Source: Eubacteriales bacterium (GTDB taxonomy: Bacteria; Bacillota; Clostridia; Oscillospirales; CAG-272). From it: a stretch of 64,000 nt of DNA. The DNA is taken from NCBI GenBank assembly GCA_045535815.1, contig JAZSMJ010000006.1:5430-69429 (forward strand), given 5' to 3'. The translations under genes and the position numbers were made by a program. The notes under the pieces were generated by a model that worked only from the letters and a program-made list of their open reading frames with translations, did not search any database and had not been told where the DNA came from. Below are positions 1 through 64,000 of the stretch, piece by piece; positions within the stretch are counted from its first letter, which is position 1, and every line of letters starts with the position of its first letter.

Positions 1-844
1 TGAAAAAACAGGTTTAATAACTAATATTCAAAGATTTTCGGTGCACGATGGCCCCGGCATCAGAACAACGGTCTTTTTTAAAGGCTGTACCATGAAATGC
101 CGTTGGTGTCATAATCCCGAAACGCAGAAATTTACACGGCAGGTCTGGCTTGATGCTATTAACTGCGTTGGATGCGGAAACTGTCTGAACGTTTGCGATG
201 CTATATGCCATTTCTTTACCGAAAACGGTCATAAATTAGATACCGGAACGTGTGTAAGATGTGGAAAATGCATATCGGTATGTCCGATGAAGGCTCTTAC
301 CTATTGCGGTAAGCTTATGACGTCTGATGAGATAATAAAAGAGGTAAAAAAAGACGAGGCCTTTTACGGCGATAACGGCGGTATAACGCTGTCGGGTGGC
401 GAGCCGATGGCGCAGGGAGATTTTACAATAGAGCTTCTCTCTTCGGCAAAAGAAGCAGGTATAAACACCTGCGTTGAAACTGCAGGCCATTTTGACTCAT
501 CGCTTGTGCCTCAGCTTTGCTCTTTAGCTGATCATATCCTTTGGGATATAAAGGATACGGACAGAGAACGCCACAAGCAAAACACAGGAGTTTATCCCGA
601 TAAAATACTTAAGAATCTTAAGCTTGCGTCTGAGCTTGCTCCTGAAAAAATTACTGTCAGAAGTATTCTTATAAAGGGAATTACTGATAATGATGAGCAT
701 AAAAACAAGGTAGAGGAGCTGTGCACCTCGATTGGTATTGAAAAATACACATTCTTCCCATTTCATCCCTATGGAAACGGTAAAAAGGACAACATCGGTG
801 ACTACACTACCGAGAGAATGGGCAAGGAATACATACCCGAATAA
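1..844 (+). CDS. Glycyl-radical enzyme activating enzyme (radical SAM with ferredoxin insert), 5'-truncated by the window edge
   Basis: Frame is open from position 2 (EKTGLITNIQRFSVHDGPGIRT). It has the GCTMKCRWCHNPE radical-SAM motif, two CxxCxxCxxxC insert motifs and SGGEP. Confidence 0.9.
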   Translation, partial: EKTGLITNIQRFSVHDGPGIRTTVFFKGCTMKCRWCHNPETQKFTRQVWLDAINCVGCGNCLNVCDAICHFFTENGHKLDTGTCVRCGKCISVCPMKALTYCGKLMTSDEIIKEVKKDEAFYGDNGGITLSGGEPMAQGDFTIELLSSAKEAGINTCVETAGHFDSSLVPQLCSLADHILWDIKDTDRERHKQNTGVYPDKILKNLKLASELAPEKITVRSILIKGITDNDEHKNKVEELCTSIGIEKYTFFPFHPYGNGKKDNIGDYTTERMGKEYIPE

Positions 845-881
845 AAAAATCCTTTGGCGAAATAACGCCAAAGGATTTTTT
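843..881. terminator. Bidirectional intrinsic terminator
   Basis: AAAAAAATCCTTTGGCG-AAATAA-CGCCAAAGGATTTTTT between convergent genes. Confidence 0.85.
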
Positions 882-890
882 GATATTATC

Positions 891-1544
891 TTATTCAGCA
901 GCCTCACGAAGCTGTTTTACAGCAAGTGCGATATCGTCTGCCTTGAATACGGATGAACCTGCAACGATAACTGTTGCACCGGCTTTAACTACAACGTCAA
1001 CGTTCTTGGGTGAAATACCGCCGTCAACCTCGATACAAACGTCAAGACCTGCTTCATCTATCATGGATTTTACTGCCTTTATGTTATCAACGGTTTCGGG
1101 AATAAACGACTGACCGCCAAATCCGGGCTCAACCGTCATAACGAGAACCATATCAACGTAAGGGAGAAGATCCTTTATAAGATAGGGGTCTGTCTTTGGT
1201 TTTATGGATATAGCAGGCTTTATTCCGAGAGAGCGGATGTATTCAAGTGTTTCCTTGTGATTTGAGCAGCTCTCGTAATGAATGGTGATTATATCTGCTC
1301 CTGCCTTGGCAAATTCATCGATATATCTCTTAGGCTCAGTTATCATAAGGTGAGTGTCAAAGACCAGCTTCGAGTGGGGTCTTACAGCAGATATGAGGCA
1401 AGGACCAAACGTTATGTTTGGAACGAAAATTCCGTCCATTACGTCAAGGTGAAGATATTCAACGCCTGCATCCTCTACCTTTTTTATCTCAGCGGCAAAC
1501 TGTGAAAAGTCGCATGCGAGCACAGAGGGTGAAATTTTTATCAT
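891..1544 (-). CDS. rpe: Ribulose-phosphate 3-epimerase
   Basis: ISPSVL, HLDVMDG, DTHLM, MTVEPGFGGQ and EVDGG motifs. Confidence 0.97.
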   Translation of the reverse strand: MIKISPSVLACDFSQFAAEIKKVEDAGVEYLHLDVMDGIFVPNITFGPCLISAVRPHSKLVFDTHLMITEPKRYIDEFAKAGADIITIHYESCSNHKETLEYIRSLGIKPAISIKPKTDPYLIKDLLPYVDMVLVMTVEPGFGGQSFIPETVDNIKAVKSMIDEAGLDVCIEVDGGISPKNVDVVVKAGATVIVAGSSVFKADDIALAVKQLREAAE

Positions 1545-1780
1545 GGTTAAAAACCTCCTGAATTATGTAAAAAGAATATTAAACAAGATGAAAAAATGAT
1601 GTATGCTCTATATTGGACGAATAGGTATTTATGACGCCCTGTGACGAAATAAAACCAACTGCCATATTATATAAAGCGGTAAAAAATAGCAGTAAAGATA
1701 TGGCGTAAGACTATAAATAAAAAGGACGTGAAATGACCGCCTGCCATATCCTGATGCATAATATAAATCTATTTATAAGG

Positions 1781-1809
1781 GCTGTCTGTGCATAATAAGT
1801 GCAGACAGC
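1781..1809 (-). terminator. Hairpin / probable terminator after ispF
   Basis: Imperfect inverted repeat GCTGTCTG...CAGACAGC directly after the ispF stop. Confidence 0.55.
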
Positions 1810-2304
1810 TTATTTTTTCTTGCGTAAGATGACCACGGCATGAGCGGCAATACCTTCTTTTGCTCCGGTAAAGCCTAAGCCCTCTTCAGTTGTAGCTTTA
1901 ACGTTTACGTTTGCACTGTCTGTATAAAACGCCTTTGCAATATTATCCTTCATCTGATCGATATAAGGTGCAAGTTTGGGGGACTGAGCAATTACAGTGG
2001 AATCGATATTACCGATAACGAATCCCTTTTCAAGCATAAGCTCTGCAGTTCTTTTGGCAAGTATAGTGCTGTCGATGTCCTTATATTTCTCATCGGTATC
2101 GGGGAAGCTGTGACCGATATCACCAAGTGCAAGTGCGCCGAGAACGGCATCTATTATTGCATGAAGAAGAACGTCAGCATCCGAATGTCCAAGCAGACCG
2201 ACGCTGTGCGGAATATTTACTCCGCCGATTATAAGACGTCTGCCTTCGCACAATCTATGAACATCATATCCGTGACCTATACGAAAATCCGTGTATTCAG
2301 ACAT
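1810..2304 (-). CDS. ispF: 2-C-methyl-D-erythritol 2,4-cyclodiphosphate synthase
   Basis: [16 protein letters not shown] and KATTEEGLG motifs. Confidence 0.97.
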
Positions 2305-3065
2305 TATTTCTTTCCTTTGCGTTTATCAATAATCATTTGAGCGAATGCAAAATCGTCCGTAGTTGTGATCTTAATGTTTTCGTATCCGCAATCGGTAAGC
2401 TTAACCTTAAAGCCAGCGTGCTCAGCTATCATGCAGTCATCCGTAACGGCAATACCGTCTCTTTGAGCTATAGCTGAAGCTGCAATATAAAGTGATGTCT
2501 TAAATATCTGGGGTGTCTGAGCATGCCAAACAAGGCTTCTGTCAACCGTTTCGGATATGAAACCGTCTTCATTTGCAAGCTTTATGGTATCCTTTGTTTT
2601 GTTTGCGGCGCAGGCGGCGCCGTATTTTATTGCATCAAGAAAAACGTTTTTAATATTTTCAGGTGTTACAAGACAGCGTGCCGCATCGTGTATTGCAACA
2701 AAGTCCGATTTTGGAGAAAGTGCCTCAATGCCGTGCATTACCGATTCTTGTCGGGTGTTTCCGCCCGGAACTATCTTTGATATCTTTTTGAATCCGTATT
2801 TTTCTTTAAGATCGCTGTAAAAGGGAAGCTCATCTTTTTTTGCAACTATTATTATTTCATCTATAAAATCGCATTCTTCAAACTGCATTACGCTGCGAAC
2901 GACAACGGGTGTGCCGTCTACCTCTGCAAGCTGTTTTGTCAATCCGTCAGGCAACGCCGCACGGGTACCGCTTCCGCCTGCGGCGATAACAGCAGAGTTG
3001 AAGGTTTTATAGATTGTTTCCTCTTTTGCAAGAGCACGAACGATCTTAAAAAATAGGTTGTTCAT
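2304..3065 (-). CDS. ispD: 2-C-methyl-D-erythritol 4-phosphate cytidylyltransferase
   Basis: [27 protein letters not shown] and NIKITT motifs; coupled to ispF. Confidence 0.95.
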
Positions 3066-3088
3066 TATAACTCCTGAATTTTAAAATA

Positions 3089-3126
3089 AAAGCGGCATCA
3101 AACGATGTTGTTCGTGATGCCGCTTT
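3089..3126 (-). terminator. Intrinsic terminator of the oxidoreductase operon
   Basis: AAAGCGGCATCA...TGATGCCGCTTT, with a T-run on the minus strand. Confidence 0.75.
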
Positions 3127-3157
3127 CAAGGTGTTTTAGGGACCGCGCAAGCGGCTT

Positions 3158-3691
3158 TTATTCGAAATAGTATCCGAGATCGAATGCTTTTTTATTACGC
3201 TCTATAAGAGCAGCCTTTGATTCAGGAATACCCTCAATCATATGATTAAGGAAGAATTCGTAATCAAAAATACCTGTCTTTTTGATTATGTATCCAAGCA
3301 TAATAACGTTTGCAGAGCCGGTAATACCGTTATCTGCTGCAAGACCTGTAGCAGGAATATAATAAGCCGTAATATCGCTTCTTTCAGACTTTTTGGTTAT
3401 AAGGGTACTGTCTGCAAAAAGAATACCGTCGGGAACTATTCTGCTCTCGAATTTATCAAAAGCCTGGATGTTAAAAGCAACGAGAATATCGGGATTGGAA
3501 ATAATGGGAGCTCCTATCTCCTCATCAGAGATAATAACGCTGCAGTTTGCAGTACCGCCTCTCATCTCAGGGCCGTAGGAGGGAAGCCAGGTAACGTTTT
3601 TATCGCTTTGCATACCTGTCTTTGCAAGCTGCTTTGCGGCAAAAAGAATTCCCTGACCGCCGAAACCTGCGAGAATCATACTTTTAGTCAT
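3158..3691 (-). CDS. 2-oxoacid:ferredoxin oxidoreductase gamma subunit
   Basis: AGFGGQG and SYGPEMRGG motifs. Confidence 0.93.
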   Translation of the reverse strand: MTKSMILAGFGGQGILFAAKQLAKTGMQSDKNVTWLPSYGPEMRGGTANCSVIISDEEIGAPIISNPDILVAFNIQAFDKFESRIVPDGILFADSTLITKKSERSDITAYYIPATGLAADNGITGSANVIMLGYIIKKTGIFDYEFFLNHMIEGIPESKAALIERNKKAFDLGYYFE

Positions 3692-3692
3692 A

Positions 3693-4448
3693 TTATTTCT
3701 CCTCCTCGCTTCCGATGTCCTTGTATACTCCGAGCGGATAGAAGGGCATCATATCGGATCTGAGCCATTCAAGTGCTTCTTTGGGAGTCTTGCCCCAGTT
3801 TGTCGGACAGGTGGAAAGAACCTCAACTATAGAAAGTCCCTTTTTATCTATCTGATACTGGAATGCCTTTTTGATAGCCTTTTTAGCATTGTTAACGTTT
3901 TTAACGCAGTCAACGGCAACTCTTTCAGCGTATGCAGTTCCGCCGAGTGTAGACATCATTTCGCAAACTCTTACAGGGTTACCCTGAATCTCTTTTTTTC
4001 TTCCGTAAGGAGAGGTTGTAGTAACCTGTCCGGGAAGTGTGGTGGGTGCCATCTGGCCGCCGGTCATACCGTAAATAGCGTTATTTATAAAGATTATTGT
4101 AATATTTTCTCCTCTTGCACCAACGTGTACCGTTTCTGCAGTACCGATAGCGGCAAGGTCACCGTCACCCTGATATGTGAAAACGACGTTATCGGGATGC
4201 GTTCTCTTAACACCTGTTGCAACTGCGGGTGCACGGCCATGCGCTGCTTCTATCATATCGCATTCAAAGTAATTGTATGCGAAAACAGAGCATCCAACTG
4301 GTGCAATGCCGACAGTCTTTCCTTCGATTCCGAGTTCATCTATTACCTCCGCAACCAAGCGGTGAACTATACCGTGAGTACAGCCGGGGCAGTAATGGAA
4401 GGGTACAGGAGACAATGATTTAGGTCTGTCAAATACAACTTTAGACAT
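3693..4448 (-). CDS. 2-oxoacid:ferredoxin oxidoreductase beta (TPP-binding) subunit
   Basis: YCPGC, GDGD...NN TPP motif, YGMTGGQ and CPTNW. Confidence 0.93.
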   Translation of the reverse strand: MSKVVFDRPKSLSPVPFHYCPGCTHGIVHRLVAEVIDELGIEGKTVGIAPVGCSVFAYNYFECDMIEAAHGRAPAVATGVKRTHPDNVVFTYQGDGDLAAIGTAETVHVGARGENITIIFINNAIYGMTGGQMAPTTLPGQVTTTSPYGRKKEIQGNPVRVCEMMSTLGGTAYAERVAVDCVKNVNNAKKAIKKAFQYQIDKKGLSIVEVLSTCPTNWGKTPKEALEWLRSDMMPFYPLGVYKDIGSEEEK

Positions 4449-5509
4449 TATTTGTCACCTCCGCTGAGTTTTTTGATCTCTTCAAGAACGTCACCGGGTG
4501 TCATGATCATACCGCCGGTGCGTCCAAAGAATGAAACGGGCTTGCGACAGTTGATAGCAACCTTGACGTCATCAACCATCTGTCCCATATTAAGCTCACA
4601 TACGAGGAACTGCTCTGCGCTATCAGCAAGCTTTGCAAGAGGCTTTGAGGGGAATGGCCAAAGTGTGATGGGACGGAGAAGTCCTGCCTTGATGCCCTGA
4701 GCACGTGCTGCGGTTACTGCGGATTTGCATATTCTTGAGGTAATTCCGTAAGCAACCAAAACGATATCTGCATCGTCAGTCATAAATTCTTCGTAGAGGG
4801 TTTCGTTTTCTTCTACCTTCTTATAACGCTCAAAGCGTTCGATAACTATTCTTTCGAGCTCCTCGGGAGCTATGTAAAGAGAGTTGATTATATTCTTTTT
4901 GCGCTTGCCCTCGTGTCCGCAAGCTGCCCAATCCTTTTCGGGAAGGCTCTTTACGTCTGTTTCTTCAAATTCAACCGGCTCCATCATCTGTCCGAGCGCA
5001 CCGTCTGCAAGTATCATAGCAGGCATACGGTACTTGTCTGCAACGTCAAATGCTCTTGATGCAAGACTTGCCATCTCCTGAACGGATGAAGGTGCTAAAA
5101 CGTAGAGGTGAAGATCGCCGTGGCCGTTAGCCTTTGTTGCCTGATAGTAATCAGACTGTGCAGGCTGAATACCGCCAAGACCGGGGCCGCCTCTCTGTAC
5201 GTTTAAAATAAGGCAGGGAAGGTCGCTTCCTGCAAGATAGCTTATACCCTCACTCTTGAGGCTTATTCCGGGCGAGGATGATGAGGTCATGGCACGAACA
5301 CCGGTAGATGCAGCACCGAGAACCATATTTATAGCGGCGATTTCGCTTTCTGCCTGCAGGCAGAGTCCGCCGACTTTAGGCATACGCTTTGCCATATATT
5401 CTGCAATTTCAGTCTGAGGGGTTATCGGATAACCGAAGTAATAAAGGCAACCGCTTCTGATAGCAGCTTCGGCAATAGCCTCGTTACCCTTCATTAAAAC
5501 CTTTGACAT
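4448..5509 (-). CDS. vorB: 2-oxoacid:ferredoxin oxidoreductase alpha subunit (VorB-like)
   Basis: GNEA, YPITP, QAESE, TSSSSPG and QRGGPG motifs; substrate not determinable from sequence. Confidence 0.88.
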   Translation of the reverse strand: MSKVLMKGNEAIAEAAIRSGCLYYFGYPITPQTEIAEYMAKRMPKVGGLCLQAESEIAAINMVLGAASTGVRAMTSSSSPGISLKSEGISYLAGSDLPCLILNVQRGGPGLGGIQPAQSDYYQATKANGHGDLHLYVLAPSSVQEMASLASRAFDVADKYRMPAMILADGALGQMMEPVEFEETDVKSLPEKDWAACGHEGKRKKNIINSLYIAPEELERIVIERFERYKKVEENETLYEEFMTDDADIVLVAYGITSRICKSAVTAARAQGIKAGLLRPITLWPFPSKPLAKLADSAEQFLVCELNMGQMVDDVKVAINCRKPVSFFGRTGGMIMTPGDVLEEIKKLSGGDK

Positions 5510-5553
5510 ATCAGTTTTCTCCTTTTAGGTAAAATAATTATAAGCGATTGCGA

Positions 5554-5766
5554 TTAAACGTCTTTTTCGACTCGAATTACAACGTCGGGACACATTGTAG
5601 CACACATAGCGCATGCAATACATTTTGACTGATCGATTATCGAAGCCGGACGGTATCCCTTGGCGTTAAGCTTGTCTTTAGAAAGCTCAAGTATCTTTCT
5701 GGGGCAGGCTTCAACACAAAGACCGCAGCCTTTACATAAGTCAACGTTGAAAGTAACTCTGTTCAT
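5554..5766 (-). CDS. 2x[4Fe-4S] ferredoxin-like delta subunit of the oxidoreductase
   Basis: CKGCGLCVEAC and CIACAMCATMC; GGAGG RBS before the ATG at 5766. Confidence 0.9.
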   Translation of the reverse strand: MNRVTFNVDLCKGCGLCVEACPRKILELSKDKLNAKGYRPASIIDQSKCIACAMCATMCPDVVIRVEKDV

Positions 5767-5770
5767 ATAT

Positions 5771-6439
5771 TCAACCTCCATACAGTTTCTTTGTATAATC
5801 AGAAATTATGAAAATATTTTCTTTTTGATAGTCTTTATTTATACAGCTTGAGCTGAAGACAACGGGCAGAGAGGTCAGACGAGATATCTCGTCTGCATAT
5901 TCAAACGAGGCTTCAAAAGTCACGTCTGTAGATTCAGCACCGATATTACTGTTATTGATTATTCCGGTGCATCTGAGCCTTGATCTTGCCTCTATATCGT
6001 GCATAAGATCAACTGCATCCGAAGGCTCTGCAGTGAGCGGACGGTACATACTGACCGTATACAGCATTTCATATCCGCAGTTTTGAATCTGCTGTGAAAA
6101 CATACCGAGAGCAACTGCTCCGGTATCGTCGCCACCAACGTCAAAAACCGTTATCGATTCGGTATCGGCAAATACGGAATATATTTCAGGCGGAAGAGAA
6201 GGGACGTCCACGTTTGAATTCGCATATTCTGGGATGATGCATTTGATACCGGCATCAGTCAATATCTTTTTGGAATCTGCAGCTCTGAAATAGGGGTTTA
6301 CGATATCAAGATCAACAAGTGTCGTCTTTTTACCTTGAGCAGCAAAAGAGAGAGCAAGGTTGACTGCAATATTCGTTTTACCCGATCCGTAGTGACCGGT
6401 AATAATAATTATGCGTTTTTCAGGATGATAAACGAACAT
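5771..6439 (-). CDS. P-loop NTPase (MinD/CobQ-like) of unknown function leading the oxidoreductase operon
   Basis: GHYGSGKT Walker A, DLDIVNPYFR and DVGGD; start set at MFVYH after an AAGGA RBS. Confidence 0.8.
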   Translation of the reverse strand: MFVYHPEKRIIIITGHYGSGKTNIAVNLALSFAAQGKKTTLVDLDIVNPYFRAADSKKILTDAGIKCIIPEYANSNVDVPSLPPEIYSVFADTESITVFDVGGDDTGAVALGMFSQQIQNCGYEMLYTVSMYRPLTAEPSDAVDLMHDIEARSRLRCTGIINNSNIGAESTDVTFEASFEYADEISRLTSLPVVFSSSCINKDYQKENIFIISDYTKKLYGG

Positions 6440-6575
6440 ACAAACTCTTTCCTTAAATAAAGCTATTAAGTAATTATACCACAAATAAATAATAATTACA
6501 ATAAGACAGACATCAAAAATCCAACAAAAAATATTGTTAATTGCGATATATATAAATATATTTTAGACAAAATAT

Positions 6576-6664
6576 AAGACGGAAGGTAACGGCGTGCACG
6601 GTCAGCGGTAAATTGAAAAAAATTTACGCATCTCCGAAGAAGCGCAGACCGAATGATCCGTCTT
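6576..6664 (-). ncRNA. Candidate structured RNA/DNA element (unassigned)
   Basis: Closing stem AAGACGGA/TCCGTCTT, inner CGGTC/GACCG stem, C(UUCG)G tetraloop on the minus strand, and a GTAAATT/AATTTAC hairpin. Confidence 0.35.
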
Positions 6665-6670
6665 TGTGAA

Positions 6671-6907
6671 TTATCTTTTTGATTTTTTTCTCAACCTATC
6701 GAGTAATGATTCAATTCTGGAGACAGCTTCCTTCTTTTCACTTTGTGATATTGAAATTACCTTGATATTGCTGTCTGTAAGCTCGCATTCAAGGATATCG
6801 CCTTCGTTTATCTCAAAAGAAATATCTTGAAGAGCTAAAGAGTATGAGGTATCTTCTCCTACGAGTATCGCAAAGCCTTCTTCGATTCTGTCAACTGTCA
6901 AAAGCAT
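6671..6907 (-). CDS. DUF3006-like small protein
   Basis: VDRIEEGFAIL...EGDIL pattern; about 78 aa. Confidence 0.75.
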   Translation of the reverse strand: MLLTVDRIEEGFAILVGEDTSYSLALQDISFEINEGDILECELTDSNIKVISISQSEKKEAVSRIESLLDRLRKKSKR

Positions 6908-6989
6908 ATTAACGTCCACCTTCCTTTTATATTTATTTTATCAATTGGGGCAAGCTATGTCAATAGACGGAAATAAAGAGGAATTATTA

Positions 6990-7018
6990 TTTACAAATCG
7001 GAAATTTTATTATATAAT
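6990..7018 (+). promoter_or_regulatory. Putative sigmaA promoter of ligA-obgE
   Basis: TTTACA-17 nt-TATAAT. Confidence 0.55.
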
Positions 7019-7047
7019 AATATAATACAGTATAAAAAGAAAGGTGA

Positions 7048-10297
<3,250 letters not shown>

Positions 10298-10299
10298 TT

Positions 10300-10333
10300 A
10301 AACAACGGAGAAGCAGTTGCTTCTCCGTTGTTT
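10300..10333. terminator. Bidirectional intrinsic terminator
   Basis: AAACAACGGAGAAGC-AGTT-GCTTCTCCGTTGTTT. Confidence 0.88.
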
Positions 10334-10549
10334 TTAGTAATTTTCTGAACTTAAAACTTCATTTCTGCTTCTGAAAAGAAGTGTGATGCACCAGATTGCC
10401 GCAAGACCAACAACAGTATAAATAATTCTGCTGAGAAGAGCGGTCTGACCGCCGAATATCCATGCAACAAGATCAAACTTGACAAGTCCGATACTGCCCC
10501 AGTTAAGGCCTCCGATGATCATAAGAATAAGCGCTATTCTGTCTAACAT
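10334..10549 (-). CDS. DUF378 small membrane protein
   Basis: IIGGLNWG...FDLV...RIIYTVVGLAA pattern. Confidence 0.9.
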   Translation of the reverse strand: MLDRIALILMIIGGLNWGSIGLVKFDLVAWIFGGQTALLSRIIYTVVGLAAIWCITLLFRSRNEVLSSENY

Positions 10550-10624
10550 GATTGTTCAGCTCCTTTATTTTATTTGAACAATCATATGATGTACGGTTTT
10601 TATAAAATTTATACCATTTATTTT

Positions 10625-11605
10625 TTATTCTTGATAGGATGTTTCTTCATTTGTTTCATCTGAGGAAGAGTTCATCATATCAAAGTCGCTCGGAGCAACT
10701 GTTTCGGCTTCTTGCTCGGTGTCTTGTTCTTCTGACGTTTCGATAGTAATATCGCTGTTTTCCACCTCTAAGGGATCGCCCGAGTATTCTGAAATGATAA
10801 TGTCGCCACTATTTATCTTTGCGTTTATCTTTCTGTCGGAAAATCCTTCCGAAATTATATTCTGACCTGATGAAGTGCCGAACAGATAGATATTTCCGTT
10901 TGACGTATGAAGATCAAACAGCTCGTCTCCGACAGGTGAAATCTCACAGTTAAGATCTCCCTCATCCAATTCAATGTTATATTCGGGTATAACACAACCG
11001 ATAAAGTCCGCATCTCCGTTTTTTATGGAAACGTAAAGCTTGGAATCGGTATAAACACGGTCAAAGCAGACGTTTCCGTTTTCAATAATAACGGAATAAT
11101 TCGTTTGAGATGATATCGAATTTGCATTGAAGCTTCCGTTTGATATGTTAATATCAAAATGCTCGATATCGTCATCAGAAAGATATACGTTTATAATTCG
11201 GTCTCTTTCACTGTAGGATGAGCTCTTGAGAAGATGGCGCAGACCGTTATTCTTAACCGATATTATGGTATTGTAAGCAGATATTGTATCGGTTATGCTG
11301 ATTACAGAATCGGACGAGTTGGAAATCATATAGGAATATGGGGTGTAATTTACCATTTCTATATATGACGATTCCGTACTGCTGAGCAGATTGACTGTTG
11401 AAGTATGATCAATATCAATGATTATTTTTTTAATTGAGGATGGTATCTCTTCGGTAATTATATAATCACCGGTTTCGGAGTAATACTCATTGAAAATGTC
11501 AATTCCGTTTTCTATCGCACTGTCATAAGCAAGATATGAAGTGAGTATTCCTGCTCCGATTATCAGAATAGAGATAACAAGAAAAACTATAGATGCAACC
11601 TTCAT
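10625..11605 (-). CDS. Membrane-anchored DUF4097-like beta-strand repeat protein
   Basis: N-terminal TM helix, repeated IxNG/SNG beta units and an acidic tail; follows a DUF1700-like gene. Confidence 0.65.
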   Translation of the reverse strand: MKVASIVFLVISILIIGAGILTSYLAYDSAIENGIDIFNEYYSETGDYIITEEIPSSIKKIIIDIDHTSTVNLLSSTESSYIEMVNYTPYSYMISNSSDSVISITDTISAYNTIISVKNNGLRHLLKSSSYSERDRIINVYLSDDDIEHFDINISNGSFNANSISSQTNYSVIIENGNVCFDRVYTDSKLYVSIKNGDADFIGCVIPEYNIELDEGDLNCEISPVGDELFDLHTSNGNIYLFGTSSGQNIISEGFSDRKINAKINSGDIIISEYSGDPLEVENSDITIETSEEQDTEQEAETVAPSDFDMMNSSSDETNEETSYQE

Positions 11606-12528
11606 CTTCTTGCACTCTCCTTCCTGAAATGATAGATCATCCGACGGATCTTTTTAATGATAAACCGGTAAAGCTTTGACCAGTTCTTTATAATGAATGG
11701 CAAAAGTCTGACCGCAATATTATAAAGAACAATTCCGGAAAACAAGGTTGCCCCTATCATGGTAATTCCAATGCCGATCTCAAATATACCAGAGTAAAAT
11801 TCTGAAAACGTTTGAAGTATACCGAAAATGATAATAGCAGCGGATGAAACCGTACCTGCTGCAACAACTGCAATTAGCGTGACAAAGAAAGATGCTATCA
11901 TAATAGCGATAGAAGCGCACACTACGGCAAAAAGAGCAACCAGAATTACTGCAATCGGAAGAGTAACCGGAATTGTAAGTATCATTACCGTCCAAAACAA
12001 AGGTGATGAGCGGGTGCTTTCAATATCAAGTGCTTCAAATTTTATTTTCTTTTTGGACATAGTGGACGGCTTAAAGGTTTTTTCGGCAATTTCGTTTATT
12101 CTTTCCTCTTCTGTCAGGTTTATGACAGCGCCCTCCTTGGTTTTTGCATCCTCATCAAACAGGTTGAGAACGAAATCGTTTGATCGGACTGCATCGTCAA
12201 ATACTGCAGGATCAAACTGTATCGTATATGCCTCGGATGGATCAATATCGTCCTTATCAGAAGAAGTGTTGTTTGATTCTATAAAAGCGTCCGGTCTGAT
12301 ATTATTATCAACGTCATATGTATTTGATTTTTCTATCAGGTTACCTATGTAGTCAGAAATTTTTTCAATCTCTTTTTCGTTATTGACAAACTTTTTTTCA
12401 AAATCCTGATCAGAGATCGCAGAGAAAAAACGTTCCATCTGCTCCATATACGAAGCAAACGTTTCTTCAGGATATTCTCTCGCAGTAAGCTCAGCGCGAA
12501 GCGAAGACAAAAAATCGGTCTTATTCAT
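11602..12528 (-). CDS. DUF1700/HAAS-like membrane protein
   Basis: MNKTDFLSSLRAEL N-terminus and long hydrophobic C-terminal helices; an alternative TTG start exists at 12552. Confidence 0.65.
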   Translation of the reverse strand: MNKTDFLSSLRAELTAREYPEETFASYMEQMERFFSAISDQDFEKKFVNNEKEIEKISDYIGNLIEKSNTYDVDNNIRPDAFIESNNTSSDKDDIDPSEAYTIQFDPAVFDDAVRSNDFVLNLFDEDAKTKEGAVINLTEEERINEIAEKTFKPSTMSKKKIKFEALDIESTRSSPLFWTVMILTIPVTLPIAVILVALFAVVCASIAIMIASFFVTLIAVVAAGTVSSAAIIIFGILQTFSEFYSGIFEIGIGITMIGATLFSGIVLYNIAVRLLPFIIKNWSKLYRFIIKKIRRMIYHFRKESARR

Positions 12529-12656
12529 TATTTTTGCGTCGGAGATATCCAACTTTCCTTTCTACAGATTTTTATGATTGATTTTTTTCGATTGATATAT
12601 TATAATAATACTATCCTATTATTACAATTATATCAAAATTCGGAGATACTTTCAAT

Positions 12657-13274
12657 ATGAGAATGAGAAAAAAGAAGCACGGGGCGGAAAGAATTAACGC
12701 ATGTTCCGACATAATATTACATAATGCTGAGGAAATAGCCGATTTTCTTCCTGCACAGCTTGAAATTGGGTGCGGTAAGGGAAGCTTTATAATGGGTATA
12801 TCCGAGCGTTTCCCGGAAGAGCGATTTATAGCAATAGAGAAGATTGCCGACGTTGTGGTAACTGCACTTGAAAGAGCAGTGGCGGCAGAGAGAAAGAATA
12901 TAAGATTTCTTATTGCAGATGCGGATAAGCTTTGCGAGCTTTTTCCGGAGCATAGCATAAAAAGAATATATCTAAATTTTTCCGATCCGTGGCCCAAAGC
13001 AGGTCACGCTAAACGAAGACTTACCCACCGCAACTTTCTTGAAAGATATAAGAAGATACTGACAAAGGACGGATCCATATTCTTCAAAACCGACAACAGA
13101 GGCCTTTTTGATTTTTCTCTTGAAGAATTTGCCGAATGCGGTTTCCGCCTCGAAAATATTACCTACGATCTTCATAACAGTGAGTTTAATGCTGATAATA
13201 TCGTTACAGAATATGAGACGAATTTTTCGCAAAAAGGTTTCACTATAAACAGAGTTGAAGCATATCTTAAATAA
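12657..13274 (+). CDS. trmB: tRNA (guanine-N7)-methyltransferase
   Basis: LEIGCGKG, NFSDPWPK, HAKRRL, KTD and TEYE motifs. Confidence 0.97.
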   Translation: MRMRKKKHGAERINACSDIILHNAEEIADFLPAQLEIGCGKGSFIMGISERFPEERFIAIEKIADVVVTALERAVAAERKNIRFLIADADKLCELFPEHSIKRIYLNFSDPWPKAGHAKRRLTHRNFLERYKKILTKDGSIFFKTDNRGLFDFSLEEFAECGFRLENITYDLHNSEFNADNIVTEYETNFSQKGFTINRVEAYLK

Positions 13275-13278
13275 AACG

Positions 13279-13304
13279 AAAAGCCCTGCAAAAGCAGGGC
13301 TTTT
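13279..13304. terminator. Bidirectional intrinsic terminator (end of succinate operon / trmB)
   Basis: AAAAGCCCTGC-AAAA-GCAGGGCTTTT. Confidence 0.88.
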
Positions 13305-13315
13305 ATATTTGATTA

Positions 13316-14587
13316 TCAGAATAAGATTATCAAAAGCTGTGATACAAGTACTACCGATATAAGTGCTATCGGATACGTTGCTGCATAAGCAGCGGCAACG
13401 TCTTCGGTCTTTGCAACGCTGATAAGTGTACCGAGTGCAGGTGTTGAGGTCATTCCTCCTGTGATTGAGCCAAGGTTGTTGAGAAGGCTGAGCTTAAGAA
13501 CGTACTTAGCAAACAGGAATCCTATTAGCATCGGGAATATTGTCATTACAATACCATATACGAAGTACATAATATCAAAGTTAGCAACGAAGTCTGCGCC
13601 TCCGGGGATTCCGGCACCTACAAGGAAGAGCACAAGACCGAGCTCTCTGAAGAGCTTAAGTGTATGCTGATCGGGCATAATGCTGAGCTTACCGATGCGT
13701 CCGAAGTGACCAAGTATAAGTGCAACAAGAAGACATCCGCCGGTAGTCGTAAGCGAGAAGCAGGTTCCGCTAAGGCCTTGAGCTGAAAGCGGTATCTTGA
13801 TCTTGCCAACGAAAGTTCCGAGAACTGCCGCAAGAGCAAATACTGCAAATCCGTGTTCATCAAGCTTTAAAAGAGTGCCTGTAAAGGCGTTTTTCTTTTT
13901 GTCTGCTCCGTCATCCTTTAAAATAAGCTTTGATCTTTCAAGATCCATATCTGCTTTGGAAAGCTTAGGAATAAGCTGAACGAAGAGAACGACACCTATA
14001 ACTCCGAATATGTATGCAATTCCGTGACCTACGGACACAAGGCTTGTGAGCGAGGGGTCAACGGTTGCCTTTGCCGCAGAGAATGCAGGAGTTGAGGTAA
14101 GTGAACCCGAGAGCAGACCGACTATCATTGCTGTAAAGCCTTCGGATGTCTCTATGGATGAGCCGAAACCTATAGCTCTTCCGGTCATAATACAAGCAAC
14201 GGCAGAAAGTCCGCCGGCTACTATAATAACGAAGCCGAGAAGAACGTAGGATTTGAAGTTCTTCTTCATATTTCCGAAGAACTTGGGTCCTGCAATAAAA
14301 CCAACGGACGTAACGAAGAGTACAAGTCCGAGGTTTTCGATTATCTCAAGTGCCTGATTTAAGAAGTTTACCGATTCAGCCTCTCCCTTGATTATCATCT
14401 GTGATTCAAGAGGACCGATCAAAAGAGCACCGAAGAGAAGGGCAATAACGAATACGCCTGCATCCCCCAGAGATACGCCCTTAATGGTAATACGACCGAA
14501 TGCGTAACCGACAAAAAGTATGCCAAATACGCAGAATATTAAGAATGAAATACCTGTTACAGGGATAAAACCGCCAAATAAATTCAT
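13316..14587 (-). CDS. AspT/YidE/YbjL-family permease, candidate succinate exporter
   Basis: Duplicated GxxTSTPA motifs in two hydrophobic halves; last gene of the fumarate-reduction operon. Substrate is inferred from context. Confidence 0.8.
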   Translation of the reverse strand: MNLFGGFIPVTGISFLIFCVFGILFVGYAFGRITIKGVSLGDAGVFVIALLFGALLIGPLESQMIIKGEAESVNFLNQALEIIENLGLVLFVTSVGFIAGPKFFGNMKKNFKSYVLLGFVIIVAGGLSAVACIMTGRAIGFGSSIETSEGFTAMIVGLLSGSLTSTPAFSAAKATVDPSLTSLVSVGHGIAYIFGVIGVVLFVQLIPKLSKADMDLERSKLILKDDGADKKKNAFTGTLLKLDEHGFAVFALAAVLGTFVGKIKIPLSAQGLSGTCFSLTTTGGCLLVALILGHFGRIGKLSIMPDQHTLKLFRELGLVLFLVGAGIPGGADFVANFDIMYFVYGIVMTIFPMLIGFLFAKYVLKLSLLNNLGSITGGMTSTPALGTLISVAKTEDVAAAYAATYPIALISVVLVSQLLIILF

Positions 14588-14605
14588 GCTGTTATCTCCT
14601 CTTTA

Positions 14606-16201
14606 TCAAACCTTACGGGTGTAATTCGGAAGAAGCTTAGGAGAAACAACGTCTGTCTTTATACCTGCATCCTTAAGCTCCTGTGCGAACTTTTTAACGT
14701 GATCAACAGTAAGAGCACCGAGCTTAACTGATTTGGATTTTTCAGCAGCATTTTTACCTGCGCTACGTCCGAATACGATGATATCGAGCAGAGAGTTACC
14801 CATAAGTCTGTTTCTTCCGTGAATACCGCCAACAGCCTCACCGGCAACGTAAAGGTTTTCAACCGCAGACATACCGTCGGCAGAGATGTCAATACCGCCG
14901 TTCTGATAATGGAGTGTAGGATAAATAAGAATAGGTTCTTTTCTGATATCTATATCATACTTTGAGAACATATTGAGCATAGCGGGAATACGCTTTTCAA
15001 TAGTTCCTTCTCCGCCGATTATCTCGATCATGGGAGTATCGAGCCAAACGCCCTGACCCTCGGGAGTCTTAACGCCGTTGCCTCTGTCTGTGCATTCACG
15101 AATAATGGATGCCGCAGAAACGTCACGTGTTTCAAGAGGATGCATAAATGCTTCGCCGTTAGCGTTTATAAGCATAGCTCCGAGAGAACGAACCTTTTCG
15201 GTAACGAGTGCACCAAAGATCTGTTCAGGGAAAGCAGCTCCTGTAGGATGATACTGAAGGGTCTCAGCGTAAAGAAGCTTTGCGCCTGCTCTGTATGCGA
15301 GAACGAGACCGTCAGCGGTTGCACCGTAATGATTGGAGGTAGGAAAGCCCTGATAATGAAGTCTTCCTGCACCGCCCGTAGCAATAATTACTGTCTTAGC
15401 CTTAGCAATGGTGATCTCATTTGTCTCCATGTTGAGAAGAACAGCACCTGCTGCCTTGCCTTGGTCGTCAAGGATAATCTCTATAGCGGATGTAAAATCA
15501 ATTACGGGAATATTTCTGTTAAGAACCTCATCACGAAGAGTACGCATGATCTCTGCACCGGAATAGTCCTTTGCAGCGTGCATTCTCTTTCTTGATGTAC
15601 CGCCGCCGTGCGTGGTTACCATTGTACCGTCTTCAGCCTTGTCGAACTCAACTCCGAGCTCGTTCAGCCATTTGATAGCATCGGGAGCCTCACATACGAG
15701 TCTTGAAAGAAGCTCAGGCTTTGCGGCAAAGTGACCGCCACCGAAAGCATCGAGGTAATGGATAGCAGGGGAGTCGTTGGGTTTATCCGCAGCCTGAATT
15801 CCGCCTTCTGCCATCATTGTGTTAGCATCGCCTATGCGAAGCTTTGTTACCATCATAACGGAAGCACCGCTGTTATCTGCTTCGATAGCAGCTGAAGAGC
15901 CTGCTCCGCCACCGCCGATAACGAGAACGTCAACATCATAATCGGGATGCTTGAGGTCAAGCTTCATACCCTTTATGCGACTGTTACCCTGAAGAAGAGC
16001 TGCAAGCTCGTGAGGAACCTTGTCTCCCTTGTTGGGGCCAACCTGAAGAGTAGCAAATTCATTCTGCTTATAGTCGGGGTGATATGTAGCAAGAAGCTGT
16101 TCCTTTTCTTCTGCAGTCATTCTGCGAAGCTCCTTGCCGATACGGGAAGCACGAGTAGCCTCAACCTTTTTTATAGATTCGAGCATTTCTGTTGTATACA
16201 T
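14606..16201 (-). CDS. frdA: Soluble fumarate reductase flavoprotein (FrdA/TfrA-like)
   Basis: GGGGAG FAD site, AEGG, QYHPT, TEKVR, HYQNGG and HGRNRLMGNSL catalytic motifs. Confidence 0.82.
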   Translation of the reverse strand: MYTTEMLESIKKVEATRASRIGKELRRMTAEEKEQLLATYHPDYKQNEFATLQVGPNKGDKVPHELAALLQGNSRIKGMKLDLKHPDYDVDVLVIGGGGAGSSAAIEADNSGASVMMVTKLRIGDANTMMAEGGIQAADKPNDSPAIHYLDAFGGGHFAAKPELLSRLVCEAPDAIKWLNELGVEFDKAEDGTMVTTHGGGTSRKRMHAAKDYSGAEIMRTLRDEVLNRNIPVIDFTSAIEIILDDQGKAAGAVLLNMETNEITIAKAKTVIIATGGAGRLHYQGFPTSNHYGATADGLVLAYRAGAKLLYAETLQYHPTGAAFPEQIFGALVTEKVRSLGAMLINANGEAFMHPLETRDVSAASIIRECTDRGNGVKTPEGQGVWLDTPMIEIIGGEGTIEKRIPAMLNMFSKYDIDIRKEPILIYPTLHYQNGGIDISADGMSAVENLYVAGEAVGGIHGRNRLMGNSLLDIIVFGRSAGKNAAEKSKSVKLGALTVDHVKKFAQELKDAGIKTDVVSPKLLPNYTRKV

Positions 16202-16216
16202 TATTCTCAGCCTCCC

Positions 16217-16891
16217 TTATTTCTCAATGTCACGGTTGTTGTAGAGCTCTTTCATCTCGGAAATGGGCTTCTGCATAAGAGCCTCGATAAGCTCCTTGAA
16301 ATCACCGTTTTCAATTTCACGAACTCTGTCTTCAAGATGCTCTGATTTAGGTGCAAGATACTTACCGTTGATTCTTCTTGCGAGCAAAGCTACCTGAGGA
16401 TGAGATATTCCTGCAGGACAGCGTGAAGAGCAAACACCGCACATTACACAGTCAAAGGATTCTTCTGCGCACTTTTCAAAATCGCCTCTCTGAGCGTAAG
16501 CTATGTACTGCATAACGTTAAGATCCTGAGTACAGCTCTTTGTACAAGCATTACAACCGATACAGCTGTATATTTCGGGATAGAGCTGCATCATAACCTG
16601 CTCGGAAAGAGATACGGTGTTTATATCGTACACCTGCTTAACGAGCGGGAAGAAGGGAAGCATTGCGATATACATATCGTTTTCAACCTTTGTCTGGCAA
16701 GCAAGACAGGACTTGAGCTCACGCTCGCCCTTTATACGGTATATGGTAGCGCACGCACCGCAGAACCCGTTTCTGCATCCGCATCCTCTGACCAGCTGAT
16801 ATCCGGCATATTCCATAGCCTTCATTATTGTAAGATTTGACGGTACTTCATATTTCTTTCCCATCAAATATATATTTACCATTTCTTCCAT
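16217..16891 (-). CDS. frdB: Fumarate reductase Fe-S subunit (FrdB-like)
   Basis: CxCxxGxCGxC...C 2Fe-2S motif plus two CxxCxxCxxxC motifs; adjacent to the flavoprotein. Confidence 0.78.
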   Translation of the reverse strand: MEEMVNIYLMGKKYEVPSNLTIMKAMEYAGYQLVRGCGCRNGFCGACATIYRIKGERELKSCLACQTKVENDMYIAMLPFFPLVKQVYDINTVSLSEQVMMQLYPEIYSCIGCNACTKSCTQDLNVMQYIAYAQRGDFEKCAEESFDCVMCGVCSSRCPAGISHPQVALLARRINGKYLAPKSEHLEDRVREIENGDFKELIEALMQKPISEMKELYNNRDIEK

Positions 16892-16909
16892 ATCGATAGT
16901 CCTTTCAAA

Positions 16910-17734
16910 TCAATATTCATTCGGCATTTCATCGAGCTGATCGCAGCGGAAAACGGGACCGTCCTTGCAGACGTATTTATCACCGATATTACATCTGCCG
17001 CACTTTCCGATACCGCATTTCATCTTAAGCTCCATGGTAGTGAATACCTGAGTTTTATCAAAGCCGAGCTCGATAAGACCGGCAAGAGTGAATTTGATCA
17101 TTATCGGAGGACCGCATATGATAACGGTTTTGTTAGTATCAAAACCGAGCTCCTTTACATAATTGGGAACGAAACCGACATGACCGCTCCAGCCTTCCTG
17201 GGGATTGTCTATGGTGAGATGAACGTTAGTACCGTCCTCAGTGCACCATTCGTTTATGATCTCGCTGTAGTCAACGAGATCGTCCATTGATCTTGAGCCG
17301 TAAACTATATCAATTTTACCGTAATTTGCTCTGTTATCACGAACGTAATTGATAACGGAGCGGAGAGGAGCAAGTCCGATACCGCCGGCGATAAACAGAA
17401 GGTCTTTACCCTTGAAATCAGCTTCAACAGGGAAGCCGTTACCGTACGGTCCGCGTATAGTCAACTGCTGACCGGGCTCTATTTCATGGAGCCAACCCGA
17501 AAGACAACCGCATTTTTTGATGGAGAATTCCATGAAATCGGTGTTTGTAGGGGAGGAAGTTATTGAGAACATTGCTTCGCCAACACCGGGGATGGAAAGC
17601 ATAGCGCACTGACCGGGCATATGCTCAAAAACCTTTTTGCCGTCAAGACCGACAACTCTGAAGGTCTTAACGTCGGGAGTATCGATTCTTATATCGGTAA
17701 CGACACCGATAGCGGGTATAAGGGATTCATTCAT
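16910..17734 (-). CDS. flxA: FAD/NAD(P)H-binding oxidoreductase with 2Fe-2S (FlxA/AsrB-like)
   Basis: RGPYGNGF, AGGIGLAP, CGPPIM and CGIGKCGRC...CKDGPVF motifs. Confidence 0.82.
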   Translation of the reverse strand: MNESLIPAIGVVTDIRIDTPDVKTFRVVGLDGKKVFEHMPGQCAMLSIPGVGEAMFSITSSPTNTDFMEFSIKKCGCLSGWLHEIEPGQQLTIRGPYGNGFPVEADFKGKDLLFIAGGIGLAPLRSVINYVRDNRANYGKIDIVYGSRSMDDLVDYSEIINEWCTEDGTNVHLTIDNPQEGWSGHVGFVPNYVKELGFDTNKTVIICGPPIMIKFTLAGLIELGFDKTQVFTTMELKMKCGIGKCGRCNIGDKYVCKDGPVFRCDQLDEMPNEY

Positions 17735-18756
17735 CAGTCGTTACCTCCTAAAGCTTTCATTACTTTAACTATGTTCATAGATATAGGACACTTGTTTATG
17801 CATCTTCCGCAGCCAACGCATCCGAAGATACCCTCGTTGTTTTCGGGATAATAAACAAGCTTATGCATAAATCTCTGACGGAATCGTTCAAGCTGTGTAA
17901 GTCTGGGATTTCCGTGAGCCATCTTTGTGAAGTCGGAATACATACAGCTGTCCCAGCAACGGTATCTTCTGACACCGTCAGCGGTCTTAATGTCTCTAAC
18001 GTCATAGCACTGACAGGTAGGACATACGAAGGTACACGTTCCGCATCCGATACAAGCCTCGGAAAGCTCCTTCCATTTTTCATCGGAAAACAGCTTAAGA
18101 AGAACGTCTCCCTTAAACTTATCTGTTGAAAGGGAAGCAAGCGGAAGCTTTTTCATAATTTCGCCTATACGCTTCTTCTGTTCGTTTACTGCTTTATCGT
18201 CAGTATCTTCAAGAAGATCACTTATCTTTTCGATAAATGCATTACCTTTTTCGGTGAGCGCATTGAAGTAAATGAATTTGCCGTCCGAATAAGCCTCAAC
18301 GTCCCCACCGGGAGCAGCAGGGTCTATTCCGAAGGCTGTGCAGAAGCAGGACTCTCTGGGAGAGTTGCACGCCATAGTAACTATCGTGCCGTGCTCTCTG
18401 CGGTTTTTATAGTAGGTATCTACCGGATCGCAAAGGAAAACGCGATCAAGTATATCGAAGCTTTTTGCGTCACACGCACGGACACCGAAAACAACGAAAT
18501 CTTCTGTTTCACGGCGTATGTCTTTAACCTCAATGGTCTTTCCTTCAACTTTAAAATCAACGAGATTTTCGGTCTGAGGGAAGAAGAAATCCTTTGCGCT
18601 TCTTACTGTGTTGAGTGCGCCGGAAAGCTTTTTGCCATCCTCCCACTTTTCATAAGCTGCCTGACCGTTTTCTTTATCAACGGGAATGTAGAGCTCAGAG
18701 GAAGAAGCAACTATCTCAAACAGTGAATCTAATTTTTCATAAGGAAGCTTTTTCAT
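17734..18756 (-). CDS. flxB: 4Fe-4S protein (FlxB/AsrA-like)
   Basis: GVRACD, CFC, CIGCGTCTFVCPTCQC, RCWDSC and CVGCGRC motifs. Confidence 0.8.
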   Translation of the reverse strand: MKKLPYEKLDSLFEIVASSSELYIPVDKENGQAAYEKWEDGKKLSGALNTVRSAKDFFFPQTENLVDFKVEGKTIEVKDIRRETEDFVVFGVRACDAKSFDILDRVFLCDPVDTYYKNRREHGTIVTMACNSPRESCFCTAFGIDPAAPGGDVEAYSDGKFIYFNALTEKGNAFIEKISDLLEDTDDKAVNEQKKRIGEIMKKLPLASLSTDKFKGDVLLKLFSDEKWKELSEACIGCGTCTFVCPTCQCYDVRDIKTADGVRRYRCWDSCMYSDFTKMAHGNPRLTQLERFRQRFMHKLVYYPENNEGIFGCVGCGRCINKCPISMNIVKVMKALGGND

Positions 18757-18758
18757 AA

Positions 18759-19730
18759 TCAGTTATTCCCCCTTTCCTCAACAACGCTGGGTTCAGCATC
18801 ATCGAAGGTATAGCTTGTAAGGGGAGCAGTCGTAGTTGTATCATCGCCTGCCTGGAATTCACCGTAAAGCTCATTTATATCTTTGATGAACTTTCTGTTG
18901 AGAAGGTGTATCGGAATATGCTCGGGGCAAACTCTTGAGCATTCTCCGCAATCAGTACATCTGCCTGCAACGTGGAAGGCTCTTATAATATGGAACATAT
19001 TCTCTTCAAACGACTGAGAAGGAGCCTTGCTTGTAGTGCCGAGATCATCGTTATCGAAAACGCATCTCTCGCATGAGCACGCAGGACATACGTTTCTGCA
19101 AGCGTTACAGCGTATGCATCTTGACAGCTCATTCTGCCAGAACGCAAAGCGTTCATCGGGAGTCATATTTTCTATCTTAACGACCTCATCAAATCTTTCA
19201 GCACCTGTTTCTTCGCCGTTATCGCCGATTATTTCATCAAAGGCAACAAGCTTCTTTGACTTACAGCTTACGCATCTTTCAGCGAGAATATCTTTTTTGT
19301 CAATTGAAATATTTCCGCTTACAGTTTCAACGCTTATTGTCTTTCCGTCAGATGAAACTGAGAGTATAGCACTGTCAGCCTTATTCCTGAGGTATTCGGG
19401 AAGCGCCATACCGTCGCACTGAACGCCCACTATATAAACGTTTTCACGAATGATACGGTGTTCCTTTATAAGCTGATTGAAGCTGTATGTATCGCAGGGC
19501 TTTAAGAATGCAAGAATCTTTCCGCCCTTGCGGCTTTCTTTAATAAGATACTTTGAAAGATTTGCTCCGCAGAAATCGTTGAAAACAAAATCCTTCTGTA
19601 TCTCCTCAGCACTGTTGAAAACAGCAGGAGTAACGTCATAGCAAACGTCACCTAACTTCCAGCCTATAACACGGTCAACAGTACCGTTTTGGAGTAATTC
19701 GATTGCTTTATTTATCATTTTGCTTTGCAT
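18759..19730 (-). CDS. flxC: 4Fe-4S protein (FlxC-like)
   Basis: KPCD, CIRCNACRNVCPACSC and HVAGRCTDCGEC motifs. Confidence 0.8.
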   Translation of the reverse strand: MQSKMINKAIELLQNGTVDRVIGWKLGDVCYDVTPAVFNSAEEIQKDFVFNDFCGANLSKYLIKESRKGGKILAFLKPCDTYSFNQLIKEHRIIRENVYIVGVQCDGMALPEYLRNKADSAILSVSSDGKTISVETVSGNISIDKKDILAERCVSCKSKKLVAFDEIIGDNGEETGAERFDEVVKIENMTPDERFAFWQNELSRCIRCNACRNVCPACSCERCVFDNDDLGTTSKAPSQSFEENMFHIIRAFHVAGRCTDCGECSRVCPEHIPIHLLNRKFIKDINELYGEFQAGDDTTTTAPLTSYTFDDAEPSVVEERGNN

Positions 19731-20164
19731 CTCAAATCCTCCAATCTCTTGTTTTCGCCAAGCTTTGTAACAGTCTCAACGAATTCACTCATAGTAGCCG
19801 CAAATTTTGCACCTTCAGCAGCAGACACCCATTCAACTCTCGTTCTGCCTCTCTCTATTCCGAGATAGTCAAGCATACTGAAGAGAAGTGTCATTCTTCT
19901 GCGTGCAAAATAGTTACCTGAAGTGTAGTGACAGTCCCCGGGATGACATCCGCAGATTATAACACCGTCAGCTCCGCGCTGGAATGCACGAAGAATGAAC
20001 ATGGGGTTAACTCTGCAGGAGCAGGGAACACGAATTATTTTTACGTCAGCAGGATAGCTGAGTCTGTTTGTTCCGGCAAGGTCGGCACCGGCATACGAAC
20101 ACCAGTTACAGCAAAAAGCAACTATCTTGGGCTTAAATGTGCCATTTGTTTCATTTATTTGCAT
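19715..20164 (-). CDS. flxD: MvhD/FlxD 2Fe-2S subunit
   Basis: FCCNWCSYAGAD, RVPCS, GCHPGDCHY and WVSAAE motifs. Confidence 0.9.
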   Translation of the reverse strand: MQINETNGTFKPKIVAFCCNWCSYAGADLAGTNRLSYPADVKIIRVPCSCRVNPMFILRAFQRGADGVIICGCHPGDCHYTSGNYFARRRMTLLFSMLDYLGIERGRTRVEWVSAAEGAKFAATMSEFVETVTKLGENKRLEDLRCKAK

Positions 20165-22143
20165 ATTGCATCTACCTCCGCCATGATCTGTTTGTTAGAG
20201 AATCCCTTAAGATCCATTGCACCGGAATGACATGCTACGGTACAAGCACCACATCCCTGACATACGGCAGGGTTAACAGAAGCAACTCTTCTGATAGCAG
20301 TGGTTCTGTCGGGCATTCTGAATTCTTTATCAATATAGGTTATTGCACCGTAAGGACATACCTTTTCACAAGCGGAACAACCGTTACACATCATCTCGTT
20401 TGAGGTAGCAACGCAAGGATTGCAGGTAAGCTTATCTTTCGCAAGCAGTCCTATAACCTTAGCGGCAGCTGCGCCTGCCTGAGATACTGTTTCGGGGATA
20501 TCCTTGGGTCCCTGGCAGGTACCGGAAAGGAATACGCCTGCTGTAGGACTTTCTACGGGACGGAGCTTGGGGTGAGCTTCTGTAAAGAAGTCGTTTGTAT
20601 CCATACTTGCAGTAAGCATGGTAGCAAGAGGTCTTGCGCTGGGATCAGGCTCTATTGCAGCAGCAAGAACGACCATATCTGCTTCGATCTTGAGCTGCTT
20701 GTCAGCAATAAGGTCGGAAGCCTGAACGGTCAGCTTGCCATCGTGAGGAGCAACCTTTCCAACCATTCCCTTGATATAATGTACGCCGTATTCCTCAACT
20801 GCTCTGCGGTAGAACTCGTCAAAGTTCTTACCGGGAGTTCTTACGTCTATGTAGAATACGTAAACGTCAGTATCGGGATATTTCTCCCTTGTAAGCATTG
20901 CATGCTTTGCCGTATACATACAGCAAATCTTGGAGCAGTACTGCTTTCCGCATCCTGACGTATCACGTGAGCCTACACACTGAACGAATACGATAGTATG
21001 AGGATGTGTTCCGTCTGAGGGACGGAGAAGCTTACCTGCGGTAGGACCGGAGGCATTCATTATTCTTTCATATTCAAGAGAGGTAACAACGTCAGGGCTC
21101 TGAGAATATGCAAACTCATCGTAATTGTCAAGCTTAATGGGATTAAAGCCTGTTGCAACGACTATTGCACCGTACTGCTGTTCAATTATTTCATCCTTCT
21201 GCTTGTAATCGATAGCTCCTGCGGTACATACCTTTGAGCAAACACCGCACTTGCCACTCTTCAGCATTGTACAATAATCTGCGTCAATCGTAGCAACCTT
21301 CGGAACTGCCTGAGCAAAGGGAATATAAATTGCACGTCTTGTGTCCATTCCGAGGTTAAATTCATTCGGAACCTTTTTCTGAGGACATTTTTCTGTACAA
21401 AGTCCGCAACCTGTACAAAGACTTTCGTTTACGTAGCGAGCCTTTTTCTTTATGGATACCGTAAAGTTTCCTACGAATCCCTTAACAGCCTCAACCTCGC
21501 TGTAAGCGTATATATTTATCTTATCATGCTGAGCAGCATCAACCATCTTAGGTGTAAGTATGCAGGCAGCACAGTCGAGCGTAGGGAAGGTCTTGTCAAG
21601 CTGAGTCATCTTTCCGCCGATAGTAGGAGTTTTTTCAACTATATCTACTTCAAATCCTGCGTCTGCAATATCGAGAGCTGTCTGAATACCTGCGATACCG
21701 CCTCCGATAACGAGCGCACGCTTTGTAACGGGGCTTTCACCTGCTGTAAGCGGAGCGTTAAGATGCACCTTCGCAATAGCAGTTCTTGCAAGGATTATAG
21801 CCTTCTCTGTACCGATCTCCATATCCTTATGTATCCACGAGCACTGCTCACGGATGTTTGCAATCTCAACCATATAAGGGTTAAGACCTGCCGCAGCAGC
21901 AGTCTTGCGGAAGGTAGCCTCATGCATACGGGGAGAGCAGGAGCAAACAACTATTCCGGTAAGGGCATAGTCTCTTATTGCATCCTTTATAATGTTCTGA
22001 CCGGCTTCAGAACACATATACTGATAATCGGTGGAGAAAACTACACCCGGTTCCTTTGCCGCAGCTTCAGCAACGGCTTTAACGTCAACAGTTCCGGCAA
22101 TATTGCTTCCGCACCAGCATACAAATACGCCAATTCTCTGCAT
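20155..22143 (-). CDS. hdrA: Heterodisulfide reductase subunit A (bifurcating flavoprotein)
   Basis: GVFVCWCG, CSPRMHE, NIREQCSW, GGGIAG, QCVGSRD, CSKICC and GPKDIP motifs. Confidence 0.95.
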   Translation of the reverse strand: MQRIGVFVCWCGSNIAGTVDVKAVAEAAAKEPGVVFSTDYQYMCSEAGQNIIKDAIRDYALTGIVVCSCSPRMHEATFRKTAAAAGLNPYMVEIANIREQCSWIHKDMEIGTEKAIILARTAIAKVHLNAPLTAGESPVTKRALVIGGGIAGIQTALDIADAGFEVDIVEKTPTIGGKMTQLDKTFPTLDCAACILTPKMVDAAQHDKINIYAYSEVEAVKGFVGNFTVSIKKKARYVNESLCTGCGLCTEKCPQKKVPNEFNLGMDTRRAIYIPFAQAVPKVATIDADYCTMLKSGKCGVCSKVCTAGAIDYKQKDEIIEQQYGAIVVATGFNPIKLDNYDEFAYSQSPDVVTSLEYERIMNASGPTAGKLLRPSDGTHPHTIVFVQCVGSRDTSGCGKQYCSKICCMYTAKHAMLTREKYPDTDVYVFYIDVRTPGKNFDEFYRRAVEEYGVHYIKGMVGKVAPHDGKLTVQASDLIADKQLKIEADMVVLAAAIEPDPSARPLATMLTASMDTNDFFTEAHPKLRPVESPTAGVFLSGTCQGPKDIPETVSQAGAAAAKVIGLLAKDKLTCNPCVATSNEMMCNGCSACEKVCPYGAITYIDKEFRMPDRTTAIRRVASVNPAVCQGCGACTVACHSGAMDLKGFSNKQIMAEVDAICK

Positions 22144-22157
22144 TGTTTTCTCCTCCT

Positions 22158-22550
22158 TTATTTACTGTATTTACGGAATGCGCTGACGATAGCCTGCTGA
22201 GGCAGATCTTCGTCAAGCATTTCCGGGATCATATCTGCTTTTAAGTGATTTTCGCCCTTCTGGCGTATCACGGAAAGTCTTACTGCTTCAATAAGCTTTG
22301 CAGGCTCAACGCCTCTGGGACAGCGGTCAACACAAGCAAAGCAGGTAAGGCATTTATATATCGATTCAGACTTCATAAGCTTTTCTATGTCGCCCGTTTC
22401 TACCATATATACGAACTGATGAGGATGGTATTCCATTTCATCATATGAAGGGCAGGTGCCCGAGCATTTGCCGCAACGCATACACTTCAGGGGATTTACT
22501 CCGCTTGATCTGAGGATCTGTTCTTTTGTTAATTCCTTATTAAAAGCCAT
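22158..22550 (-). CDS. hdrC: Heterodisulfide reductase subunit C
   Basis: CMRCGKCSGTCP and CLTCFACVDRCPRG. Confidence 0.9.
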   Translation of the reverse strand: MAFNKELTKEQILRSSGVNPLKCMRCGKCSGTCPSYDEMEYHPHQFVYMVETGDIEKLMKSESIYKCLTCFACVDRCPRGVEPAKLIEAVRLSVIRQKGENHLKADMIPEMLDEDLPQQAIVSAFRKYSK

Positions 22551-22552
22551 GA

Positions 22553-23338
22553 TCAGTCCTCCTTAACTCCGAGCGCTTCTGCAAGGAGCGCCGTGAAATA
22601 TTCAACGGGTATATCCGATCCGCCGTTCTTCTTTAAGTTGTAAAGACAGAGCGGACAAGCGGTAACTATCATATCAGCACCGTTACCCTTTGCACTCTCA
22701 ACAACAGTAGAGCTCTTTTGTGCAGCAATCTTTTTATCTTCAAGCGTTATGTATCCGCCGCAACATTCGTTACGGTAGGGATAAATAACCGGCTCAGCAC
22801 CGATTGCACGAATGAAATCCTCAATTATGCGAGGATTTTCGGGGTTGTCGAACTGCATATCTGCTGAAGGACGAAGGAGAAGGCAGCCGTAATAAGCGGC
22901 TATCTTCTTACCTGTAAGCGGATTTACAACCTTTTCCTTTATTTTATCAAAACCGATACAGTCACGAAGCATCTCAAGGTAATGAAGCACCTTGGTTTCT
23001 CCGCCGTAAGGAATCTCAGGAGCAATGTAATTATTTACCTTGGTACGAATCTCCTCATCCTTAGCCATATCGATATTTACTCTTTTAATAACGTTATGAC
23101 AAGCAGAGCAAAGCGTTATAAGATCTTCTCCGGCTTCTTTTGCAGACATAAGAGCACGGACAGAAGAGAGCTTTGTTGCTATTTCGTCTTTGGCGACCGG
23201 ATAAACGGCACCGCAGCACTGCCAATCAGGCAATTCTTTAAGCTCAACGCCGAGAGCTTCAGCACTGCGTCTTGCGTATCTGTCAAGATCAACAGCCTTG
23301 TTCTTCAGCGTACAGCCCGGATAATAACTGAATTTCAT
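22553..23338 (-). CDS. hdrB: Heterodisulfide reductase subunit B (CCG domains)
   Basis: YYPGC, WQCCG, YYGC, ECCGG and ACPLC; start set at MKFSYY after GGAGG. Confidence 0.93.
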   Translation of the reverse strand: MKFSYYPGCTLKNKAVDLDRYARRSAEALGVELKELPDWQCCGAVYPVAKDEIATKLSSVRALMSAKEAGEDLITLCSACHNVIKRVNIDMAKDEEIRTKVNNYIAPEIPYGGETKVLHYLEMLRDCIGFDKIKEKVVNPLTGKKIAAYYGCLLLRPSADMQFDNPENPRIIEDFIRAIGAEPVIYPYRNECCGGYITLEDKKIAAQKSSTVVESAKGNGADMIVTACPLCLYNLKKNGGSDIPVEYFTALLAEALGVKED

Positions 23339-23351
23339 GTTTTCCTCCAAA

Positions 23352-24722
23352 TCAGACCATCTGCTCGGGATGGAATACTTCATCAAACTTTTCAGGTGTA
23401 AGGAAGCCAAGCTCAACGCAGGCTTCTTTAAGGGATATGTTATCCTTAAATGCTTTCTTTGCAGTCTTAGCAGCGTTATCATATCCTATATAAGGATTGA
23501 GCGCCGTAACGAGCATAAGAGAATTATGAAGATTGTGATGCATCTTTTCTCGGTTAGCCTTGATTCCTGTAACACAGTTGTCGTTAAAGGATATAATTCC
23601 ATCTGCAAGAAGTCTTACAGACTGAAGGAAGTTATATATGCAAACCGGCATAAATACGTTAAGCTCGAAATTACCCTGCGATGCAGCCATACCGACAGCA
23701 ACGTCGTTAGCAATTACCTGAACTGCAACCATAGTCATAGATTCACACTGAGTGGGGTTGACCTTACCGGGCATAATTGACGAGCCGGGCTCGTTTTCGG
23801 GAATGAATATCTCACCAAGACCGTCTCTCGGACCGCTTGCGAGCCATCTTACGTCATTTGCAATCTTCATAAGGTTTGCTGCAAGAGCCTTAAGAGCACC
23901 GTGAGCGAACACGAGCTCATCCTTTGATGTAAGAGCATGGAATTTATTTTCGGCAGTAACGAAGCTCTTGCCTGTAAGCTCGGAAACAACTGACGCTACC
24001 TTTTCAGCAAATCCCTTGGGTGCGTTAAGTCCTGTTCCGACTGCTGTACCGCCAAGCGCAAGCTCCTTGAGACCGGAGAGAGCAAGCTCAAGCTGACCCT
24101 TAGTCTTTTCTATCATATTTCTCCAACCGGATATCTCCTGAGAGAATTTTATGGGAGTTGCATCCTGAAGATGAGTTCTTCCGCTCTTAACGATGCCCTC
24201 GTTCTCTTCCTCAAGTCTCTTGAGAGTAGCTAAAAGCTTATCCATAGCAGGGAAGAGCTTATCCTCAATCGAGATTACCGCAGCAATATGCATTGCAGTG
24301 GGGAAAGTGTCATTAGATGACTGAGACATATTTATATCGTCATTAGGATGGAGAAGCTTTTTGCCTGCGATCTCATTTCCTCTGTTGGCGATGACCTCGT
24401 TTGCGTTCATATTTGACTGAGTTCCGCTTCCGGTCTGCCATACAACGAGAGGAAAATGTTCATTCAGCAAGCCGGCAATAACCTCATCACATGCCTTCTT
24501 TATTGCGTCAAGCTTTTCATTTGTCATTTTTTCGGGCTTTATCGAGTTGTTTGCGATTGCAGCCGCTTTCTTGAGTATACCGAAAGCGTGAGTGATCTCT
24601 CGGGGCATTACCTCAACGCCTATCTTGAAATTCTGAAAGCTTCTCTGTGTCTGTGCAGCCCAATACTTGTCCGCAGGGACCTGCATCTCACCCATAGAGT
24701 CTTTTTCAATACGATATTCCAT
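23352..24722 (-). CDS. fumC: Class II fumarate hydratase
   Basis: [16 protein letters not shown] and [15 protein letters not shown] motifs. Confidence 0.97.
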
Positions 24723-24756
24723 GCTTTACGAGCCTCGTTTCTATATCTGAATTTGA

Positions 24757-25704
24757 TTAAATGTTAACTGATTTTATAATTTCCTTAAGTGTATCAGCAC
24801 TGTGACGCAGAAGCTGAACCTCTTTGTCCTGAAGGGGAGTATATATCTTACCCTTGCTACCTTGATTTCCGACAAGCGTCAGCGTGCTGAGACATACGTC
24901 TTCAATGCCGTATTCACCGTGCATCATTGTGGAAACTGTAAGAACTGTATCTACACTACTGAGAAGACACTTGCAGAGATGGCAAACCGAGATTGAAACG
25001 GCATAGAACGTAGCGCCTTTTCCTGCAATGATCTTAGCACCGGAGGTACGAACGTAATTTTCAACCTCGTCAAAGTTGAGTTGAGCCTTACCGGATCCTG
25101 TGCTTGCAACGTATTTCTGGAAGTTTTCAATCTGAATATCCGAAATGGATGCAAGAGACCACGGAACGAACGAAGTATCTCCGTGTTCACCGAAAACGCA
25201 AGCGTGAACGTTTTTCTGGCTAACGCCGAAATGCTCGGCAATGTTTGTACGGAGTCTTGCAGTATCAAGAATTGTACCTGAACCGATAATCTGGTTTTCA
25301 GGCAGACCGGAGAGCTTTGTGAACGCATATGTAAGTATGTCAACAGGATTGCTGACGATAACGTACTTAGACGTGGGAGCGTACTTTGTTATTTCAGGTA
25401 TGATCTGCTTGATAATAGAAATGTTTGTCTGCGTGAGGTCAAGTCTTGTCTGACCGGGCTTTCTCGCAATACCGGATGTGATAATAACGATATCCGAACC
25501 TGCAGCATCGGAGTAATCACCTGCTGTGATAGAGATCGGATTACAGAAGGGAGTGCCCTGACTAATATCAATTGCTTCGCCTATTGCTTTTTCCTTTTTG
25601 ATATCGATCATAACAACCTCTGTTGCTATTCCGGTAACAGCCAGTGAATATGCAATTGTAGCGCCGACGCTTCCGGCACCAATGATAGAAATTTTTGTGC
25701 TCAT
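24757..25704 (-). CDS. mdh: LDH-like malate dehydrogenase
   Basis: GAGSVG, NPVD, LDTAR and GEHGD motifs. The substrate loop GIARKPGQTR has Arg at the specificity position (Gln in LDH), and the gene precedes fumC. Confidence 0.8.
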   Translation of the reverse strand: MSTKISIIGAGSVGATIAYSLAVTGIATEVVMIDIKKEKAIGEAIDISQGTPFCNPISITAGDYSDAAGSDIVIITSGIARKPGQTRLDLTQTNISIIKQIIPEITKYAPTSKYVIVSNPVDILTYAFTKLSGLPENQIIGSGTILDTARLRTNIAEHFGVSQKNVHACVFGEHGDTSFVPWSLASISDIQIENFQKYVASTGSGKAQLNFDEVENYVRTSGAKIIAGKGATFYAVSISVCHLCKCLLSSVDTVLTVSTMMHGEYGIEDVCLSTLTLVGNQGSKGKIYTPLQDKEVQLLRHSADTLKEIIKSVNI

Positions 25705-25795
25705 AATGGTACTTCCTCTTACAATTTAATAATTTATTTATTCACATGCCGTGAAATACAGGCAAGCATTTACAAACCGATTTTCCGGCAATTAT

Positions 25796-25823
25796 ATTAT
25801 AACACAAACTCTTATTTTCTCAA
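25796..25823 (-). promoter_or_regulatory. Putative sigmaA promoter of the mdh-fumC-hdr-flx-frd operon
   Basis: Minus strand TTGAGA-16 nt-TATAAT with an extended TG. Confidence 0.5.
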
Positions 25824-26045
25824 AGAGGCATTATAATGAATATTATATAATATATTGCTTTTTTTTGTGCAACTTTTACACAAAAATTAAAAAAATGCGA
25901 AAATGTTACAAAATAAGCCAAATTGAAATTGACAAGATCTTATAAATAATGTTAAAAAGCAACATTTTTGCGAAGCTATTAACATTTATATCATAATAAA
26001 GGATTCAGTGTATTTGTTGAAAATGACAAATAAGAATATTTTAAA

Positions 26046-26855
26046 TCAGACATCAAGATCAAGGAATCTTATAGCGTTTTTACTGTATATTTTTTCATAC
26101 AGATCAGCACTGAGCTCAAGAGATTCAAGTGCAATTTTTTCGCTGTCTGCACCGTACCACGGAGTGTCGCTTCCAAACAGTAATTTATCCGGATCATGCT
26201 CGCAAATGACTCGTTTTCCAAGCTCAATATCAGCCTCCGGAGCGCAGAGTAGTGAGGTGTCCAGCCATATGTTTTTGCCACAGAGCATGCGAAGAACCGT
26301 ATCCCAGCATTTGAATCCGCCAAGATGTGCAGCAACGAGCCTCATCTCCGGAAATTTATTTATAACGCAGGCAATAGCCTCAGGCGGTGCGTGCATAAAA
26401 TTCGGCGAATAAAAATCGTTTCCTGCGTGTGTAATTACGAACAGTCCGTTCTCAATGCATCCCTTGAATATGGGATCGAATTTGTCGGAATCTATTGTTG
26501 TTTCCATATAGTCGGGGTGAATCTTTATACCTTTTATTCCTGCATTGCGAAGCCTTTTGAGCTCTTTTTTTATAACTTCTTCATCGCAATGAGGATTGAC
26601 AGATCCAAGTGCTATCATCCTTTTTTGTGTATTGTTAAGGTCTATTGCAAAGTTATTGACGTTTGTCATCTGACGGGGATTAGTTGCAATATTGCAAACA
26701 ACGCTTATATCGACTCCGTCTTCATCCATTTTACGAAGATTGTCGGAAACGGTTCCGTTCGTAATGTTCAGGATGTTTCCTATTGCAGATAGCTTCGGGA
26801 TGGCTTTTTCGGCTACTGCATCAGGGAAGCAATGGGTGTGAAAATCTATCAGCAT
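26046..26855 (-). CDS. Amidohydrolase-family (Amidohydro_2) metal-dependent hydrolase
   Basis: IDFHTH, GIKIHP, AAHLGG and LFGSDTPW motifs. Confidence 0.88.
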   Translation of the reverse strand: MLIDFHTHCFPDAVAEKAIPKLSAIGNILNITNGTVSDNLRKMDEDGVDISVVCNIATNPRQMTNVNNFAIDLNNTQKRMIALGSVNPHCDEEVIKKELKRLRNAGIKGIKIHPDYMETTIDSDKFDPIFKGCIENGLFVITHAGNDFYSPNFMHAPPEAIACVINKFPEMRLVAAHLGGFKCWDTVLRMLCGKNIWLDTSLLCAPEADIELGKRVICEHDPDKLLFGSDTPWYGADSEKIALESLELSADLYEKIYSKNAIRFLDLDV

Positions 26856-27095
26856 TTTATACCTTTCTTGAACTTGGAAAAATAAACAATTTCTCATTTA
26901 AATGATACCATATATAGCAACAATATTTGTGAACAAAACTTTAATTTTATTAACAAAATAGAAATTAAATAATGTTGTAATTATTAACCTTTTTGTAATA
27001 TAATGTAAAATATAATGGGGTTATATTTATTGAAGTAAGAAATAATCCTAATAAAATGAAAAATATTTTTTAAATATACGGAGGAATATTACACA

Positions 27096-28517
27096 GTGGA
27101 AAAGATTCAAAAGACAGCTTCCGAGCTCAGAGGTCTGCTTGCAGAAACCACAACAGAAGCTCGTAATATAGTTTCCTCTATATTTGATGAAGGAACGTTT
27201 GTTGAACTCGGCTCGTACGTTAAGCGTGCAAACGCTGAAGACGGAAATGATTTTGAAAGCGTTGTATGCGGATGCGGAGCAATAGACGGAAGACTCGTTT
27301 ATGCCTTTGTCCAGGATCCATCAAATATGAAGGGTGCTTTAAGTGAAGCTCACTCAAATAAGATCTGTTCTGTATACGATATGGCTGCCAAGAGCGGCGC
27401 GCCTGTTATAGGTGTATTCAGTAGCTCAGGCGCTAAGGTTATGGAGGGTATAGGCGTTATTTCCGGATACGGAAAGATAATGAAGAAGGCATCTCGCCTT
27501 AAGGGAGTAGTTCCTCAGATAGCCGTTATATCCGGCGTTTGCGGAGCATCGTCTGCCATTATTGCGTCAATGTTTGATTTCGCAATTGCTGCAAAGGATA
27601 AGGGTCAGCTCTTTGTATCATCTCCTTTTCTGACCGATATTAATGCGCAGGATACCGTTGAATTTGCTGCAAAAAGAGGAGATATCAGCCTGCTCGTATC
27701 GAATACAGACGAAGCAATTACAGAGCTTAAAAAGCTTCTTGCGTATCTTCCCTCAAGCGATTCTGAAACAGCTCCGTATGAGGATGCTGACGATATTAAC
27801 CGTACAACCCCCGAGATTGCCGATATAGTTGCAAAAGCAGGATACAGTATGACTGAGGTCGTAGCATCTGTAGCTGATTTCGGTGTGTTTGAAGAAGTCT
27901 GCAAAGCCTGTGCGCCTGAAATTAAAATTGGTTTTATCAGAATAAACGGTGCATCTGTTGCCGTGTGTGCCAATGATCCCAGCGTAAAGGGTGGAGCAAT
28001 AACTCCGTGTGCGGCGCATAAAGCTGCTAAGTTTATCGATTTCTGTAATTGCTTTGATATTCCGCTTGTTACTCTGGTTGACAGCGTTAGCTTTGTAGCT
28101 TCTGCAGAATATGAAAAGTGCCATTATTCAGAAAAGCTTGCAGAGCTTGCATCGGCATATGCGCTTTCCGAAAATGCGATGGTTACCTGCGTGCTTGGCA
28201 ATGCCTTCGGAGCATCGTTTACAGTTATGGGCTCCAAGGCACTTGGCGCTGATATAGCCTTTTCTTCTGAAAATGCAAAGATCAGCATAATGAGTCCCGA
28301 GGCTGCAGTTCAGTTTATCTGGAGCGAAGAGATCAAATCATCAAAAGATCCTGTAGCTAAGAGAGAAGAGCTTATTTCAGAGTGGAATAATACCCTTGCA
28401 TCTCCGATCGCAGCAGCTAAGAGCGGTGATATAGATGACATTATATCACTTGCAGAGCTTCGTCAGAGAATTGCGGCTGCTCTTGAAATACTTGCTTTTA
28501 AAGGGAGGGTAATATGA
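27096..28517 (+). CDS. Acyl-CoA carboxyltransferase-fold protein (MmdA/PccB-like, degenerate)
   Basis: FDEGTFVE, IDGRLVY and GDIDDII motifs; catalytic Gly motifs are altered. Confidence 0.8.
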   Translation: MEKIQKTASELRGLLAETTTEARNIVSSIFDEGTFVELGSYVKRANAEDGNDFESVVCGCGAIDGRLVYAFVQDPSNMKGALSEAHSNKICSVYDMAAKSGAPVIGVFSSSGAKVMEGIGVISGYGKIMKKASRLKGVVPQIAVISGVCGASSAIIASMFDFAIAAKDKGQLFVSSPFLTDINAQDTVEFAAKRGDISLLVSNTDEAITELKKLLAYLPSSDSETAPYEDADDINRTTPEIADIVAKAGYSMTEVVASVADFGVFEEVCKACAPEIKIGFIRINGASVAVCANDPSVKGGAITPCAAHKAAKFIDFCNCFDIPLVTLVDSVSFVASAEYEKCHYSEKLAELASAYALSENAMVTCVLGNAFGASFTVMGSKALGADIAFSSENAKISIMSPEAAVQFIWSEEIKSSKDPVAKREELISEWNNTLASPIAAAKSGDIDDIISLAELRQRIAAALEILAFKGRVI

Positions 28518-28909
28518 ATATTGCTTTCCTTGCAGCTTCTGCAGCAACTGAAGCTGTAACTGAAAACGTATTTGAAAAATCGATGGACCTTTCTACTCCT
28601 CTTGGCGAAAGAATGGCTCTTGGTCTTCAAACTATGGTTCTCGGTTTGGGTACGGTTTTTTCAATACTAATTATAATATGGGGTGTGCTTGCACTTTTCA
28701 AGGTGTTCTTCTATACCATTCCCAATTCAAGAAAGAAGACAGCTTCTGCAGTTGTAGACACACAGACAGAAAATGTCGCATCAGAAGAAGCAGTTGATGA
28801 TAATGATGAAGAAATAGTTGCGGCAATATCCGCAGCTGTTGCGGTATATCTTGATAAACCGGTAAGCTCGTTCAGAGTGGTTTCTTTCAGACGGTTTGAT
28901 AAACAGTAA
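28514..28909 (+). CDS. oadG: Na+-translocating decarboxylase gamma/delta subunit (OadG-like)
   Basis: Single TM (LGLGTVFSIL), EEIVAAISAAV and FRVVSFRR. Confidence 0.8.
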   Translation: MNIAFLAASAATEAVTENVFEKSMDLSTPLGERMALGLQTMVLGLGTVFSILIIIWGVLALFKVFFYTIPNSRKKTASAVVDTQTENVASEEAVDDNDEEIVAAISAAVAVYLDKPVSSFRVVSFRRFDKQ

Positions 28910-28940
28910 TTCGATTACGATAATTCGGAGGTAATTTATA

Positions 28941-29312
28941 ATGAGAAAGTTTAATATAACGGTTAACGGAACAGTATATGAGGTAGAGGTTGAGGAAGTA
29001 TCTGCAGAGGGCACTTCTGCTCCCGTAGCTACACCTGTAGCAAAAGCAGCTCCTGCTGCTGCACCCAAAGCTGCACCCAAGGCATCCGGTGCTGCAGGCG
29101 GCGTAAAGGTAAGTGCTCCTATGCCCGGTACAATTATGAAGGTAACCGTTTCGGTAGGACAGAAGGTTTCAAAGGGAGACCTTGTCTGCGTGCTTGAAGC
29201 AATGAAGATGGAAAACGAAATTTTTGCTCCCGCTGACGGTACTGTAGCATCAATTGAAGTAACTCAGGGTGCGTCTGTTGGAACCGGAGATATCATTGCT
29301 ACTCTTAACTGA
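28941..29312 (+). CDS. Biotin carboxyl carrier protein
   Basis: EAMKM biotinylation motif and an Ala/Pro linker. Confidence 0.93.
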
Positions 29313-29329
29313 GTCTGACGGGGTGTAAC

Positions 29330-30514
29330 ATGCTCGAAACTATACTTAATTTTATTCAAACAACGGGTATAGCGGAATTAATGAATAAATCTCCTATAGT
29401 TACGTTGCAGACCATCGTAATGTACGTTATTATCGGAGTTCTTTTCTATCTTGCTATATTCAGAAAATATGAGCCGCTTCTTCTGTTGCCTATAGCATTT
29501 GGTATGCTTTTGGCAAACCTTCCCGGAGCAGAGCTAATGCATATGGAAAAGTTTTTCATTCAAGGTGAATTGGATGTTGGACGGGTTCTTCGTGAAGGCG
29601 GACTTATAGATATTCTTTATCTCGGTGTTAAGCTTGGTATATATCCTTCACTTATATTTATGGGTGTTGGAGCTATGACCGACTTTACTCCCCTTATAGC
29701 AAACCCTAAGAGCCTTCTTTTAGGTTCGGCGGCACAGTTTGGTGTTTTCGCAGCCTTTCTCGGCGCTCTCTTCTTCGGATTCACTCCCGAAGCGGCAGCA
29801 TCCATCGGTATTATCGGCGGTGCGGACGGACCGACTGCGATTCTCGTAACAAAGCAGCTTGCTCCACAGCTTCTCGGAGCTATCGCTGTTGCTGCATATT
29901 CGTATATGGCATTGATACCTATCATCCAGCCTCCGTTTATGAAGCTTCTTACCACCAAAAAAGAACGTTCCATAAAGATGGAAACGCTTCGTCCGGTATC
30001 TCAGGTAGAAAAGGTGCTTTTCCCGATAGTCGTTACACTTATCGTTGCACTTCTTCTTCCCGATGCAGCTCCGCTCGTGGGCTTCCTTATGCTTGGAAAC
30101 CTGTTTAACGTCTGCGGTGTTACCGACCGTCTTTCAAAGACAGCACAGAACGAGCTCTGCAATATCATAACGATATTCCTCGGAGTTTCCGTCGGTGCAA
30201 CGGCAAATGCAGAATCCTTCCTTTCGCCCACAACCCTTCTTATTATAATTCTCGGTCTTACAGCGTTCTGCTTCTCTACCATTGGCGGTATTTTGTTTGC
30301 AAAGCTTATGAACGTTATTACGGGCGGAAAGATAAATCCGCTTATCGGATCTGCAGGTGTTTCCGCAGTTCCTATGGCGGCAAGAGTTTCTCAGTTGGTC
30401 GGACAGAAGGAAGATCCTTCAAACTTCCTTTTGATGCACGCAATGGGACCGAACGTTGCCGGAGTTATCGGATCAGCGGTTGCTGCCGGTGTATTCCTTT
30501 CAATGTTCGCATAA
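29330..30514 (+). CDS. oadB: Na+-translocating decarboxylase beta subunit
   Basis: [24 protein letters not shown] and [12 protein letters not shown] motifs. Confidence 0.95.
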
Positions 30515-30543
30515 GATTATACAGTTATTAGGAGATTATACTT

Positions 30544-31941
30544 ATGAGTAAAGTTAAAATATGTGAAACAGTCCTTCGTGACTCGCATCAGTCCCTTATT
30601 GCAACACGAATGACTACAGATGAAATGCTTCCGATACTTTCTGCGCTTGATGAGGTTGGTTATCATTCGCTTGAAGCGTGGGGCGGTGCAACCTTTGATT
30701 CATGCCTTCGTTTCTTAAACGAGGATCCTTGGGAAAGACTCCGTAAGATCAGAGGTGCAGTTAAGAATACAAAGCTTCAGATGCTCTTCAGAGGACAGAA
30801 TATCCTTGGCTACAGACATTACGCAGATGACGTTGTTGAATACTTCGTACAGAAGTCAATCGCAAACGGTATCGATATTATAAGAATCTTTGATGCTCTG
30901 AACGATAAGAGAAATCTTATGACGGCAATAAACGCCACAAAGAAGGAAAACGGACACGTTCAGGCAGCTATTTCGTATACGACAAGCCCCGTGCACACAG
31001 AAGAAGCCTTTGCAAAATACTCAAAAGAGCTTGAGGAAATGGGAGCCGATTCTATATGCATAAAGGATATGTCGGGACTTCTCAAGCCTTACGATGCATA
31101 TTCACTTGTAAAGGCTATTAAGGAAACCGTTAAAATTCCCGTAGAGCTTCACACACATTATACCTCTGGTCTTGCATCAATGACAGCACTTAAAGCCATA
31201 GAAGCAGGGTGCGATATCGTTGATACGGCGATCTCTCCTATGGCAATGGGTACAAGCCAGCCTCCGACAGAGCCGTTGGTTGCTACTCTTGCAGGCACGG
31301 AATACGATACCGGTCTTGATCTTGAAAAGCTTGACGTTGTATGTAAGTATTTTACTACCCTTCGTGATAAATATATCGCAAGCGGACTTCTCGATACACA
31401 GGTGCTCAAGGCAAATATAAACGCTCTTATGTATCAGGTTCCCGGCGGAATGCTCTCTAATCTTATTTCACAGCTTAAGCAGGCAGGGAAGTCAGAGCTT
31501 CTGAATGAGGTTCTTGCAGAGGTTCCGAGAGTCAGAGAGGACGCAGGTTATCCTCCGCTCGTAACTCCGACGTCGCAGATAGTTGGAACGCAGGCTGTGT
31601 TCAACGTTATCGGCGGAGAAAGATATAAGATGGTTGCAAAAGAGTTCAGAGGAATGGTCAGAGGCGATTACGGTAAAACTCCTGCTCCTATCGATCCTGC
31701 TTTCAGAAAGAAGATCATCGGAGACGATAAGCCGATTGACGGCAGACCTGCAGATGCTCTCAAGCCTGAACTTGATAAGCTGAGAGAGCAGATAAAGGAT
31801 TATGCAATCCAGGATGAAGACGTTCTTTCATATGCACTCTTTGAACAGGTTGCAATGAACTTCTTTGAAAACCGCAAGGCAAAATCACTTGGTATAGACA
31901 AGGATAATTCAGACAGCAAGCTTAAGGTTCATCCCGTATAA
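30544..31941 (+). CDS. oadA: Oxaloacetate decarboxylase alpha (pyruvate carboxyltransferase) subunit, without a biotin domain
   Basis: LRDSHQS, WGGATFD, IKDM, HTH and PPLVTPTSQ motifs. Confidence 0.93.
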   Translation: MSKVKICETVLRDSHQSLIATRMTTDEMLPILSALDEVGYHSLEAWGGATFDSCLRFLNEDPWERLRKIRGAVKNTKLQMLFRGQNILGYRHYADDVVEYFVQKSIANGIDIIRIFDALNDKRNLMTAINATKKENGHVQAAISYTTSPVHTEEAFAKYSKELEEMGADSICIKDMSGLLKPYDAYSLVKAIKETVKIPVELHTHYTSGLASMTALKAIEAGCDIVDTAISPMAMGTSQPPTEPLVATLAGTEYDTGLDLEKLDVVCKYFTTLRDKYIASGLLDTQVLKANINALMYQVPGGMLSNLISQLKQAGKSELLNEVLAEVPRVREDAGYPPLVTPTSQIVGTQAVFNVIGGERYKMVAKEFRGMVRGDYGKTPAPIDPAFRKKIIGDDKPIDGRPADALKPELDKLREQIKDYAIQDEDVLSYALFEQVAMNFFENRKAKSLGIDKDNSDSKLKVHPV

Positions 31942-31946
31942 AAAAC

Positions 31947-31971
31947 AAGCAGAGTTCAATGAACTCTGCTT
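31947..31971. terminator. Bidirectional intrinsic terminator
   Basis: AAGCAGAGTTC-AAT-GAACTCTGCTT. Confidence 0.85.
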
Positions 31972-31975
31972 TATT

Positions 31976-33292
31976 TTATGCATTTTTTAGGGCTTCGTAG
32001 TCCTTTAATATAAGCTTCGGCTTTCCTGTCTTATCGACTGTATCTTTATCGATAATGACCTTTTCAACCTCGGGTCTTGAGGGCACCTCGTACATTGTAT
32101 CAATAAGGAATTCTTCCATTATCGAGCGAAGGCCTCTTGCTCCCGTTTTGCGTTCGATTGCAAGATCGGCTATTTTGTCGAGTGCATCGGGGGTAAACTC
32201 AAGCTCCTTTGAATCAAGCTCAAACAGCTTTTTATACTGCTTGATAAGCGAGTTTTTGGGTTCGCTTAATATCTTTACAAGAGCAGTACGGTCAAGAGAT
32301 TGGAGTGTCACGATGACCGGAAGTCTTCCAACCAGCTCAGGTATCAGTCCGAATTTAACTATATCGTGAGGCGTAACCTTTGATAAGATATTTGTCTCCT
32401 TCTTTTCCTTTTCGGAAAGAAGCTTACTGTCAAATCCTATCTGCTGGTTGCCCTGGCGGTTGCTTATAATATTATCAAGCGTATCAAACGCACCGCCACA
32501 GATAAACAGAATATTCTCGGTATTTATCTGAATAAAATCCTGATTGGGATGCTTTCTTCCGCCCTGCGGAGGAACGTTTGCAACTGTACCTTCAAGTATC
32601 TTTAAAAGTGCCTGCTGAACACCCTCACCCGAAACGTCTCTCGTTATTGAACGGTTTTCGCTTCTCCTGGATATCTTATCGATCTCATCAATATAAATAA
32701 TACCTTTTTCTGCGAGTTCAATATCATAATCTGCCGCTTGAATAAGTCTGAGGAGTATATTTTCAACGTCCTCACCAACGTATCCTGCTTCTGTCAGCGT
32801 TGTAGCATCAGCAATTGCAAAGGGCACCTTGAGGGTTTTAGCAAGAGTCTGTGCAAGATAGGTCTTACCTACACCCGTCGGACCAAGCAGAAGAACGTTG
32901 CTTTTTTGAATATCTACCTTTTCGGCATCCTTCTTTTCTTTGGATTTTTTATCCTTTGAAAGAATGCGCTTGTAGTGGTTATATACGGCAACCGATAAAG
33001 CTTTTTTTGCTTCATCCTGACCTATAACGTATTCATCAAGCGTTCCCTTGATCTTTGCAGGCTTAGGCAGGGAAGTAAGAGATAAAACGCCCTTGCCGTT
33101 CTTTTCACGTGATTCCTGCTCCATCTCGGCAGTATGCTGATATATAAGTCTGTCGCATGCTTCAATGCAGTTATTACAGATACATACGCCGGTACCGATA
33201 GGCGACGGAATTAAAAATTCAATATGAGCTTCGGACCTGCCACAGAACGAACAGCTCTGAAGCGGTCCTCTCGTATTGCTATTGTTTGCCAT
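31976..33292 (-). CDS. clpX: ATP-dependent Clp protease ATPase ClpX
   Basis: CSFC Zn finger, [26 protein letters not shown] and IGF loop. Confidence 0.98.
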
Positions 33293-33316
33293 TAATATAC
33301 CTCTTTAAAATCGAAT

Positions 33317-33901
33317 TTAAGGACGCTTATCTATAACCTTGTCGACGAGACCGTAGTTTAAAGCTTCCTGTGCAGTCATAAAGTTATCACGCTCGGTATC
33401 CTTTTCAATCTTTTCAAGGGGCTTGCCTGTGTTTTCGGCAAGAATACCGTTCAGCTTATTCTTCATACGAATAATGCGGTCTGCGTGTATCTTTATGTCT
33501 GTAGCCTGACCCTGCATTCCTCCGAGAGGCTGGTGGATCATGATTTCACTGTTGGGAAGTGCGAGGCGCTTTCCTTTTGCTCCTGCGGAAAGGAGAAATG
33601 CGCCCATGCTTGCCGCCATACCTATACAGATAGTGGAAACGTCGCACTTAATAAAGTTCATTGTGTCGTATATTGCCATTCCTGCGGTAATTGATCCGCC
33701 GGGGCTGTTGATGTAAAGATGGATATCCTTTTCGGGATCCTGTGCTTCAAGGAAGAGAAGCTGTGCAACTACGAGAGATGCGGTAACGTCATTTACTTCA
33801 TCGGAAAGAAAAACTATTCTGTCGTTAAGAAGTCTCGAATATATATCGTATGCACGTTCACCTCTGTTGGTGGTTTCAATAACGGTTGGTACAAGAGCCA
33901 T
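33317..33901 (-). CDS. clpP: Clp protease proteolytic subunit
   Basis: DIYSRLL, INSPGG, AASMGA and MIHQP motifs. Confidence 0.98.
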
Positions 33902-33976
33902 AATAAATACTCCTTTCGCAATAAGTATTTGCTGTGTTTAAAATAAAAATAATGCTATGAACAGAGAAACCGAAGA

Positions 33977-35500
33977 TTATTCTTCGGTTTTCTTTGTTGT
34001 AGTTTTCTTAGTTGTTGTCTTTTTAGCTGCAGGCTTCTTTTCTGTAGCTTCGCCCTCAGCCTTTGCTGTGGAAGCCTTTGTAGTCTTCTTAGCGGGCTTT
34101 TCTGCTGCTTCAACCTTATCAGCGTCTGCTTTAGCAGTTGTCTTCTTTGCAGTTGTTGTGGTCTTCTTTGTTGTTGTCTTCTTGGGAGATGCCTTCTTAG
34201 GAGCTTCGGAAGCCTCTGCAACGTCGGTTATCTTTGCGTTATTCTTGATGAATTCAATAGTCTTGCGAGCAGAAATATCCTTTGCAAGAGCTTCAGCCTC
34301 AAGAGAAGCCTTAACGTCCTTAACTTCCATATTGTAGGACTTAGCTATAGTTTCATATTCAGCTTCGATATCAGCTTCAGTTGCTTCGATCTTTTCAAGC
34401 TCAGCAATCTTTTCAACTGCAAGGCGAACCTTAACCTGACGCTCAGCCTCAGGCTTAACTTCTTCTCTCATTGAATCAAGGGTCATACCTGTGTACTGGA
34501 GATATGCATTGAGGTCAAGACCCTGCATTCTGAGTCTGTAATCACGGTCACGAATAATGTTTTCAGCTTCAGCTTCAATCATCGGAGCAGGAATGTCAGC
34601 TGTGAGATTTGCTATAAGAGCATCAATAAGGCTTCCTTCCATTGCCATTTCAGCCTGGGACTTGTTCTTTTCTTCAAGTTTTGCCTTTATATCTGCTTTA
34701 TATTCATCAAGCGTATCGAATTCAGAAACATCCTTTGCGAATTCGTCATCGATCTCGGGAAGCTGAGTATAAGAAATGGAATGAACCTTGCACTTAAATA
34801 CAGCGGGCTTGCCTGCAAGCTCCTTTGCGCCGTATTCTTCGGGGAAGGTAACGTTTACGTCGAAATCCTCACCTATGTTCTTGCCAACTATCTGATCTTC
34901 AAATCCGGGAATAAACGTGCCTGATCCAACTGTAAGGGAATACTTTTCAGCCTTACCGCCGTCAAACTGCTTGCCGTCTGTATATCCGTCAAAATCGAGA
35001 GCAATGGTATCGCCGTTCTGAACGGGTCTGTCTGTAACCTCAATAGATCTTGAGTTACGGTTCTGAACTCTCTTGAGCTCTTCTTCAACGTCAGCGTCTG
35101 TAACGGGCTTTGTTACACGCTCAACCTCAATGCCCTTATAGTTCTTTATTTCAACTTCGGGCTTTACGTAGAATGTTGCTTTAACTTCAACACCCTCGTC
35201 ATTGATATCTGTTATCTCGAAATCAGGACGGCTTACCGCCTCTTTGCCTGCCTCTTTAGCAGCTGCGTCAAAAGCGTCGGGAAGAAGATTGTTTATTGCA
35301 TCTTCATAGAAAACTCCCTTACCGTAGAGCTTTTCGATGATAGCCTTAGGAGCCTTACCCTTTCTGAATCCGGGGATGTTCATCTTGGAAACATTTTTCT
35401 TGTAAACCTTAACGGTTTCTGCCTCGAATGTAGCCTTATCGATAGTAAATTCTATCTCAACGACATTCTTTTCTGTGTTTTCAACTTTTTTCAAAGTCAT
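33977..35500 (-). CDS. tig: Trigger factor with a long basic K/T/A-rich C-terminal tail
   Basis: GFRKGKAP and FIPGFEDQ motifs; tig-clpP-clpX order; start at MTLKK after GGAGG. Confidence 0.97.
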   Translation of the reverse strand: MTLKKVENTEKNVVEIEFTIDKATFEAETVKVYKKNVSKMNIPGFRKGKAPKAIIEKLYGKGVFYEDAINNLLPDAFDAAAKEAGKEAVSRPDFEITDINDEGVEVKATFYVKPEVEIKNYKGIEVERVTKPVTDADVEEELKRVQNRNSRSIEVTDRPVQNGDTIALDFDGYTDGKQFDGGKAEKYSLTVGSGTFIPGFEDQIVGKNIGEDFDVNVTFPEEYGAKELAGKPAVFKCKVHSISYTQLPEIDDEFAKDVSEFDTLDEYKADIKAKLEEKNKSQAEMAMEGSLIDALIANLTADIPAPMIEAEAENIIRDRDYRLRMQGLDLNAYLQYTGMTLDSMREEVKPEAERQVKVRLAVEKIAELEKIEATEADIEAEYETIAKSYNMEVKDVKASLEAEALAKDISARKTIEFIKNNAKITDVAEASEAPKKASPKKTTTKKTTTTAKKTTAKADADKVEAAEKPAKKTTKASTAKAEGEATEKKPAAKKTTTKKTTTKKTEE

Positions 35501-35612
35501 TTTGGAATTCCTCCTGAATATAAATCTTAACAATATTTATTCAAATATATATAATAGCAGTTTTTTTTTACAAAGTCAATGAAAATCGGTTAATTTTTTA
35601 ACTTCTTCCTTT

Positions 35613-36323
35613 TTAGACTGATTTTTCCACTAAAAGAGGTGTAAAATTGAGATAATCTGCCGAAACAATGGTAAAGGATATGCCTTCAAAATCAAATACC
35701 GGCGGTATATCGTAAACTCCGTGTATATGTCCGTAGAAGCATCGAGTGATACCGTACTCATGAAGAAGATCGACTATTTCTCTGCACACGTAATTGTTTA
35801 GCACCGGAGGAAAATGAAGAAAAACAAGCTTTTCGCTGTTTTTACTGTCCTTGACTGCATCGAAGCTTATCTTTAAACGCAAGACCTCACGGTTAACGAT
35901 TTTTTTATAGTCTGTATCTTTGGGGGCGTTCTTTTCTTCGTAAAACCAGCCTCTTGATCCGCATATATCAAAGCCTTGATATTTATGTGCATTGTTATAT
36001 AGCATTTTTATGGTTGTAATGCCGTTTTGATCAAAGAACGCTTGAGTTTTTGAAGCAGTCTCCCACCAAAAATCATGGTTACCTTTGCCGATGATCTTTG
36101 TGCCCGGAAGGGAATCGAGAAAGAGAAGGTCTTTCTTGGCTCCTTCAAGCGACATTGCCCAGGAAATATCTCCGGGTATAACAACGGTGTCATCGTCTGT
36201 TATAATGCTTCTCCAACCCATATCCAATTTTTCAACATAATTGTGCCATCTGTTGCCGAAAACATCCATAGGCTTATTATCGGAAAGGGACAGATGGGTA
36301 TCAGAAAGTACAAAAAGTGACAT
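35613..36323 (-). CDS. Calcineurin-like metallophosphoesterase
   Basis: SDTH, PGDISW, GNHD, HFPP and GHIH motifs. Confidence 0.9.
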   Translation of the reverse strand: MSLFVLSDTHLSLSDNKPMDVFGNRWHNYVEKLDMGWRSIITDDDTVVIPGDISWAMSLEGAKKDLLFLDSLPGTKIIGKGNHDFWWETASKTQAFFDQNGITTIKMLYNNAHKYQGFDICGSRGWFYEEKNAPKDTDYKKIVNREVLRLKISFDAVKDSKNSEKLVFLHFPPVLNNYVCREIVDLLHEYGITRCFYGHIHGVYDIPPVFDFEGISFTIVSADYLNFTPLLVEKSV

Positions 36324-36426
36324 TTTGATCTCCTGAAAAGCAATTAAAAGAATATATGATACGTATAAAAAAACGTCCGAGAGGGAAAATAAAATATGAA
36401 CCCAACAAAAAAACAAGGAGAATTAT

Positions 36427-36621
36427 ATGGGATTATTTGATTTTACCTCAAGCGGAGACGGTACTCCGAAGCATATTAAAGGGATAAGCTGTGACGTTAA
36501 AAACTGTGCGTATCATGACGGTGACAGTTACTGCACGGCAGACAAGATATCGGTAGGACCGCAAAATGCAGTTTCATGTACCGATACCGTCTGCGCAACG
36601 TTTAAGCCTAAAAATTTTTAA
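36427..36621 (+). CDS. DUF1540-like small Cys-rich protein
   Basis: CDVKNCAYH...CTADKI...CATF pattern; AAGGAG RBS. Confidence 0.8.
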   Translation: MGLFDFTSSGDGTPKHIKGISCDVKNCAYHDGDSYCTADKISVGPQNAVSCTDTVCATFKPKNF

Positions 36622-38105
36622 ATACCGAGAGTAGTGTATACTTCTTTCAGCATATCTTCCGCTTTGATTGCGTTATCCGGATCAAAGCGGATCTTTTTGT
36701 TTCCTATAGCGGAAATGGGTGTAGGAACTTCGGTTTGTGATATCTCGTTAAGCTTTGAGATAGCTTCAAATTCGTCTGCGGGGATCTCTCCGCCAAGGGA
36801 CGAAAGAACGCTGGGGGAGAACTTATAGGGGCTTGCTGTCGAAACAACGAGCATAGGAGTGCTGTCACCTGTGCTTTCGATAAATTTATCGGAACAGCCG
36901 AGAGCAACTGCAGTGTGAGTATCTATAAGATAGTTATACTTTTTAAAGGTATTATTAATAACTGATGCTGTTTCAGATTCATCACAGCAAAGTCCGGTAA
37001 ATTCAGCATCGAGCTTTGCCTTGAGGGCTGCAGATATCTCATACTTTCCGTCTTCCGAAAGCTTTTTCATGTATGACGCAGTTGTTTCAGAATCGGAAAG
37101 AAGCCATATCAAACGCTCAAGGTTACTTGAAATAAGAATATCCATTGAAGGCGACATGGTGGTATAGAAATCACGGCGACGGTTGTAAACACCGTTTGTG
37201 AAAAAGTCTGTAAGAACGTTGTTTTTATTTGAAGCACAAACGAAGCGTTTAACGGGAAGTCCCATCTGCTTAGCAATGTATCCTGCAAATATATTTCCGA
37301 AATTACCGGTAGGTACGCAAACGTTGATCTCATCACCGAGCTTTACCGTACCCGCATTAAACATATCGCAATATGCCGAAATGTAATAAACTATCTGCGG
37401 AACAAGTCTACCCCAGTTTATAGAATTTGCACTTGACAAGAAGTAATTGTTACTGTTAAGTATATCAGCTGCTTCAGCATCGGAGAATATACGCTTAACT
37501 CCGTTTTGAGCATCGTCAAAGTTACCGATAACAGATGCGACCTTAACGTTTTCGCCCTCCTGTGTTGCCATCTGGAGCTTCTGTATACGGCTGACTCCGT
37601 TTACAGGGTAGAATACTATGATTTTAACCTGGTCTGCATCCTTATATCCTTCAAGCGCAGCTTTGCCGGTATCTCCCGACGTGGCTACGAGTATAACTGC
37701 AGTTCTGTCTTCGCCCGTCTTTTTTAATGCTCTTGACAAAAGCTTGGGCATTATCTGAAGCGCCATATCCTTGAAAGCGCAGGTAGGTCCGTGCCAGAGC
37801 TCAAGAATTGACGTTGTATCGTTTAACTTCTTAACCGGAGCCGCACCGCCGGGGAATCTGTCTTCAGCGTATGCAGAAGTGCAATCCTCGAGCAGCTCCT
37901 CATAAGTATAATCAGATAAAAACATTGAAAGGATCTTTGCGGCTCTTTCGTTATATCTGAGCTTTGCAAGTTCTTCAATATTATTCAACGTGATCTTGGG
38001 GAGCTGAGTCGGCATAAATAAACCGCCGTCAGATGCAAGACCTTTTTTAATTGCCTGAGCGGAAAGAAGCTCCGCCTTATCTCCTCTTGTGCTTACATAA
38101 ATCAT
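36618..38105 (-). CDS. thrC: Threonine synthase
   Basis: YVSTRG, HGPTCAFKD, ATSGDTG, NSINWGR and PTGNFGN motifs. Confidence 0.97.
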   Translation of the reverse strand: MIYVSTRGDKAELLSAQAIKKGLASDGGLFMPTQLPKITLNNIEELAKLRYNERAAKILSMFLSDYTYEELLEDCTSAYAEDRFPGGAAPVKKLNDTTSILELWHGPTCAFKDMALQIMPKLLSRALKKTGEDRTAVILVATSGDTGKAALEGYKDADQVKIIVFYPVNGVSRIQKLQMATQEGENVKVASVIGNFDDAQNGVKRIFSDAEAADILNSNNYFLSSANSINWGRLVPQIVYYISAYCDMFNAGTVKLGDEINVCVPTGNFGNIFAGYIAKQMGLPVKRFVCASNKNNVLTDFFTNGVYNRRRDFYTTMSPSMDILISSNLERLIWLLSDSETTASYMKKLSEDGKYEISAALKAKLDAEFTGLCCDESETASVINNTFKKYNYLIDTHTAVALGCSDKFIESTGDSTPMLVVSTASPYKFSPSVLSSLGGEIPADEFEAISKLNEISQTEVPTPISAIGNKKIRFDPDNAIKAEDMLKEVYTTLGI

Positions 38106-39028
38106 TTTAATCTATTCCTCATTATAAAATTATTTGCGTTTTTATAAAAAATCTTTTCTACAGCATCTTGGCTGTAATGCTTTAACATTTCCTCATATAT
38201 GTAAGATATGCTTTCAATTCCGTTTATTCCGCTTGGCTTTGTATCAATACCGTCAAAGTCGCATCCGAAGCATAAAATATCCTCTCCACCAAGGGAAAGA
38301 TAATGCTCGATATGCCTTAAAACGTCAGTGACATCGACCGAAATACCGATAGCATCTCCGTTTTCCTTTAAATGCTGTGGAGCCATACTGATTCCAACAA
38401 GACCGCCACAGGCCTTTACGGTTAAAAACATATCGTCGGTCAAATTGCGTGAATGCTCGCATACCGTGCGAGAGTTTGAATGTGTCGCAACAAACGGCTT
38501 ATGCCTTTCTTTTGATATTTCTGCGGTTTGGTAAAACATTTTATCGGATGCGTGCGACACGTCTGGTATTATACCGATATCAAAGCATTGATCTAAAACC
38601 TTAAATCCAAAATCGGTAAATCCACTTGAAACGTTATGAGCACCGCCTATACAGCACTCATCCTGCCATACAAGCGTAAGAAATCTTACGCCTTTTTCAA
38701 ACAGCGTGTTTAATCTTTCAATCTTTCCGGACAAAAGCTTTCCGCCTTCTACGGCAAGAATATAAGAAAAATTCTTATGTTCCGAGGCAAAAGCCGTCAG
38801 CTCTTTTTCGGTATGATCAAGAATATTTATAAACTGTTCAAACGCTTGATCTTCGGAAAGGTTATGCTTGCTCCAAACCGCCAATATCTGAGTATATTGA
38901 TCAAGCACGGGTATGCTTGAAAATGAGATATCAAGTGACTTATCATACAGTGATATCCTGTCAGTATAAGCTTTGTAAAGGGTGTCGCAATGCAGATCGA
39001 AATACTTAATATGCTTAGCGTGTATCAT
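38102..39028 (-). CDS. Membrane dipeptidase family (M19) protein
   Basis: DLHCD, DVSH, THSN and GCDFDG motifs. Confidence 0.9.
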   Translation of the reverse strand: MIHAKHIKYFDLHCDTLYKAYTDRISLYDKSLDISFSSIPVLDQYTQILAVWSKHNLSEDQAFEQFINILDHTEKELTAFASEHKNFSYILAVEGGKLLSGKIERLNTLFEKGVRFLTLVWQDECCIGGAHNVSSGFTDFGFKVLDQCFDIGIIPDVSHASDKMFYQTAEISKERHKPFVATHSNSRTVCEHSRNLTDDMFLTVKACGGLVGISMAPQHLKENGDAIGISVDVTDVLRHIEHYLSLGGEDILCFGCDFDGIDTKPSGINGIESISYIYEEMLKHYSQDAVEKIFYKNANNFIMRNRLK

Positions 39029-39447
39029 TTTCCGTTTTCTCCAAAAGCGCCCTCAAAATACTCAATGCGATAGTTTGGTTTATCTTCGGTTGAGTCAGGT
39101 TGTATATAAACCTCGCAAACGTCTATTCTGGGGCATTTTATTGAAGGGAAGTATCTTAGATAGGTCTTGATAGAGAAAAGCATATGCTGTCTTTTTTGCG
39201 CATTGACTGCCTTTGAGGGCCGACCGTATTTGCTCATAGCATCAGAGACCGTTCTCGCCTTCACTTCGACAAAAATAATATATTGGGCGTTTTCGGCAAT
39301 TATGTCGAGCTCTCCGTGTGATGTGTAATAGTTCCTGCGTACTATCTTATAGCCGTTTTTTACTAAATAATCGCAGACCCATCCCTCACATATGTTTCCT
39401 ATAGCACGGTGGCTCTTATTTTTAAAGCCGTTATTTGAGATACTCAT
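39025..39447 (-). CDS. YraN/UPF0102 family protein
   Basis: GELDIIA and FVEVKAR motifs; next to rnhB. Confidence 0.9.
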   Translation of the reverse strand: MSISNNGFKNKSHRAIGNICEGWVCDYLVKNGYKIVRRNYYTSHGELDIIAENAQYIIFVEVKARTVSDAMSKYGRPSKAVNAQKRQHMLFSIKTYLRYFPSIKCPRIDVCEVYIQPDSTEDKPNYRIEYFEGAFGENGK

Positions 39448-40052
39448 CAGTTATCCTTATCAAGAAACTTCAGAAAAGTTTTTCTGTGTATAGGAAGCAC
39501 TCCGTATGTACGGATAGCATTCATATGATCCTTTGTCGGATAGCCCTTATGCTTTGCAAATCCGTATTCGGGATATTTTTCGTCAAACTCAATAAGCAGT
39601 CTGTCTCTTGCGACCTTGGCAAGAACCGAGGCTGCGGCAATGCTTTGAGATTTAGCATCTCCGCCTATAACGGGGATTGCTTTTATAGGAAAGTCTCTTG
39701 CTATATTTCCGTCAACAAGAACGAGATCGGGGGTGGGAGTAAGCTCCGATACTGCTCGTCTCATTGCGAGCTGAGCTGCATTTAAAATATTTAAGCTATC
39801 TATTTCTTCAACTGTAGCAAACCGTATGGAATATGATACTGCCGACTCTTTAATAACGTCAAAAAGATATTCACGTTTTTTCTCTGACAGCTTTTTGGAA
39901 TCGTTAAGGCCGTCAATAATTAATCCCTCGGGAAGGATAACCGCAGCAGCTGATACGGGACCTGCAAGAGGGCCTCTTCCTGCCTCATCAGTGCCTGAAA
40001 CGATACCGTACCCGTCGCTTATAAACTGTTTTTCAAAATCAAGATCAAGCAT
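39447..40052 (-). CDS. rnhB: Ribonuclease HII
   Basis: GTDEAGRGPLAGP, DSKKL, AAASVLAKV and HKGY motifs. Confidence 0.97.
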   Translation of the reverse strand: MLDLDFEKQFISDGYGIVSGTDEAGRGPLAGPVSAAAVILPEGLIIDGLNDSKKLSEKKREYLFDVIKESAVSYSIRFATVEEIDSLNILNAAQLAMRRAVSELTPTPDLVLVDGNIARDFPIKAIPVIGGDAKSQSIAAASVLAKVARDRLLIEFDEKYPEYGFAKHKGYPTKDHMNAIRTYGVLPIHRKTFLKFLDKDN

Positions 40053-40914
40053 TTGGCACCTCAAGCGAGATCCTGCCTATTTTAGCTCCTCTGAATTCAT
40101 CAAGAAGCACTGCCGCAGTTCTCTCGTAATTTATTTCACCGCCCGATATAAGAAAACCTCTTTTTCTGCCGATAGCTTCAAAAAGCTCCCAATCCTGAAG
40201 ATCCTCGTACTGAGACATATCTCCTAACTTGTATCTTTCGGATAAAAGCTCAGGATAGCTTTTTCTTAATCTTCCGCAAAGAATAATTGCAATGCTTTCA
40301 GTATCGAGAATATTATCCTTGATTGCACCGGTAACGGCAAGATTTTCTCCAACGGTCTGATCTTCAAATTTAGGCCACAGAACTCCGGGCATATCCATAA
40401 GCGTAAGCCCAACGTTTGTCGGGATCCACTGCTTATTAACGGTGACACCAGGTCTATCCTCGACCCTTGCTTTTTTAGATCCGGCAAGGCGGTTTATCAA
40501 GGATGATTTTCCAACATTAGGAATTCCGACTACCATAGCTTTGAGCGAACGTCCCGTCATACCCTTGGATTCGTAGCGTTCAACCTTTTCTGACAGAAGG
40601 GAACGCACCGCCTCCGGTATATCATCCATACCTGCACCGGTAACACTGTCAATAAATATGCAACTGCGAGAGCTTTTTTGATAATAGTTTCTCCATCTGT
40701 TGCTGACCGAAGGATCAGCAAGCGAGGATTTGCTTAAAACGGTAAGAAGCGGTTTGTTTTCTGTAAGCTTCATTATTTCAGGGTTTTCGGAGCTTTGAGG
40801 TATTCTTGCGTCAAGAACCTCGATAACAACGTCTACCAAAGATAGATTCTCTTTAATGAGACGTCTTGTTTTAGCCATATGCCCCGGGAACCACTGTATA
40901 TTTTGAGAAGGCAT
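40045..40914 (-). CDS. ylqF: Ribosome biogenesis GTPase YlqF/RbgA
   Basis: IQWFPGHMAK, DARIP, GIPNVGKS and DMPG motifs. Confidence 0.96.
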   Translation of the reverse strand: MPSQNIQWFPGHMAKTRRLIKENLSLVDVVIEVLDARIPQSSENPEIMKLTENKPLLTVLSKSSLADPSVSNRWRNYYQKSSRSCIFIDSVTGAGMDDIPEAVRSLLSEKVERYESKGMTGRSLKAMVVGIPNVGKSSLINRLAGSKKARVEDRPGVTVNKQWIPTNVGLTLMDMPGVLWPKFEDQTVGENLAVTGAIKDNILDTESIAIILCGRLRKSYPELLSERYKLGDMSQYEDLQDWELFEAIGRKRGFLISGGEINYERTAAVLLDEFRGAKIGRISLEVPNA

Positions 40915-40935
40915 TTTATATGTCCTTTCAGAGAT

Positions 40936-41523
40936 TCAGTTATATAATGATCCGAACTTGCTTAATGGGAATATACGGAAATTTGCTTTTCCGACAACGT
41001 ATCTCTCGTCAATAAATCCAACGTCTGAGCTTCTGCTGTCAAGAGAGCCGTTTCTGTTATCTCCCATAACGAAAAGAGTATCATCCGGAACTGTAAACGT
41101 TTCCGGCAGGTAGTTTGACGGGTTCATAATCTTGCCGAGGATATAATTTATATAATCCTCCTCGAGCGTTATGCCGTCAACGGTGACCTTCCAGTTAAAA
41201 TAGTCGATGGTGACCTCTTGACCTTCGGTTGCAATTACTCTTTTGATAATAGGCTCGTCAAAGCCGAGCGGCTTTGATTGAGCAACGATAATATCGCCCT
41301 GCTTGGGAGTATAGAGCAGATCTGAAATTATAAGAACGTCGTTTTCTTCAAGTGTAGGTACCATGGAAGAGCCTACGACCGGAGAATGTCGTGCAATAAA
41401 CGTTATTATCAGAAATACAACGGTAAATGAAACGGCAAATAATTCGATCCATTCAAAGATTCCGGTAACAGCGCTTGATAAGCGTTTGCTGTTCGTTTCT
41501 TTGTTTTCTGAGCAGTTGTTCAT
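40936..41523 (-). CDS. lepB: Signal peptidase I
   Basis: SMVPTL, IKRVIA and MGDNRNGSLDSR motifs. Confidence 0.95.
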   Translation of the reverse strand: MNNCSENKETNSKRLSSAVTGIFEWIELFAVSFTVVFLIITFIARHSPVVGSSMVPTLEENDVLIISDLLYTPKQGDIIVAQSKPLGFDEPIIKRVIATEGQEVTIDYFNWKVTVDGITLEEDYINYILGKIMNPSNYLPETFTVPDDTLFVMGDNRNGSLDSRSSDVGFIDERYVVGKANFRIFPLSKFGSLYN

Positions 41524-41536
41524 AATAAAGCTCCTT

Positions 41537-42733
41537 TTATTTGATCATATAACTGAGAAGATCGTATCCGTTTGGAATATAAAGACCTGCTTTTTCAGCA
41601 TCATCCTCGCAGAAGCAATCGATTCCGTTGCTTTCTTCATTGCTCGAATAAATTATAAACGGTACGGGCTCGCTTGAATGTGTGCGCAGGCAAATGGGTG
41701 TAGGATGATCGGGAAGAATAAGAATCTTGAAATCTTCACCGCTATTCTTTAAATACTCGTAAACAGGTGCAAGTATCTTCTTGTCGATAAGCTCTATGGA
41801 AAGAACCTTGTTTTCAAGCTCGTGTCTGTGACCGCACTCATCCGGAGCTTCAACGTGGATGTAAACGAAGTCACGACCTCGTTTGAAAGCATCTATAGCA
41901 GCATCAGCCTTGCCCTTGTAGTTAGTGTGAACGTTTCCGGTTGCACCCTCTACGTCTATAGATTCGAGACCGGCGCATATGCCTATACCCTTGATAAGAT
42001 CGACAGCGGAAATTACCGTACCGTCAAGCCCCCATTTTTCTTTGAAGCAGGGAAGAGCGGGCTTCTTACCGGGGCTCCAGAACCATGCAGAGTTTGCAGG
42101 CTTTAATCCTCTTTTGCGTCTAGCTTCATTTACGGGATGATTTGAAAGGATCTCGTAGCTCCTTTTCATCATTGAAAGGAAGGGCTCGGGCGGAAGATTG
42201 TCGCCTATGCATTTACCGATTATATCGTGAGGACGCATAAAGTCCTTAAAATCGGGTGCGTTTTTCCAGATAAGGCAGTGTCGGTAGCTTACTCCCGTGT
42301 AAAACTTCTTTATTTCATCTCCGAGCGCTTCATCAAGTGCACGAATAAGCTCATCTGCCTCGGGGGTGGTTATTTCATCTGCACTGTGGTCTATCATCAG
42401 CTTCTGCTCGTAAGGAGTATCGTCATCCGATACTGTAACGACGTTGCATCTGAAGGCAGTTTCATCGGGCTGCATATCTATCCCCATGCTTACAGCCTCA
42501 AGCGGAGAGCGCCCCTTGGAATATATTTTGGGATCATAGGAAAGAACTGCAATATTGGCAGTATCGCTTTCGGGCACCATGCCGTTTGGAACGTTGAGAA
42601 CAGTTCCTGCAAGAGACGTCTTTGCAAGCATATCAGTTGTAGGCTTATCGGCCACCTGAAGCGGAGTTTTTCCTCCGAGCTCATCTATTTTATAATCTGC
42701 AGCTCCGTCACAGAGCAACACCAAGTATTTCAT
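41537..42733 (-). CDS. Cofactor-independent phosphoglycerate mutase family (ApgM-type)
   Basis: DGAAD, PESD, GRSPLEA, SAVDLIKG, HVEAPDECGH and PDHPTP motifs. Confidence 0.9.
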   Translation of the reverse strand: MKYLVLLCDGAADYKIDELGGKTPLQVADKPTTDMLAKTSLAGTVLNVPNGMVPESDTANIAVLSYDPKIYSKGRSPLEAVSMGIDMQPDETAFRCNVVTVSDDDTPYEQKLMIDHSADEITTPEADELIRALDEALGDEIKKFYTGVSYRHCLIWKNAPDFKDFMRPHDIIGKCIGDNLPPEPFLSMMKRSYEILSNHPVNEARRKRGLKPANSAWFWSPGKKPALPCFKEKWGLDGTVISAVDLIKGIGICAGLESIDVEGATGNVHTNYKGKADAAIDAFKRGRDFVYIHVEAPDECGHRHELENKVLSIELIDKKILAPVYEYLKNSGEDFKILILPDHPTPICLRTHSSEPVPFIIYSSNEESNGIDCFCEDDAEKAGLYIPNGYDLLSYMIK

Positions 42734-42912
42734 ATTTAAAACTCCTAACAAGTAGTATTATTATTAATAATATATTATATCATATACTCTTGCGATTAGC
42801 AAGCAATTTTTTACTATAAAATTAAGTTTTCCAAAAATAACAAATTCTTCTTGTAAAATTATGAAAGAAGTCATATAATATATAATAGTATCCTCGATAT
42901 GGAGGTTTCGTA

Positions 42913-43509
42913 GTGATAACACTTGGAATAACGGGCGGAATCGGAAGCGGAAAAAGCTATATAGCAAAAAAGTTTGCCTCTCTCGGAATAATGGGAATAG
43001 ATACTGACCGTGTATCAAAAGAGATATATCTCAGCGGCAAGCCTTGTTACCGTGAGCTTTTGGATTTTTTCGGACAAGAAATATTGTCGCCTGACGGTGA
43101 GATATCAAGGCCTAAGCTTTCAGAGATAGTTTTCTCGGATGACGCAAAAAGAAAAAAGTTAAACGAAATTACGCATAAATATATTCTTGACGAATGCCGA
43201 GCTTTCCTTTCTGAAAGGGCAAAAAGCGGTGACAAGGTAGCATACGTTGAAGCTCCGCTTCTTTATGAAAGCGGATTTGATAAAGAATGTGACTTCGTTT
43301 GTGCGGTTATTGCAGATGAAGATGCAAGAATTCACCGTATAGTAAAGCGTGACGGTATAAGCGCACAAGAGGCTAAGTTAAAAATACAAAAACAAAAATC
43401 GAATGATTTTTTTAGGAAAAATGCAGATTTTGTGATAGAAAACGGTCTTCATCAAGAGGTTGAAGATTCAGTTCGTGAAGTCTTGAACCAAATATTGACC
43501 GAGCGGTAA
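42913..43509 (+). CDS. coaE: Dephospho-CoA kinase
   Basis: GITGGIGSGKS and PLLYE motifs. Confidence 0.93.
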   Translation: MITLGITGGIGSGKSYIAKKFASLGIMGIDTDRVSKEIYLSGKPCYRELLDFFGQEILSPDGEISRPKLSEIVFSDDAKRKKLNEITHKYILDECRAFLSERAKSGDKVAYVEAPLLYESGFDKECDFVCAVIADEDARIHRIVKRDGISAQEAKLKIQKQKSNDFFRKNADFVIENGLHQEVEDSVREVLNQILTER

Positions 43510-43513
43510 TTTA

Positions 43514-44116
43514 ATGATTGCACCATCCTACAGAAAGCATATTTTAACCGTAATAACGGTGCTAATATTTCTTGCATTAACGACCGTTGCAGCCGTGCTT
43601 TTCGGCAACATCAAGCAAGCTGTTGAAATTAAGATGTATCCAATACATTACAGCAGTCTTGTTGAAAAATATTCAAAAGAATACGACGTTCCGCCCCACC
43701 TTGTTTATGCTGTTATAAAAACGGAGAGCTCTTTTTCAAAGGATGCGCTATCACATGCAGGTGCTATTGGACTTATGCAGATAACCGAGGATACGTTTTA
43801 TTGGCTTGAGGGCAAAACGGGAGACGAGTATCCGCTTGATATGCTGTATGACAGTGAGGTCAATATCCGATACGGAGTATTTTTGCTTTCTATACTTTAT
43901 GACCGCTTCGGCACGTGGAGCACATCATGCGCTGCATATAATGCAGGGATGAACAGAGTCAGCACTTGGCTTGATGACAAAAGGTATTCCTCTGACGGAA
44001 TTACTCTTCATAACATACCGATAGAAGAAACCAAAAACTATATTAAAAAAGTAAAAGCTGCCCTTGATATGTATGAAAAGCTTTACTGTTCAAGTGGCTG
44101 TATTGAATGGAAATAA
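43514..44116 (+). CDS. Lytic transglycosylase (SLT domain)
   Basis: N-terminal TM, IKTESSF, GLMQI, AAYNAG and ETKNY; usual neighbour of coaE. Confidence 0.92.
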   Translation: MIAPSYRKHILTVITVLIFLALTTVAAVLFGNIKQAVEIKMYPIHYSSLVEKYSKEYDVPPHLVYAVIKTESSFSKDALSHAGAIGLMQITEDTFYWLEGKTGDEYPLDMLYDSEVNIRYGVFLLSILYDRFGTWSTSCAAYNAGMNRVSTWLDDKRYSSDGITLHNIPIEETKNYIKKVKAALDMYEKLYCSSGCIEWK

Positions 44117-44144
44117 AAATAATCACATATAAGGAGAAAAAATC

Positions 44145-45536
44145 ATGGAAGAAAAAAACCAGGTACAGGAGCTGAAGGATCAGCTTTTTTACACTCCCAA
44201 AAACGTTTATTCAAAAGAAGGGATTGCAGATCAGATAATGGATTATGCTCAGGGTTATAAGACGTATCTTGACCGTGCTAAAACCGAAAGAGAAGCTGTT
44301 AGATATTCTATCGAGCTTGCAGAAAAAAACGGATACGTTTGCTATAATTTCGGAGATAAAATTGAAAAGGGCGGTAAATATTATTACAATAACAGAGATA
44401 AGAGCCTCTTCTTTTTCAAGATTGGAACACAGTCACCCGAAGAAGGAATATATATTTCTGCAGCACATATCGATTCTCCCAGACTTGACCTTAAGCAGTG
44501 CCCTGTATATGAGGATGGAGGAATGGGTTACTTCAAAACCCACTACTACGGCGGAATAAAGAAATATCAGTGGACTTCAATGCCGCTTGCAATTCACGGA
44601 AGCGTTGTGCTTTCTGATAACAGCAAGATCGATATAGTTATAGGTGAAGACGAAAACGATCCCGTTTTCTGTATAAACGACCTTCTTCCTCATCTTGCAA
44701 AGGATCAGATGGCAAAAACTCTTGCAGAGGGTATAACAGGCGAAGCTTTGAACGTTGTTGTAGGCTCAAGAGCTTATAACGACGAAGAGGGAGCGGACGC
44801 AATAAAGCTTAACGTTCTCAAGATACTTAACGATAAATACGGCATCAAGGAAGACGATTTCCTCAGCGCAGAGATCAACGTTGTTCCTGCTTTTAAAGCA
44901 CGAGACATAGGTCTTGACAGAAGCCTTATTGGCGGATACGGACACGATGACAGAGTTTGCGCATATCCGGCTCTTACAGCTATCTTTGAATCTGATAGCA
45001 GTGACAAGAATCTCATGGTAGTTCTTGCTGATAAGGAAGAGATAGGAAGCGTTGGCAATACAGGTATGCAGAGCAACGTATTTACCGATCTTATTGAAGA
45101 GATTGCTATTGCAATGGGAGCTAATCCGAGAGTAACAAGAATGAACTCAAAATGCTTATCTGCAGACGTTAACGCTGCCTATGACCCCAATTTTGCAGAG
45201 GTTTATGAAAGAAGAAACAGCGCATTTGTAAATCACGGTGTCGTTCTTTCAAAGTATACCGGTGCAAGAGGTAAATCCGGAACGTCAGATGCAAGTGCTG
45301 AATTCGTAGGATACGTTCGTTCAGTGCTTGACGCTGAAGGTGTTGTTTGGCAGACGGCAGAGCTCGGTAAGGTTGACCAGGGCGGCGGAGGAACGGTTGC
45401 GGCATATATCGCTAACCTCAACATCAACGTCGTTGACCTCGGAGTTCCCGTTCTTTCGATGCACGCTCCTTATGAGGTTATCTCTAAAGCAGATCTGTAT
45501 ATGACCCACAAGGCTTTTGCAGCCTTCAATAAATAA
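44145..45536 (+). CDS. M18-family aminopeptidase
   Basis: AHIDSPRLD, YYGGIKKYQW, DDR, EEIGS and SMHAP motifs. Confidence 0.93.
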   Translation: MEEKNQVQELKDQLFYTPKNVYSKEGIADQIMDYAQGYKTYLDRAKTEREAVRYSIELAEKNGYVCYNFGDKIEKGGKYYYNNRDKSLFFFKIGTQSPEEGIYISAAHIDSPRLDLKQCPVYEDGGMGYFKTHYYGGIKKYQWTSMPLAIHGSVVLSDNSKIDIVIGEDENDPVFCINDLLPHLAKDQMAKTLAEGITGEALNVVVGSRAYNDEEGADAIKLNVLKILNDKYGIKEDDFLSAEINVVPAFKARDIGLDRSLIGGYGHDDRVCAYPALTAIFESDSSDKNLMVVLADKEEIGSVGNTGMQSNVFTDLIEEIAIAMGANPRVTRMNSKCLSADVNAAYDPNFAEVYERRNSAFVNHGVVLSKYTGARGKSGTSDASAEFVGYVRSVLDAEGVVWQTAELGKVDQGGGGTVAAYIANLNINVVDLGVPVLSMHAPYEVISKADLYMTHKAFAAFNK

Positions 45537-45541
45537 AACAA

Positions 45542-45566
45542 AAGGGAAGTGCTGATCACTTCCCTT
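45542..45566 (+). terminator. Hairpin between the aminopeptidase gene and pepT
   Basis: AAGGGAAGTG-CTGAT-CACTTCCCTT; weak U-tail. Confidence 0.55.
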
Positions 45567-45597
45567 AATGATATAAAATCGAAAAGGATAGATCAAA

Positions 45598-46821
45598 ATG
45601 AACGTTCTTGAAAGATTTCTCGAATATGTAAAAATACCGACAGTAAGCGATCCGTCGTGTGAAACGGTGCCTTCGACCGATAAACAGTTCGTGCTTGCCA
45701 AAAAGCTTGCGCAGGAGCTTGTTTCTATCGGAGCAGAGAATGTAGAATGTGACGATAAATGTTACGTTTACGGGGAAATTAAAGCCTCTGAAGGCTATGA
45801 AAATGCTCCAAGGATAGGATTTGTTGCTCATATGGATACAGCTCCGGATTTCTGCGGTGATAACGTATCTCCAAAAGTTATCACAAACTACGACGGAGCG
45901 GATATACCTCTCGGAGATAGCGGAAGAACCCTATCATCAAAAGAATTTCCGCATCTGAAGAATCTTTGCGGAAAAACACTTGTAGTCACCGACGGAACTA
46001 CTCTTCTCGGCGGAGATGATAAGGCAGGAGTAGCCGAGATAATGACCGCCGTTGAAAAAATAATATCAGAAGGTATACCGCACGGTAAGATCTCCATATG
46101 CTTTACTCCGGATGAGGAGATCGGAAGAGGAGCAGATGAATTTTCGATAGACCGTTTCGGTGCTGATTTTGCATATACCGTAGACGGTGGAAATATTTCC
46201 GAGGTAGAATACGAAAACTTCAATGCCTGCGGAGCAGTATATGAGGTTAGCGGCTTTAACGTTCATCCCGGCTCGTCAAAGGATACCATGATAAACGCTC
46301 AGCTCGTTGCAATGGAGATAAATTCGATGCTCCCCAAAGGTCAAACACCAAGAGATACCGAGGGATACGAGGGATTCTTCCATCTCTGTTCAATGGAGGG
46401 ATGCGTTGAGAAAGCCACGCTTGAGTATATAATCAGAGACCACAGTGCTGAGAGATTTGAAGAAAGAAAGAGGATTCTTACTGATATAGCTGAAAAGATC
46501 AATGCTAAATACGGAGAGGGTACCGTAAAGCTTACCATCCGTGATCAGTACAGAAATATGGAGGAGATAATTAAGCAGCACTTCCATCTTATTGAAAATG
46601 CGCTTAGTGCCATAAGAAGCGTCGGAGAAGATGCACACACAGTTCCGATAAGAGGAGGCACCGACGGAGCGAGACTCTCGTTTATGGGTCTTCCGTGCCC
46701 CAATATTGGCACCGGATGCTATGCCGGTCACGGTCCGTATGAGCACGCAGTCGTTGAAGATATGGAAAAGGTAGTCGATATAATTCTCGGAATTATTCAG
46801 CTCTATTCTCAAAAACAATAA
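45598..46821 (+). CDS. pepT: Peptidase T
   Basis: AHMDT, LGGDDKAG, PDEEIG and IRGGTDG motifs. Confidence 0.96.
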   Translation: MNVLERFLEYVKIPTVSDPSCETVPSTDKQFVLAKKLAQELVSIGAENVECDDKCYVYGEIKASEGYENAPRIGFVAHMDTAPDFCGDNVSPKVITNYDGADIPLGDSGRTLSSKEFPHLKNLCGKTLVVTDGTTLLGGDDKAGVAEIMTAVEKIISEGIPHGKISICFTPDEEIGRGADEFSIDRFGADFAYTVDGGNISEVEYENFNACGAVYEVSGFNVHPGSSKDTMINAQLVAMEINSMLPKGQTPRDTEGYEGFFHLCSMEGCVEKATLEYIIRDHSAERFEERKRILTDIAEKINAKYGEGTVKLTIRDQYRNMEEIIKQHFHLIENALSAIRSVGEDAHTVPIRGGTDGARLSFMGLPCPNIGTGCYAGHGPYEHAVVEDMEKVVDIILGIIQLYSQKQ

Positions 46822-46866
46822 TTGTATGCTTTAATTAACAATAATCAATGTAAAATTTGAACATAT

Positions 46867-46898
46867 AACAGCCTCGGTAGGAAACTACCGAGGCTGTT
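46867..46898. terminator. Intrinsic terminator
   Basis: AACAGCCTCGGTAG-GAAA-CTACCGAGGCTGTT. Confidence 0.85.
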
Positions 46899-46917
46899 TG
46901 TAATATGGGACAATTAA

Positions 46918-48012
46918 TTATTTAACATTCCACTCGCCCGCATATTCAGAAAGGCGTTCCTTGATTTTAATAAAATCATCTTTTTTTCGTATTTTATCAA
47001 AAACGGGGTCTTCCATTTTCTTGAGTAGCATTGACGCATCGTTTTCAATAGAATCTGTAGCCCATGTGCCATGCTCTTTGCCACGAAAAACAAGGGATGT
47101 CTGTTCTTCATAAACAGATGTAATAAATTTTATGGCGTGTTCCTCGGCCAAAGAAAGATGGTGCAAAGCCTTTTCATAGTCTTCTTTTATTGCATAATAA
47201 AAGGCTTGTTCACGATGAGTGTCGCATAAATGAGTATGATAAAATCCGAAATCACCGTTTTCAAAAAACAAATGTAACAATGCAATACGTTTATCCCGAA
47301 TGATAGCAGCTTCCTCAGGTGTGTATACCATCTCCCCTGAATCCATTTTTGTTTGTAAAGAGAATAAGCTATTTGAAAGGAATTGAAGCAAATTAAAAGT
47401 TTTAATCTGCTTAGAGTCATATGCTTTATTTCCTGAATAAACCATACTAAGCAACATTTCTTGTGAAACGGACATAAATGGCATAGAATTTGCCATTTTT
47501 ACGGCTTCATCCAATCGATCAACATCTTTATAAGAAAAACACAGAATCTGAATTGCACTATGCCTTTGATGATCATCTGTACTATGTTTAAGTATTTTTT
47601 CTCCCCATTTTATTGTCTCATCGAGATATTTGCGGTCTCCTGTAACATCTTTTTGCCAAAAAGAAACACACATAAGATTATCTATGATATCGCAATTATC
47701 GGGATATATTCGCAGCCCGTCTTCCAATATTTTGCGTGCTTTCTCCAAATGTCCTCGGCTTGAATATTTGTGAGCTTCATCACAAATTGCACTTATATTT
47801 TTTTGCTTTTGTACAAGATCAATTTCTAAAAGTTCATCTGAAGTAACATTAAATAAATTGCAAAGTGGAGCAATAAGCGAAATGTCGGGCATCGCCATAT
47901 CGGTCTCCCAGCGGCTGACTGCTTGCGGAGAAATAGAGAGAATTTCTGCAAGCTGTTCTTGTGTCATATTACGCTCACGTCGAAGCTTTTTGATTGTTTT
48001 TCCAAGACTCAT
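46918..48012 (-). CDS. XRE-family HTH regulator with a TPR-like helical C-terminus
   Basis: LRRERNMTQEQLAE...AVSRWE...PD helix-turn-helix followed by helical repeats; AT-rich. Confidence 0.85.
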   Translation of the reverse strand: MSLGKTIKKLRRERNMTQEQLAEILSISPQAVSRWETDMAMPDISLIAPLCNLFNVTSDELLEIDLVQKQKNISAICDEAHKYSSRGHLEKARKILEDGLRIYPDNCDIIDNLMCVSFWQKDVTGDRKYLDETIKWGEKILKHSTDDHQRHSAIQILCFSYKDVDRLDEAVKMANSMPFMSVSQEMLLSMVYSGNKAYDSKQIKTFNLLQFLSNSLFSLQTKMDSGEMVYTPEEAAIIRDKRIALLHLFFENGDFGFYHTHLCDTHREQAFYYAIKEDYEKALHHLSLAEEHAIKFITSVYEEQTSLVFRGKEHGTWATDSIENDASMLLKKMEDPVFDKIRKKDDFIKIKERLSEYAGEWNVK

Positions 48013-48188
48013 AGCATAACTCCTTTAATAAAAATATTTTGTCGGGCCGACTGTGATTATATTATACAATTTAGTTTGTTATCTGTCTATATCTCATCAA
48101 TTGGGAAAAATTCTATTTTAAATTGTTTTTTTGATGATAGAATTGACGCAATACCACGCCAGCGGTAAGTAAGTGAGCCACTGTTGGC

Positions 48189-48218
48189 AAAAAAGCCTCC
48201 CTTTTTGTAAAGGGAGGC
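48189..48218 (-). terminator. Intrinsic terminator after the aldo/keto reductase
   Basis: GCCTCCC/GGGAGGC stem with a minus-strand T-tract. Confidence 0.7.
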
Positions 48219-48298
48219 ATGATTGTTTTTGCTATATGATTATAAAAACTGTCCTTTAGAGTTCAAAGTATTGGCTTCTATTTTTTTATGGAAGTATA

Positions 48299-49249
48299 TC
48301 AGATGTTAAGCTCTGCAAGCTTTGCATCTATCTTAGCCATTTCCTCATCTGTGAGGGACCAATCGAATGCAGCGCAGTTTTCCTTTGCTTCGTAAACGTT
48401 TCTGACTCCGCAAAGCGCTGTGCCGACGTAATCCTTCTGCGTGCTCCAGTTAAGAGCTATCTGTGCAAGCGGACGTCCGTTTTCAGCAGAGATTTCGTCA
48501 AGTGTCTTCAAAAGCTCCATGCACTTTGAGAACTTGGGTTCTTTATAAAAATCGTAGAACGTAAAGCGGAAATCAGCAGGATCCCAGTTGGGTATCTCGC
48601 GGATAGCACCGGTGAGAATTCCTGATCCGAGACTGCCGTATGTGAAGGATGAAATACCGTTTCCTGCACACCACTTCATAAGCTCTTTTTCGGTCTGATT
48701 TACCATAGAGTAAGGGGGCTGTATAACGTCGATCTCAGCGGTTTTTCTGCATTCTTCAATCATAGCCTGATCAAAGTTAGAAACACCGAGATATCTGATC
48801 TTGCCCTGCTTTTTAAGATCAAGCATTGCTCCCATGGTCTCTTCAAAAGGAGTGTTAGGATCAGGCCAGTGCACGAAATAAAAGTCAATATAATCAACGT
48901 CAAGTCTTTTGAGTGAATCATCGCACTCTTTAAAGCAGTTCTTTCTTGAACCGTCACGCGGAACCTCAGCATTTACACCCTGATCGAATCCGATACCAAA
49001 TTTTGTAGCTACATAAATCTTGTCTCTGGGCAATCCTTTAATAGCTCTGCCTACGATTTCCTCGGAGACACCGCTGTTATAGAACGGCGCAGTATCGATA
49101 AGGTTAACACCTTGATCGAACATATAGTGAATGGCGTCAATCGAATCCTTTTCGGTAACTTCACCGTATCTTGCTCCGCCTATAGCCCACGTTCCGACTG
49201 CAAGTGCGGAAACGTCAACTCCGGCATTTTGTAAATGTTTGTAACGCAT
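48299..49249 (-). CDS. Aldo/keto reductase
   Basis: GTW, IDTAPFY, ATKFG, SLKRL, HWPD and GVSNF motifs. Confidence 0.95.
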   Translation of the reverse strand: MRYKHLQNAGVDVSALAVGTWAIGGARYGEVTEKDSIDAIHYMFDQGVNLIDTAPFYNSGVSEEIVGRAIKGLPRDKIYVATKFGIGFDQGVNAEVPRDGSRKNCFKECDDSLKRLDVDYIDFYFVHWPDPNTPFEETMGAMLDLKKQGKIRYLGVSNFDQAMIEECRKTAEIDVIQPPYSMVNQTEKELMKWCAGNGISSFTYGSLGSGILTGAIREIPNWDPADFRFTFYDFYKEPKFSKCMELLKTLDEISAENGRPLAQIALNWSTQKDYVGTALCGVRNVYEAKENCAAFDWSLTDEEMAKIDAKLAELNI

Positions 49250-49428
49250 ATTAAATCCTCCTTAAAAAGATTTCATAAGTTTATTATAGCAACATAAAAA
49301 TAATATTTAAATACTATTTTGAAAATAGTGAACATAATGTCAAATGACGAAGCGACTTATCCTTTAAAAAGCAAGTTTTTTTGTTCTTTTAAAAACTGCT
49401 TATCATACTTTTTGTTAAACAGTTTAAA

Positions 49429-49458
49429 TAAAACCGGATTCATGAGAATCCGGTTTTA
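49429..49458 (-). terminator. Intrinsic terminator
   Basis: TAAAACCGGATTC-ATGA-GAATCCGGTTTTA. Confidence 0.8.
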
Positions 49459-49470
49459 ATTTAATACTAT

Positions 49471-50139
49471 TTAAACTTGATGAGCGTTGTAGGGCATTCT
49501 TCTGTTAGGACAGGAAATTCTGGGGCAGAGCATACAGTTTTCGTATTCTTTTTCAGATGCGAAAAATATTCCGGATCCCGATTTTGAAGGAAGCATCAAG
49601 AAGCTTTCGGTCAGTATGACTCCGGTATCCTCAAATGCAGTTTTAAGAATGTCAAACAGCTGTCTTTGACCGCTGATGGGCCATTCCTTTAAAGAACCGG
49701 GATTAACTGCAGCAATTTTATCCGCTTTTATGAAATTATCTATTACATACTGCCTTGTTTTCATCATAAAAGCATAGAGATATAATTCGCATATCGAATC
49801 TGCAATATAATTTTCTATAGGGTCTTCTTTAGTGCTTTTCCAATCGTCAAGCTCTCTGCCGCAGCTTACAACGTACGGATAAAGATATTGCTGATCCTTT
49901 GTTAATGATGCAACGTGAGAAGAATCGATAGTAACGCCGTCTATTATCAGCTTTTCACCGTCGTTGAATTCAGGCTCGGATTCAATTATAAGTGCCTTGG
50001 GATTGGCAATTTTTTCTGCTTCGCCAAGAAGTGCTTTAACCGTATCTGCATCGTCTTCCCATTGAGCTATCAATTTATCCGTTTTTATATCTTCTGCAGA
50101 AATCGGAAGGTCTGACGCAGTTAAATTAAACTTTTTCAT
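49471..50139 (-). CDS. Stand-alone protein resembling the B12-methionine synthase activation domain
   Basis: NPGSLKEWPI, GVxLTESFLMLPSKSGSG and C-terminal CxxCPxxxCPNRR. Confidence 0.7.
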   Translation of the reverse strand: MKKFNLTASDLPISAEDIKTDKLIAQWEDDADTVKALLGEAEKIANPKALIIESEPEFNDGEKLIIDGVTIDSSHVASLTKDQQYLYPYVVSCGRELDDWKSTKEDPIENYIADSICELYLYAFMMKTRQYVIDNFIKADKIAAVNPGSLKEWPISGQRQLFDILKTAFEDTGVILTESFLMLPSKSGSGIFFASEKEYENCMLCPRISCPNRRMPYNAHQV

Positions 50140-50150
50140 AACTAAACCTC

Positions 50151-50837
50151 TCAATTGTCACTATGTTTCTTATCTCGAGCTTTAATGCTTTTGATATGCT
50201 TTCTTTTTACACCGAAGCATCTGACTGCATTTGCAGCGATGGAGTTTGATACTCTGTGTATTTCGTGATTGGATATAGAACGAATTGCGCTCTTGTCCTT
50301 CAAATATTTTACAAGGGTGTCAGCATAGGTAAGATTTTCATAGCGGTGCTTGAATTTTACGTTCTGATCGGCAAAAACAACCACGCTGTGCATTGGAATG
50401 TTATATATGCCGTCACGCTTTAATACGTCGCTTACGGCTCTGATATGAGCTGCGTTTTGCTCAAAAGGATTATGAAACGCAAGATGCTTTTCTCCGTAGT
50501 GCTGACACCAATCACCCATAGCAGGGTTGTCTATAAAGCCTTTGCTGCCTTTAACTTCAATAACGAATATTCCGGCTTTTGTAACCAGAAGAATGTCGAT
50601 CTCAGTAACCTTATCGGTATTATAAGCGCTTTTAGGGAGATAAATGTTTCTGAAAACGTTTTTGGGATTAAAAGCAAGCTTTACAAGCTTTGAAATATAA
50701 TTTTCAGTTTCGCGGCCGTATTTAAGTATATCCTTTGATGCTTTAGCCGATGCCACTTTCTTGTATATAAAAAGGAATATAATAAGCAGTAACAGCAGAA
50801 AAACAACTGCGCCTAATGCTATTAAAAAGTATTTCAT
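50151..50837 (-). CDS. Membrane-anchored NERD (nuclease-related domain) protein
   Basis: N-terminal TM, GxETE, EID, GIFVIEVK and NPFEQN motifs. Confidence 0.85.
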   Translation of the reverse strand: MKYFLIALGAVVFLLLLLIIFLFIYKKVASAKASKDILKYGRETENYISKLVKLAFNPKNVFRNIYLPKSAYNTDKVTEIDILLVTKAGIFVIEVKGSKGFIDNPAMGDWCQHYGEKHLAFHNPFEQNAAHIRAVSDVLKRDGIYNIPMHSVVVFADQNVKFKHRYENLTYADTLVKYLKDKSAIRSISNHEIHRVSNSIAANAVRCFGVKRKHIKSIKARDKKHSDN

Positions 50838-50911
50838 TTTAAACCTCTGTATTATTAAACAAAAAGGCGGAAGCAAGATAAGCCATGCTGCCGCCGTATT
50901 TGCATAGGTAA

Positions 50912-51142
50912 TTATGCTCCGGTAATCTCAGAAAGATAATTTACTATATCGCCTACGGTGATAAAGCCGTGTATATCCTCGTCCTTAACTTCGATGCTGT
51001 ACTTTTCTTCGCAGAGAAGAATAAGATCCGCAAGCTCCAAAGAGTTGATACCGAGATCGTTTACAAGCTCAGATTCGGGCTTGATGGTGTCTGCATCGAT
51101 CTGCAAATTTTCAACAAGAATATTTTTTACTTCTTCAAACAT
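50912..51142 (-). CDS. Acyl carrier protein
   Basis: 76 aa, acidic; DLGINSLEL phosphopantetheine Ser and TVGDIV. Confidence 0.9.
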   Translation of the reverse strand: MFEEVKNILVENLQIDADTIKPESELVNDLGINSLELADLILLCEEKYSIEVKDEDIHGFITVGDIVNYLSEITGA

Positions 51143-51172
51143 AATATAAATCCTCCGATGTATGTGTAAAAA

Positions 51173-52873
51173 TTATTTAACGGTAAATCTTTTGATCTTT
51201 CTTGACGTGGTCTTTTCAAATTCAGTATCACGCAGCTCGATCTCACGTATCTGCTTGAAAGAGGGCAGATTTTTATTGATTTTATTTACTTCAGCCTTGA
51301 TGGTCTCGTATATTTCATCCTTTGATACGTCTTTAAACATATCATAATTCGGATATACTATCGCAGTAATAACCGGCTCATTATTTGCGTTATTTCTTCC
51401 AATAACTACAGATTCTGCAATCATATCGCATCTGCCGAGATATTCCTCGATCTCTTCGGGGAAAACGTTCTTTCCGTTAGAAAGGATAATAACGTTTTTC
51501 TTTCTTCCGGTGATGAAAATATAGTTTTTATCATCTATATATCCGATATCTCCGGTGCGGAACCATCCGTCTTCTGTAAATACTTCCTTTGTAGCCTCTT
51601 CGTTCTTGTAATATCCGAGCATAACGTTTTCGCCCTTTACAAGAATCTCTCCCGTGCCGTCCTCAGCCGGATGGTCAATCTTGACCTGACAGCCCCAAAC
51701 GGGTTGACCGACGGATCTGTATTTTATTTTTCCGGGGGAATTGACGGCAACCAAGGGTGCACATTCGGTAATTCCATAGCCTTCGAGAACGATTATTCCG
51801 AAGCTGTTAAAGTCCTTTATAAGCTGAGGATTCAGCGGAGCGCCACCACAAACGATCGAACGAAGATTGCCGCCGAGAGCACCTGTTATCTGCGCAAAAA
51901 GCTTTCCTCTGAGGTCAATGCCTATCTTAAGAAGAGCATCACTTAAAGCCATTGCTGTACGAACCTTTTTACGCATTCCTTTTTTATCTATCTCAAGCCA
52001 TATCTTTTTGTACATAGTCTCAACAAAAAGAGGTACAAGCATAAGAGCGTTCGGCTTGAAATATCCGAAATTGCGAAGTGCATTTTTTAAACTGTCGTTT
52101 ATAAAAATTGATGCGCCGAGATTTGAAATAGCAAAGTGCCCGCAGGTGACCTCATATGAATGATTCATAGGAAGAACCGACACAAAGGTGTTGCGGTCAT
52201 CATACTCCATAGACTGACACGCTGCATTCGTTGCGGCAGTAAGATTATGCTGAGAAAGCATAACTCCCTTGCTCGTTCCGGTAGTTCCTGATGTGAAGAG
52301 AAGGGCTACCATCTTTTCCATATCGATCTTATGATCAACAAATACGGTGTTACCGCCCTCAAGCTCTTTCTTACCCTCTTCGAGAAGATAATTTATTGCA
52401 ATAACATCATCCGCAGACATATCTTCGGATGAATCGTGTATCGGAATGAAAAACTTGACGTTTGGTAACTGTTCTCTGTAATTGATAAGTCTATTATTGA
52501 AGCTTTCGGTATAAACGATAGCGCACGCTTCACTCAGGTTGAGAAAATTGATTATTTCTTGATCGGCAAGCTCTTTATCAAGCGGAATAATAACACCGCC
52601 ACCGTTTACAGCAGCGTAATATGCTGTCATATAATAGGGGTGTGTTTCACCAATAACGGCAATGTTCTTTCCCATAATGCCGAGCTTTGCAAACGCTGTA
52701 CCGAGATAATTCATATTATTATAATGCTCAAGATATGTTATTCTGCATTCTTTTTTATTTTGCATATAATAATAAAGAACGTTATCGGGATATAAATCAG
52801 CACTTGATTTTACAAGATCTCTAAGATCAGTTATGATTTTGGGAGTCTTATTTGCTTTCAGTTTGATAGGCAT
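51173..52873 (-). CDS. Long-chain fatty acid--CoA/ACP ligase (AMP-binding)
   Basis: FTSGTTGTSKG, EGYGITE, GWFRTGD, GRKKN and SRKIKR motifs; start at MPIKL after GAAAGG. Confidence 0.92.
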   Translation of the reverse strand: MPIKLKANKTPKIITDLRDLVKSSADLYPDNVLYYYMQNKKECRITYLEHYNNMNYLGTAFAKLGIMGKNIAVIGETHPYYMTAYYAAVNGGGVIIPLDKELADQEIINFLNLSEACAIVYTESFNNRLINYREQLPNVKFFIPIHDSSEDMSADDVIAINYLLEEGKKELEGGNTVFVDHKIDMEKMVALLFTSGTTGTSKGVMLSQHNLTAATNAACQSMEYDDRNTFVSVLPMNHSYEVTCGHFAISNLGASIFINDSLKNALRNFGYFKPNALMLVPLFVETMYKKIWLEIDKKGMRKKVRTAMALSDALLKIGIDLRGKLFAQITGALGGNLRSIVCGGAPLNPQLIKDFNSFGIIVLEGYGITECAPLVAVNSPGKIKYRSVGQPVWGCQVKIDHPAEDGTGEILVKGENVMLGYYKNEEATKEVFTEDGWFRTGDIGYIDDKNYIFITGRKKNVIILSNGKNVFPEEIEEYLGRCDMIAESVVIGRNNANNEPVITAIVYPNYDMFKDVSKDEIYETIKAEVNKINKNLPSFKQIREIELRDTEFEKTTSRKIKRFTVK

Positions 52874-53116
52874 ATGTACGTTCCTTTCATAATACAACTG
52901 ATAGTTACAAAATGACCATCCATTATTATACAAAACAAAAATATTTTTGTCAACAAGTAAAAATGGGTTTGATACTGTATGTAAAGTAAATATCAAAAAA
53001 ACATTAGGTATATTATAGGGTTGACTTTTTCATCGATTGGTGTTAGAATCTTTATCATCAAAAATTATTACTGTATATTTAGAGCAAATAGCTTGTATCA
53101 ACGAAAGGATAATATT

Positions 53117-53833
53117 ATGTTTGATTGGTATCAGGAGGCAGTATACATTTTCAGGATACTTTTATCGGGCGTATGCGGTATACTGGTTGGACTTGAAAGG
53201 AAAAACCGTTCAAAGGAAGCGGGAATACGCACCCATTTCGTAGTTGCGTGCGGTGCGGCATTGATTATGATAATATCAAAATACGCATTCTTTGACGTCA
53301 TTAGCGGTGAAGCCTTTTCCGGAGCTGATATAAGACTCGATCCTTCACGAGTTGCTTCAACGATAGCAAGCGGTATAGGTTTTCTCGGTGCAGGTATGAT
53401 TTTTGTGCAAAAGAATACCGTAAAGGGTCTTACAACAGCGGCAGGAATATGGACAACGTCGGGTATCGGTATGGCGATAGGCTCGGGTATGTATATCCTT
53501 GGCGTTTCTGTGACGTTTATAATACTAATTGCACAGCTTATCCTTCATCTTAATTTCAGACGGCTAAGAAATACCAAAACCAAGCTTTTAACAGTAAAGG
53601 ACGTGTGCGAAGAGGGATATCAGCAGTATATTTCCGATGAATTTCAGAAAAATAAAATAAGTATCAGGGAAACGTCAATAGAAAGTTCGCAGGACGGTGA
53701 AAAAAGAAATTACAGATTTGTAATAGACGTTCCGTCTGAGATAAACGAAGAAGAAATAATGATGTTAACAAAATACAGAAGCAGTATAAGGAACCACACA
53801 AAAAATAAAGATATCGAACAATCGATGGAATAA
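53117..53833 (+). CDS. MgtC/SapB family membrane protein
   Basis: GLER, AGIRTH, DPSRVA, GIGFLGAG and GLTTAA motifs. Confidence 0.93.
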   Translation: MFDWYQEAVYIFRILLSGVCGILVGLERKNRSKEAGIRTHFVVACGAALIMIISKYAFFDVISGEAFSGADIRLDPSRVASTIASGIGFLGAGMIFVQKNTVKGLTTAAGIWTTSGIGMAIGSGMYILGVSVTFIILIAQLILHLNFRRLRNTKTKLLTVKDVCEEGYQQYISDEFQKNKISIRETSIESSQDGEKRNYRFVIDVPSEINEEEIMMLTKYRSSIRNHTKNKDIEQSME

Positions 53834-53887
53834 ATCAGCAGGGTAATTTTTATTTCTTCTTTCTAAATTAAATATTTGGTAAAACTC

Positions 53888-53917
53888 TTGACAAACGCAT
53901 CATGACTTTGCTATAAT
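53888..53917 (+). promoter_or_regulatory. sigmaA promoter of tRNA-Leu
   Basis: TTGACA-18 nt-TATAAT with an extended TG. Confidence 0.75.
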
Positions 53918-53955
53918 AATGTCTGTCAATCGGAAAGATTGGTAAATATCATAAT

Positions 53956-54042
53956 GCGGGTATGGCGGAATTGGCAGACGCGCTAGATTCAGGTTCTAGT
54001 GGGGGCAACTTCGTGAAGGTTCAAGTCCTTTTACCCGCACCA
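53956..54042 (+). tRNA. tRNA-Leu (CAG)
   Basis: GCGGGTA/TACCCGC acceptor stem, CTAGA-TTCAGGT-TCTAG anticodon arm, long variable arm, GGTTCAAGTCC T-arm and encoded CCA. Confidence 0.96.
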
Positions 54043-54044
54043 CT

Positions 54045-54085
54045 AAAAAAGTCACTTTTGTCTACCGACAAAGGTGACCTTTTTT
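54045..54085 (+). terminator. tRNA-Leu terminator with TTTGTC-TACC-GACAAA core
   Basis: AAAAAAGTCACTTTTGTC-TACC-GACAAAGGTGACCTTTTTT. Confidence 0.8.
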
Positions 54086-54086
54086 A

Positions 54087-54254
54087 ATGATATCCGTTCC
54101 TTGCGGAACGGGTGATATATCTTCGATATGATATCGCACTTCGTGCGATGATATATGCCTGCGGCATATGAATGAACGGATATTATATCATGCTTGCGTA
54201 GCAAGTATATCATGCGGAGATGCCGTATATCATATCGCGTCAGCGATATATCAT
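54087..54254. repeat. Mirror-symmetric hairpin array 1 (4x TGATAT+hairpin, then 4x TATATCA)
   Basis: TGATAT at 54088, 54113, 54129 and 54149; TATATCA at 54184, 54206, 54226 and 54247; short palindromes between them. Confidence 0.9.
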
Positions 54255-54282
54255 TGAAAAGCACAATAATTTATGATATAAT
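54254..54282 (+). promoter_or_regulatory. sigmaA promoter at the end of array 1
   Basis: TTGAAA-17 nt-TATAAT with an extended TG, 22 nt before the four-helix-bundle ATG. Confidence 0.75.
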
Positions 54283-54304
54283 TATCTTGAAAGAAGGTGC
54301 TATT

Positions 54305-54658
54305 ATGTCCGAAAACAAATTACTTGATCTATCTTTTGAATTTGCGGTTGCTATTGTTAATCTTGTGGATGGCATAACTGCACCCAAAAGTTCCTATATG
54401 ACCGATCAGCTCGCAAGAGCAGGTACATCGGTTGGTGCCAATATTCACGAAGCGCAGTATGCACAGAGCAAGAAAGACTTTGTTGCGAAGTTGGAAATCG
54501 CTTTGAAAGAATCCAACGAAACAAGTTATTGGTTGAAATTGATGTACGAAACCAAAAGAAGCGATATCGCTACATATCAATACACAGAGAAGCTTTGTGG
54601 TAATATCCGCAGGCTTTTGATCGCTTCTTGCAGAACCGCGAAGGAGAATTCGAAATGA
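54305..54658 (+). CDS. Four-helix bundle protein (23S rRNA IVP / TIGR02436-like)
   Basis: DQLARAGTSVGANIHEA...SKKDF..KLEIALKESNETSYWL signature; GAAGGTG RBS. Confidence 0.9.
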   Translation: MSENKLLDLSFEFAVAIVNLVDGITAPKSSYMTDQLARAGTSVGANIHEAQYAQSKKDFVAKLEIALKESNETSYWLKLMYETKRSDIATYQYTEKLCGNIRRLLIASCRTAKENSK

Positions 54659-55269
54659 ATAAAATTATTTGGGATATTTCTGACTATATTTTTGTTTCCG
54701 ATGAACCTAAAAAGGTTGATGCAATCTTTCTGCCGGGAGGGTCGCATCCTGAACAACCTGAATATGCGGCTAAACTGTACCATAAAGGTTATGCTAAGTG
54801 GATTATTCCCTCTGGTGGAGTTAGTGTTAAACGAGATAAATGGCCAGGTGTTCGCTCAAAGGCCGAGATATATAATGGTGATTATCAATCCGACTGCGAG
54901 TTTTTTATCGATGTGTTTGTAAAAAACGGTGTGCCTATAGATGCAATTATTGGAGAAGATAAATCAGGACATACTCGTGATAATGCTTTTCTTTCACGAA
55001 AAGTCGTTGACGAAAGTGGCGTTGAGATAAAAACGGCAATGATTGTCTGTAAAGCGTTTCACGCCAGACGTTGCCTTATGCTTTATCAAATGGCTTTTCC
55101 CGATGTTGAGATAAAGGTATGTCCAGTTCATTGCTTCAATATAACAAAGGATAATTGGTATATGACCGAGCTAGGAACAGACCGTGTTCTTGGCGAACTC
55201 GCCCGGTGTGGCAATCAGTTTGTTGGTGACATGAAGTCATATTTATCATATATTAAGAACAACCAGTAA
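54655..55269 (+). CDS. YdcF/DUF218 family protein
   Basis: DAIFLPG, IIPSGG, EDKSGHTRDNA and KAFHARR motifs; ATGA overlap with the upstream gene. Confidence 0.85.
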   Translation: MNKIIWDISDYIFVSDEPKKVDAIFLPGGSHPEQPEYAAKLYHKGYAKWIIPSGGVSVKRDKWPGVRSKAEIYNGDYQSDCEFFIDVFVKNGVPIDAIIGEDKSGHTRDNAFLSRKVVDESGVEIKTAMIVCKAFHARRCLMLYQMAFPDVEIKVCPVHCFNITKDNWYMTELGTDRVLGELARCGNQFVGDMKSYLSYIKNNQ

Positions 55270-55404
55270 GATAATAGAATGCGTCAAATTTTACTTTGAC
55301 ACAAAAAGAATATTCACATTACTTTTGGTCTTTCTTACCCATGTTTATATACTTTTAGTCGCTCTTTCAATGTTTTGTCCTATATTAACTCTGGAGGTAA
55401 TGGT

Positions 55405-56451
55405 ATGAAATATATTTCGGTTGACGGTGAGGATATAGTCTGGTATGACGTGAAGAAATCTCCGTTTGTGCTTCACGGATTTTACAATCCGTTATCGGAG
55501 CCGTTTTTCAGAAGACTTCCGCAAGATGTTGCTGAGGCTACGAGCGCCGGTGTTGATACATTAAGCCGTGAATCTGCAGGCGGACGAGTAAGGTTTTCTA
55601 CAGATTCTCCGTATATTGCAATACGAGCAAAGTACAGATCGGTCGGACGAGCTCCGCATATAACGCTTGTATCCTCGGCAGGCTTTGATCTTTATGTTGA
55701 CGGCGAATTCGGAAGCAGATATATCAGAGAGTTCAGACCGCCTTACGATATCGTTGATACGTATTGTTCACTTGTGCATTTAAACGACAATAAATTAAGA
55801 TCATATACGATAAATTTCCCAACACATTCTGTTGTTGAAGCCCTTGAGGTGGGAATAAGACCCGGAGCGGTTCTTGATAAACCGGTGCAATACCGTGATT
55901 TATTACCGGTGATATTTTACGGTTCATCTATCGTACACGGAACTGCATCGACTCATCCGGGTGCAACCTATCCTGCAATTATATCGAGAGATCTGAATAT
56001 TGATTTTATTAATATGGGCTTTTCCGGAAATGCGATGGGTGAACAGGTCTTGGCAGAATGGCTGTCAGGGCGTCCGATGAGCGTTTTCGTTTGCGATTAC
56101 GACCATAATGCCCCTGATTTAGAGCATCTTGAAAAAACGCACTATTCGTTTTATCAGACGATGCGGAAAAACGCGCCCGACGTTCCTTATATTATGATCT
56201 CACGCCCGGATTATTGGACCGGAATTGATCAGGAGCATATCCTCGATCGGCGAGACGTAATAATGTCATCGTATCTTAAGGCACGATCAAACGGTGACAA
56301 AAATGTATATTTTATCGACGGTCTCAGCTTTTTTGCATCAGAGCATCAGTATGAAACGGTTGTTGACTGCACTCATCCAAACGATTTCGGTTTTGTAAGA
56401 ATGGCTGAAAAAATAGGTGCGGTTATCAAGCATATTCTTGAAAAGAAGTAA
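55405..56451 (+). CDS. SGNH/GDSL hydrolase family protein
   Basis: FYGSSI, NMGFSGNA, DYDHN and DCTHPND motifs. Confidence 0.88.
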   Translation: MKYISVDGEDIVWYDVKKSPFVLHGFYNPLSEPFFRRLPQDVAEATSAGVDTLSRESAGGRVRFSTDSPYIAIRAKYRSVGRAPHITLVSSAGFDLYVDGEFGSRYIREFRPPYDIVDTYCSLVHLNDNKLRSYTINFPTHSVVEALEVGIRPGAVLDKPVQYRDLLPVIFYGSSIVHGTASTHPGATYPAIISRDLNIDFINMGFSGNAMGEQVLAEWLSGRPMSVFVCDYDHNAPDLEHLEKTHYSFYQTMRKNAPDVPYIMISRPDYWTGIDQEHILDRRDVIMSSYLKARSNGDKNVYFIDGLSFFASEHQYETVVDCTHPNDFGFVRMAEKIGAVIKHILEKK

Positions 56452-56462
56452 AGGAGCTTTTT

Positions 56463-57248
56463 ATGGACAGAAAGCTTATTGATCTTTCTTTCGAAGATTT
56501 TCCAATGCAGCTTCACAGCTTTGTGAAAGATGCAAAAATTTATGATAGCAGTTGTTCAGAGCTTGCGAGAGTTTATTACATAGACAAGGGTAGCGGATAT
56601 TATCTGAAAAGATCGCCTAAAGAAAGTCTTAAAAGTGAAGCTCATATGACCGGATATTTTGCCTTTAAAGGATTATCCTGTAACGTCATTGAATATCTTT
56701 CTGAAGAATACGATTGGATGCTTACAGAAAAAATATCAGGCGAGGATTGCACTTTTCAACAATATCTTGATAATCCCGAAAGATTATGTGATACTCTTGC
56801 AATTCTTCTGAGAAAGCTTCATGAAACCGAATACAAGGGCTGTCCTATAGAGGATCATACCAACCTCTACTTTAAAAGAGCAGAGGAGAACTATAGCAAC
56901 GGCATATTCGATTCATCGTTCATATCAGACGAGCTTGATTTTGCAAATGCAGACGATGCGTGGAGATTTGTTGAGACCTCAAAAGACGCATTAAAGAACG
57001 ATGCATTACTTCACGGTGATTATTGTCTTCCGAACGTAATTCTGGATAATTGGAATTTCAGCGGTTTCATTGATCTCGGTAACGGGGGAGTAGGCGATCC
57101 TCATGTAGACATTTTTTGGGCGATTTGGACGCTTGAATATAATCTGAAAACAGATAAGTATAAAGACAGATTTATAGATGCTTACGGTCGTTCTTCAGTA
57201 GATAAAGAAAAGCTAAAGCTTATTTCAGTTATAGAGGCATTCGGCTGA
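56463..57248 (+). CDS. Aminoglycoside 3'-phosphotransferase-like kinase
   Basis: YYLK, HGDYCLPN (Brenner motif), FIDLG and D...D; about 261 aa. Confidence 0.85.
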   Translation: MDRKLIDLSFEDFPMQLHSFVKDAKIYDSSCSELARVYYIDKGSGYYLKRSPKESLKSEAHMTGYFAFKGLSCNVIEYLSEEYDWMLTEKISGEDCTFQQYLDNPERLCDTLAILLRKLHETEYKGCPIEDHTNLYFKRAEENYSNGIFDSSFISDELDFANADDAWRFVETSKDALKNDALLHGDYCLPNVILDNWNFSGFIDLGNGGVGDPHVDIFWAIWTLEYNLKTDKYKDRFIDAYGRSSVDKEKLKLISVIEAFG

Positions 57249-57318
57249 TGATATGCCAAGCCTGCGGCTTGGATAAACAAAAAGAACATTTGTCTATCGA
57301 CAAATGTTCTTTTTGTTG
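57248..57318. repeat. Partial copy of the array-2/terminator unit (direct repeat of 58109-58183), also a bidirectional terminator
   Basis: ATGATATGCCAAGCCTGCGGCTTGGATAAACAAAAAGAACATTTGTC-TATC-GACAAATGTTCTTTTTGTTG. Confidence 0.9.
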
Positions 57319-57406
57319 TTGCCTAAGAACAACTAAACGGTTCGTAAATGTAGGAAAGAAAAGCGAAATGGTGCGTAACCGTACTGTTCAACAAATTGGA
57401 TTTTAC

Positions 57407-57883
57407 TTACTCAATTTCTGTGCGAATAGTAAATACATCAGGAAGATTAAAAATATCCTTTTTCAGGAATAGTGGATAAAAATACACCTCACCCAATCTT
57501 TCAAACTCCAACCATTCAAAAATGTGTGTGCGATGACCTTCGTTTGATGTAAACAGTTTGCCCCTTTCCAATAAATCTGTATTTGATATATCCATTAAGA
57601 AATAAATACATAGTTCGTGATAGCGAAGATTATCGACATCTTCAGTAAAAAATGCTTGATTGAGCCAAAGAGGACGGACAATCGTAGGCGTAATGCCTAA
57701 TTCTTCTTGCGCTTCTCTGATAACCGCATTTTCTGCTGTTTCACCTATGGCAACTCTCCCGCCGGGCAAATAGTAATACGGTGACCTCTCATCGTGCATT
57801 GCCAAGATTTTGCCGTCAGAAATCATCATAGCACACACTCTGTAATTAAATTTCTCATTGTCAATTTTGAAAGATATGTCCAT
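57407..57883 (-). CDS. NUDIX hydrolase
   Basis: LPGGRVAIGETAENAVIREAQEELG Nudix box. Confidence 0.93.
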   Translation of the reverse strand: MDISFKIDNEKFNYRVCAMMISDGKILAMHDERSPYYYLPGGRVAIGETAENAVIREAQEELGITPTIVRPLWLNQAFFTEDVDNLRYHELCIYFLMDISNTDLLERGKLFTSNEGHRTHIFEWLEFERLGEVYFYPLFLKKDIFNLPDVFTIRTEIE

Positions 57884-57924
57884 CCTTTAATTCTCTTGTC
57901 AAATTTTTATTTGTGCGTGAGTTT

Positions 57925-57953
57925 ATTATATCACACTTTTGCAAATACATCAA
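57925..57953 (-). promoter_or_regulatory. sigmaA promoter at the end of array 2, driving NUDIX
   Basis: Minus strand TTGATG-17 nt-TATAAT with an extended TG. Confidence 0.65.
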
Positions 57954-58135
57954 GGCGTAGCCTTGAATATCATCCGCAACTTGTTGCGGTATATCATCAA
58001 TGCGAAGCATTGTATATCATCAAGCCGCAGGAAGATGCACGCTGGCGCGTGATGAGATACAAGGGCGGCTTGTCGCCCTTGATGATATACGCCGCACTTC
58101 GTGCGTCAATGATATACCAAGCCTGCGGCTTGGAT
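57946..58135. repeat. Mirror-symmetric hairpin array 2 (hairpin+TATATCAT x3, then ATGATATA+hairpin x3)
   Basis: CAAGGC-GTA-GCCTTG, CCGCAAC-TT-GTTGCGG, CAATGC-GAA-GCATTG, CAAGGGCG..CGCCCTTG, CGCAC-TTC-GTGCG and CCAAGCC-TGC-GGCTTGG, joined by 8-nt linkers. Confidence 0.9.
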
Positions 58136-58136
58136 A

Positions 58137-58182
58137 AACAAAAACAGAACATTTGTCGGTAGACAAATGTTCTGTTTTTGTT
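58137..58182 (-). terminator. tRNA-Val terminator with TTTGTC-TACC-GACAAA core
   Basis: Minus strand AACAAAAACAGAACATTTGTC-TACC-GACAAATGTTCTGTTTTTGTT. Confidence 0.8.
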
Positions 58183-58258
58183 GGTGGGGACAACTGGAAT
58201 CGAACCAGTGACCTCATGCATGTCAAGCATGCACTCTAACCAGCTGAGCTATGCCCCC
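58182..58258 (-). tRNA. tRNA-Val (GAC)
   Basis: Minus strand GGGGGCATAGCTCAGCTGGTTAGAGTGCATGC-TTGACAT-GCATGAGGTCACTGGTTCGATTCCAGTTGTCCCCACCA. Confidence 0.96.
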
Positions 58259-58270
58259 GTAACGCTTGAT

Positions 58271-58299
58271 ATTATATCACAGTATTTCCTTAATTGCAA
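58271..58299 (-). promoter_or_regulatory. sigmaA promoter of tRNA-Val
   Basis: Minus strand TTGCAA-17 nt-TATAAT with an extended TG. Confidence 0.72.
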
Positions 58300-58326
58300 G
58301 ACCTTTACAATATTTTTTTGAAAAAG

Positions 58327-58353
58327 TAATCCGGCGTTTTTTACGCCGGATTA
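58327..58353 (-). terminator. Intrinsic terminator
   Basis: TAATCCGGCGT-TTTTT-ACGCCGGATTA. Confidence 0.78.
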
Positions 58354-58359
58354 TCTTTA

Positions 58360-59529
58360 TTATATTCTGAATATCGTTCCTGCGATATGACGTGCTCCGC
58401 CAAGAGCCTGACCGTCATCAACACAGTAATAGTATCCCATAAACAAGCTGCCGTCATCAAGTTCGACTACCTCGGGGTAGCCTATATCACCGCATGAAGC
58501 ATCTCCTGCTCTTAAAACAAATTCGTTGCTCCATGTCTTTCCTTCGTCTGTACTGATCATGCCGTAAAGACCTATCTTTGCCTTAGGTACGTCACGCTTA
58601 GCGTATACAAGAAGCAATCTGCCGTCACGAAGAAGAAGAGGGTAGGGCGATATTGCAAAAGCTTTGATTTTTCTTGGAGTGCTCCAATTCAGCCCAAGAT
58701 CATCTGAATATGAAATGTACGCCCATCTCGTTTGAGGTATACAGTTGCCAAACCATGCGCCAGTAGTTGCAAGAAGTCGGTTTTCACCAAGATCTACGAT
58801 CTGTGCGTAGGAATGTGATATCTCGTGATACGGATCCCGTGCAATCTCAGATACGTATTCCCAGGTTGCGCCGTTGTCCTCAGAGCTGTATAATGCTGCA
58901 AAATATACGTTTCTTGAGGTATCGTCAGCGCCAACGTCACGTGATACTACAAACGGCTTAAGCAGTTTACCGGGACGTTTTACCATAGTTGCAGCGGCAA
59001 CGCAGTGTGTAAAATCGTAACGCATAGGCTCAACGATATGAGGACTCCAGGTTTTACCCTTATCATCCGAACGAGTCATATAATTTTTCACCTGATATCT
59101 TCCGTCGCTCAGCTGTTCTCCGCAGTATGACTGACCGAAATGAAGCCACGTATCAGGACCTATCTCAGGTGCATCAGTTCCGCCGATACCGTAGTGAGGA
59201 CGGTCGGGGCGATGAATAAATTTTGCTCTTTTTTCTTCGATAGGAAGATCCTCGTTGTGAACTACAACACGCTCAGACTCGGGCCAGGTATATCCACCGT
59301 CAAGCGAACGTGTGAGCATGATCTGTGCTCTTGCGTGAACCCCTCTTTGACCGTGGTCAATGTTCTCGCCCTCAACGTAATTTACGTTTTCGGTGTGCTG
59401 GTGCATAAAGGCGATCTCACCGCCACCGAAATACATCATTTCACCAAAAAGCGGATGCGCACAGTAGGTATGCTTGTTTCCGCATACACGAACGTGTTTA
59501 AGAATGGTAGGCTTGACTTCCATAATCAT
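58360..59529 (-). CDS. Asp-box (BNR) beta-propeller, sialidase-fold protein
   Basis: Five SxDxGxTW-type boxes and a C-terminal DIGYP; no signal peptide. Confidence 0.82.
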   Translation of the reverse strand: MIMEVKPTILKHVRVCGNKHTYCAHPLFGEMMYFGGGEIAFMHQHTENVNYVEGENIDHGQRGVHARAQIMLTRSLDGGYTWPESERVVVHNEDLPIEEKRAKFIHRPDRPHYGIGGTDAPEIGPDTWLHFGQSYCGEQLSDGRYQVKNYMTRSDDKGKTWSPHIVEPMRYDFTHCVAAATMVKRPGKLLKPFVVSRDVGADDTSRNVYFAALYSSEDNGATWEYVSEIARDPYHEISHSYAQIVDLGENRLLATTGAWFGNCIPQTRWAYISYSDDLGLNWSTPRKIKAFAISPYPLLLRDGRLLLVYAKRDVPKAKIGLYGMISTDEGKTWSNEFVLRAGDASCGDIGYPEVVELDDGSLFMGYYYCVDDGQALGGARHIAGTIFRI

Positions 59530-59543
59530 ATTCCTCGTTATAT

Positions 59544-60926
59544 TTATTCAATTTCATTATGTAAAGCAACTTGTTTTTTCATATACTTAATGGTTTTTAT
59601 ATAGTCCGGAAGGAAGGTAATTAAACCTAAAACCCATGCAGCCGGGCTGGCGAAGCACATTATAGTGTATCCTGAAGAATCGCTAATGCCTGTATTTGAT
59701 ATCAAGGCTAAAACAATTAATGATATTCCTGCACGTCCTACTATTTCTGTGAACCCGGATAAAGTAGTCCAGAAATTGCGTCCAAGAGATTGCAATACGC
59801 TTTTTAATTCAGCTACGGGAACCAGAAAGAACATACAACAAATATTGACAAGACTGTAGATATATGCTCCGTTAACGACTTCGCCTTGAACGTCACCGGC
59901 AATCAAAGTTACAATGTTTTTTCCAAACATTAGAATAAATACTATTGAACAACAGCAGAATATCCACCCAACGTACAGAGTTTTTCTTATGCCTTCGAAA
60001 ATTCGTGTGTACTTGTTAGCTCCGAAATTTTGCGCAACGAAGACCGACAAAGCAGATGCAAACGATAAAATGGGCTGCAATGCAAATTGCTCAATCTTAG
60101 TTCCAGTGGTTTGAGCAGCAACGTAAATAACACCGAGTCCATTTGTTACGAATTGCATAACGATAGAGCCGATTGACAGAATCATATTAAGAAACGCCAT
60201 AGGCACGCCTATATTCAAAAGCATACAGTCAAGGGTAAAATCGGTTTTAAAATGTTTTTTTGTAATATGTAAAAGAGGCTGCTTTCGAACCAAGTATATA
60301 ATACAAAGAATGCCTGATATAAGCTGAGCAACAATCGTTGCCAAGCCTGCACCGTCGGTATCCATCTTGAATATGACGATAAAAACAACGTCGAGGATAA
60401 TATTAATCACGCATGCAATAATAAGAAAGAACAAAGGAGTTCTTGAATCACCGAGAGCACGTATCATATTGGAAAGAAGATTGTATAAAGCGGTAGCAAA
60501 AAGTCCGGCAAAAATCCAAAAAAGATATGAATACGATCTATCTATAATATCTTCCGGGGTGCGGAGCAGCTCGAGTGCGGGACGAGCTAAAAGAATAGAC
60601 AATATCGAAAATAAAATAGTTATTATGGCCGAAAGCTTTATGCTTGCCGCAAACGTTCTTTTGATTTTTTCATTGTCGCCTGCTCCGAAATAACGGGCTG
60701 TCAGAGCAGAAAAACCAATAGTCAGAGATTGGATCGGTCCGGTCACAAACCAGAACAGGCCTCCGGTTGCACCAACTGCGGCATACGCATTTGAGCCAAG
60801 CGTTCGCCCTACTATTACCATATCGGCTATGTTGTAAAACTGCTGAAAAATATTGCCGATAATGAAGGGAACAGAGAATAAGAGAATTTGCTTTAAGGGC
60901 GAGCCTTTGGTAAGATCGTTTGTCAT
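59544..60926 (-). CDS. MATE family efflux transporter
   Basis: QQFYNIADMVIVG, RALGDSRTPL, NIILD and GAGLAT motifs; about 12 TM. Confidence 0.94.
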   Translation of the reverse strand: MTNDLTKGSPLKQILLFSVPFIIGNIFQQFYNIADMVIVGRTLGSNAYAAVGATGGLFWFVTGPIQSLTIGFSALTARYFGAGDNEKIKRTFAASIKLSAIITILFSILSILLARPALELLRTPEDIIDRSYSYLFWIFAGLFATALYNLLSNMIRALGDSRTPLFFLIIACVINIILDVVFIVIFKMDTDGAGLATIVAQLISGILCIIYLVRKQPLLHITKKHFKTDFTLDCMLLNIGVPMAFLNMILSIGSIVMQFVTNGLGVIYVAAQTTGTKIEQFALQPILSFASALSVFVAQNFGANKYTRIFEGIRKTLYVGWIFCCCSIVFILMFGKNIVTLIAGDVQGEVVNGAYIYSLVNICCMFFLVPVAELKSVLQSLGRNFWTTLSGFTEIVGRAGISLIVLALISNTGISDSSGYTIMCFASPAAWVLGLITFLPDYIKTIKYMKKQVALHNEIE

Positions 60927-60960
60927 ATAATATTGCTCCGATGTATTTTTGTCGATGATA

Positions 60961-60988
60961 TTTTAACTCCGATATACTTTTTTGTCAA
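60961..60988 (-). promoter_or_regulatory. sigmaA promoter of the MATE gene
   Basis: Minus strand TTGACA-17 nt-TAAAAT. Confidence 0.65.
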
Positions 60989-60995
60989 TAGAAAA

Positions 60996-61027
60996 TCAGA
61001 CGGTTCAAAAATATTTGAACCGTCTGA
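60996..61027 (-). terminator. Intrinsic terminator after the glycoside hydrolase
   Basis: TCAGACGGTTCAAA-AATA-TTTGAACCGTCTGA. Confidence 0.82.
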
Positions 61028-61042
61028 CGAAAAATCATATTA

Positions 61043-64000
61043 CTATGCCTTTGGATATCCTGCAATATAGCCAAGACCGTAATCAGTTGTACCGTTTACA
61101 ATAAGCATTATACGCATATATACAGCGTTTGTCGGATCATAGCCTGCTTCGATCGTGGCGTCTGAAACAGCAAATTCGATTCTGTTCCATCCGTTTTTCA
61201 GATCCTTTCCTACCGTGCTTGTCTGATATATAAGACGTCTGCCCTCGGTCGGTGCTGATTTAGTATCACATATTTCAATTGAAAATCCGGATACGGTGGA
61301 TGCGTTGCTAACGTAGAAGTCAACAGATAACATCGTGTAAGCGCTGATATCAATTCCTGCGTCTCCTCCGTTCTTAAGATTTCCGCAAAGAACTACCCAT
61401 CCGTTGCCTACGCAATCTTCCATAAGGATAGCGGGCTCACCTTGTATAGTGGTAAGCGAAGAGGCTTTATCACCCCACCATCCACCTGTGGCTGAAGGTG
61501 TGAAATTATATATCAGATCTCCAAATTCGGGAGGAGTTCTTTCAATTTCCTTTCCGTGCCCGATAATGTCGCCTATACCCATTTCTGTTTCACCTGTCAT
61601 AACGACCATAGTGCGTATATAGCGCACGGACTTAGGGTTATATTCTCCTTCTATCGTTGCATCTGAGACATTGAATTTAACGGTGTTCCAACCGTTTTTA
61701 AGTCCGGCTATCTTATCGGGAGTTATCTGATAGATCAATCTGTATCCCTCGGAAGCATCGGTCGTGCTTGATATTTCTATAGAAAACATTCCTATAGTGG
61801 AAACGTCTGCGGTATAGAAGTCAACAGAAATAGATTCATATTTGCTTATGTCAACGGGAGCACCGTTTGCAGCAAGTAGACCGCAGATGACCTGCCAATC
61901 AGCTGATGTGGTGGAAGCATTCATAAGAATTGCATTTTTTCCGTCACGAACGCCAAGCGTGCAGGCGTGGGTACCCCACCAGTTTCCTGAATAGGTTCCG
62001 TCAAATATATAGATCGGTTCGCTTCCTTCGAATATCTCGGTATCTTCTTCGGGCTCGTATATAACGTAGTCTATGCGTTTTAAGTATACGGTATAATTTT
62101 CCGTTGTTATAAGACCGTACTTCTTAAGAGGGAGGGTTGAATCGTTTATCTTAAGAGTATAGGTGCCGTTTCCGTTGCTTATGACAGCGCTTTCAAGCTC
62201 TGCCAGCCATCCGGTGTCAAAGCTTCCGACGATAACGTTGGTAGAAACGTTGCCGGTAACTGCTAAAAGGTAAGGCCCGTGATATATAGAGAATACGTTA
62301 GGATCGTCGGGGGTGCTGCGTGTATATGTTTTAAACGGGGTATTCCATACGATAATGTCACCCTCTGACCAGTCATCTGTCAAAATTACATATCCGTTTG
62401 TAATATCGTAATCGGAAATGATTTCTCCGTTTACCGAAAGAAAAGTGGTATTTGACCAATAAGGAACTCTGAGTTCGATGCTCTTTGATCCTCCGGCAGT
62501 AACAGTGATCGTGTTTTCTCCGTCTTCGCATAACATATCAAGAGAGAAGCTTCCATCCGTATATGAGCTGCTGATATATCCGTTTATACGAACGGTTTCG
62601 GGATCAACGTTGTAGTATACGCTTTCAACTACCTTTGTAAAGTTTTCCATACCACTACCGGTGCAGCACCAGAAGCCGTTCTGCGGTCCGTGGAATGCTT
62701 TATATGCATTAGTCTCAAAATATTGATCGTATATCTTTCCACCGTCAGAGCTTATCGAGCCCATAATGCCGTTAGATAAAGCAAACTCAATATAATCGTA
62801 GTATTTTGCCTCACCTGTTTTTTCATAAAGAAGCTGTGCAAGCTTTATCATATTATATATAGCACAAATTTCAGACGGGCGGTCGGAATGATCGTCGCAA
62901 TAGGGGCATATAACTCCCTTTTCTTTCCAATATTCCGCACTTGCAGAGCCGCCGTTTGCGTAAAGTCTTTCGTCAACGACCATTTCAAAGAAATTCTCAA
63001 CAGCAGTGAGATACTTTCTGTCTCCCGAAATGAGATACTCAAGCATAAATCCGGTAGCCTTCGGAATGGTAGTATTGGCGTGAAGTCCGTCGAGGTTATC
63101 GGTATCAGATGCCCATGCGTCAAGCAAAGCTTTTTCATTGAAGAATCGAGCTGCTTCAAGAGCTTTTTCCGATCCTGTGATATTATACAGAGCGTAGAGA
63201 GGCTCAGAAATGCCGCCGTATTCGATCCTTTGAACATTAAGGACCTGAGCAGGAGTAAGAGCACTCATTCTGTTGTATATCCAATCAGCGTACTGAGAAG
63301 CTACCTCAAGAGCCTGCTCGTTTCCGCAGTAAAGATATGCATCAACGCAACCTGCGAGTACCTTGTGTGTAAAATAATAGGGTACGCCGTCCCAGGAGCC
63401 TGATTCAACAGACTCGATGCGTGAAAGCGGATAGCAAAGAACGAATCCATCCTCTGACTGACACTTGTCAAGCTCTTCTATGCAGTATTCAACTATATCA
63501 AACAGATCCCGATCACCTGTCTGAGAATAAAGCATGGAGCAAGCCGAAATATAGTGTCCGAGAGTTATACCTTTAAGGTTGGGATCACTTTCCCAATCGG
63601 GATAAGGCTGATATCCGTTCTGAGTATTGATGTGAGAAAGACCTGATTCTTCTCTGTACCAATAGAGTATTCTGTCTGCATCAAGCTGCTTGAGGTACTG
63701 AGCATTTATATCTTCCTTGATCTTCCAATCGCCCGAAAGAAGAGATGCATTGAATAGAGAAACTCTCTCGGAGGGGATTACAGAAACATCTGAAAGATTT
63801 ATGTCGGGAGAGCTCTTAAGCAGATTGTAGGAAAGAATCGCAACGTCAATCCCGTCTCTGTAGGTGTCTCCGTTTATGTCACTTTCGTTGTACGAAGTTT
63901 CGATATCTGCTTTTCCCATATCAAAAAGGAAACAAGAAACATCAAGGGAGTCTATAAAGCCATCCGCATTTATATCACCGGGTATCAGGTTAACGGATTC
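61043..64000 (-). CDS. Dockerin-containing GH127/GH146-type beta-L-arabinofuranosidase-like enzyme with two C-terminal modules; 5' end lies beyond the window
   Basis: Frame is open to 64000 (ESVNLIPGDINADGFIDSLD...). It has GHYISA, EYGG, HANTTIP, EICAIYN, WCCTGSG and LRVPYW motifs. Confidence 0.88.
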   Translation of the reverse strand, partial: ESVNLIPGDINADGFIDSLDVSCFLFDMGKADIETSYNESDINGDTYRDGIDVAILSYNLLKSSPDINLSDVSVIPSERVSLFNASLLSGDWKIKEDINAQYLKQLDADRILYWYREESGLSHINTQNGYQPYPDWESDPNLKGITLGHYISACSMLYSQTGDRDLFDIVEYCIEELDKCQSEDGFVLCYPLSRIESVESGSWDGVPYYFTHKVLAGCVDAYLYCGNEQALEVASQYADWIYNRMSALTPAQVLNVQRIEYGGISEPLYALYNITGSEKALEAARFFNEKALLDAWASDTDNLDGLHANTTIPKATGFMLEYLISGDRKYLTAVENFFEMVVDERLYANGGSASAEYWKEKGVICPYCDDHSDRPSEICAIYNMIKLAQLLYEKTGEAKYYDYIEFALSNGIMGSISSDGGKIYDQYFETNAYKAFHGPQNGFWCCTGSGMENFTKVVESVYYNVDPETVRINGYISSSYTDGSFSLDMLCEDGENTITVTAGGSKSIELRVPYWSNTTFLSVNGEIISDYDITNGYVILTDDWSEGDIIVWNTPFKTYTRSTPDDPNVFSIYHGPYLLAVTGNVSTNVIVGSFDTGWLAELESAVISNGNGTYTLKINDSTLPLKKYGLITTENYTVYLKRIDYVIYEPEEDTEIFEGSEPIYIFDGTYSGNWWGTHACTLGVRDGKNAILMNASTTSADWQVICGLLAANGAPVDISKYESISVDFYTADVSTIGMFSIEISSTTDASEGYRLIYQITPDKIAGLKNGWNTVKFNVSDATIEGEYNPKSVRYIRTMVVMTGETEMGIGDIIGHGKEIERTPPEFGDLIYNFTPSATGGWWGDKASSLTTIQGEPAILMEDCVGNGWVVLCGNLKNGGDAGIDISAYTMLSVDFYVSNASTVSGFSIEICDTKSAPTEGRRLIYQTSTVGKDLKNGWNRIEFAVSDATIEAGYDPTNAVYMRIMLIVNGTTDYGLGYIAGYPKA

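Follow-up and report, generated by a model that had tools for sequence, protein, structure and literature searches.

The window (the whole 64,000-nucleotide stretch of DNA that was analysed, from a Eubacteriales bacterium) contains a twelve-gene operon whose products plausibly include a soluble, NADH-driven and ferredoxin-reducing fumarate reductase. In the favored reading, to which we assign a probability of roughly 0.55, nine of the subunits form a soluble bifurcating assembly that reduces both fumarate and ferredoxin within a pathway for succinate export. What was observed directly, and what this reading draws on, is the set of genes, the cofactor motifs and catalytic residues of their products, the layout of the operon, and its conservation.

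The operon comprises twelve open reading frames (ORFs) on the minus strand between positions 13316 and 25704, all present at these coordinates in the ORF list and its translations, in the order mdh, fumC, hdrB, hdrC, hdrA, flxD, flxC, flxB, flxA, frdB, frdA, and a permease gene. The tight packing described in an earlier note on this DNA holds: by ORF coordinates the gaps along the operon are 34, 13, 2, 14, 2, 18, 15, and 18 nt, none exceeding 34 nt, and three pairs of neighbors overlap by 10, 16, and 1 nt. Pfam and NCBIfam family matches agree with the names that the note gave to all twelve genes; its start for hdrB has to be moved, most likely from 23482 to 23338 (MKFSYYPGC), because an ORF of 309 residues would run 131 nt into fumC, and the shorter form is where 45 orthologues begin. 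Promoter and terminator calls are consensus matches only, and as such they are in line with the single promoter region and single terminator that had been proposed. A promoter-like site (25796..25823, minus strand; TTGAGA-16 nt-TATAAT with a TG extension, 11/12) lies in the 341-nt gap 5' of the first gene, about 92 nt before its ATG, and is the best on the minus strand within 12500-27200, where promoter-like sites, weaker internal ones included, number 43 as against 27 ± 5.1 in shuffled sequence. The strongest terminator-like hairpin (13279..13304; bidirectional, with an 11-bp stem, 6 GC, and T-runs on both strands) is found 11 nt past the permease stop codon and 4 nt after a convergent methyltransferase gene. 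The eleven non-permease proteins have no hydrophobic segment of transmembrane grade other than two Rossmann-type stretches, while the permease has ten; since neither a Sdh cytochrome b (Sdh_cyt) nor a DsrC (PF04358) match occurs anywhere in the 96.66%-complete genome, the claim that the operon has no membrane anchor, cytochrome b, or DsrC gene is borne out.

All seven FlxABCD-HdrABC subunit types are encoded with the expected domains. HdrB (22553..23338, 261 amino acids) has two CCG domains (PF02754 twice), and HdrC (22158..22550, 130 amino acids; TIGR03290-like, Fer4_17, Fer4_8) has two 4Fe-4S motifs, with eight cysteines invariant in 46/46 sequences. HdrA (20155..22143, 662 amino acids) combines FAD and ferredoxin-type domains (Pyr_redox_2, Fer4) and matches the HdrA2 model NF040770 over residues 3-661 with 793 bits, under the cut-off of 1100; the model extends over a fused MvhD domain as well, and it is this C-terminal MvhD part that FlxD matches (19715..20164, 149 amino acids; PF02662 FlpD, 185 bits). 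FlxC (18759..19730, 323 amino acids, 17 of them cysteine; Fer4_8, Fer4_9, Fer4_17) and FlxB (17734..18756, 340 amino acids; Fer4_22) are iron-sulfur proteins, the latter of the sulfhydrogenase-beta/AsrA-like kind with matches to the NCBIfam ShyB, HydB, and AsrA models below their cut-offs. FlxA (16910..17734, 274 amino acids; NAD_binding_1, FAD_binding_6, DHODB_Fe-S_bind) has an NAD(P)H/FAD-binding region and a 2Fe-2S domain, and is AsrB-, HydG-, and PyrK-like by NCBIfam.

The FrdB-like iron-sulfur subunit (16217..16891, 224 amino acids; Pfam Fer2_4, Fer2, Fer4_7) consists of an N-terminal 2Fe-2S domain and two CxxCxxCxxxC motifs, with fourteen cysteines invariant and one nearly so among 45 sequences. 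It carries the only Fer2_3-like match in the genome (E 9.8e-4), resembles TfrB and SdhB models weakly at the N terminus (NCBIfam; SdhB by profile at E of about 3e-3), and in Foldseek comparisons finds SdhB/FrdB, HdrC, and RnfC chains with weak TM scores (about 0.25 for SdhB). The FrdA-like flavoprotein (14606..16201, 531 amino acids; FAD_binding_2, 231 bits) has an 87-residue N-terminal extension and no Succ_DH_flav_C match, and is the only full-length member of its family found in the genome, where no second FrdA was detected. Its best NCBIfam model is TfrA (NF004900; 344 bits, cut-off 718), and no NCBIfam model for fumarate reductase, Sdh, or NadB is matched above its curated cut-off, so that the substrate of FrdA is assigned by inference. 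Alignment shows that it retains the four residues for substrate binding and catalysis of SdhA/FrdA (H318, R359, H431, and R465), which are invariant in 46/46 sequences, as is Asn127 at the position of the histidine that binds FAD covalently in complex II. That histidine presumably supports succinate oxidation, and we take asparagine in its place to fit a soluble enzyme working only in reduction. The closest PDB fold to an AF2 model of FrdA (pTM 0.83) is E. coli FrdA (1kf6_A, E 1.5e-25).

The remaining genes would supply fumarate and remove succinate. The first gene (24757..25704, 315 amino acids; Ldh_1_N and Ldh_1_C in Pfam) scores above the cut-off of both the L-LDH and the MDH models of NCBIfam; its specificity position in GIARKPGQTRLDL is arginine, as in 1y6j, where the LDH 4m1q has glutamine, and arginine is found in 44/44 orthologues. 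Arginine rather than glutamine at this position is what we take to be the malate dehydrogenase state (the Q/R rule), and on this residue the protein is an LDH-like malate dehydrogenase. FumC (23352..24722, 456 amino acids; Lyase_1, FumaraseC_C) is a class II fumarate hydratase with 721.5 bits to TIGR00979 (cut-off 664.75). The permease (13316..14587, 423 amino acids), a candidate succinate exporter of the AspT/YidE/YbjL type, matches PF06826 twice (184.9 bits) and TIGR01625 with 129 bits (cut-off 72), and its duplicated Asp-Al_Ex membrane domain makes it a member of the AAEx transporter family, although it is shorter than the AAEx models of 553-562 amino acids and matches them only in part. 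One report places a succinate exporter among the members of this family (PMC9527358).

The nine-gene core hdrBCA-flxDCBA-frdBA is colinear and on one strand in all 57 related loci with enough flanking sequence, and colinear again in 8/8 further genomes, where frdA lies beyond the stretches compared; in one of these (L095) frdB is unmatched and the stretch ends near it. An arrangement kept so constantly goes beyond coincidence. Directly 5' of the core, fumC is found in 50/55 loci and mdh in 39/52, and a permease homologue lies directly 3' in 40 of the 64 loci with room for one. Fusions also occur: a divergent, full-length protein joins FrdB to FrdA (P0122), and two of five FlxA-FrdB proteins inspected are clean in-frame fusions (P0281 and P0271); several fused forms resemble frameshift or assembly artefacts. 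Such evidence supports the earlier proposal that an anchor-less Frd is physically linked to Flx-Hdr.

The host, of gut type, has a small genome of 2.25 Mb. It appears to make no quinone, as judged from its genes: no UbiA-type prenyltransferase was matched in the 96.7%-complete genome, and in a sample of 399 genomes of the class (Clostridia) UbiA was found in 4 of the 96 with FrdB, leaving 92/96 without a match, as against 110 of the 303 without FrdB. The sequence evidence thus supports the suggested quinone independence. GTP-PEPCK is present; methylmalonyl-CoA mutase was not found in the genome, and therefore succinate is probably an end product. Three RnfD-family and three [FeFe]-hydrogenase matches would offer outlets for ferredoxin. 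Across the sample, Rnf is no commoner with the operon (RnfD in 66/96 genomes with FrdB and 250/303 without); because of this, and because RnfD is unmatched in 30/96 carriers, Rnf coupling cannot be the general ferredoxin outlet.

The sequence evidence supports the pathway that had been laid out, in which oxaloacetate would be converted in the cytoplasm to malate by the LDH-like dehydrogenase, to fumarate by FumC, and to succinate by the soluble nine-subunit assembly; the AspT-type permease would then export the succinate. FlxA would accept electrons from NAD(P)H and hand them on through FlxB, FlxC, and FlxD (MvhD) to the HdrA flavin. From there the downhill branch would run through HdrC, HdrB, and FrdB to the non-covalent FAD of FrdA and on to fumarate (E0' about +33 mV; potentials as given in PMC5861303), and the uphill branch would reach ferredoxin by way of the ferredoxin-type domains that HdrA carries. 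The net reaction would be 2 NADH + fumarate + oxidized ferredoxin to 2 NAD+ + succinate + reduced ferredoxin. Either Rnf, building up an ion gradient, or [FeFe] hydrogenases would reoxidize the reduced ferredoxin. Fumarate is thus proposed as the high-potential acceptor of Flx-Hdr here, rather than DsrC or another disulfide. What we infer is that the parts form one complex, how electrons pass along it, that they bifurcate, and that HdrB relays them instead of reducing a disulfide. If the scheme is correct, the cell would share the energetic advantage of fumarate respiration while doing without a quinone, since the host appears to make none.

The earlier note allowed for electrons to reach fumarate either directly or through an unknown thiol/disulfide. 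In a two-enzyme arrangement, Flx-Hdr would split electrons from NADH between ferredoxin and a disulfide, either of low molecular weight or on a protein, and the resulting thiol would be reoxidized by fumarate on FrdAB, as in the thiol:fumarate reductase of methanogens. The ten cysteines of the two HdrB CCG motifs are invariant in 46/46 sequences, so the site for disulfide reduction is preserved and a thiol may still react there, which counts against the relay mechanism; a profile of 46 HdrB orthologues matches, from end to end, methanogen HdrB chains that do reduce heterodisulfide (E 4e-45), TfrA is the top NCBIfam match of FrdA, and a study of Pseudoclostridium thermosuccinogenes words the transfer from Flx-Hdr as 'to ferredoxin (and thiols)' (PMC7282089). 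Nevertheless, FrdB lacks a CCG domain in Pfam, and HdrB is the sole CCG protein found in the 96.7%-complete genome, so that a separate thiol-oxidizing site of the Tfr type is absent; DsrC was not found there either, and the constant adjacency of frdBA to flx-hdr, like the fusions of FrdB to FlxA and FrdA, fits one complex better. A free thiol shuttle is accordingly judged distinctly unlikely, and the single CCG protein and the occasional fusions make us lean, without regarding the matter as settled, toward one hard-wired complex. The strict form of that complex, a nine-protein machine in which the non-cubane clusters of HdrB relay electrons from HdrC to FrdB with no disulfide reduction and fumarate is the direct acceptor of HdrA-based bifurcation, is put forward tentatively, at worse than even odds. 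If true, it would add a reaction class to those known for flavin-based bifurcation, and would be the chief way to succinate without a quinone in about one quarter of the species of Clostridia, among them many gut and rumen inhabitants.

It is also conceivable, but unlikely, that the operon encodes a plain soluble NADH:fumarate oxidoreductase in which Hdr/Flx is an electron wire and ferredoxin is not reduced. Transfer from NADH to fumarate is strongly exergonic by itself (same potentials), the FlxA-FrdB fusions would permit a short route from FlxA through FrdB to FrdA, and nearly a third of the carriers give no RnfD match. A simple wire would hardly account for nine conserved subunits, 74-94% identical between families, among them a complete HdrA that retains its two ferredoxin-type domains, and in P. 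thermosuccinogenes the formation of succinate was abolished under H2 (PMC7282089). Highly improbable is a flavoprotein with another substrate or direction, such as L-aspartate oxidase, another enoate reductase, or succinate oxidation with confurcation. The scores of FrdA leave room for it, with NadB models (272 bits) close to the Frd models (285-344 bits) and all under their cut-offs, and the permease family is named for aspartate:alanine exchange. On the other side, NadA was not found in the genome, so an aspartate oxidase role is not called for; fumC and mdh share the operon at most loci, the dicarboxylate-binding histidine and arginine residues are conserved, and the covalent-FAD histidine, which presumably supports succinate oxidation, is replaced by asparagine in 46/46 sequences.

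The idea of an NADH-driven, ferredoxin-reducing Frd is already published, for P. thermosuccinogenes and for tubeworm symbionts, with 2019 as the year in which it first appeared in print. The P. thermosuccinogenes precedent that the earlier note named is correct: Koendjbiharie et al. (2020; PMC7282089, which cites the 2019 preprint 10.20944/preprints201912.0288.v1) names the same gene set the 'succinate operon', finds it about 4-fold up under CO2 limitation, and proposes the same mechanism, with the ferredoxin link only assumed. Compared by published description only, that operon (CDQ83_RS03315-03365) has a matching gene set and order, in which a fumarate hydratase gene is followed by seven genes for Flx-Hdr, two for fumarate reductase, and one for a putative succinate transporter; the present operon differs in an extra LDH-like mdh at the 5' end and in a gut-type rather than thermophilic host. 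In tubeworm symbionts and Thioflavicoccus mobilis, flxABCD-hdrABC is interspersed with korABCD and tfrAB, and direct electron shuttling from the Flx-Hdr complex to the putative fumarate reductase was proposed (PMC6315080). Both systems link Flx-Hdr genomically to an anchor-less putative fumarate reductase, which in these Gammaproteobacteria belongs to a cluster for carbon fixation by the reverse TCA cycle that also includes 2-oxoglutarate:ferredoxin oxidoreductase, while the present operon belongs to a succinate branch of fermentation, has mdh, fumC, and an exporter, and lacks kor genes. No biochemical test of an Flx-Hdr-linked fumarate reductase was found in the literature.

FlxABCD-HdrABC of Desulfovibrio vulgaris, reportedly described by Ramos et al. 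in 2015 with DsrC as the proposed acceptor, shares all seven subunit types; here the order is reversed (hdrBCA-flxDCBA), frdBA is attached, and DsrC was not found in the genome. Methanothermobacter TfrAB is said, by Heim et al. in 1998, to be soluble and without an anchor, with TfrB joining SdhB-like clusters to HdrB-like CCG domains. Its parts are supplied here by FrdB and a separate HdrB, itself one of the HdrABC set, and FrdA differs from TfrA, its best match, in its score, N-terminal extension, and C-terminal domain. The fold and catalytic residues of FrdA are those of the membrane-bound quinol:fumarate reductase FrdABCD of E. coli (1kf6), from which the present enzyme departs in having no FrdC/D or cytochrome b anchor and no covalent-FAD histidine, in the two complete CxxCxxCxxxC motifs of FrdB, and in a genome where no quinone synthesis gene was found. 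The operon is thus a real further example of the already-proposed Flx-Hdr-Frd system.

Twelve consecutive minus-strand genes run from 25704 to 13316, and open reading frames, Pfam and NCBIfam bear out the families that the earlier note had named for them. The 5' gene, mdh (24757-25704), encodes an Ldh-family dehydrogenase; it is followed by fumC (23352-24722), encoding a class II fumarase that scores 721.5 bits against the TIGR00979 cut-off of 664.75. Next come HdrB with two CCG (HdrB-type cysteine) domains (22553-23338), HdrC (22158-22550), HdrA (20155-22143; HdrA2 model, 793 bits, residues 3-661), the MvhD/FlpD protein FlxD (19715-20164), the iron-sulfur proteins FlxC (18759-19730) and FlxB (17734-18756), the latter sulfhydrogenase-beta/AsrA-like, and the NAD(P)H/FAD/2Fe-2S protein FlxA (16910-17734). 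FrdB (16217-16891; 224 aa), FrdA (14606-16201; 531 aa) and a permease of 423 aa that carries the Asp-Al_Ex domain twice (13316-14587) complete the operon. The families in that gene list stand, whereas the start given for hdrB probably does not: it most likely lies at 23338 (MKFSYYPGC), because the longer reading frame overlaps fumC and orthologues begin at the short form.

Genes of the operon are spaced by 34, 13, 2, 14, 2, 18, 15 and 18 nt or overlap by 10, 16 and 1 nt. A promoter-like TTGAGA-16-TATAAT sequence with a TG extension (25823-25796, minus strand) sits within the 341-nt gap 5' of mdh and is the best consensus match on this strand between 12500 and 27200; the scan returned 43 such sites where shuffled sequence gave 27 +/- 5.1, with weaker sites also inside the operon. 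The mdh ATG is preceded, within a few nucleotides, by a purine-rich ribosome-binding stretch. The strongest terminator-like hairpin (13304-13279), a consensus-type match with an 11-bp stem, 6 GC pairs and T-runs on both strands, begins 11 nt past the permease stop. Outside these limits, an Amidohydro_2 gene (26046-26897, minus strand) lies 341 nt 5' of mdh with the promoter-like site between them, and none of the 8 other genomes checked has a homologue of it 5' of mdh; beyond the terminator, two adjoining minus-strand reading frames of 326 and 316 aa (10625-12552) have no Pfam match at E <= 1e-5.

The product of mdh passes the NCBIfam models for both L-lactate and malate dehydrogenase. Under the Q102R rule, Arg versus Gln at the specificity position separates malate from lactate dehydrogenases. 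The protein has Arg in GIARKPGQTRLDL, at a position occupied by Gln in the true lactate dehydrogenase 4m1q (PDB chain), and Arg is found there in 44/44 orthologues whose stretches were read individually; it is thus predicted to be an LDH-like malate dehydrogenase. The carbon path would then lead from phosphoenolpyruvate to oxaloacetate through GTP-PEPCK, on through malate dehydrogenase, FumC and Frd, and out of the cell by export. One GTP-PEPCK is encoded in the genome (2.25 Mb, 87 contigs, 96.66% complete), in which searches found neither ATP-PEPCK nor methylmalonyl-CoA mutase. A succinate exporter is known within the permease's family, according to part of the published account (PMC9527358).

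FrdA is a FAD_binding_2 flavoprotein whose best curated NCBIfam match is methanogen TfrA (344 bits, cut-off 718), with further matches to SdhA/FrdA (286 bits) and NadB (272 bits), every one below its cut-off. The best PDB fold for its AlphaFold2 model (mean pLDDT 76, pTM 0.83) is E. coli FrdA (1kf6_A; E 1.5e-25, TM 0.65/0.60). H318 (QYHPTG), R359 (ETRD), H431 (LHYQNGG) and R465 (GRNRL), which by alignment to SdhA/FrdA are substrate-binding and proton-donor residues, are invariant among 46 orthologues. In complex II flavoproteins covalent FAD is held by a histidine; in FrdA this residue is replaced by Asn127 (GDANTMMAEGG), invariant in the alignment of SdhA/FrdA chains and the 46 orthologues. 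The Succ_DH_flav_C domain was not matched by Pfam. A conserved N-terminal extension of 87 residues, modelled with confidence (pLDDT 70-92) as mostly helical with short strands, also has no Pfam match and is common to distant relatives at 40-57% identity (database proteins P0121, P0127, P0134 and P0160). A role as L-aspartate oxidase was considered and rejected: FrdA is the sole full-length FAD_binding_2 protein of the genome and no NadA was found there, which makes this role unlikely, and fumC and mdh form its context.

FrdB combines a 2Fe-2S domain with a 4Fe-4S dicluster domain. The 2Fe-2S part resembles SdhB weakly in profile searches (E about 3e-3), and RnfC is the best profile match of the dicluster part; the protein holds the only Fer2_3-like match of the genome. 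Among 45 sequences C37, C39, C44, C47, C65, C141 and two complete CxxCxxCxxxC motifs are kept, and C62 is nearly invariant. Global fold matches of the structure model (pLDDT 80, pTM 0.46) are weak, Foldseek giving TM about 0.25 for SdhB/FrdB chains and 0.40 for HdrC.

Flx-Hdr modules are proposed splitters of NADH electron pairs, with ferredoxin and a disulfide as the two acceptors. In the arrangement considered here, a complete Flx-Hdr without DsrC would be joined by a soluble Frd pair whose FAD is non-covalent; Flx-Hdr would split the electron pairs of NADH, with fumarate at Frd as the high-potential sink and ferredoxin reduced. The lack of a membrane anchor, cytochrome b or DsrC in the operon, pointed out in the earlier note, is upheld by the hydrophobicity of the operon proteins, as the 11 other than the permease have no transmembrane-grade segments, two Rossmann-type stretches aside, and by profile searches in which neither DsrC nor Sdh cytochrome b was found in the 96.66% complete genome. 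Given potentials of -320 mV for NADH and +33 mV for fumarate (consulted in extract; PMC5861303), fumarate would be far superior to a disulfide as a sink, and ferredoxin reduction could be easily affordable.

How electrons would pass from Flx-Hdr to Frd may be explained in two ways. A diffusible thiol could shuttle between them, and the disulfide-site cysteines of HdrB, perfectly conserved, count against direct wiring: all 10 cysteines of its two CCG motifs are invariant in 46 sequences. The 8 cysteines of HdrC are invariant likewise, and the HdrB profile finds among PDB chains only genuine methanogen HdrB, at full length (E 4e-45 to 1e-39). A thiol shuttle, however, needs a site at Frd where the thiol is oxidised; methanogen TfrB has one in the form of a fused CCG domain, whereas FrdB has none by Pfam, and the genome gave no CCG matches but the two domains of the operon's HdrB. 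The shuttle therefore ranks below a single hard-wired Flx-Hdr-Frd complex, which is favoured because FrdB is without a CCG domain, no spare CCG protein was found in the genome, frdBA is linked to flx-hdr (the two are never apart in the loci examined) and fusions occur.

The fusions lend weak support to one complex, and some may be assembly artefacts. P0122, a divergent database protein of 727 aa, is a full-length FrdB-FrdA fusion (39% identity to FrdB over 221 residues, 57% to FrdA). Of 24 longer FrdB relatives, 11 contain FlxA-type and 6 FAD-binding-type domains. Junctions were read individually in seven fused relatives, five of them FlxA-FrdB: P0281 and P0271 are clean in-frame read-throughs with unlike linkers, which suggests independent stop-codon losses, and three resemble frameshifts; P0273 joins the N-terminal half of HdrA to FrdB, and P0286 joins FrdB to FrdA over a deletion. 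All eleven FlxA-FrdB proteins (among P0271-P0283) belong to one clade, in which FlxA has a Cys-rich MSECTCH-type N-terminus.

The order hdrB-hdrC-hdrA-flxD-flxC-flxB-flxA-frdB-frdA is widely kept. A search of species-representative genomes with FrdA gave 80 loci at 72-83% identity, nearly all of them, judging from titles, in Clostridia assemblies from gut, rumen or caecum; the nine genes are colinear on one strand in 57/57 loci with enough upstream DNA. Around this core, fumC is the immediate upstream neighbour in 50/55 loci with room, mdh (>=50% identity) upstream in 39/52, and an AspT-type permease within 400 nt downstream in 40/64. In further genomes with long contigs the mdh-to-flxA block is kept in 8/8, with frdB next in 7/8; in the related genome L095 frdB was not matched, and the available stretch stops close to its expected place.

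Among genomes sampled evenly from the window's class (399 scored, 2 more unscored), FrdB occurs at E <= 1e-40 in 96 genomes and in 54/217 genera, always at 66% identity or more, and in just 2/14 genomes of the window's own order. FrdB is unusually conserved, 66-90% identical across many families of the class, yet its occurrence is patchy, since most genomes of several other families do have it; horizontal spread of the whole operon would fit this high conservation and patchiness. FrdB relatives in the protein database number at least 7914 (clusters at 90% identity; 8000 candidates scored); the top 120 are at 82% identity or more, and names, where given, are as generic as '4Fe-4S dicluster domain-containing protein', 'succinate dehydrogenase/fumarate reductase-like Fe-S protein' and 'heterodisulfide reductase subunit C'. 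Because the Frd subunits are named so generically, metabolic reconstructions of gut communities may miss the operon's succinate route.

Independence from quinones, claimed at the outset, agrees with the genome search, in which no UbiA-family prenyltransferase was found (control positive in 14/14 genomes), and with the class sample, in which a UbiA-family match occurs in 4/96 FrdB carriers versus 110/303 other genomes, a plain count rather than a statistical test since related genomes are non-independent. The genome has three RnfD/NqrB-family and three [FeFe]-hydrogenase matches. Rnf as an obligatory partner is rejected as a general rule: RnfD is matched in 66/96 carriers versus 250/303 others and was not found in about a third of carriers of the sample, so Rnf is a common but not a required partner. 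Core synteny, spread, UbiA rarity, the single CCG protein, Asn127 and the Rnf gaps, taken together, sharpen the hypothesis: the complex would be hard-wired, would need neither quinone nor thiol, and would have an outlet for ferredoxin that differs among hosts.

Two further loci lie near the operon. Five clustered genes encode a Na+-translocating biotin decarboxylase (27096-31941, plus strand; Carboxyl_trans, OAD_gamma, biotinyl carrier, OAD_beta and an OadA-like HMGL/PYC_OADA protein). This cluster is divergent from the operon, and its enzyme works at or close to the oxaloacetate pool that the operon draws on; it is rejected as part of the system, since it adjoins the operon in 0/8 other genomes and its placement seems particular to this one. 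Three genes for a 2-oxoacid:ferredoxin oxidoreductase (3158-5509, minus strand; POR gamma, TPP_enzyme_C and POR_N/PFOR_II) add another ferredoxin-linked enzyme in the vicinity.

If the proposal is true, fumarate is to be added to the short list of compounds that drive flavin-based electron bifurcation, crotonyl-CoA and heterodisulfide among them, and energy gain from succinate formation in quinone-free Clostridia would be explained. In the full-text literature, with most subscription journals outside coverage, only PMC7282089 and the tubeworm-symbiont papers were found to make the Flx-Hdr-Frd link, and neither a biochemical test of it nor a paper on the operon's wide spread in gut Clostridia was found. 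The bifurcation interpretation of the earlier note is reasonable, and neither new nor proven; the precedent it named in Pseudoclostridium thermosuccinogenes is correct. The consulted portion of PMC7282089 describes there a 'succinate operon' in which a fumarate hydratase is accompanied by seven genes for Flx-Hdr, two for fumarate reductase and a putative succinate transporter, about 4-fold up-regulated under CO2 limitation; the paper credits the idea of bifurcation to a preprint of 2019, and the link to ferredoxin is an assumption in it. An independent proposal, for tubeworm symbionts and Thioflavicoccus, places flxABCD-hdrABC, korABCD and tfrAB in one complex (excerpted from PMC6315080). The window's own contribution is modest, one further complete example of a common operon, clean and with mdh as its 5' gene, and among the counts added are the 57/57 core synteny, the occurrence in about a quarter of sampled class species and the near-absence of UbiA in carriers.

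Follow-up and report, generated by a model that had tools for sequence, protein, structure and literature searches.

Hairpin arrays behind tRNA genes of a gut Clostridia genome belong to a dispersed family of structured repeats that includes the Gut-1 motif

Results

Two tRNA-anchored modules in one window

The stretch of DNA analysed here (the window) comprises 64,000 nt of contig C19, and the part of interest runs from one tRNA gene to a second, convergent one. Each tRNA gene leads into a terminator with a common apex, a hairpin array of about 170-190 bp with ATGATATA/TATATCAT linkers and a near-consensus promoter, and the five ORFs between them include no integrase, transposase or cas ORF; in these respects the sequence-only reading that drew attention to the locus was confirmed. 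The features are the following:

53956-54042, plus strand: tRNA-Leu(CAG), anchor of module 1 (ARAGORN; Rfam tRNA 53.9 bits)
54045-54085, no strand: terminator 1, bidirectional and intrinsic (A-tract, stem 54051-54078, T-tract), apex TTTGTCTACCGACAAA
54085-54159, plus strand: left half of array 1, three to four "sense" units (TGATAT linker and hairpin), match to RF01706
54160-54186, plus strand: centre of array 1, hairpin 4 and then a repeat of the 3' arm of hairpin 1 (GAACGGATAT)
54184-54254, minus strand: right half of array 1, four "antisense" units (hairpin and TATATCAT), read by eye; Gut-1 27 bits, E 0.03
54254-54282, plus strand: promoter P1, TTGAAA-17-TATAAT with extended TG (11 of 12 consensus positions)
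54305-54658, plus strand: gene of a 23S_rRNA_IVP / Avd-like four-helix-bundle protein (PF05635 80.5 bits, cut-off 33.8; PDB 2RLD E 3e-24)
54655-55269, plus strand: DUF218 gene (Pfam), its start overlapping the IVP stop
55405-56451, plus strand: GxDLY+SGNH hydrolase gene (Pfam)
56463-57248, plus strand: APH-family kinase gene (Pfam)
57248-57317, no strand: solo copy of the tRNA-proximal end of a B-type module, hairpin unit 57248-57275 and bidirectional terminator 57276-57317
57407-57883, minus strand: NUDIX gene, driven by P2 (PF00293 53.3 bits)
57925-57953, minus strand: promoter P2, TTGATG-17-TATAAT with TG (10 of 12 consensus positions)
57948-58136, minus strand: array 2, B-type, read by eye and aligned with eight paralogues of the same genome
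58137-58182, no strand: terminator 2, bidirectional, same apex as terminator 1, perfect 21-nt arms
58182-58258, minus strand: tRNA-Val(GAC), anchor of module 2 (ARAGORN; Rfam tRNA 69.6 bits)

In module 1, the array centre can pair with 54087-54102 (inverted repeat of 16 nt, 88% complementary), a feature present in relatives too, and the -35 box of P1, which is conserved along with the array in a paralogue on contig C18, abuts the last linker. In module 2, the array opens on the tRNA-Val side with the hairpin CCAAGCC/GGCTTGG, and its ATATCA units precede the TGATAT units, with a centre between them in which the complement of the first arm recurs. The claim of one layout at both tRNA genes holds for the parts but not for the orientation of the arrays, since array 1, read away from its tRNA, has TGATAT and then ATATCA units, while array 2 has ATATCA and then TGATAT. 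The hairpins said to be shared by the arrays were found where they had been reported, as was the partial third copy, in which 57248-57283 is 97% identical to 58109-58144; this solo copy is common to the APH operon and the NUDIX gene, and its terminator has perfect arms of 19 nt. The terminator structures were placed at 54047-54082 and 58142-58177, and that of the third copy at 57279-57314. The DUF218, GxDLY+SGNH and APH genes are ordinary downstream neighbours.

In this genome the apex word TTTGTCTACCGACAAA is confined to such modules, which account for four of its 11 regex matches (three on C19 and one on C47); the remaining seven are unrelated matches inside genes. The window contains 15 copies of the linker ATGATATA, where 3.95 are expected; none of 100 shuffles gave as many, and 10 of the 15 copies lie inside the two arrays.

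One arm of the modules is Gut-1, and tRNA 3' ends are favoured

The left half of array 1 (54085-54159, plus strand) matches Rfam Gut-1 (RF01706) with 62.2 bits (E 4e-11), the gathering cut-off being 50 bits. The modules had been put forward as undescribed, with identity to a known repeat or ncRNA family counted against the idea; for this half the description fails, and overall the modules are only partly undescribed. Gut-1 is an orphan ncRNA candidate of the "human gut only" kind and is "found only in environmental sequences" according to the main text of its description, where it is rated "Y" as an RNA and not cis-regulatory (Weinberg et al., 2010, Genome Biol 11:R31). The model gives 27 matches at 19 loci in this genome and matches in 27 of 41 genomes of the order, with up to 58 per genome; it misses arrays with other linker types, and array 2 gives no match even at E<=10. 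Among the 80 pattern matches listed from species genomes, 56 come from Clostridia, Oscillospiraceae, Acutalibacteraceae or Ruminococcaceae MAGs. Both arrays are members of a dispersed structured-repeat family common in gut Clostridia, and one arm of it is the Gut-1 motif.

As the sequence-only reading anticipated, arrays recur elsewhere in the genome and in relatives, and they favour tRNA 3' ends far above chance: the 250-nt zones 3' of tRNA genes, which make up 0.36% of the genome, contain 9 of the 19 Gut-1 loci (P 8e-18; with a conservative null, binomial P 1e-9), and visual reading shows an array at 11 of the 26 tRNA unit ends that could be assessed in this genome. In relatives, where counts are biased towards the Gut-1 form because many loci were found via Gut-1 or the linker pattern, 29 of 79 hits are tRNA-linked, 28 of them on the tRNA strand and 25 at a distance of 32-45 nt. 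Among the matches listed, tRNA linkage is seen at 17 of 56 Clostridia loci and at none of the 21 from other phyla. Of 15 mirrored arrays, 11 stand behind a tRNA, and of 26 one-armed arrays, 20 stand behind the end of a same-strand ORF, the latter orientation being taken from crude open frames. Occupancy is patchy: of 17 orthologous tRNA-Leu(CAG) loci, two have a full module, four have remnants or repeats that are uncertain, and 11 are empty, two of these 11 having a 100% identical tRNA.

Structure of the arrays and the level at which it acts

The linker word differs among arrays (at least eight words were seen), yet it is mirrored by its own reverse complement; word and reverse complement follow each other in 57 of 81 flagged tRNA-downstream segments, and in 21 of 35 arrays the centre repeats the hairpin 1 arm, complementary at 8 or more of 9 positions, a level reached by 14% of trans controls. 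The linkers form two inverted sets and recur every 20-25 bp or so. The hairpins all differ in sequence, the linker alone being constant, and the spacers vary freely while staying hairpins via compensatory changes between paralogues (e.g., CAATGCTTCGCATTG, CAACACTTCGTGTTG, and CAAGGCTTCGCCTTG). In 471 distinct hairpin units, 98% of the pairs are Watson-Crick and 408 units have a C-G closing pair. Folds of whole arrays reach z-scores of -4.3 to -4.9, with -79.3 kcal/mol (z -4.7) for array 2 as a single strand.

It is possible, though unlikely, that Gut-1 is a bona fide ncRNA and that the arrays serve as genes or 3' trailers, their transcript of UGAUAU/UGAAAU-linked hairpins acting in trans or in cis, possibly as a protein sponge, as a block to 3' exonucleases or as a backup terminator for read-through from a strongly transcribed tRNA. 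The Rfam match above cut-off and the published rating are consistent with an RNA, and so are the direction of the sense arm, which is that of the upstream unit in 28 of 29 tRNA-linked hits and 20 of 26 one-armed arrays, the strong strand asymmetry of the loops (182 TNC against 8 GNA) and the U-G pair at the stem bases in the Gut-1 alignment. However, an intrinsic terminator separates tRNA and array, the only good promoters face away from the array with none facing in, and the two strands look alike because of the mirrored half. For an RNA, the sense strand has very few G-U pairs (19 of 2668 pairs, fewer than the 36 A-C pairs, which are G-U on the other strand), triloops predominate (304 of the 471 units), and the model that defines the RNA passes over array 2 and the other linker types. 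Moreover, array contigs are, relative to tRNA, no commoner in RNA libraries than in DNA runs, a comparison of contigs that cannot show transcription.

Less probable still is that the arrays are regulatory DNA of the host and, as a double-stranded operator or insulator, separate a highly active tRNA gene from the promoter that follows; a protein, possibly IVP, would bind the phased linkers and set promoter activity or absorb supercoiling. The inverted, regularly spaced linkers, the -35 box that abuts the last of them in the window and at most IVP loci, the co-variation of linker word and IVP clade and the near-perfect Watson-Crick symmetry, which fits a constraint at the DNA level, would all suit such a site. 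A duplex site, by contrast, needs no compensatory change to keep freely varying spacers as hairpins; furthermore, many arrays (e.g., on C41 and C69) have no promoter or gene behind them, and one-armed arrays stand at gene 3' ends.

Repeat behaviour and the NUDIX gene

Between the first linker and the -10 box, where the match ends, the copies at tRNA-Leu on C19 and tRNA-Arg on C18 share about 93% identity, and their flanks are unrelated, which bears out the proposal that the repeat carries an outward promoter. Nine B-type copies align in this genome and arrays stand in tandem on C26. The left arm is bounded by an inverted repeat of 13-16 nt, the comparison made being with MITE-type terminal repeats. 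No enzyme able to move the modules was found, and no target-site duplication at the borders of the C19/C18 pair, the one paralogue pair compared, so that gene conversion could explain the near-identical copies.

The HUH/RAYT partner postulated from the sequence finds no counterpart, as PF01797 has 0 matches in this 96.7%-complete genome and matches in six of 14 control genomes. The four PF00589 (tyrosine recombinase) matches lie on C60, C77, C55, and C4, none on C19, and no recombinase ORF stands between or beside the tRNA genes of the window. The metagenome scan returned no close relatives, and public runs gave no clean case of the circles or empty sites that a mobile unit had been expected to leave. 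An apparent skip from 57254 to 58126 in one run is a single contig that aligns to the other repeat copy and then returns.

The NUDIX gene is bracketed by module parts (57248-57317 and 58109-58182), and a membrane-protein gene on C42 has an array on either side. In relatives, the closest of the NUDIX homologues examined (G013, G012, and G027, with 75, 50, and 37% identity) sit among ordinary genes, and no arrays or tRNAs were found near these three. Hairpins of the form C-GNA-G and C-GNNA-G are unusually stable in DNA. That the arrays are an attC- or REP-like platform at tRNA 3' ends, on which an ssDNA-specific HUH nuclease or tyrosine recombinase acting in trans takes up single genes and shuffles them, is very improbable: the bracketed genes, the tandem arrays, the different genes that follow the same tRNA across genera and the occurrence of the two stable hairpin forms point that way, but there is no PF01797 match, the tyrosine recombinase genes are elsewhere, the three NUDIX homologues examined are free of arrays, the apparent skip is an alignment to another copy, the genes have upstream promoters instead of downstream recombination sites, and one neighbour family recurs in place of varied cargo.

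Coupling to IVP genes

The recurrent neighbour of the arrays is the IVP family, not random cargo. The IVP gene of the window starts 263 nt 3' of tRNA-Leu, beyond the terminator, and all five IVP genes of the genome (C19, C23, C24, C26, and C60) lie 3' of a tRNA or tRNA fragment, none being inserted within an rRNA helix. In relatives, 16 of 29 IVP loci have a same-strand tRNA within 900 nt upstream, and a regex search finds an array at 17 or more of the 29; visual reading finds one at 22 and a heptad palindrome at six. Across the 41 genomes, 23 have both Gut-1 and IVP, four Gut-1 only, one IVP only and 13 neither.

Mapped on the IVP tree, the linker labels require 12 changes (21.6 in shuffles, none of 200 being so low), and the clades mix genomes. 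Such co-variation is also expected from plain co-inheritance. Four hairpin-array types occur in this genome; for two of them (with GTGATATT and TGAAGC linkers) the genome lacks an IVP gene of the corresponding clade, which rules out IVP as an obligatory partner.

Discussion

The arrays are best read as a structured repeat, REP/BIME-like and coupled to IVP genes, and not as a gene-capturing machine. With a probability of roughly 0.6, they are "hairpin ladders", modules of a structured and dispersed extragenic repeat that occur in gut Oscillospirales-type Clostridia and are coupled to IVP genes, the other genes being ordinary neighbours. A module would start with the bidirectional terminator and its conserved apex, continue with three to four units of a 6-8-nt linker and a G+C-rich hairpin of 4-8 bp, a centre in which one arm of hairpin 1 recurs and three to five units with the reverse-complement linker, and end in an outward sigma-A promoter. 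It would come immediately after a transcription unit's terminator, mirrored forms mostly behind tRNA genes and one-armed forms behind protein genes, co-oriented with them. Like REP/BIME elements, modules would be multi-copy, gained and lost per site, and preserved as hairpins by compensatory changes. The IVP gene would usually be the first one read from the module promoter, with IVP lineages tracking the linker word. The module may act as a folded single strand, a ladder in which linker-linker helices form the rungs and hairpins the branches, and the IVP protein is its putative binding partner; the other genes between the tRNAs would merely use the promoter and would not be captured cargo.

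The comparison with REP/BIME/REPIN elements and their RAYT (Enterobacteria, Pseudomonas) supports the earlier suggestion of a non-autonomous, REP/BIME-like repeat family. In both cases short extragenic palindromes follow genes, are clustered in alternating orientation, are multi-copy and variable between relatives, and retain their structure through compensatory changes, and the present arrays are indeed extragenic, located after gene ends and clustered in inverted orientation. By contrast, their palindromes all differ around a constant linker, no single genome-wide palindrome with a conserved 5' tetranucleotide was found in the arrays of this genome, there is neither a GTAG-type head nor a Y1/RAYT gene, and the modules have a promoter and a tie to tRNA and IVP genes. 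Gut-1 itself shares the three short hairpins, the (G/A)UGA(A/U)AU linkers and the gut metagenome habitat; it is one arm only, filed as a stand-alone sRNA of unknown function, whereas the modules are a larger mirrored unit with terminator, centre repeat, promoter, tRNA anchor and IVP partner. Integron attC sites are likewise conserved in structure and variable in sequence, are thought to act as folded single strands, and bracket single genes; here, however, there is no IntI, attI or Pc, units measure 20 bp against 57-141 bp for attC, the array lies upstream of the gene with a promoter, and the NUDIX gene is not mobile with the array.

In Leptospira and Coxiella, IVP-encoding intervening sequences of 23S/16S rRNA genes occur sporadically and consist of a PF05635 ORF with a strongly structured stretch. 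As in the modules, such an ORF and a structured stretch are attached to a stable-RNA gene; unlike there, the ORF here lies outside the RNA gene, behind a terminator and under its own promoter, the host gene is a tRNA, and a ladder of small hairpins takes the place of one long stem. Sporadic rRNA IVP intervening sequences, with a PF05635 ORF by or inside a structured stretch, are also described for CPR bacteria in a preprint (bioRxiv 10.1101/2024.02.27.582315). The same kind of four-helix-bundle protein as IVP is found in Avd of diversity-generating retroelements. Avd is pentameric and binds structured RNA beside its own gene. No reverse transcriptase lies beside the IVP genes, the single RVT_1 match of the genome (C54:19760-20302) being on a contig without an IVP gene. 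The name PF05635 appears in PMC10053308.

A tentative and rather speculative extension is that IVP proteins make up, together with the hairpin ladders cognate to them, a protein-nucleic-acid unit of a kind not recognised before, in which each IVP lineage reads its own linker word and which propagates or persists at the 3' flank of stable-RNA genes, rRNA intervening sequences with IVP being the same phenomenon at another address. If true, this would give a common function to the orphan Gut-1 motif and the uncharacterised IVP family, and would point to a way of moving DNA, or of handling read-through from tRNA genes, without a known recombinase.

Two modules of the window and their relation to Gut-1

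The arrays described here form a real, elaborate and widespread family of structured repeats, which is partly known as the orphan RNA motif Gut-1 (Rfam RF01706) and is newly tied to tRNA gene ends and to genes of the 23S_rRNA_IVP family (PF05635, an Avd-like four-helix bundle, here IVP). In the window, two tRNA genes are each followed by a terminator made of an A-tract, a stem and a T-tract, with the common apex TTTGTC-TACC-GACAAA, and then by a run of short hairpins whose joints are ATGATATA or its complement.

Features of the two modules
53956-54042 (+): tRNA-Leu(CAG) gene, followed by array 1
54254-54282 (+): promoter P1 at the far end of array 1, 11/12 consensus positions, extended TG
57279-57314: third copy of the terminator, same apex TTTGTC-TACC-GACAAA
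57953-57925 (-): promoter at the far end of array 2, 10/12 consensus positions, extended TG
58182-58258 (-): tRNA-Val(GAC) gene, followed by array 2

The word ATGATATA occurs 15 times in the window (3.95 expected; 0 of 100 shuffles reached 15), and ten of these copies fall inside the two arrays. The genes between the tRNAs encode 23S_rRNA_IVP, DUF218, GxDLY+SGNH and APH proteins, with a NUDIX gene on the opposite strand; since the IVP stop overlaps the DUF218 start (ATGA, 54655-54658), IVP and DUF218 are probably co-translated from P1. The sequence-only reading had given both tRNAs the same layout, of which the terminators, hairpin arrays and promoters stand, with the correction that the two arrays are opposite in direction when each is viewed from its own tRNA. 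It had also put the system forward as a candidate undescribed one, which no longer holds for the left half of array 1 (54085-54159), a Gut-1 match of 62.2 bits (curated cut-off 50); the right half scores 27 bits on the opposite strand, and array 2 gives no match to the Gut-1 model. Weinberg et al., 2010 (PMC2864571) class Gut-1 as an RNA, "Human gut only", and as probably neither cis-regulatory nor a riboswitch. Neither a tRNA link of Gut-1 or of IVP genes nor a link between Gut-1 and IVP was found among the titles and abstracts searched, and the 2010 supplements may mention context; TIGR02436 was likewise not found in the literature searched.

Architecture of the arrays

A common plan is found in several genera. 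Behind the CCA end of the tRNA stands a bidirectional terminator, often with a GTCTACC-type apex. A first linker (the 6-8-nt word between hairpins) and hairpin 1 come next, then two or three further linker-hairpin units and a central second copy of hairpin 1's 3' arm. The far half has three to five hairpins, with the reverse-complement linker behind each, and is often followed by a promoter in which the -35 box adjoins the last linker. The linker word varies from array to array (TGAAAT, TGATAT, TGATGT, TGAAGY, GTTATATT, GATTACAT, GAATTG and others), and whatever the word of the near half, its reverse complement is always the one in the far half. A repeated 6-mer together with its complement flagged 81 of 133 tRNA-downstream segments, a few of them through A/T runs alone, and the word came first and the complement second in 57 of the 81. 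In 21 of 35 arrays, at least 8 of 9 positions of the central repeat are complementary to the beginning of hairpin 1, compared with 14% of trans controls; the feature is seen with several unrelated arm sequences.

In the predicted single-strand fold of the whole array, linkers of the left half pair with those of the right half as a ladder, from which the hairpins project as branches (RNA of array 1, -68.3 kcal/mol, z -4.55; the two DNA strands of array 1, -37.4 kcal/mol with z -4.9 and -34.8 kcal/mol with z -4.3; RNA of array 2, -79.3 kcal/mol, z -4.7). The stems of 471 distinct units are 98% Watson-Crick paired (2613 such pairs, with 19 G-T and 36 A-C); 304 loops are triloops and 408 units have a C-G closing pair. 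The loops are strongly asymmetric between strands (TNC 182 vs GNA 8; TNNC 92 vs GNNA 1), which together with the C-G closure places C-GNA-G or C-GNNA-G hairpins on the strand carrying ATATCA or ATTTCA. Such hairpins are unusually stable in DNA. Compensatory changes separate paralogous copies of the arrays.

Two further sequence elements were seen at the arrays. B-type arrays (the type of array 2) at C26:52000-52060 and C26:30605-30640 of the window's genome carry extra sequence (gggacccctac...) inside the first-hairpin loop. Just 3' of arrays in four genomes (loci L031, L035, L051 and L070) lies a conserved stretch of ~70 nt (gagagttcgaagtcata...aaaatatcttttttgtagcccatagaca) with a terminator, which corresponds to no Rfam family and part of which resembles a tRNA T-arm.

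Association with tRNA gene ends

The window's genome (2.25 Mb, 87 contigs, 96.7% complete) contains 27 Gut-1 matches at E<=10, four of them above the cut-off and most in inverted pairs, which merge into 19 loci. The genome has 38 tRNA genes, and nine of the 19 loci fall inside the 250 nt on the 3' side of one of them, which together amount to 0.36% of the genome (binomial P 8e-18, or conservatively 1e-9 with the arrays confined to an assumed 12% of intergenic DNA), and the enrichment at tRNA 3' ends foreseen from the window is borne out. The model misses array 2 and several other arrays. By eye, hairpin arrays stand at 11 of 26 assessable ends of tRNA transcription units (28 clusters, two of them cut by contig ends), and a palindrome of 7-nt repeats, differing from the hairpin arrays, at four more.

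In the same order, 27 of 41 genomes carry Gut-1 matches (E<=0.001), as many as 58 in one genome. Among the best-scoring 79 matches in these relatives, 29 are found no farther than 300 nt 3' of a tRNA, 28 of them on its strand and 25 at a distance of 32-45 nt, which is the length of a terminator. A pattern search in which each species was represented by one genome gave at least 80 loci; among the matches listed, 56 of 80 came from MAGs labelled Clostridia, Eubacteriales, Oscillospiraceae, Acutalibacteraceae, Ruminococcaceae or similar, 17 of these 56 having a same-strand tRNA within 200 nt upstream. Such a tRNA preceded none of the 21 listed loci of other phyla, most of which are without hairpin spacers and appear to match by chance. 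Outside the Clostridia, a convincing one-armed Gut-1-like array of four GC-rich hairpins with TGAAAT linkers is found right behind a gene end in an Akkermansiaceae MAG (L232, ~7030-7130).

IVP genes as partners of the arrays

In the window's genome, each of the five PF05635 genes is the next gene on the 3' side of a tRNA (Lys-TTT, Thr-GGT, Leu-CAG and Gln-CTG) or of a tRNA 3' fragment (on C60), and a hairpin array or heptad palindrome lies between each gene and its anchor. In relatives, a same-strand tRNA precedes 16 of 29 IVP loci by no more than 900 nt, typically by ~260-305 nt. A simple pattern picks out an array immediately before at least 17 of the 29; by eye, the 29 comprise 22 arrays, 6 heptad palindromes and one unclear case. 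Of the 41 genomes, which are kin, 23 have both Gut-1 and IVP, 4 have Gut-1 without IVP, 1 has IVP without Gut-1 and 13 have neither. In a tree of 33 IVP proteins, the grouping follows the linker word of the array beside each gene (12 label changes vs 21.6 in shuffles; 0 of 200 shuffles as low), its "none" labels being mostly misses by the automatic linker caller. IVP clades mix genomes and families, and several occur within single genomes, from which it follows that an array and its IVP gene diversify together.

The heptad palindromes are a second structured region between tRNA terminator and IVP gene, long and without small hairpins, of TTCACT or AATGCAG type. The Rfam search assigned them no family, and the IVP proteins adjoining them form their own clade.

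Positions of heptad palindromes
Before IVP genes: window's genome, C23:24710-24860 and C24:13520-13680; relatives, L185, L188, L189, L190, L169 and L193
Without IVP, behind tRNA-Thr genes: window's genome, C42 ~13600-13860 and C54 ~48700-48960

The closest solved structure to IVP is 2RLD, an uncharacterised protein with five chains deposited. In excerpts of the literature, 23S_rRNA_IVP is called functionally uncharacterised and is placed in insertions of 16S/23S rRNA genes of CPR bacteria (bioRxiv 10.1101/2024.02.27.582315), and it is also described as scattered through cas loci. A reverse transcriptase was considered as IVP partner and rejected, the sole such ORF of the window's genome (C54:19760-20302, a 315-aa open frame) adjoining no IVP gene.

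Repeat behaviour and turnover of sites

In the window's genome, the arrays behind tRNA-Leu(CAG) and tRNA-Arg(CCG) share ~93% identity over the stretch between the first linker and the -10 box, both included, beyond which the flanks are unrelated; their terminators are alike in the apex only, and no target duplication is visible at this pair. Nine B-type copies, array 2 among them, align over their full length. Copies stand in tandem on C26, and two flank a membrane-protein gene on C42; the solo unit with terminator at 57248-57317 of the window belongs with these. Among 17 relatives whose orthologous tRNA-Leu(CAG) could be assessed, a full array with IVP is present in one (G008), a heptad palindrome with IVP in another (G009), partial or doubtful remnants in four and nothing in eleven, including two with a 100%-identical tRNA, so that occupancy of a given site turns over. 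REP/BIME elements are the closest known system in genomic behaviour, and the likeness to them drawn by the sequence-only reading is upheld by multiple copies and this turnover.

Duplicated tRNA 3'-end fragments occur just before modules (C60 ~69130-69170 of the window's genome; L196, L180, L048 and L177), sometimes 170-480 nt behind the intact tRNA, a footprint expected from other elements that integrate into tRNA ends. Arrays are also often found at contig ends (C21:1-120, C28:1-150, C36:1-200 and C26:51790-52119, and many in relatives), which suggests that the repeats break short-read MAG assemblies.

Possible modes of action

The arrays may act as RNA, as suggested by the sense arm, co-oriented with the upstream unit in 28 of the 29 tRNA-linked matches among the best-scoring ones of relatives, and by the same-strand ORF end that precedes 20 of 26 one-armed arrays (crude ORF calls). 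Alternatively, they may act as DNA, or through both strands; G-U pairs are nearly absent, C-G-closed triloops predominate, the mirrored halves make both strands alike, and the terminator lies upstream of the array and the promoter downstream. A G-U strand test gave 3 vs 19 in 115 units and 19 vs 36 (P 0.03) in 471, too weak to name a strand.

Capture of single genes, with an HUH/RAYT-type nuclease or a tyrosine recombinase acting in trans, had been proposed from the window and is not supported: no Y1/HUH transposase is found in the window's genome (96.7% complete), its four tyrosine recombinase genes all lie on contigs other than the window's, and the NUDIX homologues, present in 7 of 41 genomes, have ordinary genes and neither array nor tRNA around them in the cases examined (75%, 50% and 37% identical). 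One tyrosine integrase (C55:444-1010) directly adjoins tRNA-Ser(GCT), a classical integration site. A search for orthologous loci in metagenome contigs through the flanking MgtC gene gave 61 loci, the best 59% identical; none of the 22 loci examined has a same-strand tRNA behind MgtC, and there is therefore no synteny.

Public runs, of which X1, X2, X3 and X17 provided contigs only, each contained at most 42% of the sampled words, and the joints found in their contigs are read as repeat-copy or foreign-contig alignments, not as the empty sites sought. The joints 57254 to 58126 and 58183 to 57366 (X1) have the same depth and read as one contig lying on the other repeat copy; the joint 54261 to 55320, with sides of at most 35 letters and an X1 depth of 37.1, equal to that of another intra-array joint, is read as another organism's contig. 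Two records of the phage collection matched, in the IVP part only, and the plasmid collection gave no match to the arrays. Pattern scans of IMG/VR returned at least 120 and at least 118 stretches. Hairpin spacers were present in 7 matches (6 loci, one a tandem coding repeat) among the first 120 and in 2 identical matches among the first 118, so that only a few of these stretches are real arrays and the arrays are not typically viral.

Significance

About half of the tRNA gene ends of this genome carry the module, and it is met again in relatives across an order of Clostridia that are abundant in the gut. Two orphans, Gut-1, known since 2009-2010 from gut metagenomes only and without function, and 23S_rRNA_IVP, a widespread family with a solved structure and without known function, gain a testable context in one common module. 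The module gives neighbouring genes, of whatever kind, strong predicted promoters, which, together with the probable breakage of MAG assemblies, matter for annotation and for the reading of expression in uncultured gut Clostridia. If it is true that the pairing of IVP with the ladder is specific, these modules would be natural orthogonal pairs of protein and nucleic-acid recognition.

What the first reader, a model, noticed from the sequence alone, without database searches (positions are those of the whole stretch)
54087..54254. Array 1: four TGATAT-hairpin units facing four TATATCA units, with an alternative long-range pairing
Seen: CCGTTCC-TTGC-GGAACGG, ATATC-TTC-GATAT, ATCGCAC-TTC-GTGCGAT and ATATGCC-TGC-GGCATAT, a centre, then CTTGC-GTA-GCAAG, CGG-AGATG-CCG and TATCGC-GTCA-GCGATA. 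Stems differ in sequence but keep pairing, while linkers are constant. ATATCCGTTC (54090-54099) is also the exact complement of GAACGGATAT (54174-54183). Inference: selection on structure; left and right linkers can zip into a rod with paired side hairpins (stacked four-way junctions), with a competing fold.
Basis: partly seen in the sequence, partly recalled or inferred. Interest (0 to 1): 0.72.

Follow-up and report, generated by a model that had tools for sequence, protein, structure and literature searches.

The report
Hairpin-array head of tRNA-docked cassette
The seven-hairpin array is real and conserved for structure; its left half is the catalogued but unexplained "Gut-1" motif, and the whole is the head of a 1.3-kb gene cassette of a family that sits directly behind many different tRNA genes in gut Clostridia and likely works as folded DNA during an as yet unknown way of moving.

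Summary
Observation confirmed. The left half is Rfam Gut-1 (62.2 bits). In 75 aligned homologs the side hairpins covary strongly. The "alternative" long-range helix is better kept than hairpin 1 (inner 7 pairs intact in 90 vs 54 of 102 copies). The rod linkers barely vary (1 of 20 pairs changes on both sides), so the rod is unproven. Loops are mirror images (left cTNCg, right cGNAg/cGNNAg, no cUUCGg), which points to DNA mini-hairpins on opposite strands. The array heads a cassette at 54043-55368: its own terminator just after the tRNA-Leu CCA, array, promoter, four-helix-bundle gene, one cargo gene and a conserved tail. In other copies the tail ends in NCA plus a hairpin. Heads sit behind 30 tRNA types. 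One orthologous tRNA locus is empty in 2 of 6 congeners, with the native terminator displaced in a filled one. No transposase, integrase or RT lies in the cassette. The scan found this family before on other DNA; the tail and the long-range helix test did not appear in the notes I saw. The mechanism is inferred.

The parts
53956..54042 (+). tRNA-Leu(CAG) with encoded CCA; host gene and docking point, not part of the cassette
54044..54086 (+). Leading terminator-like hairpin carried by the cassette; starts 1 base after the CCA
   Evidence: near-identical hairpin behind other tRNA types in other genomes
54086..54255 (+). Two-armed hairpin array (type A head) with 8-bp terminal inverted repeats; four TGATAT words facing four TATATCA words
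   Evidence: 102 distinct copies
54085..54159 (+). Rfam Gut-1 (RF01706) match, left arm; the right arm matches weakly on the minus strand (54202-54284, 27 bits, below threshold)
54090..54099 (+). 5' strand of the long-range helix; also the 5' strand of hairpin 1
54174..54183 (+). 3' strand of the long-range helix, in the centre of the array
54254..54282 (+). Sigma70-type promoter-like site (11 of 12, extended -10); its -35 box starts in the last two bases of the array
   Evidence: consensus match only
54305..54658 (+). Four-helix-bundle protein, 117 aa (PF05635, TIGR02436); closest solved relative 2RLD (BT_0352)
54655..55269 (+). Cargo gene, DUF218 (PF02698); its start overlaps the stop of the helix-bundle gene (ATGA)
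55315..55368 (+). Conserved unstructured pyrimidine-rich cassette tail. In this copy the final NCA and following hairpin are missing, likely deleted
57316..57370 (-). Second tail, ending in GCA plus hairpin; closes the neighbouring NUDIX cassette behind tRNA-Val (context)

Best explanation
The array is the conserved left end of a small gene cassette docked right behind a tRNA's CCA, and it likely acts as folded single-stranded or cruciform DNA that a partner protein reads. SHOWN: cassette order is own terminator, array, promoter-like site, optional four-helix-bundle gene, one variable cargo gene and often a tail ending in NCA. It is found behind at least 30 tRNA types. One orthologous locus is empty, filled or holds a remnant in different congeners, with a native-type terminator pushed downstream. 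Side hairpins and the long-range helix are under pairing selection. Loops are mirror-symmetric, so each DNA strand carries cGNAg/cGNNAg loops on its 3' arm. INFERRED: (1) the structure forms in DNA on either strand; (2) the invariant TGATAT words are binding sites for the BT_0352/Avd-like helix-bundle protein, which would bind rather than cut; (3) joining occurs at an NCA-then-hairpin junction recognised by shape, done by an enzyme encoded elsewhere; (4) the tail rebuilds such a junction so cassettes stack; (5) the long-range helix and the hairpin 1/rod fold are two states of one switch, possibly a priming or protein-loading site on a single-stranded intermediate.
For: Covariation. Loops: left 258 cTNCg/cTNNCg vs 2 G..A loops; right 118 cGNAg/cGNNAg vs 7; cUUCGg 0; most right-arm tetraloops are not GNRA (37 vs 22). 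GCGNAGC and GCGNNAGC are DNA mini-hairpins more stable than their RNA forms (PMC13037366, abstract and passages). Docking: a tRNA ends within 70 nt of the array in 59 of 102 copies, 30 types, with only the 27-49-nt leading hairpin between. Empty and filled alleles. Protein link: array upstream in 56 of 58 non-duplicate loci of this subfamily that had enough flank; first gene behind 20 of 102 arrays; all 5 of 5 PF05635 genes of this genome follow a repeat array. Tail: 44 distinct hits, 0 in a shuffled genome; 34 of 44 end in NCA and 29 of 44 have a hairpin right after.
Against: No enzyme was identified. This genome has no PF01797 hit, and its one RT and four tyrosine recombinases lie on other contigs. 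No excised circle or same-species empty allele was seen. G.T against A.C mismatch counts give no clean strand signal once repeated column types are merged, apart from a slight plus-strand excess in the long-range helix (8 vs 3), which would also fit RNA. About four in five arrays are not followed by the helix-bundle gene. The tail was found within 1.2 kb in only 26 of 97 heads and not in the filled allele L246. One hybrid array (L016) lacks the long-range helix. Homologs are related and not independent. No binding was tested.
Confidence: 0.5

Rival explanations
1. The cassette moves through RNA. Read-through from the tRNA promoter and tRNA 3' processing would free an RNA that starts right after CCA and ends in a tRNA-like NCA; a reverse transcriptase from elsewhere, helped by the Avd-like protein, copies it, and the left arm folds in the cDNA.
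For: The left end is precise at CCA. Tails end in NCA. Cargo genes often start at the helix-bundle stop codon (seen by eye). The fold search lists Avd (4DWL) and a DGR complex (8UB7), weakly. Avd binds DGR RNA and assists RT (PMC6182149, passages).
Against: No RT lies in the cassette; the genome's only RT is elsewhere with no array seen near it. The cassette carries a terminator at its very start and an internal promoter. The tail has no predicted structure. The Avd match is not significant (E 0.24, 11% identity).
Confidence: 0.2
2. The array is a structured non-coding or regulatory RNA (Gut-1 as first proposed), made by read-through of the tRNA terminator and switching between two folds.
For: Rfam match above threshold. 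PMC2864571 lists Gut-1 as most likely a non-coding RNA (passages). The plus strand folds more stably as RNA than the minus strand (-65.0 vs -56.9). Raw G.T counts are higher on the plus strand in the right arm.
Against: It lies behind a terminator with no promoter of its own on the plus strand. The loops are mirror-symmetric, with no cUUCGg and mostly non-GNRA tetraloops. The G.T excess disappears when repeated column types are merged. An inverse arrangement of the arms (type B) also exists.
Confidence: 0.13
3. The array is a double-stranded operator: eight evenly spaced words and the three copies of the hairpin-1 motif bind the helix-bundle protein to regulate the promoter beside it, and the hairpins are by-products.
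For: The words are invariant and in dyad symmetry; the promoter-like site overlaps the last word; the gene link is tight.
Against: It does not explain heavy compensatory change in the spacers, the loop consensus, or arrays with no promoter or gene behind them.
Confidence: 0.09
4. The array is a passive REP-like repeat spread between tRNA terminators by ordinary recombination, and the genes beside it are hitch-hikers.
For: Solo copies, tandem copies (L058), hybrids (L016) and collapsed remnants (L247) exist.
Against: Fixed head-cargo-tail order, precise CCA junctions at 30 tRNA types, and a 50-nt fixed spacing to a near-identical gene in different genera.
Confidence: 0.08

Closest known systems
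Gut-1 RNA motif (Rfam RF01706; PMC2864571, passages and part of the supplement alignment seen)
   Same: Left arm scores 62.2 bits over the whole 77-position model (threshold 50): short hairpins separated by constant words.
   Different: Gut-1 covers three hairpins of one arm. It omits the facing arm, the long-range helix, the leading terminator and the cassette. It was proposed as an RNA without a function in the passages seen; the paper's main discussion file (S1.DOC) could not be read.
REP/BIME (REPIN) with TnpA-REP/RAYT, 'REPtrons' (PMC6006769, passages seen)
   Same: Inverted pairs of hairpin repeats, many solo copies, and a cognate small gene beside a subset of copies; several repeat types per genome.
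   Different: The partner gene is a four-helix bundle, not an HUH/Y1 enzyme; there is no PF01797 in the genome; here the gene moves with the array, and sites are tRNA 3' ends.
Integron gene cassettes (attC/IntI; recalled, no paper read)
   Same: Small single-gene cargo of mixed kinds, stacking at one site, and a site defined more by shape than by sequence.
   Different: No integrase beside the stack; each cassette has its own terminator and promoter-like site; no attC R/L boxes were looked for or noticed.
IS200/IS605 ends (PMC6006769, background passage seen)
   Same: Hairpin-rich left end, insertion 3' of a short target without a long duplication, and a right end finishing in a short target-like word.
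   Different: No TnpA; the right end is unstructured; the head is far more elaborate.
DGR Avd and target hairpin (PMC3240598 and PMC6182149, passages seen)
   Same: Distantly similar fold; DNA hairpins whose stems vary while G..A loops are kept.
   Different: No RT and no TR/VR pair; the protein is PF05635 and much closer to BT_0352 (2RLD) than to Avd.

Membership tests
Gut-1 (RF01706) | Score above Rfam gathering threshold over the full model | tested here: met
   62.2 vs 50 bits, positions 1-77
Gut-1 (RF01706) | Expressed as a stand-alone RNA | tested here: inconclusive
   Only two unstranded metatranscriptome contig sets were available; this organism was not shown present in them
PF05635 / TIGR02436 four-helix bundle (downstream gene) | Score above curated cut-offs; four-helix fold | tested here: met
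   80.5 vs 33.8 and 90.6 vs 24 bits; four helices, best fold match 2RLD
REP/BIME-RAYT | Cognate HUH/Y1 transposase (PF01797) | tested here: not met
   0 hits in a 96.7% complete genome
REP/BIME-RAYT | Multi-copy inverted hairpin repeats between genes | tested here: met
   3 full type A copies, 1 partial, and several other array types in the genome
Integron | IntI tyrosine recombinase next to the cassette array | tested here: not met
   4 PF00589 hits, none on the window's contig
Integron | attC site with R/L boxes and extrahelical bases | not tested
   No attC model was run; the Rfam scan gave no such match
IS200/IS605 | TnpA Y1 and hairpins at both ends | tested here: not met
   No PF01797; tail folds at -0.2 and -0.6 kcal/mol
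DGR | RT beside avd with a TR/VR pair | tested here: not met
   The only PF00078 hit is on another contig; no RT among the cassette genes. TR/VR repeats were not searched
Mobile element (general) | Empty and filled alleles at an orthologous site | tested here: met
   tRNA-Gly locus in 6 congeners found among 201 searched: 2 empty, 1 remnant, 3 filled with different content
Mobile element (general) | Excised intermediate or movement in real time | not testable with these tools
   Only assembled contigs were served

The most novel reading that the evidence does not exclude
A new class of enzyme-less gene-capture cassettes. A two-state DNA origami head, read by the orphan PF05635 four-helix-bundle protein, lets single genes be inserted behind the CCA of almost any tRNA gene by shape recognition, and an NCA-ending tail rebuilds the landing site. 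This would make tRNA loci of gut Clostridia an integron-like system without an integrase and give functions to both Gut-1 and the 23S-IVS/Avd-like protein family.
Probability: 0.3. Interest if true: 0.9.

Novelty: new variant of a known kind. Interest (0 to 1): 0.66.

Why it matters
It ties two long-standing orphans, the Gut-1 motif and the PF05635 four-helix-bundle family, to one defined unit with mapped ends, so both become testable with a binding assay and a junction PCR. If the cassettes move as inferred, they are a route for small accessory genes (methyltransferases, deaminase, immunity-like, NUDIX, DUFs) between uncultured gut Clostridia, and a way of targeting tRNA 3' ends regardless of tRNA identity. 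It also suggests that a motif filed as an RNA works as DNA.

Tried and rejected
(1) G.T vs A.C asymmetry as a strand test: it looked strong (right arm 84 vs 11) but fell to near parity when repeated column types were merged, so it is not used as support. (2) The figure 63 of 146 for the long-range helix mixes both orientations and was discarded. (3) Metatranscriptome runs X19 and X20 are unstranded contigs without long pieces of this organism, so they say nothing on expression. (4) DNA runs X1-X4 gave no contig bridging the locus; joints such as 54261 to 55320 and 55367 to a new head probably come from other organisms and served only as the lead to the tail. (5) No close relative for an empty allele of this very locus: the MgtC flank matched only G000 of 151 genomes at E<=1e-60; G018 is alone in its genus. 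(6) No terminal repeats of 15-129 nt in the short metagenome contigs checked for circles. (7) Twelve longer homologs of the helix-bundle protein carry only PF05635: no fused catalytic domain was seen, which is weak evidence. (8) My recalled idea that Avd binds a pyrimidine-rich site was not found in PMC6182149 (0 occurrences) or by search and was dropped. (9) Viral contigs: 2 hits only, both near contig ends, so there is no sign of phage carriage. (10) The exact centre word is rare in an even phylum sample (2 of 401 genomes including this one). (11) The bAvd structure paper was not held. Rows dropped: of 123 pattern matches in 121 loci, 31 lacked three left-arm words or enough flank and 1 was a simple repeat; 12 copies were added and 1 duplicate removed, giving 102; 75 of the 82 copies with four words per arm were aligned.

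Full report
Observation. The array folds far better than shuffles as RNA (z -5.40) and as DNA (z -5.51), and 0 of 5000 shuffles reproduce four plus four linker words. The distant 10-nt complement alone is not surprising in so palindromic a sequence (416 of 5000 shuffles).

Identity. Bases 54085-54159 match Rfam Gut-1 at 62.2 bits, and the right arm matches weakly on the other strand. PMC2864571 lists Gut-1 as a probable non-coding RNA from human gut sequences. I saw table rows, passages and part of the alignment; its discussion file could not be read and may say more. The array follows tRNA-Leu and a terminator-like hairpin, and precedes a promoter-like site and a PF05635/TIGR02436 four-helix-bundle gene. 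The genome has three full copies (behind tRNA-Leu, behind tRNA-Arg, and behind a non-tRNA hairpin), one partial copy, and other array types behind further tRNAs. It was found in 10 of 60 relatives, patchily.

Structure test. I collected homologs with a pattern fixed only on the centre and right-arm words, leaving the left arm and the inner long-range helix free. After the filters listed under Tried and rejected, 102 distinct copies remained. On 75 aligned copies, six side hairpins plus the long-range helix are 96.1% paired, with 302 two-sided changes against 90.6 in shuffles. The long-range helix is 98.8% paired with 6 of 11 pairs changing on both sides; hairpin 1, which uses the same 5' strand, is 92.7% paired. 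The inner seven pairs are intact in 90 of 102 copies for the long-range helix and 54 of 102 for hairpin 1. The helix recurs with other sequences in L054, L057, L249 and L204 and is lost in one hybrid, L016. The rod linkers are 98-99% complementary but only 1 of 20 pairs changes on both sides; the right-arm words were fixed by my pattern, which limits this test. In this copy the hairpin 1/rod fold is 4 to 6 kcal/mol more stable than the long-range fold on the plus strand. So both folds are available, the long-range helix is under selection, and the rod is unproven.

DNA or RNA. Left-arm loops are cTNCg or cTNNCg (258 vs 2 of the G..A type), right-arm loops are cGNAg or cGNNAg (118 vs 7), and cUUCGg never occurs. 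Each strand therefore shows G..A loops on its 3' arm. GCGNAGC and GCGNNAGC are unusually stable DNA mini-hairpins, less stable as RNA, and occur at single-strand priming sites and single-stranded promoters (PMC13037366, abstract and passages). This favours DNA. Wobble-pair bias did not survive correction. Expression could not be tested.

The larger unit. In 59 of 102 copies a tRNA ends just upstream, of 30 types, with only a 27-49-nt hairpin between CCA and array; near-identical hairpins sit behind different tRNAs, so the hairpin belongs to the element. The helix-bundle gene is the first gene behind 20 of 102 arrays, mostly 50 nt away and 70-97% identical. Conversely, 56 of 58 non-duplicate loci of this gene with enough flank have the array upstream, behind 14 tRNA types; many are strains of a few species. 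All 5 PF05635 genes of this genome follow some repeat array. After the gene comes one variable cargo gene, often starting in its stop codon. Joints in metagenome contigs led to a conserved 55-nt tail at 55315-55368, found 44 times in the loci and the genome and never in a shuffled genome. 34 of 44 tails end in NCA and 29 are followed by a hairpin, often the head of another cassette. Nine lack a recognisable end, including this one, several of them apparently by deletion across the hairpin. The tail is not universal (26 of 97 heads within 1.2 kb). The cassette here thus spans about 54043-55368.

Mobility. At one tRNA-Gly locus, found in 6 of 201 congeneric genomes, two are empty, one holds the hairpin and a collapsed remnant, and three hold different heads and cargo. 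In one filled allele a terminator like that of an empty allele lies after the cargo. This shows insertion or loss at the CCA junction over species time, not movement in real time.

Enzyme. None lies in the cassette. The genome lacks PF01797, and its RT and four tyrosine recombinases are on other contigs. The helix-bundle protein is closest to 2RLD by sequence and fold, and only weakly similar to Avd. That these proteins are nucleic-acid-binding pentamers is recalled for Avd; 2RLD has five chains, and Avd's RNA binding is in PMC6182149.

Mechanism. I commit to the array being the DNA-level left end of the cassette, read by the helix-bundle protein, with joining at NCA-hairpin junctions by an enzyme in trans (0.5). 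An RNA/RT route (0.2), a Gut-1 RNA (0.13), a duplex operator (0.09) and a passive repeat (0.08) remain. All steps after anatomy, covariation and allele polymorphism are inferred.

Novelty. Half of the array is catalogued. The cassette system did not appear in my searches of the held library (listings only), which omits most subscription papers. It fails defining tests for REP/RAYT, integron, IS200/IS605 and DGR while working somewhat like each. Earlier notes of this scan describe the same family on other DNA; I reused their idea of a cassette docked at CCA with its own terminator and tested it here. Look-ups for the tail returned nothing, but only short excerpts of those notes are shown.

Noticed in passing
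window 57236-58184 (- strand): Behind tRNA-Val: an inverse-type array (ATATCA arm first), promoter-like site, NUDIX gene, tail ending GCA, then a second near-identical leading hairpin and a stump of another array: a two-cassette stack facing the tRNA-Leu cassette.
   Followed up: partly
window 56463-57248: APH-family phosphotransferase gene (PF01636; best NCBIfam APH(3') model 144 bits, below its cut-off of 205) ends right at the array stump on the opposite strand; whether it is cargo is unclear.
   Followed up: no
G000 C23, C24, C42, C54, C75, C73, C15: Other repeat types behind tRNA terminators (TCACT-rich arrays, TGAAG arrays, GTGATAT arrays); two TCACT arrays precede PF05635 genes, and C73 shows the same tail followed by a TGAAG-type head.
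   Followed up: partly
L058: At least four type A arrays in direct tandem behind one tRNA-Leu, joined at the terminal repeats.
   Followed up: no
L013 / L022 (G018 C28): tRNA-Gly end, hairpin and array repeated with a 410-bp period; tandem duplication or assembly artefact.
   Followed up: no
L003, L023, L063, L098, L107, L112, L129: A subfamily of arrays not at tRNAs, led by a GC-rich hairpin of its own and followed by a different conserved downstream stretch.
   Followed up: no
L157 (G000 C54:19760-20302): Lone reverse transcriptase that looks retron-like by eye, with a non-coding leader; no array seen near it.
   Followed up: no
L161 vs L167 and L169: Strains differ by loss of the tail's last bases plus the following hairpin, between short T-runs; the same scar seems present at window 55368.
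   Followed up: partly
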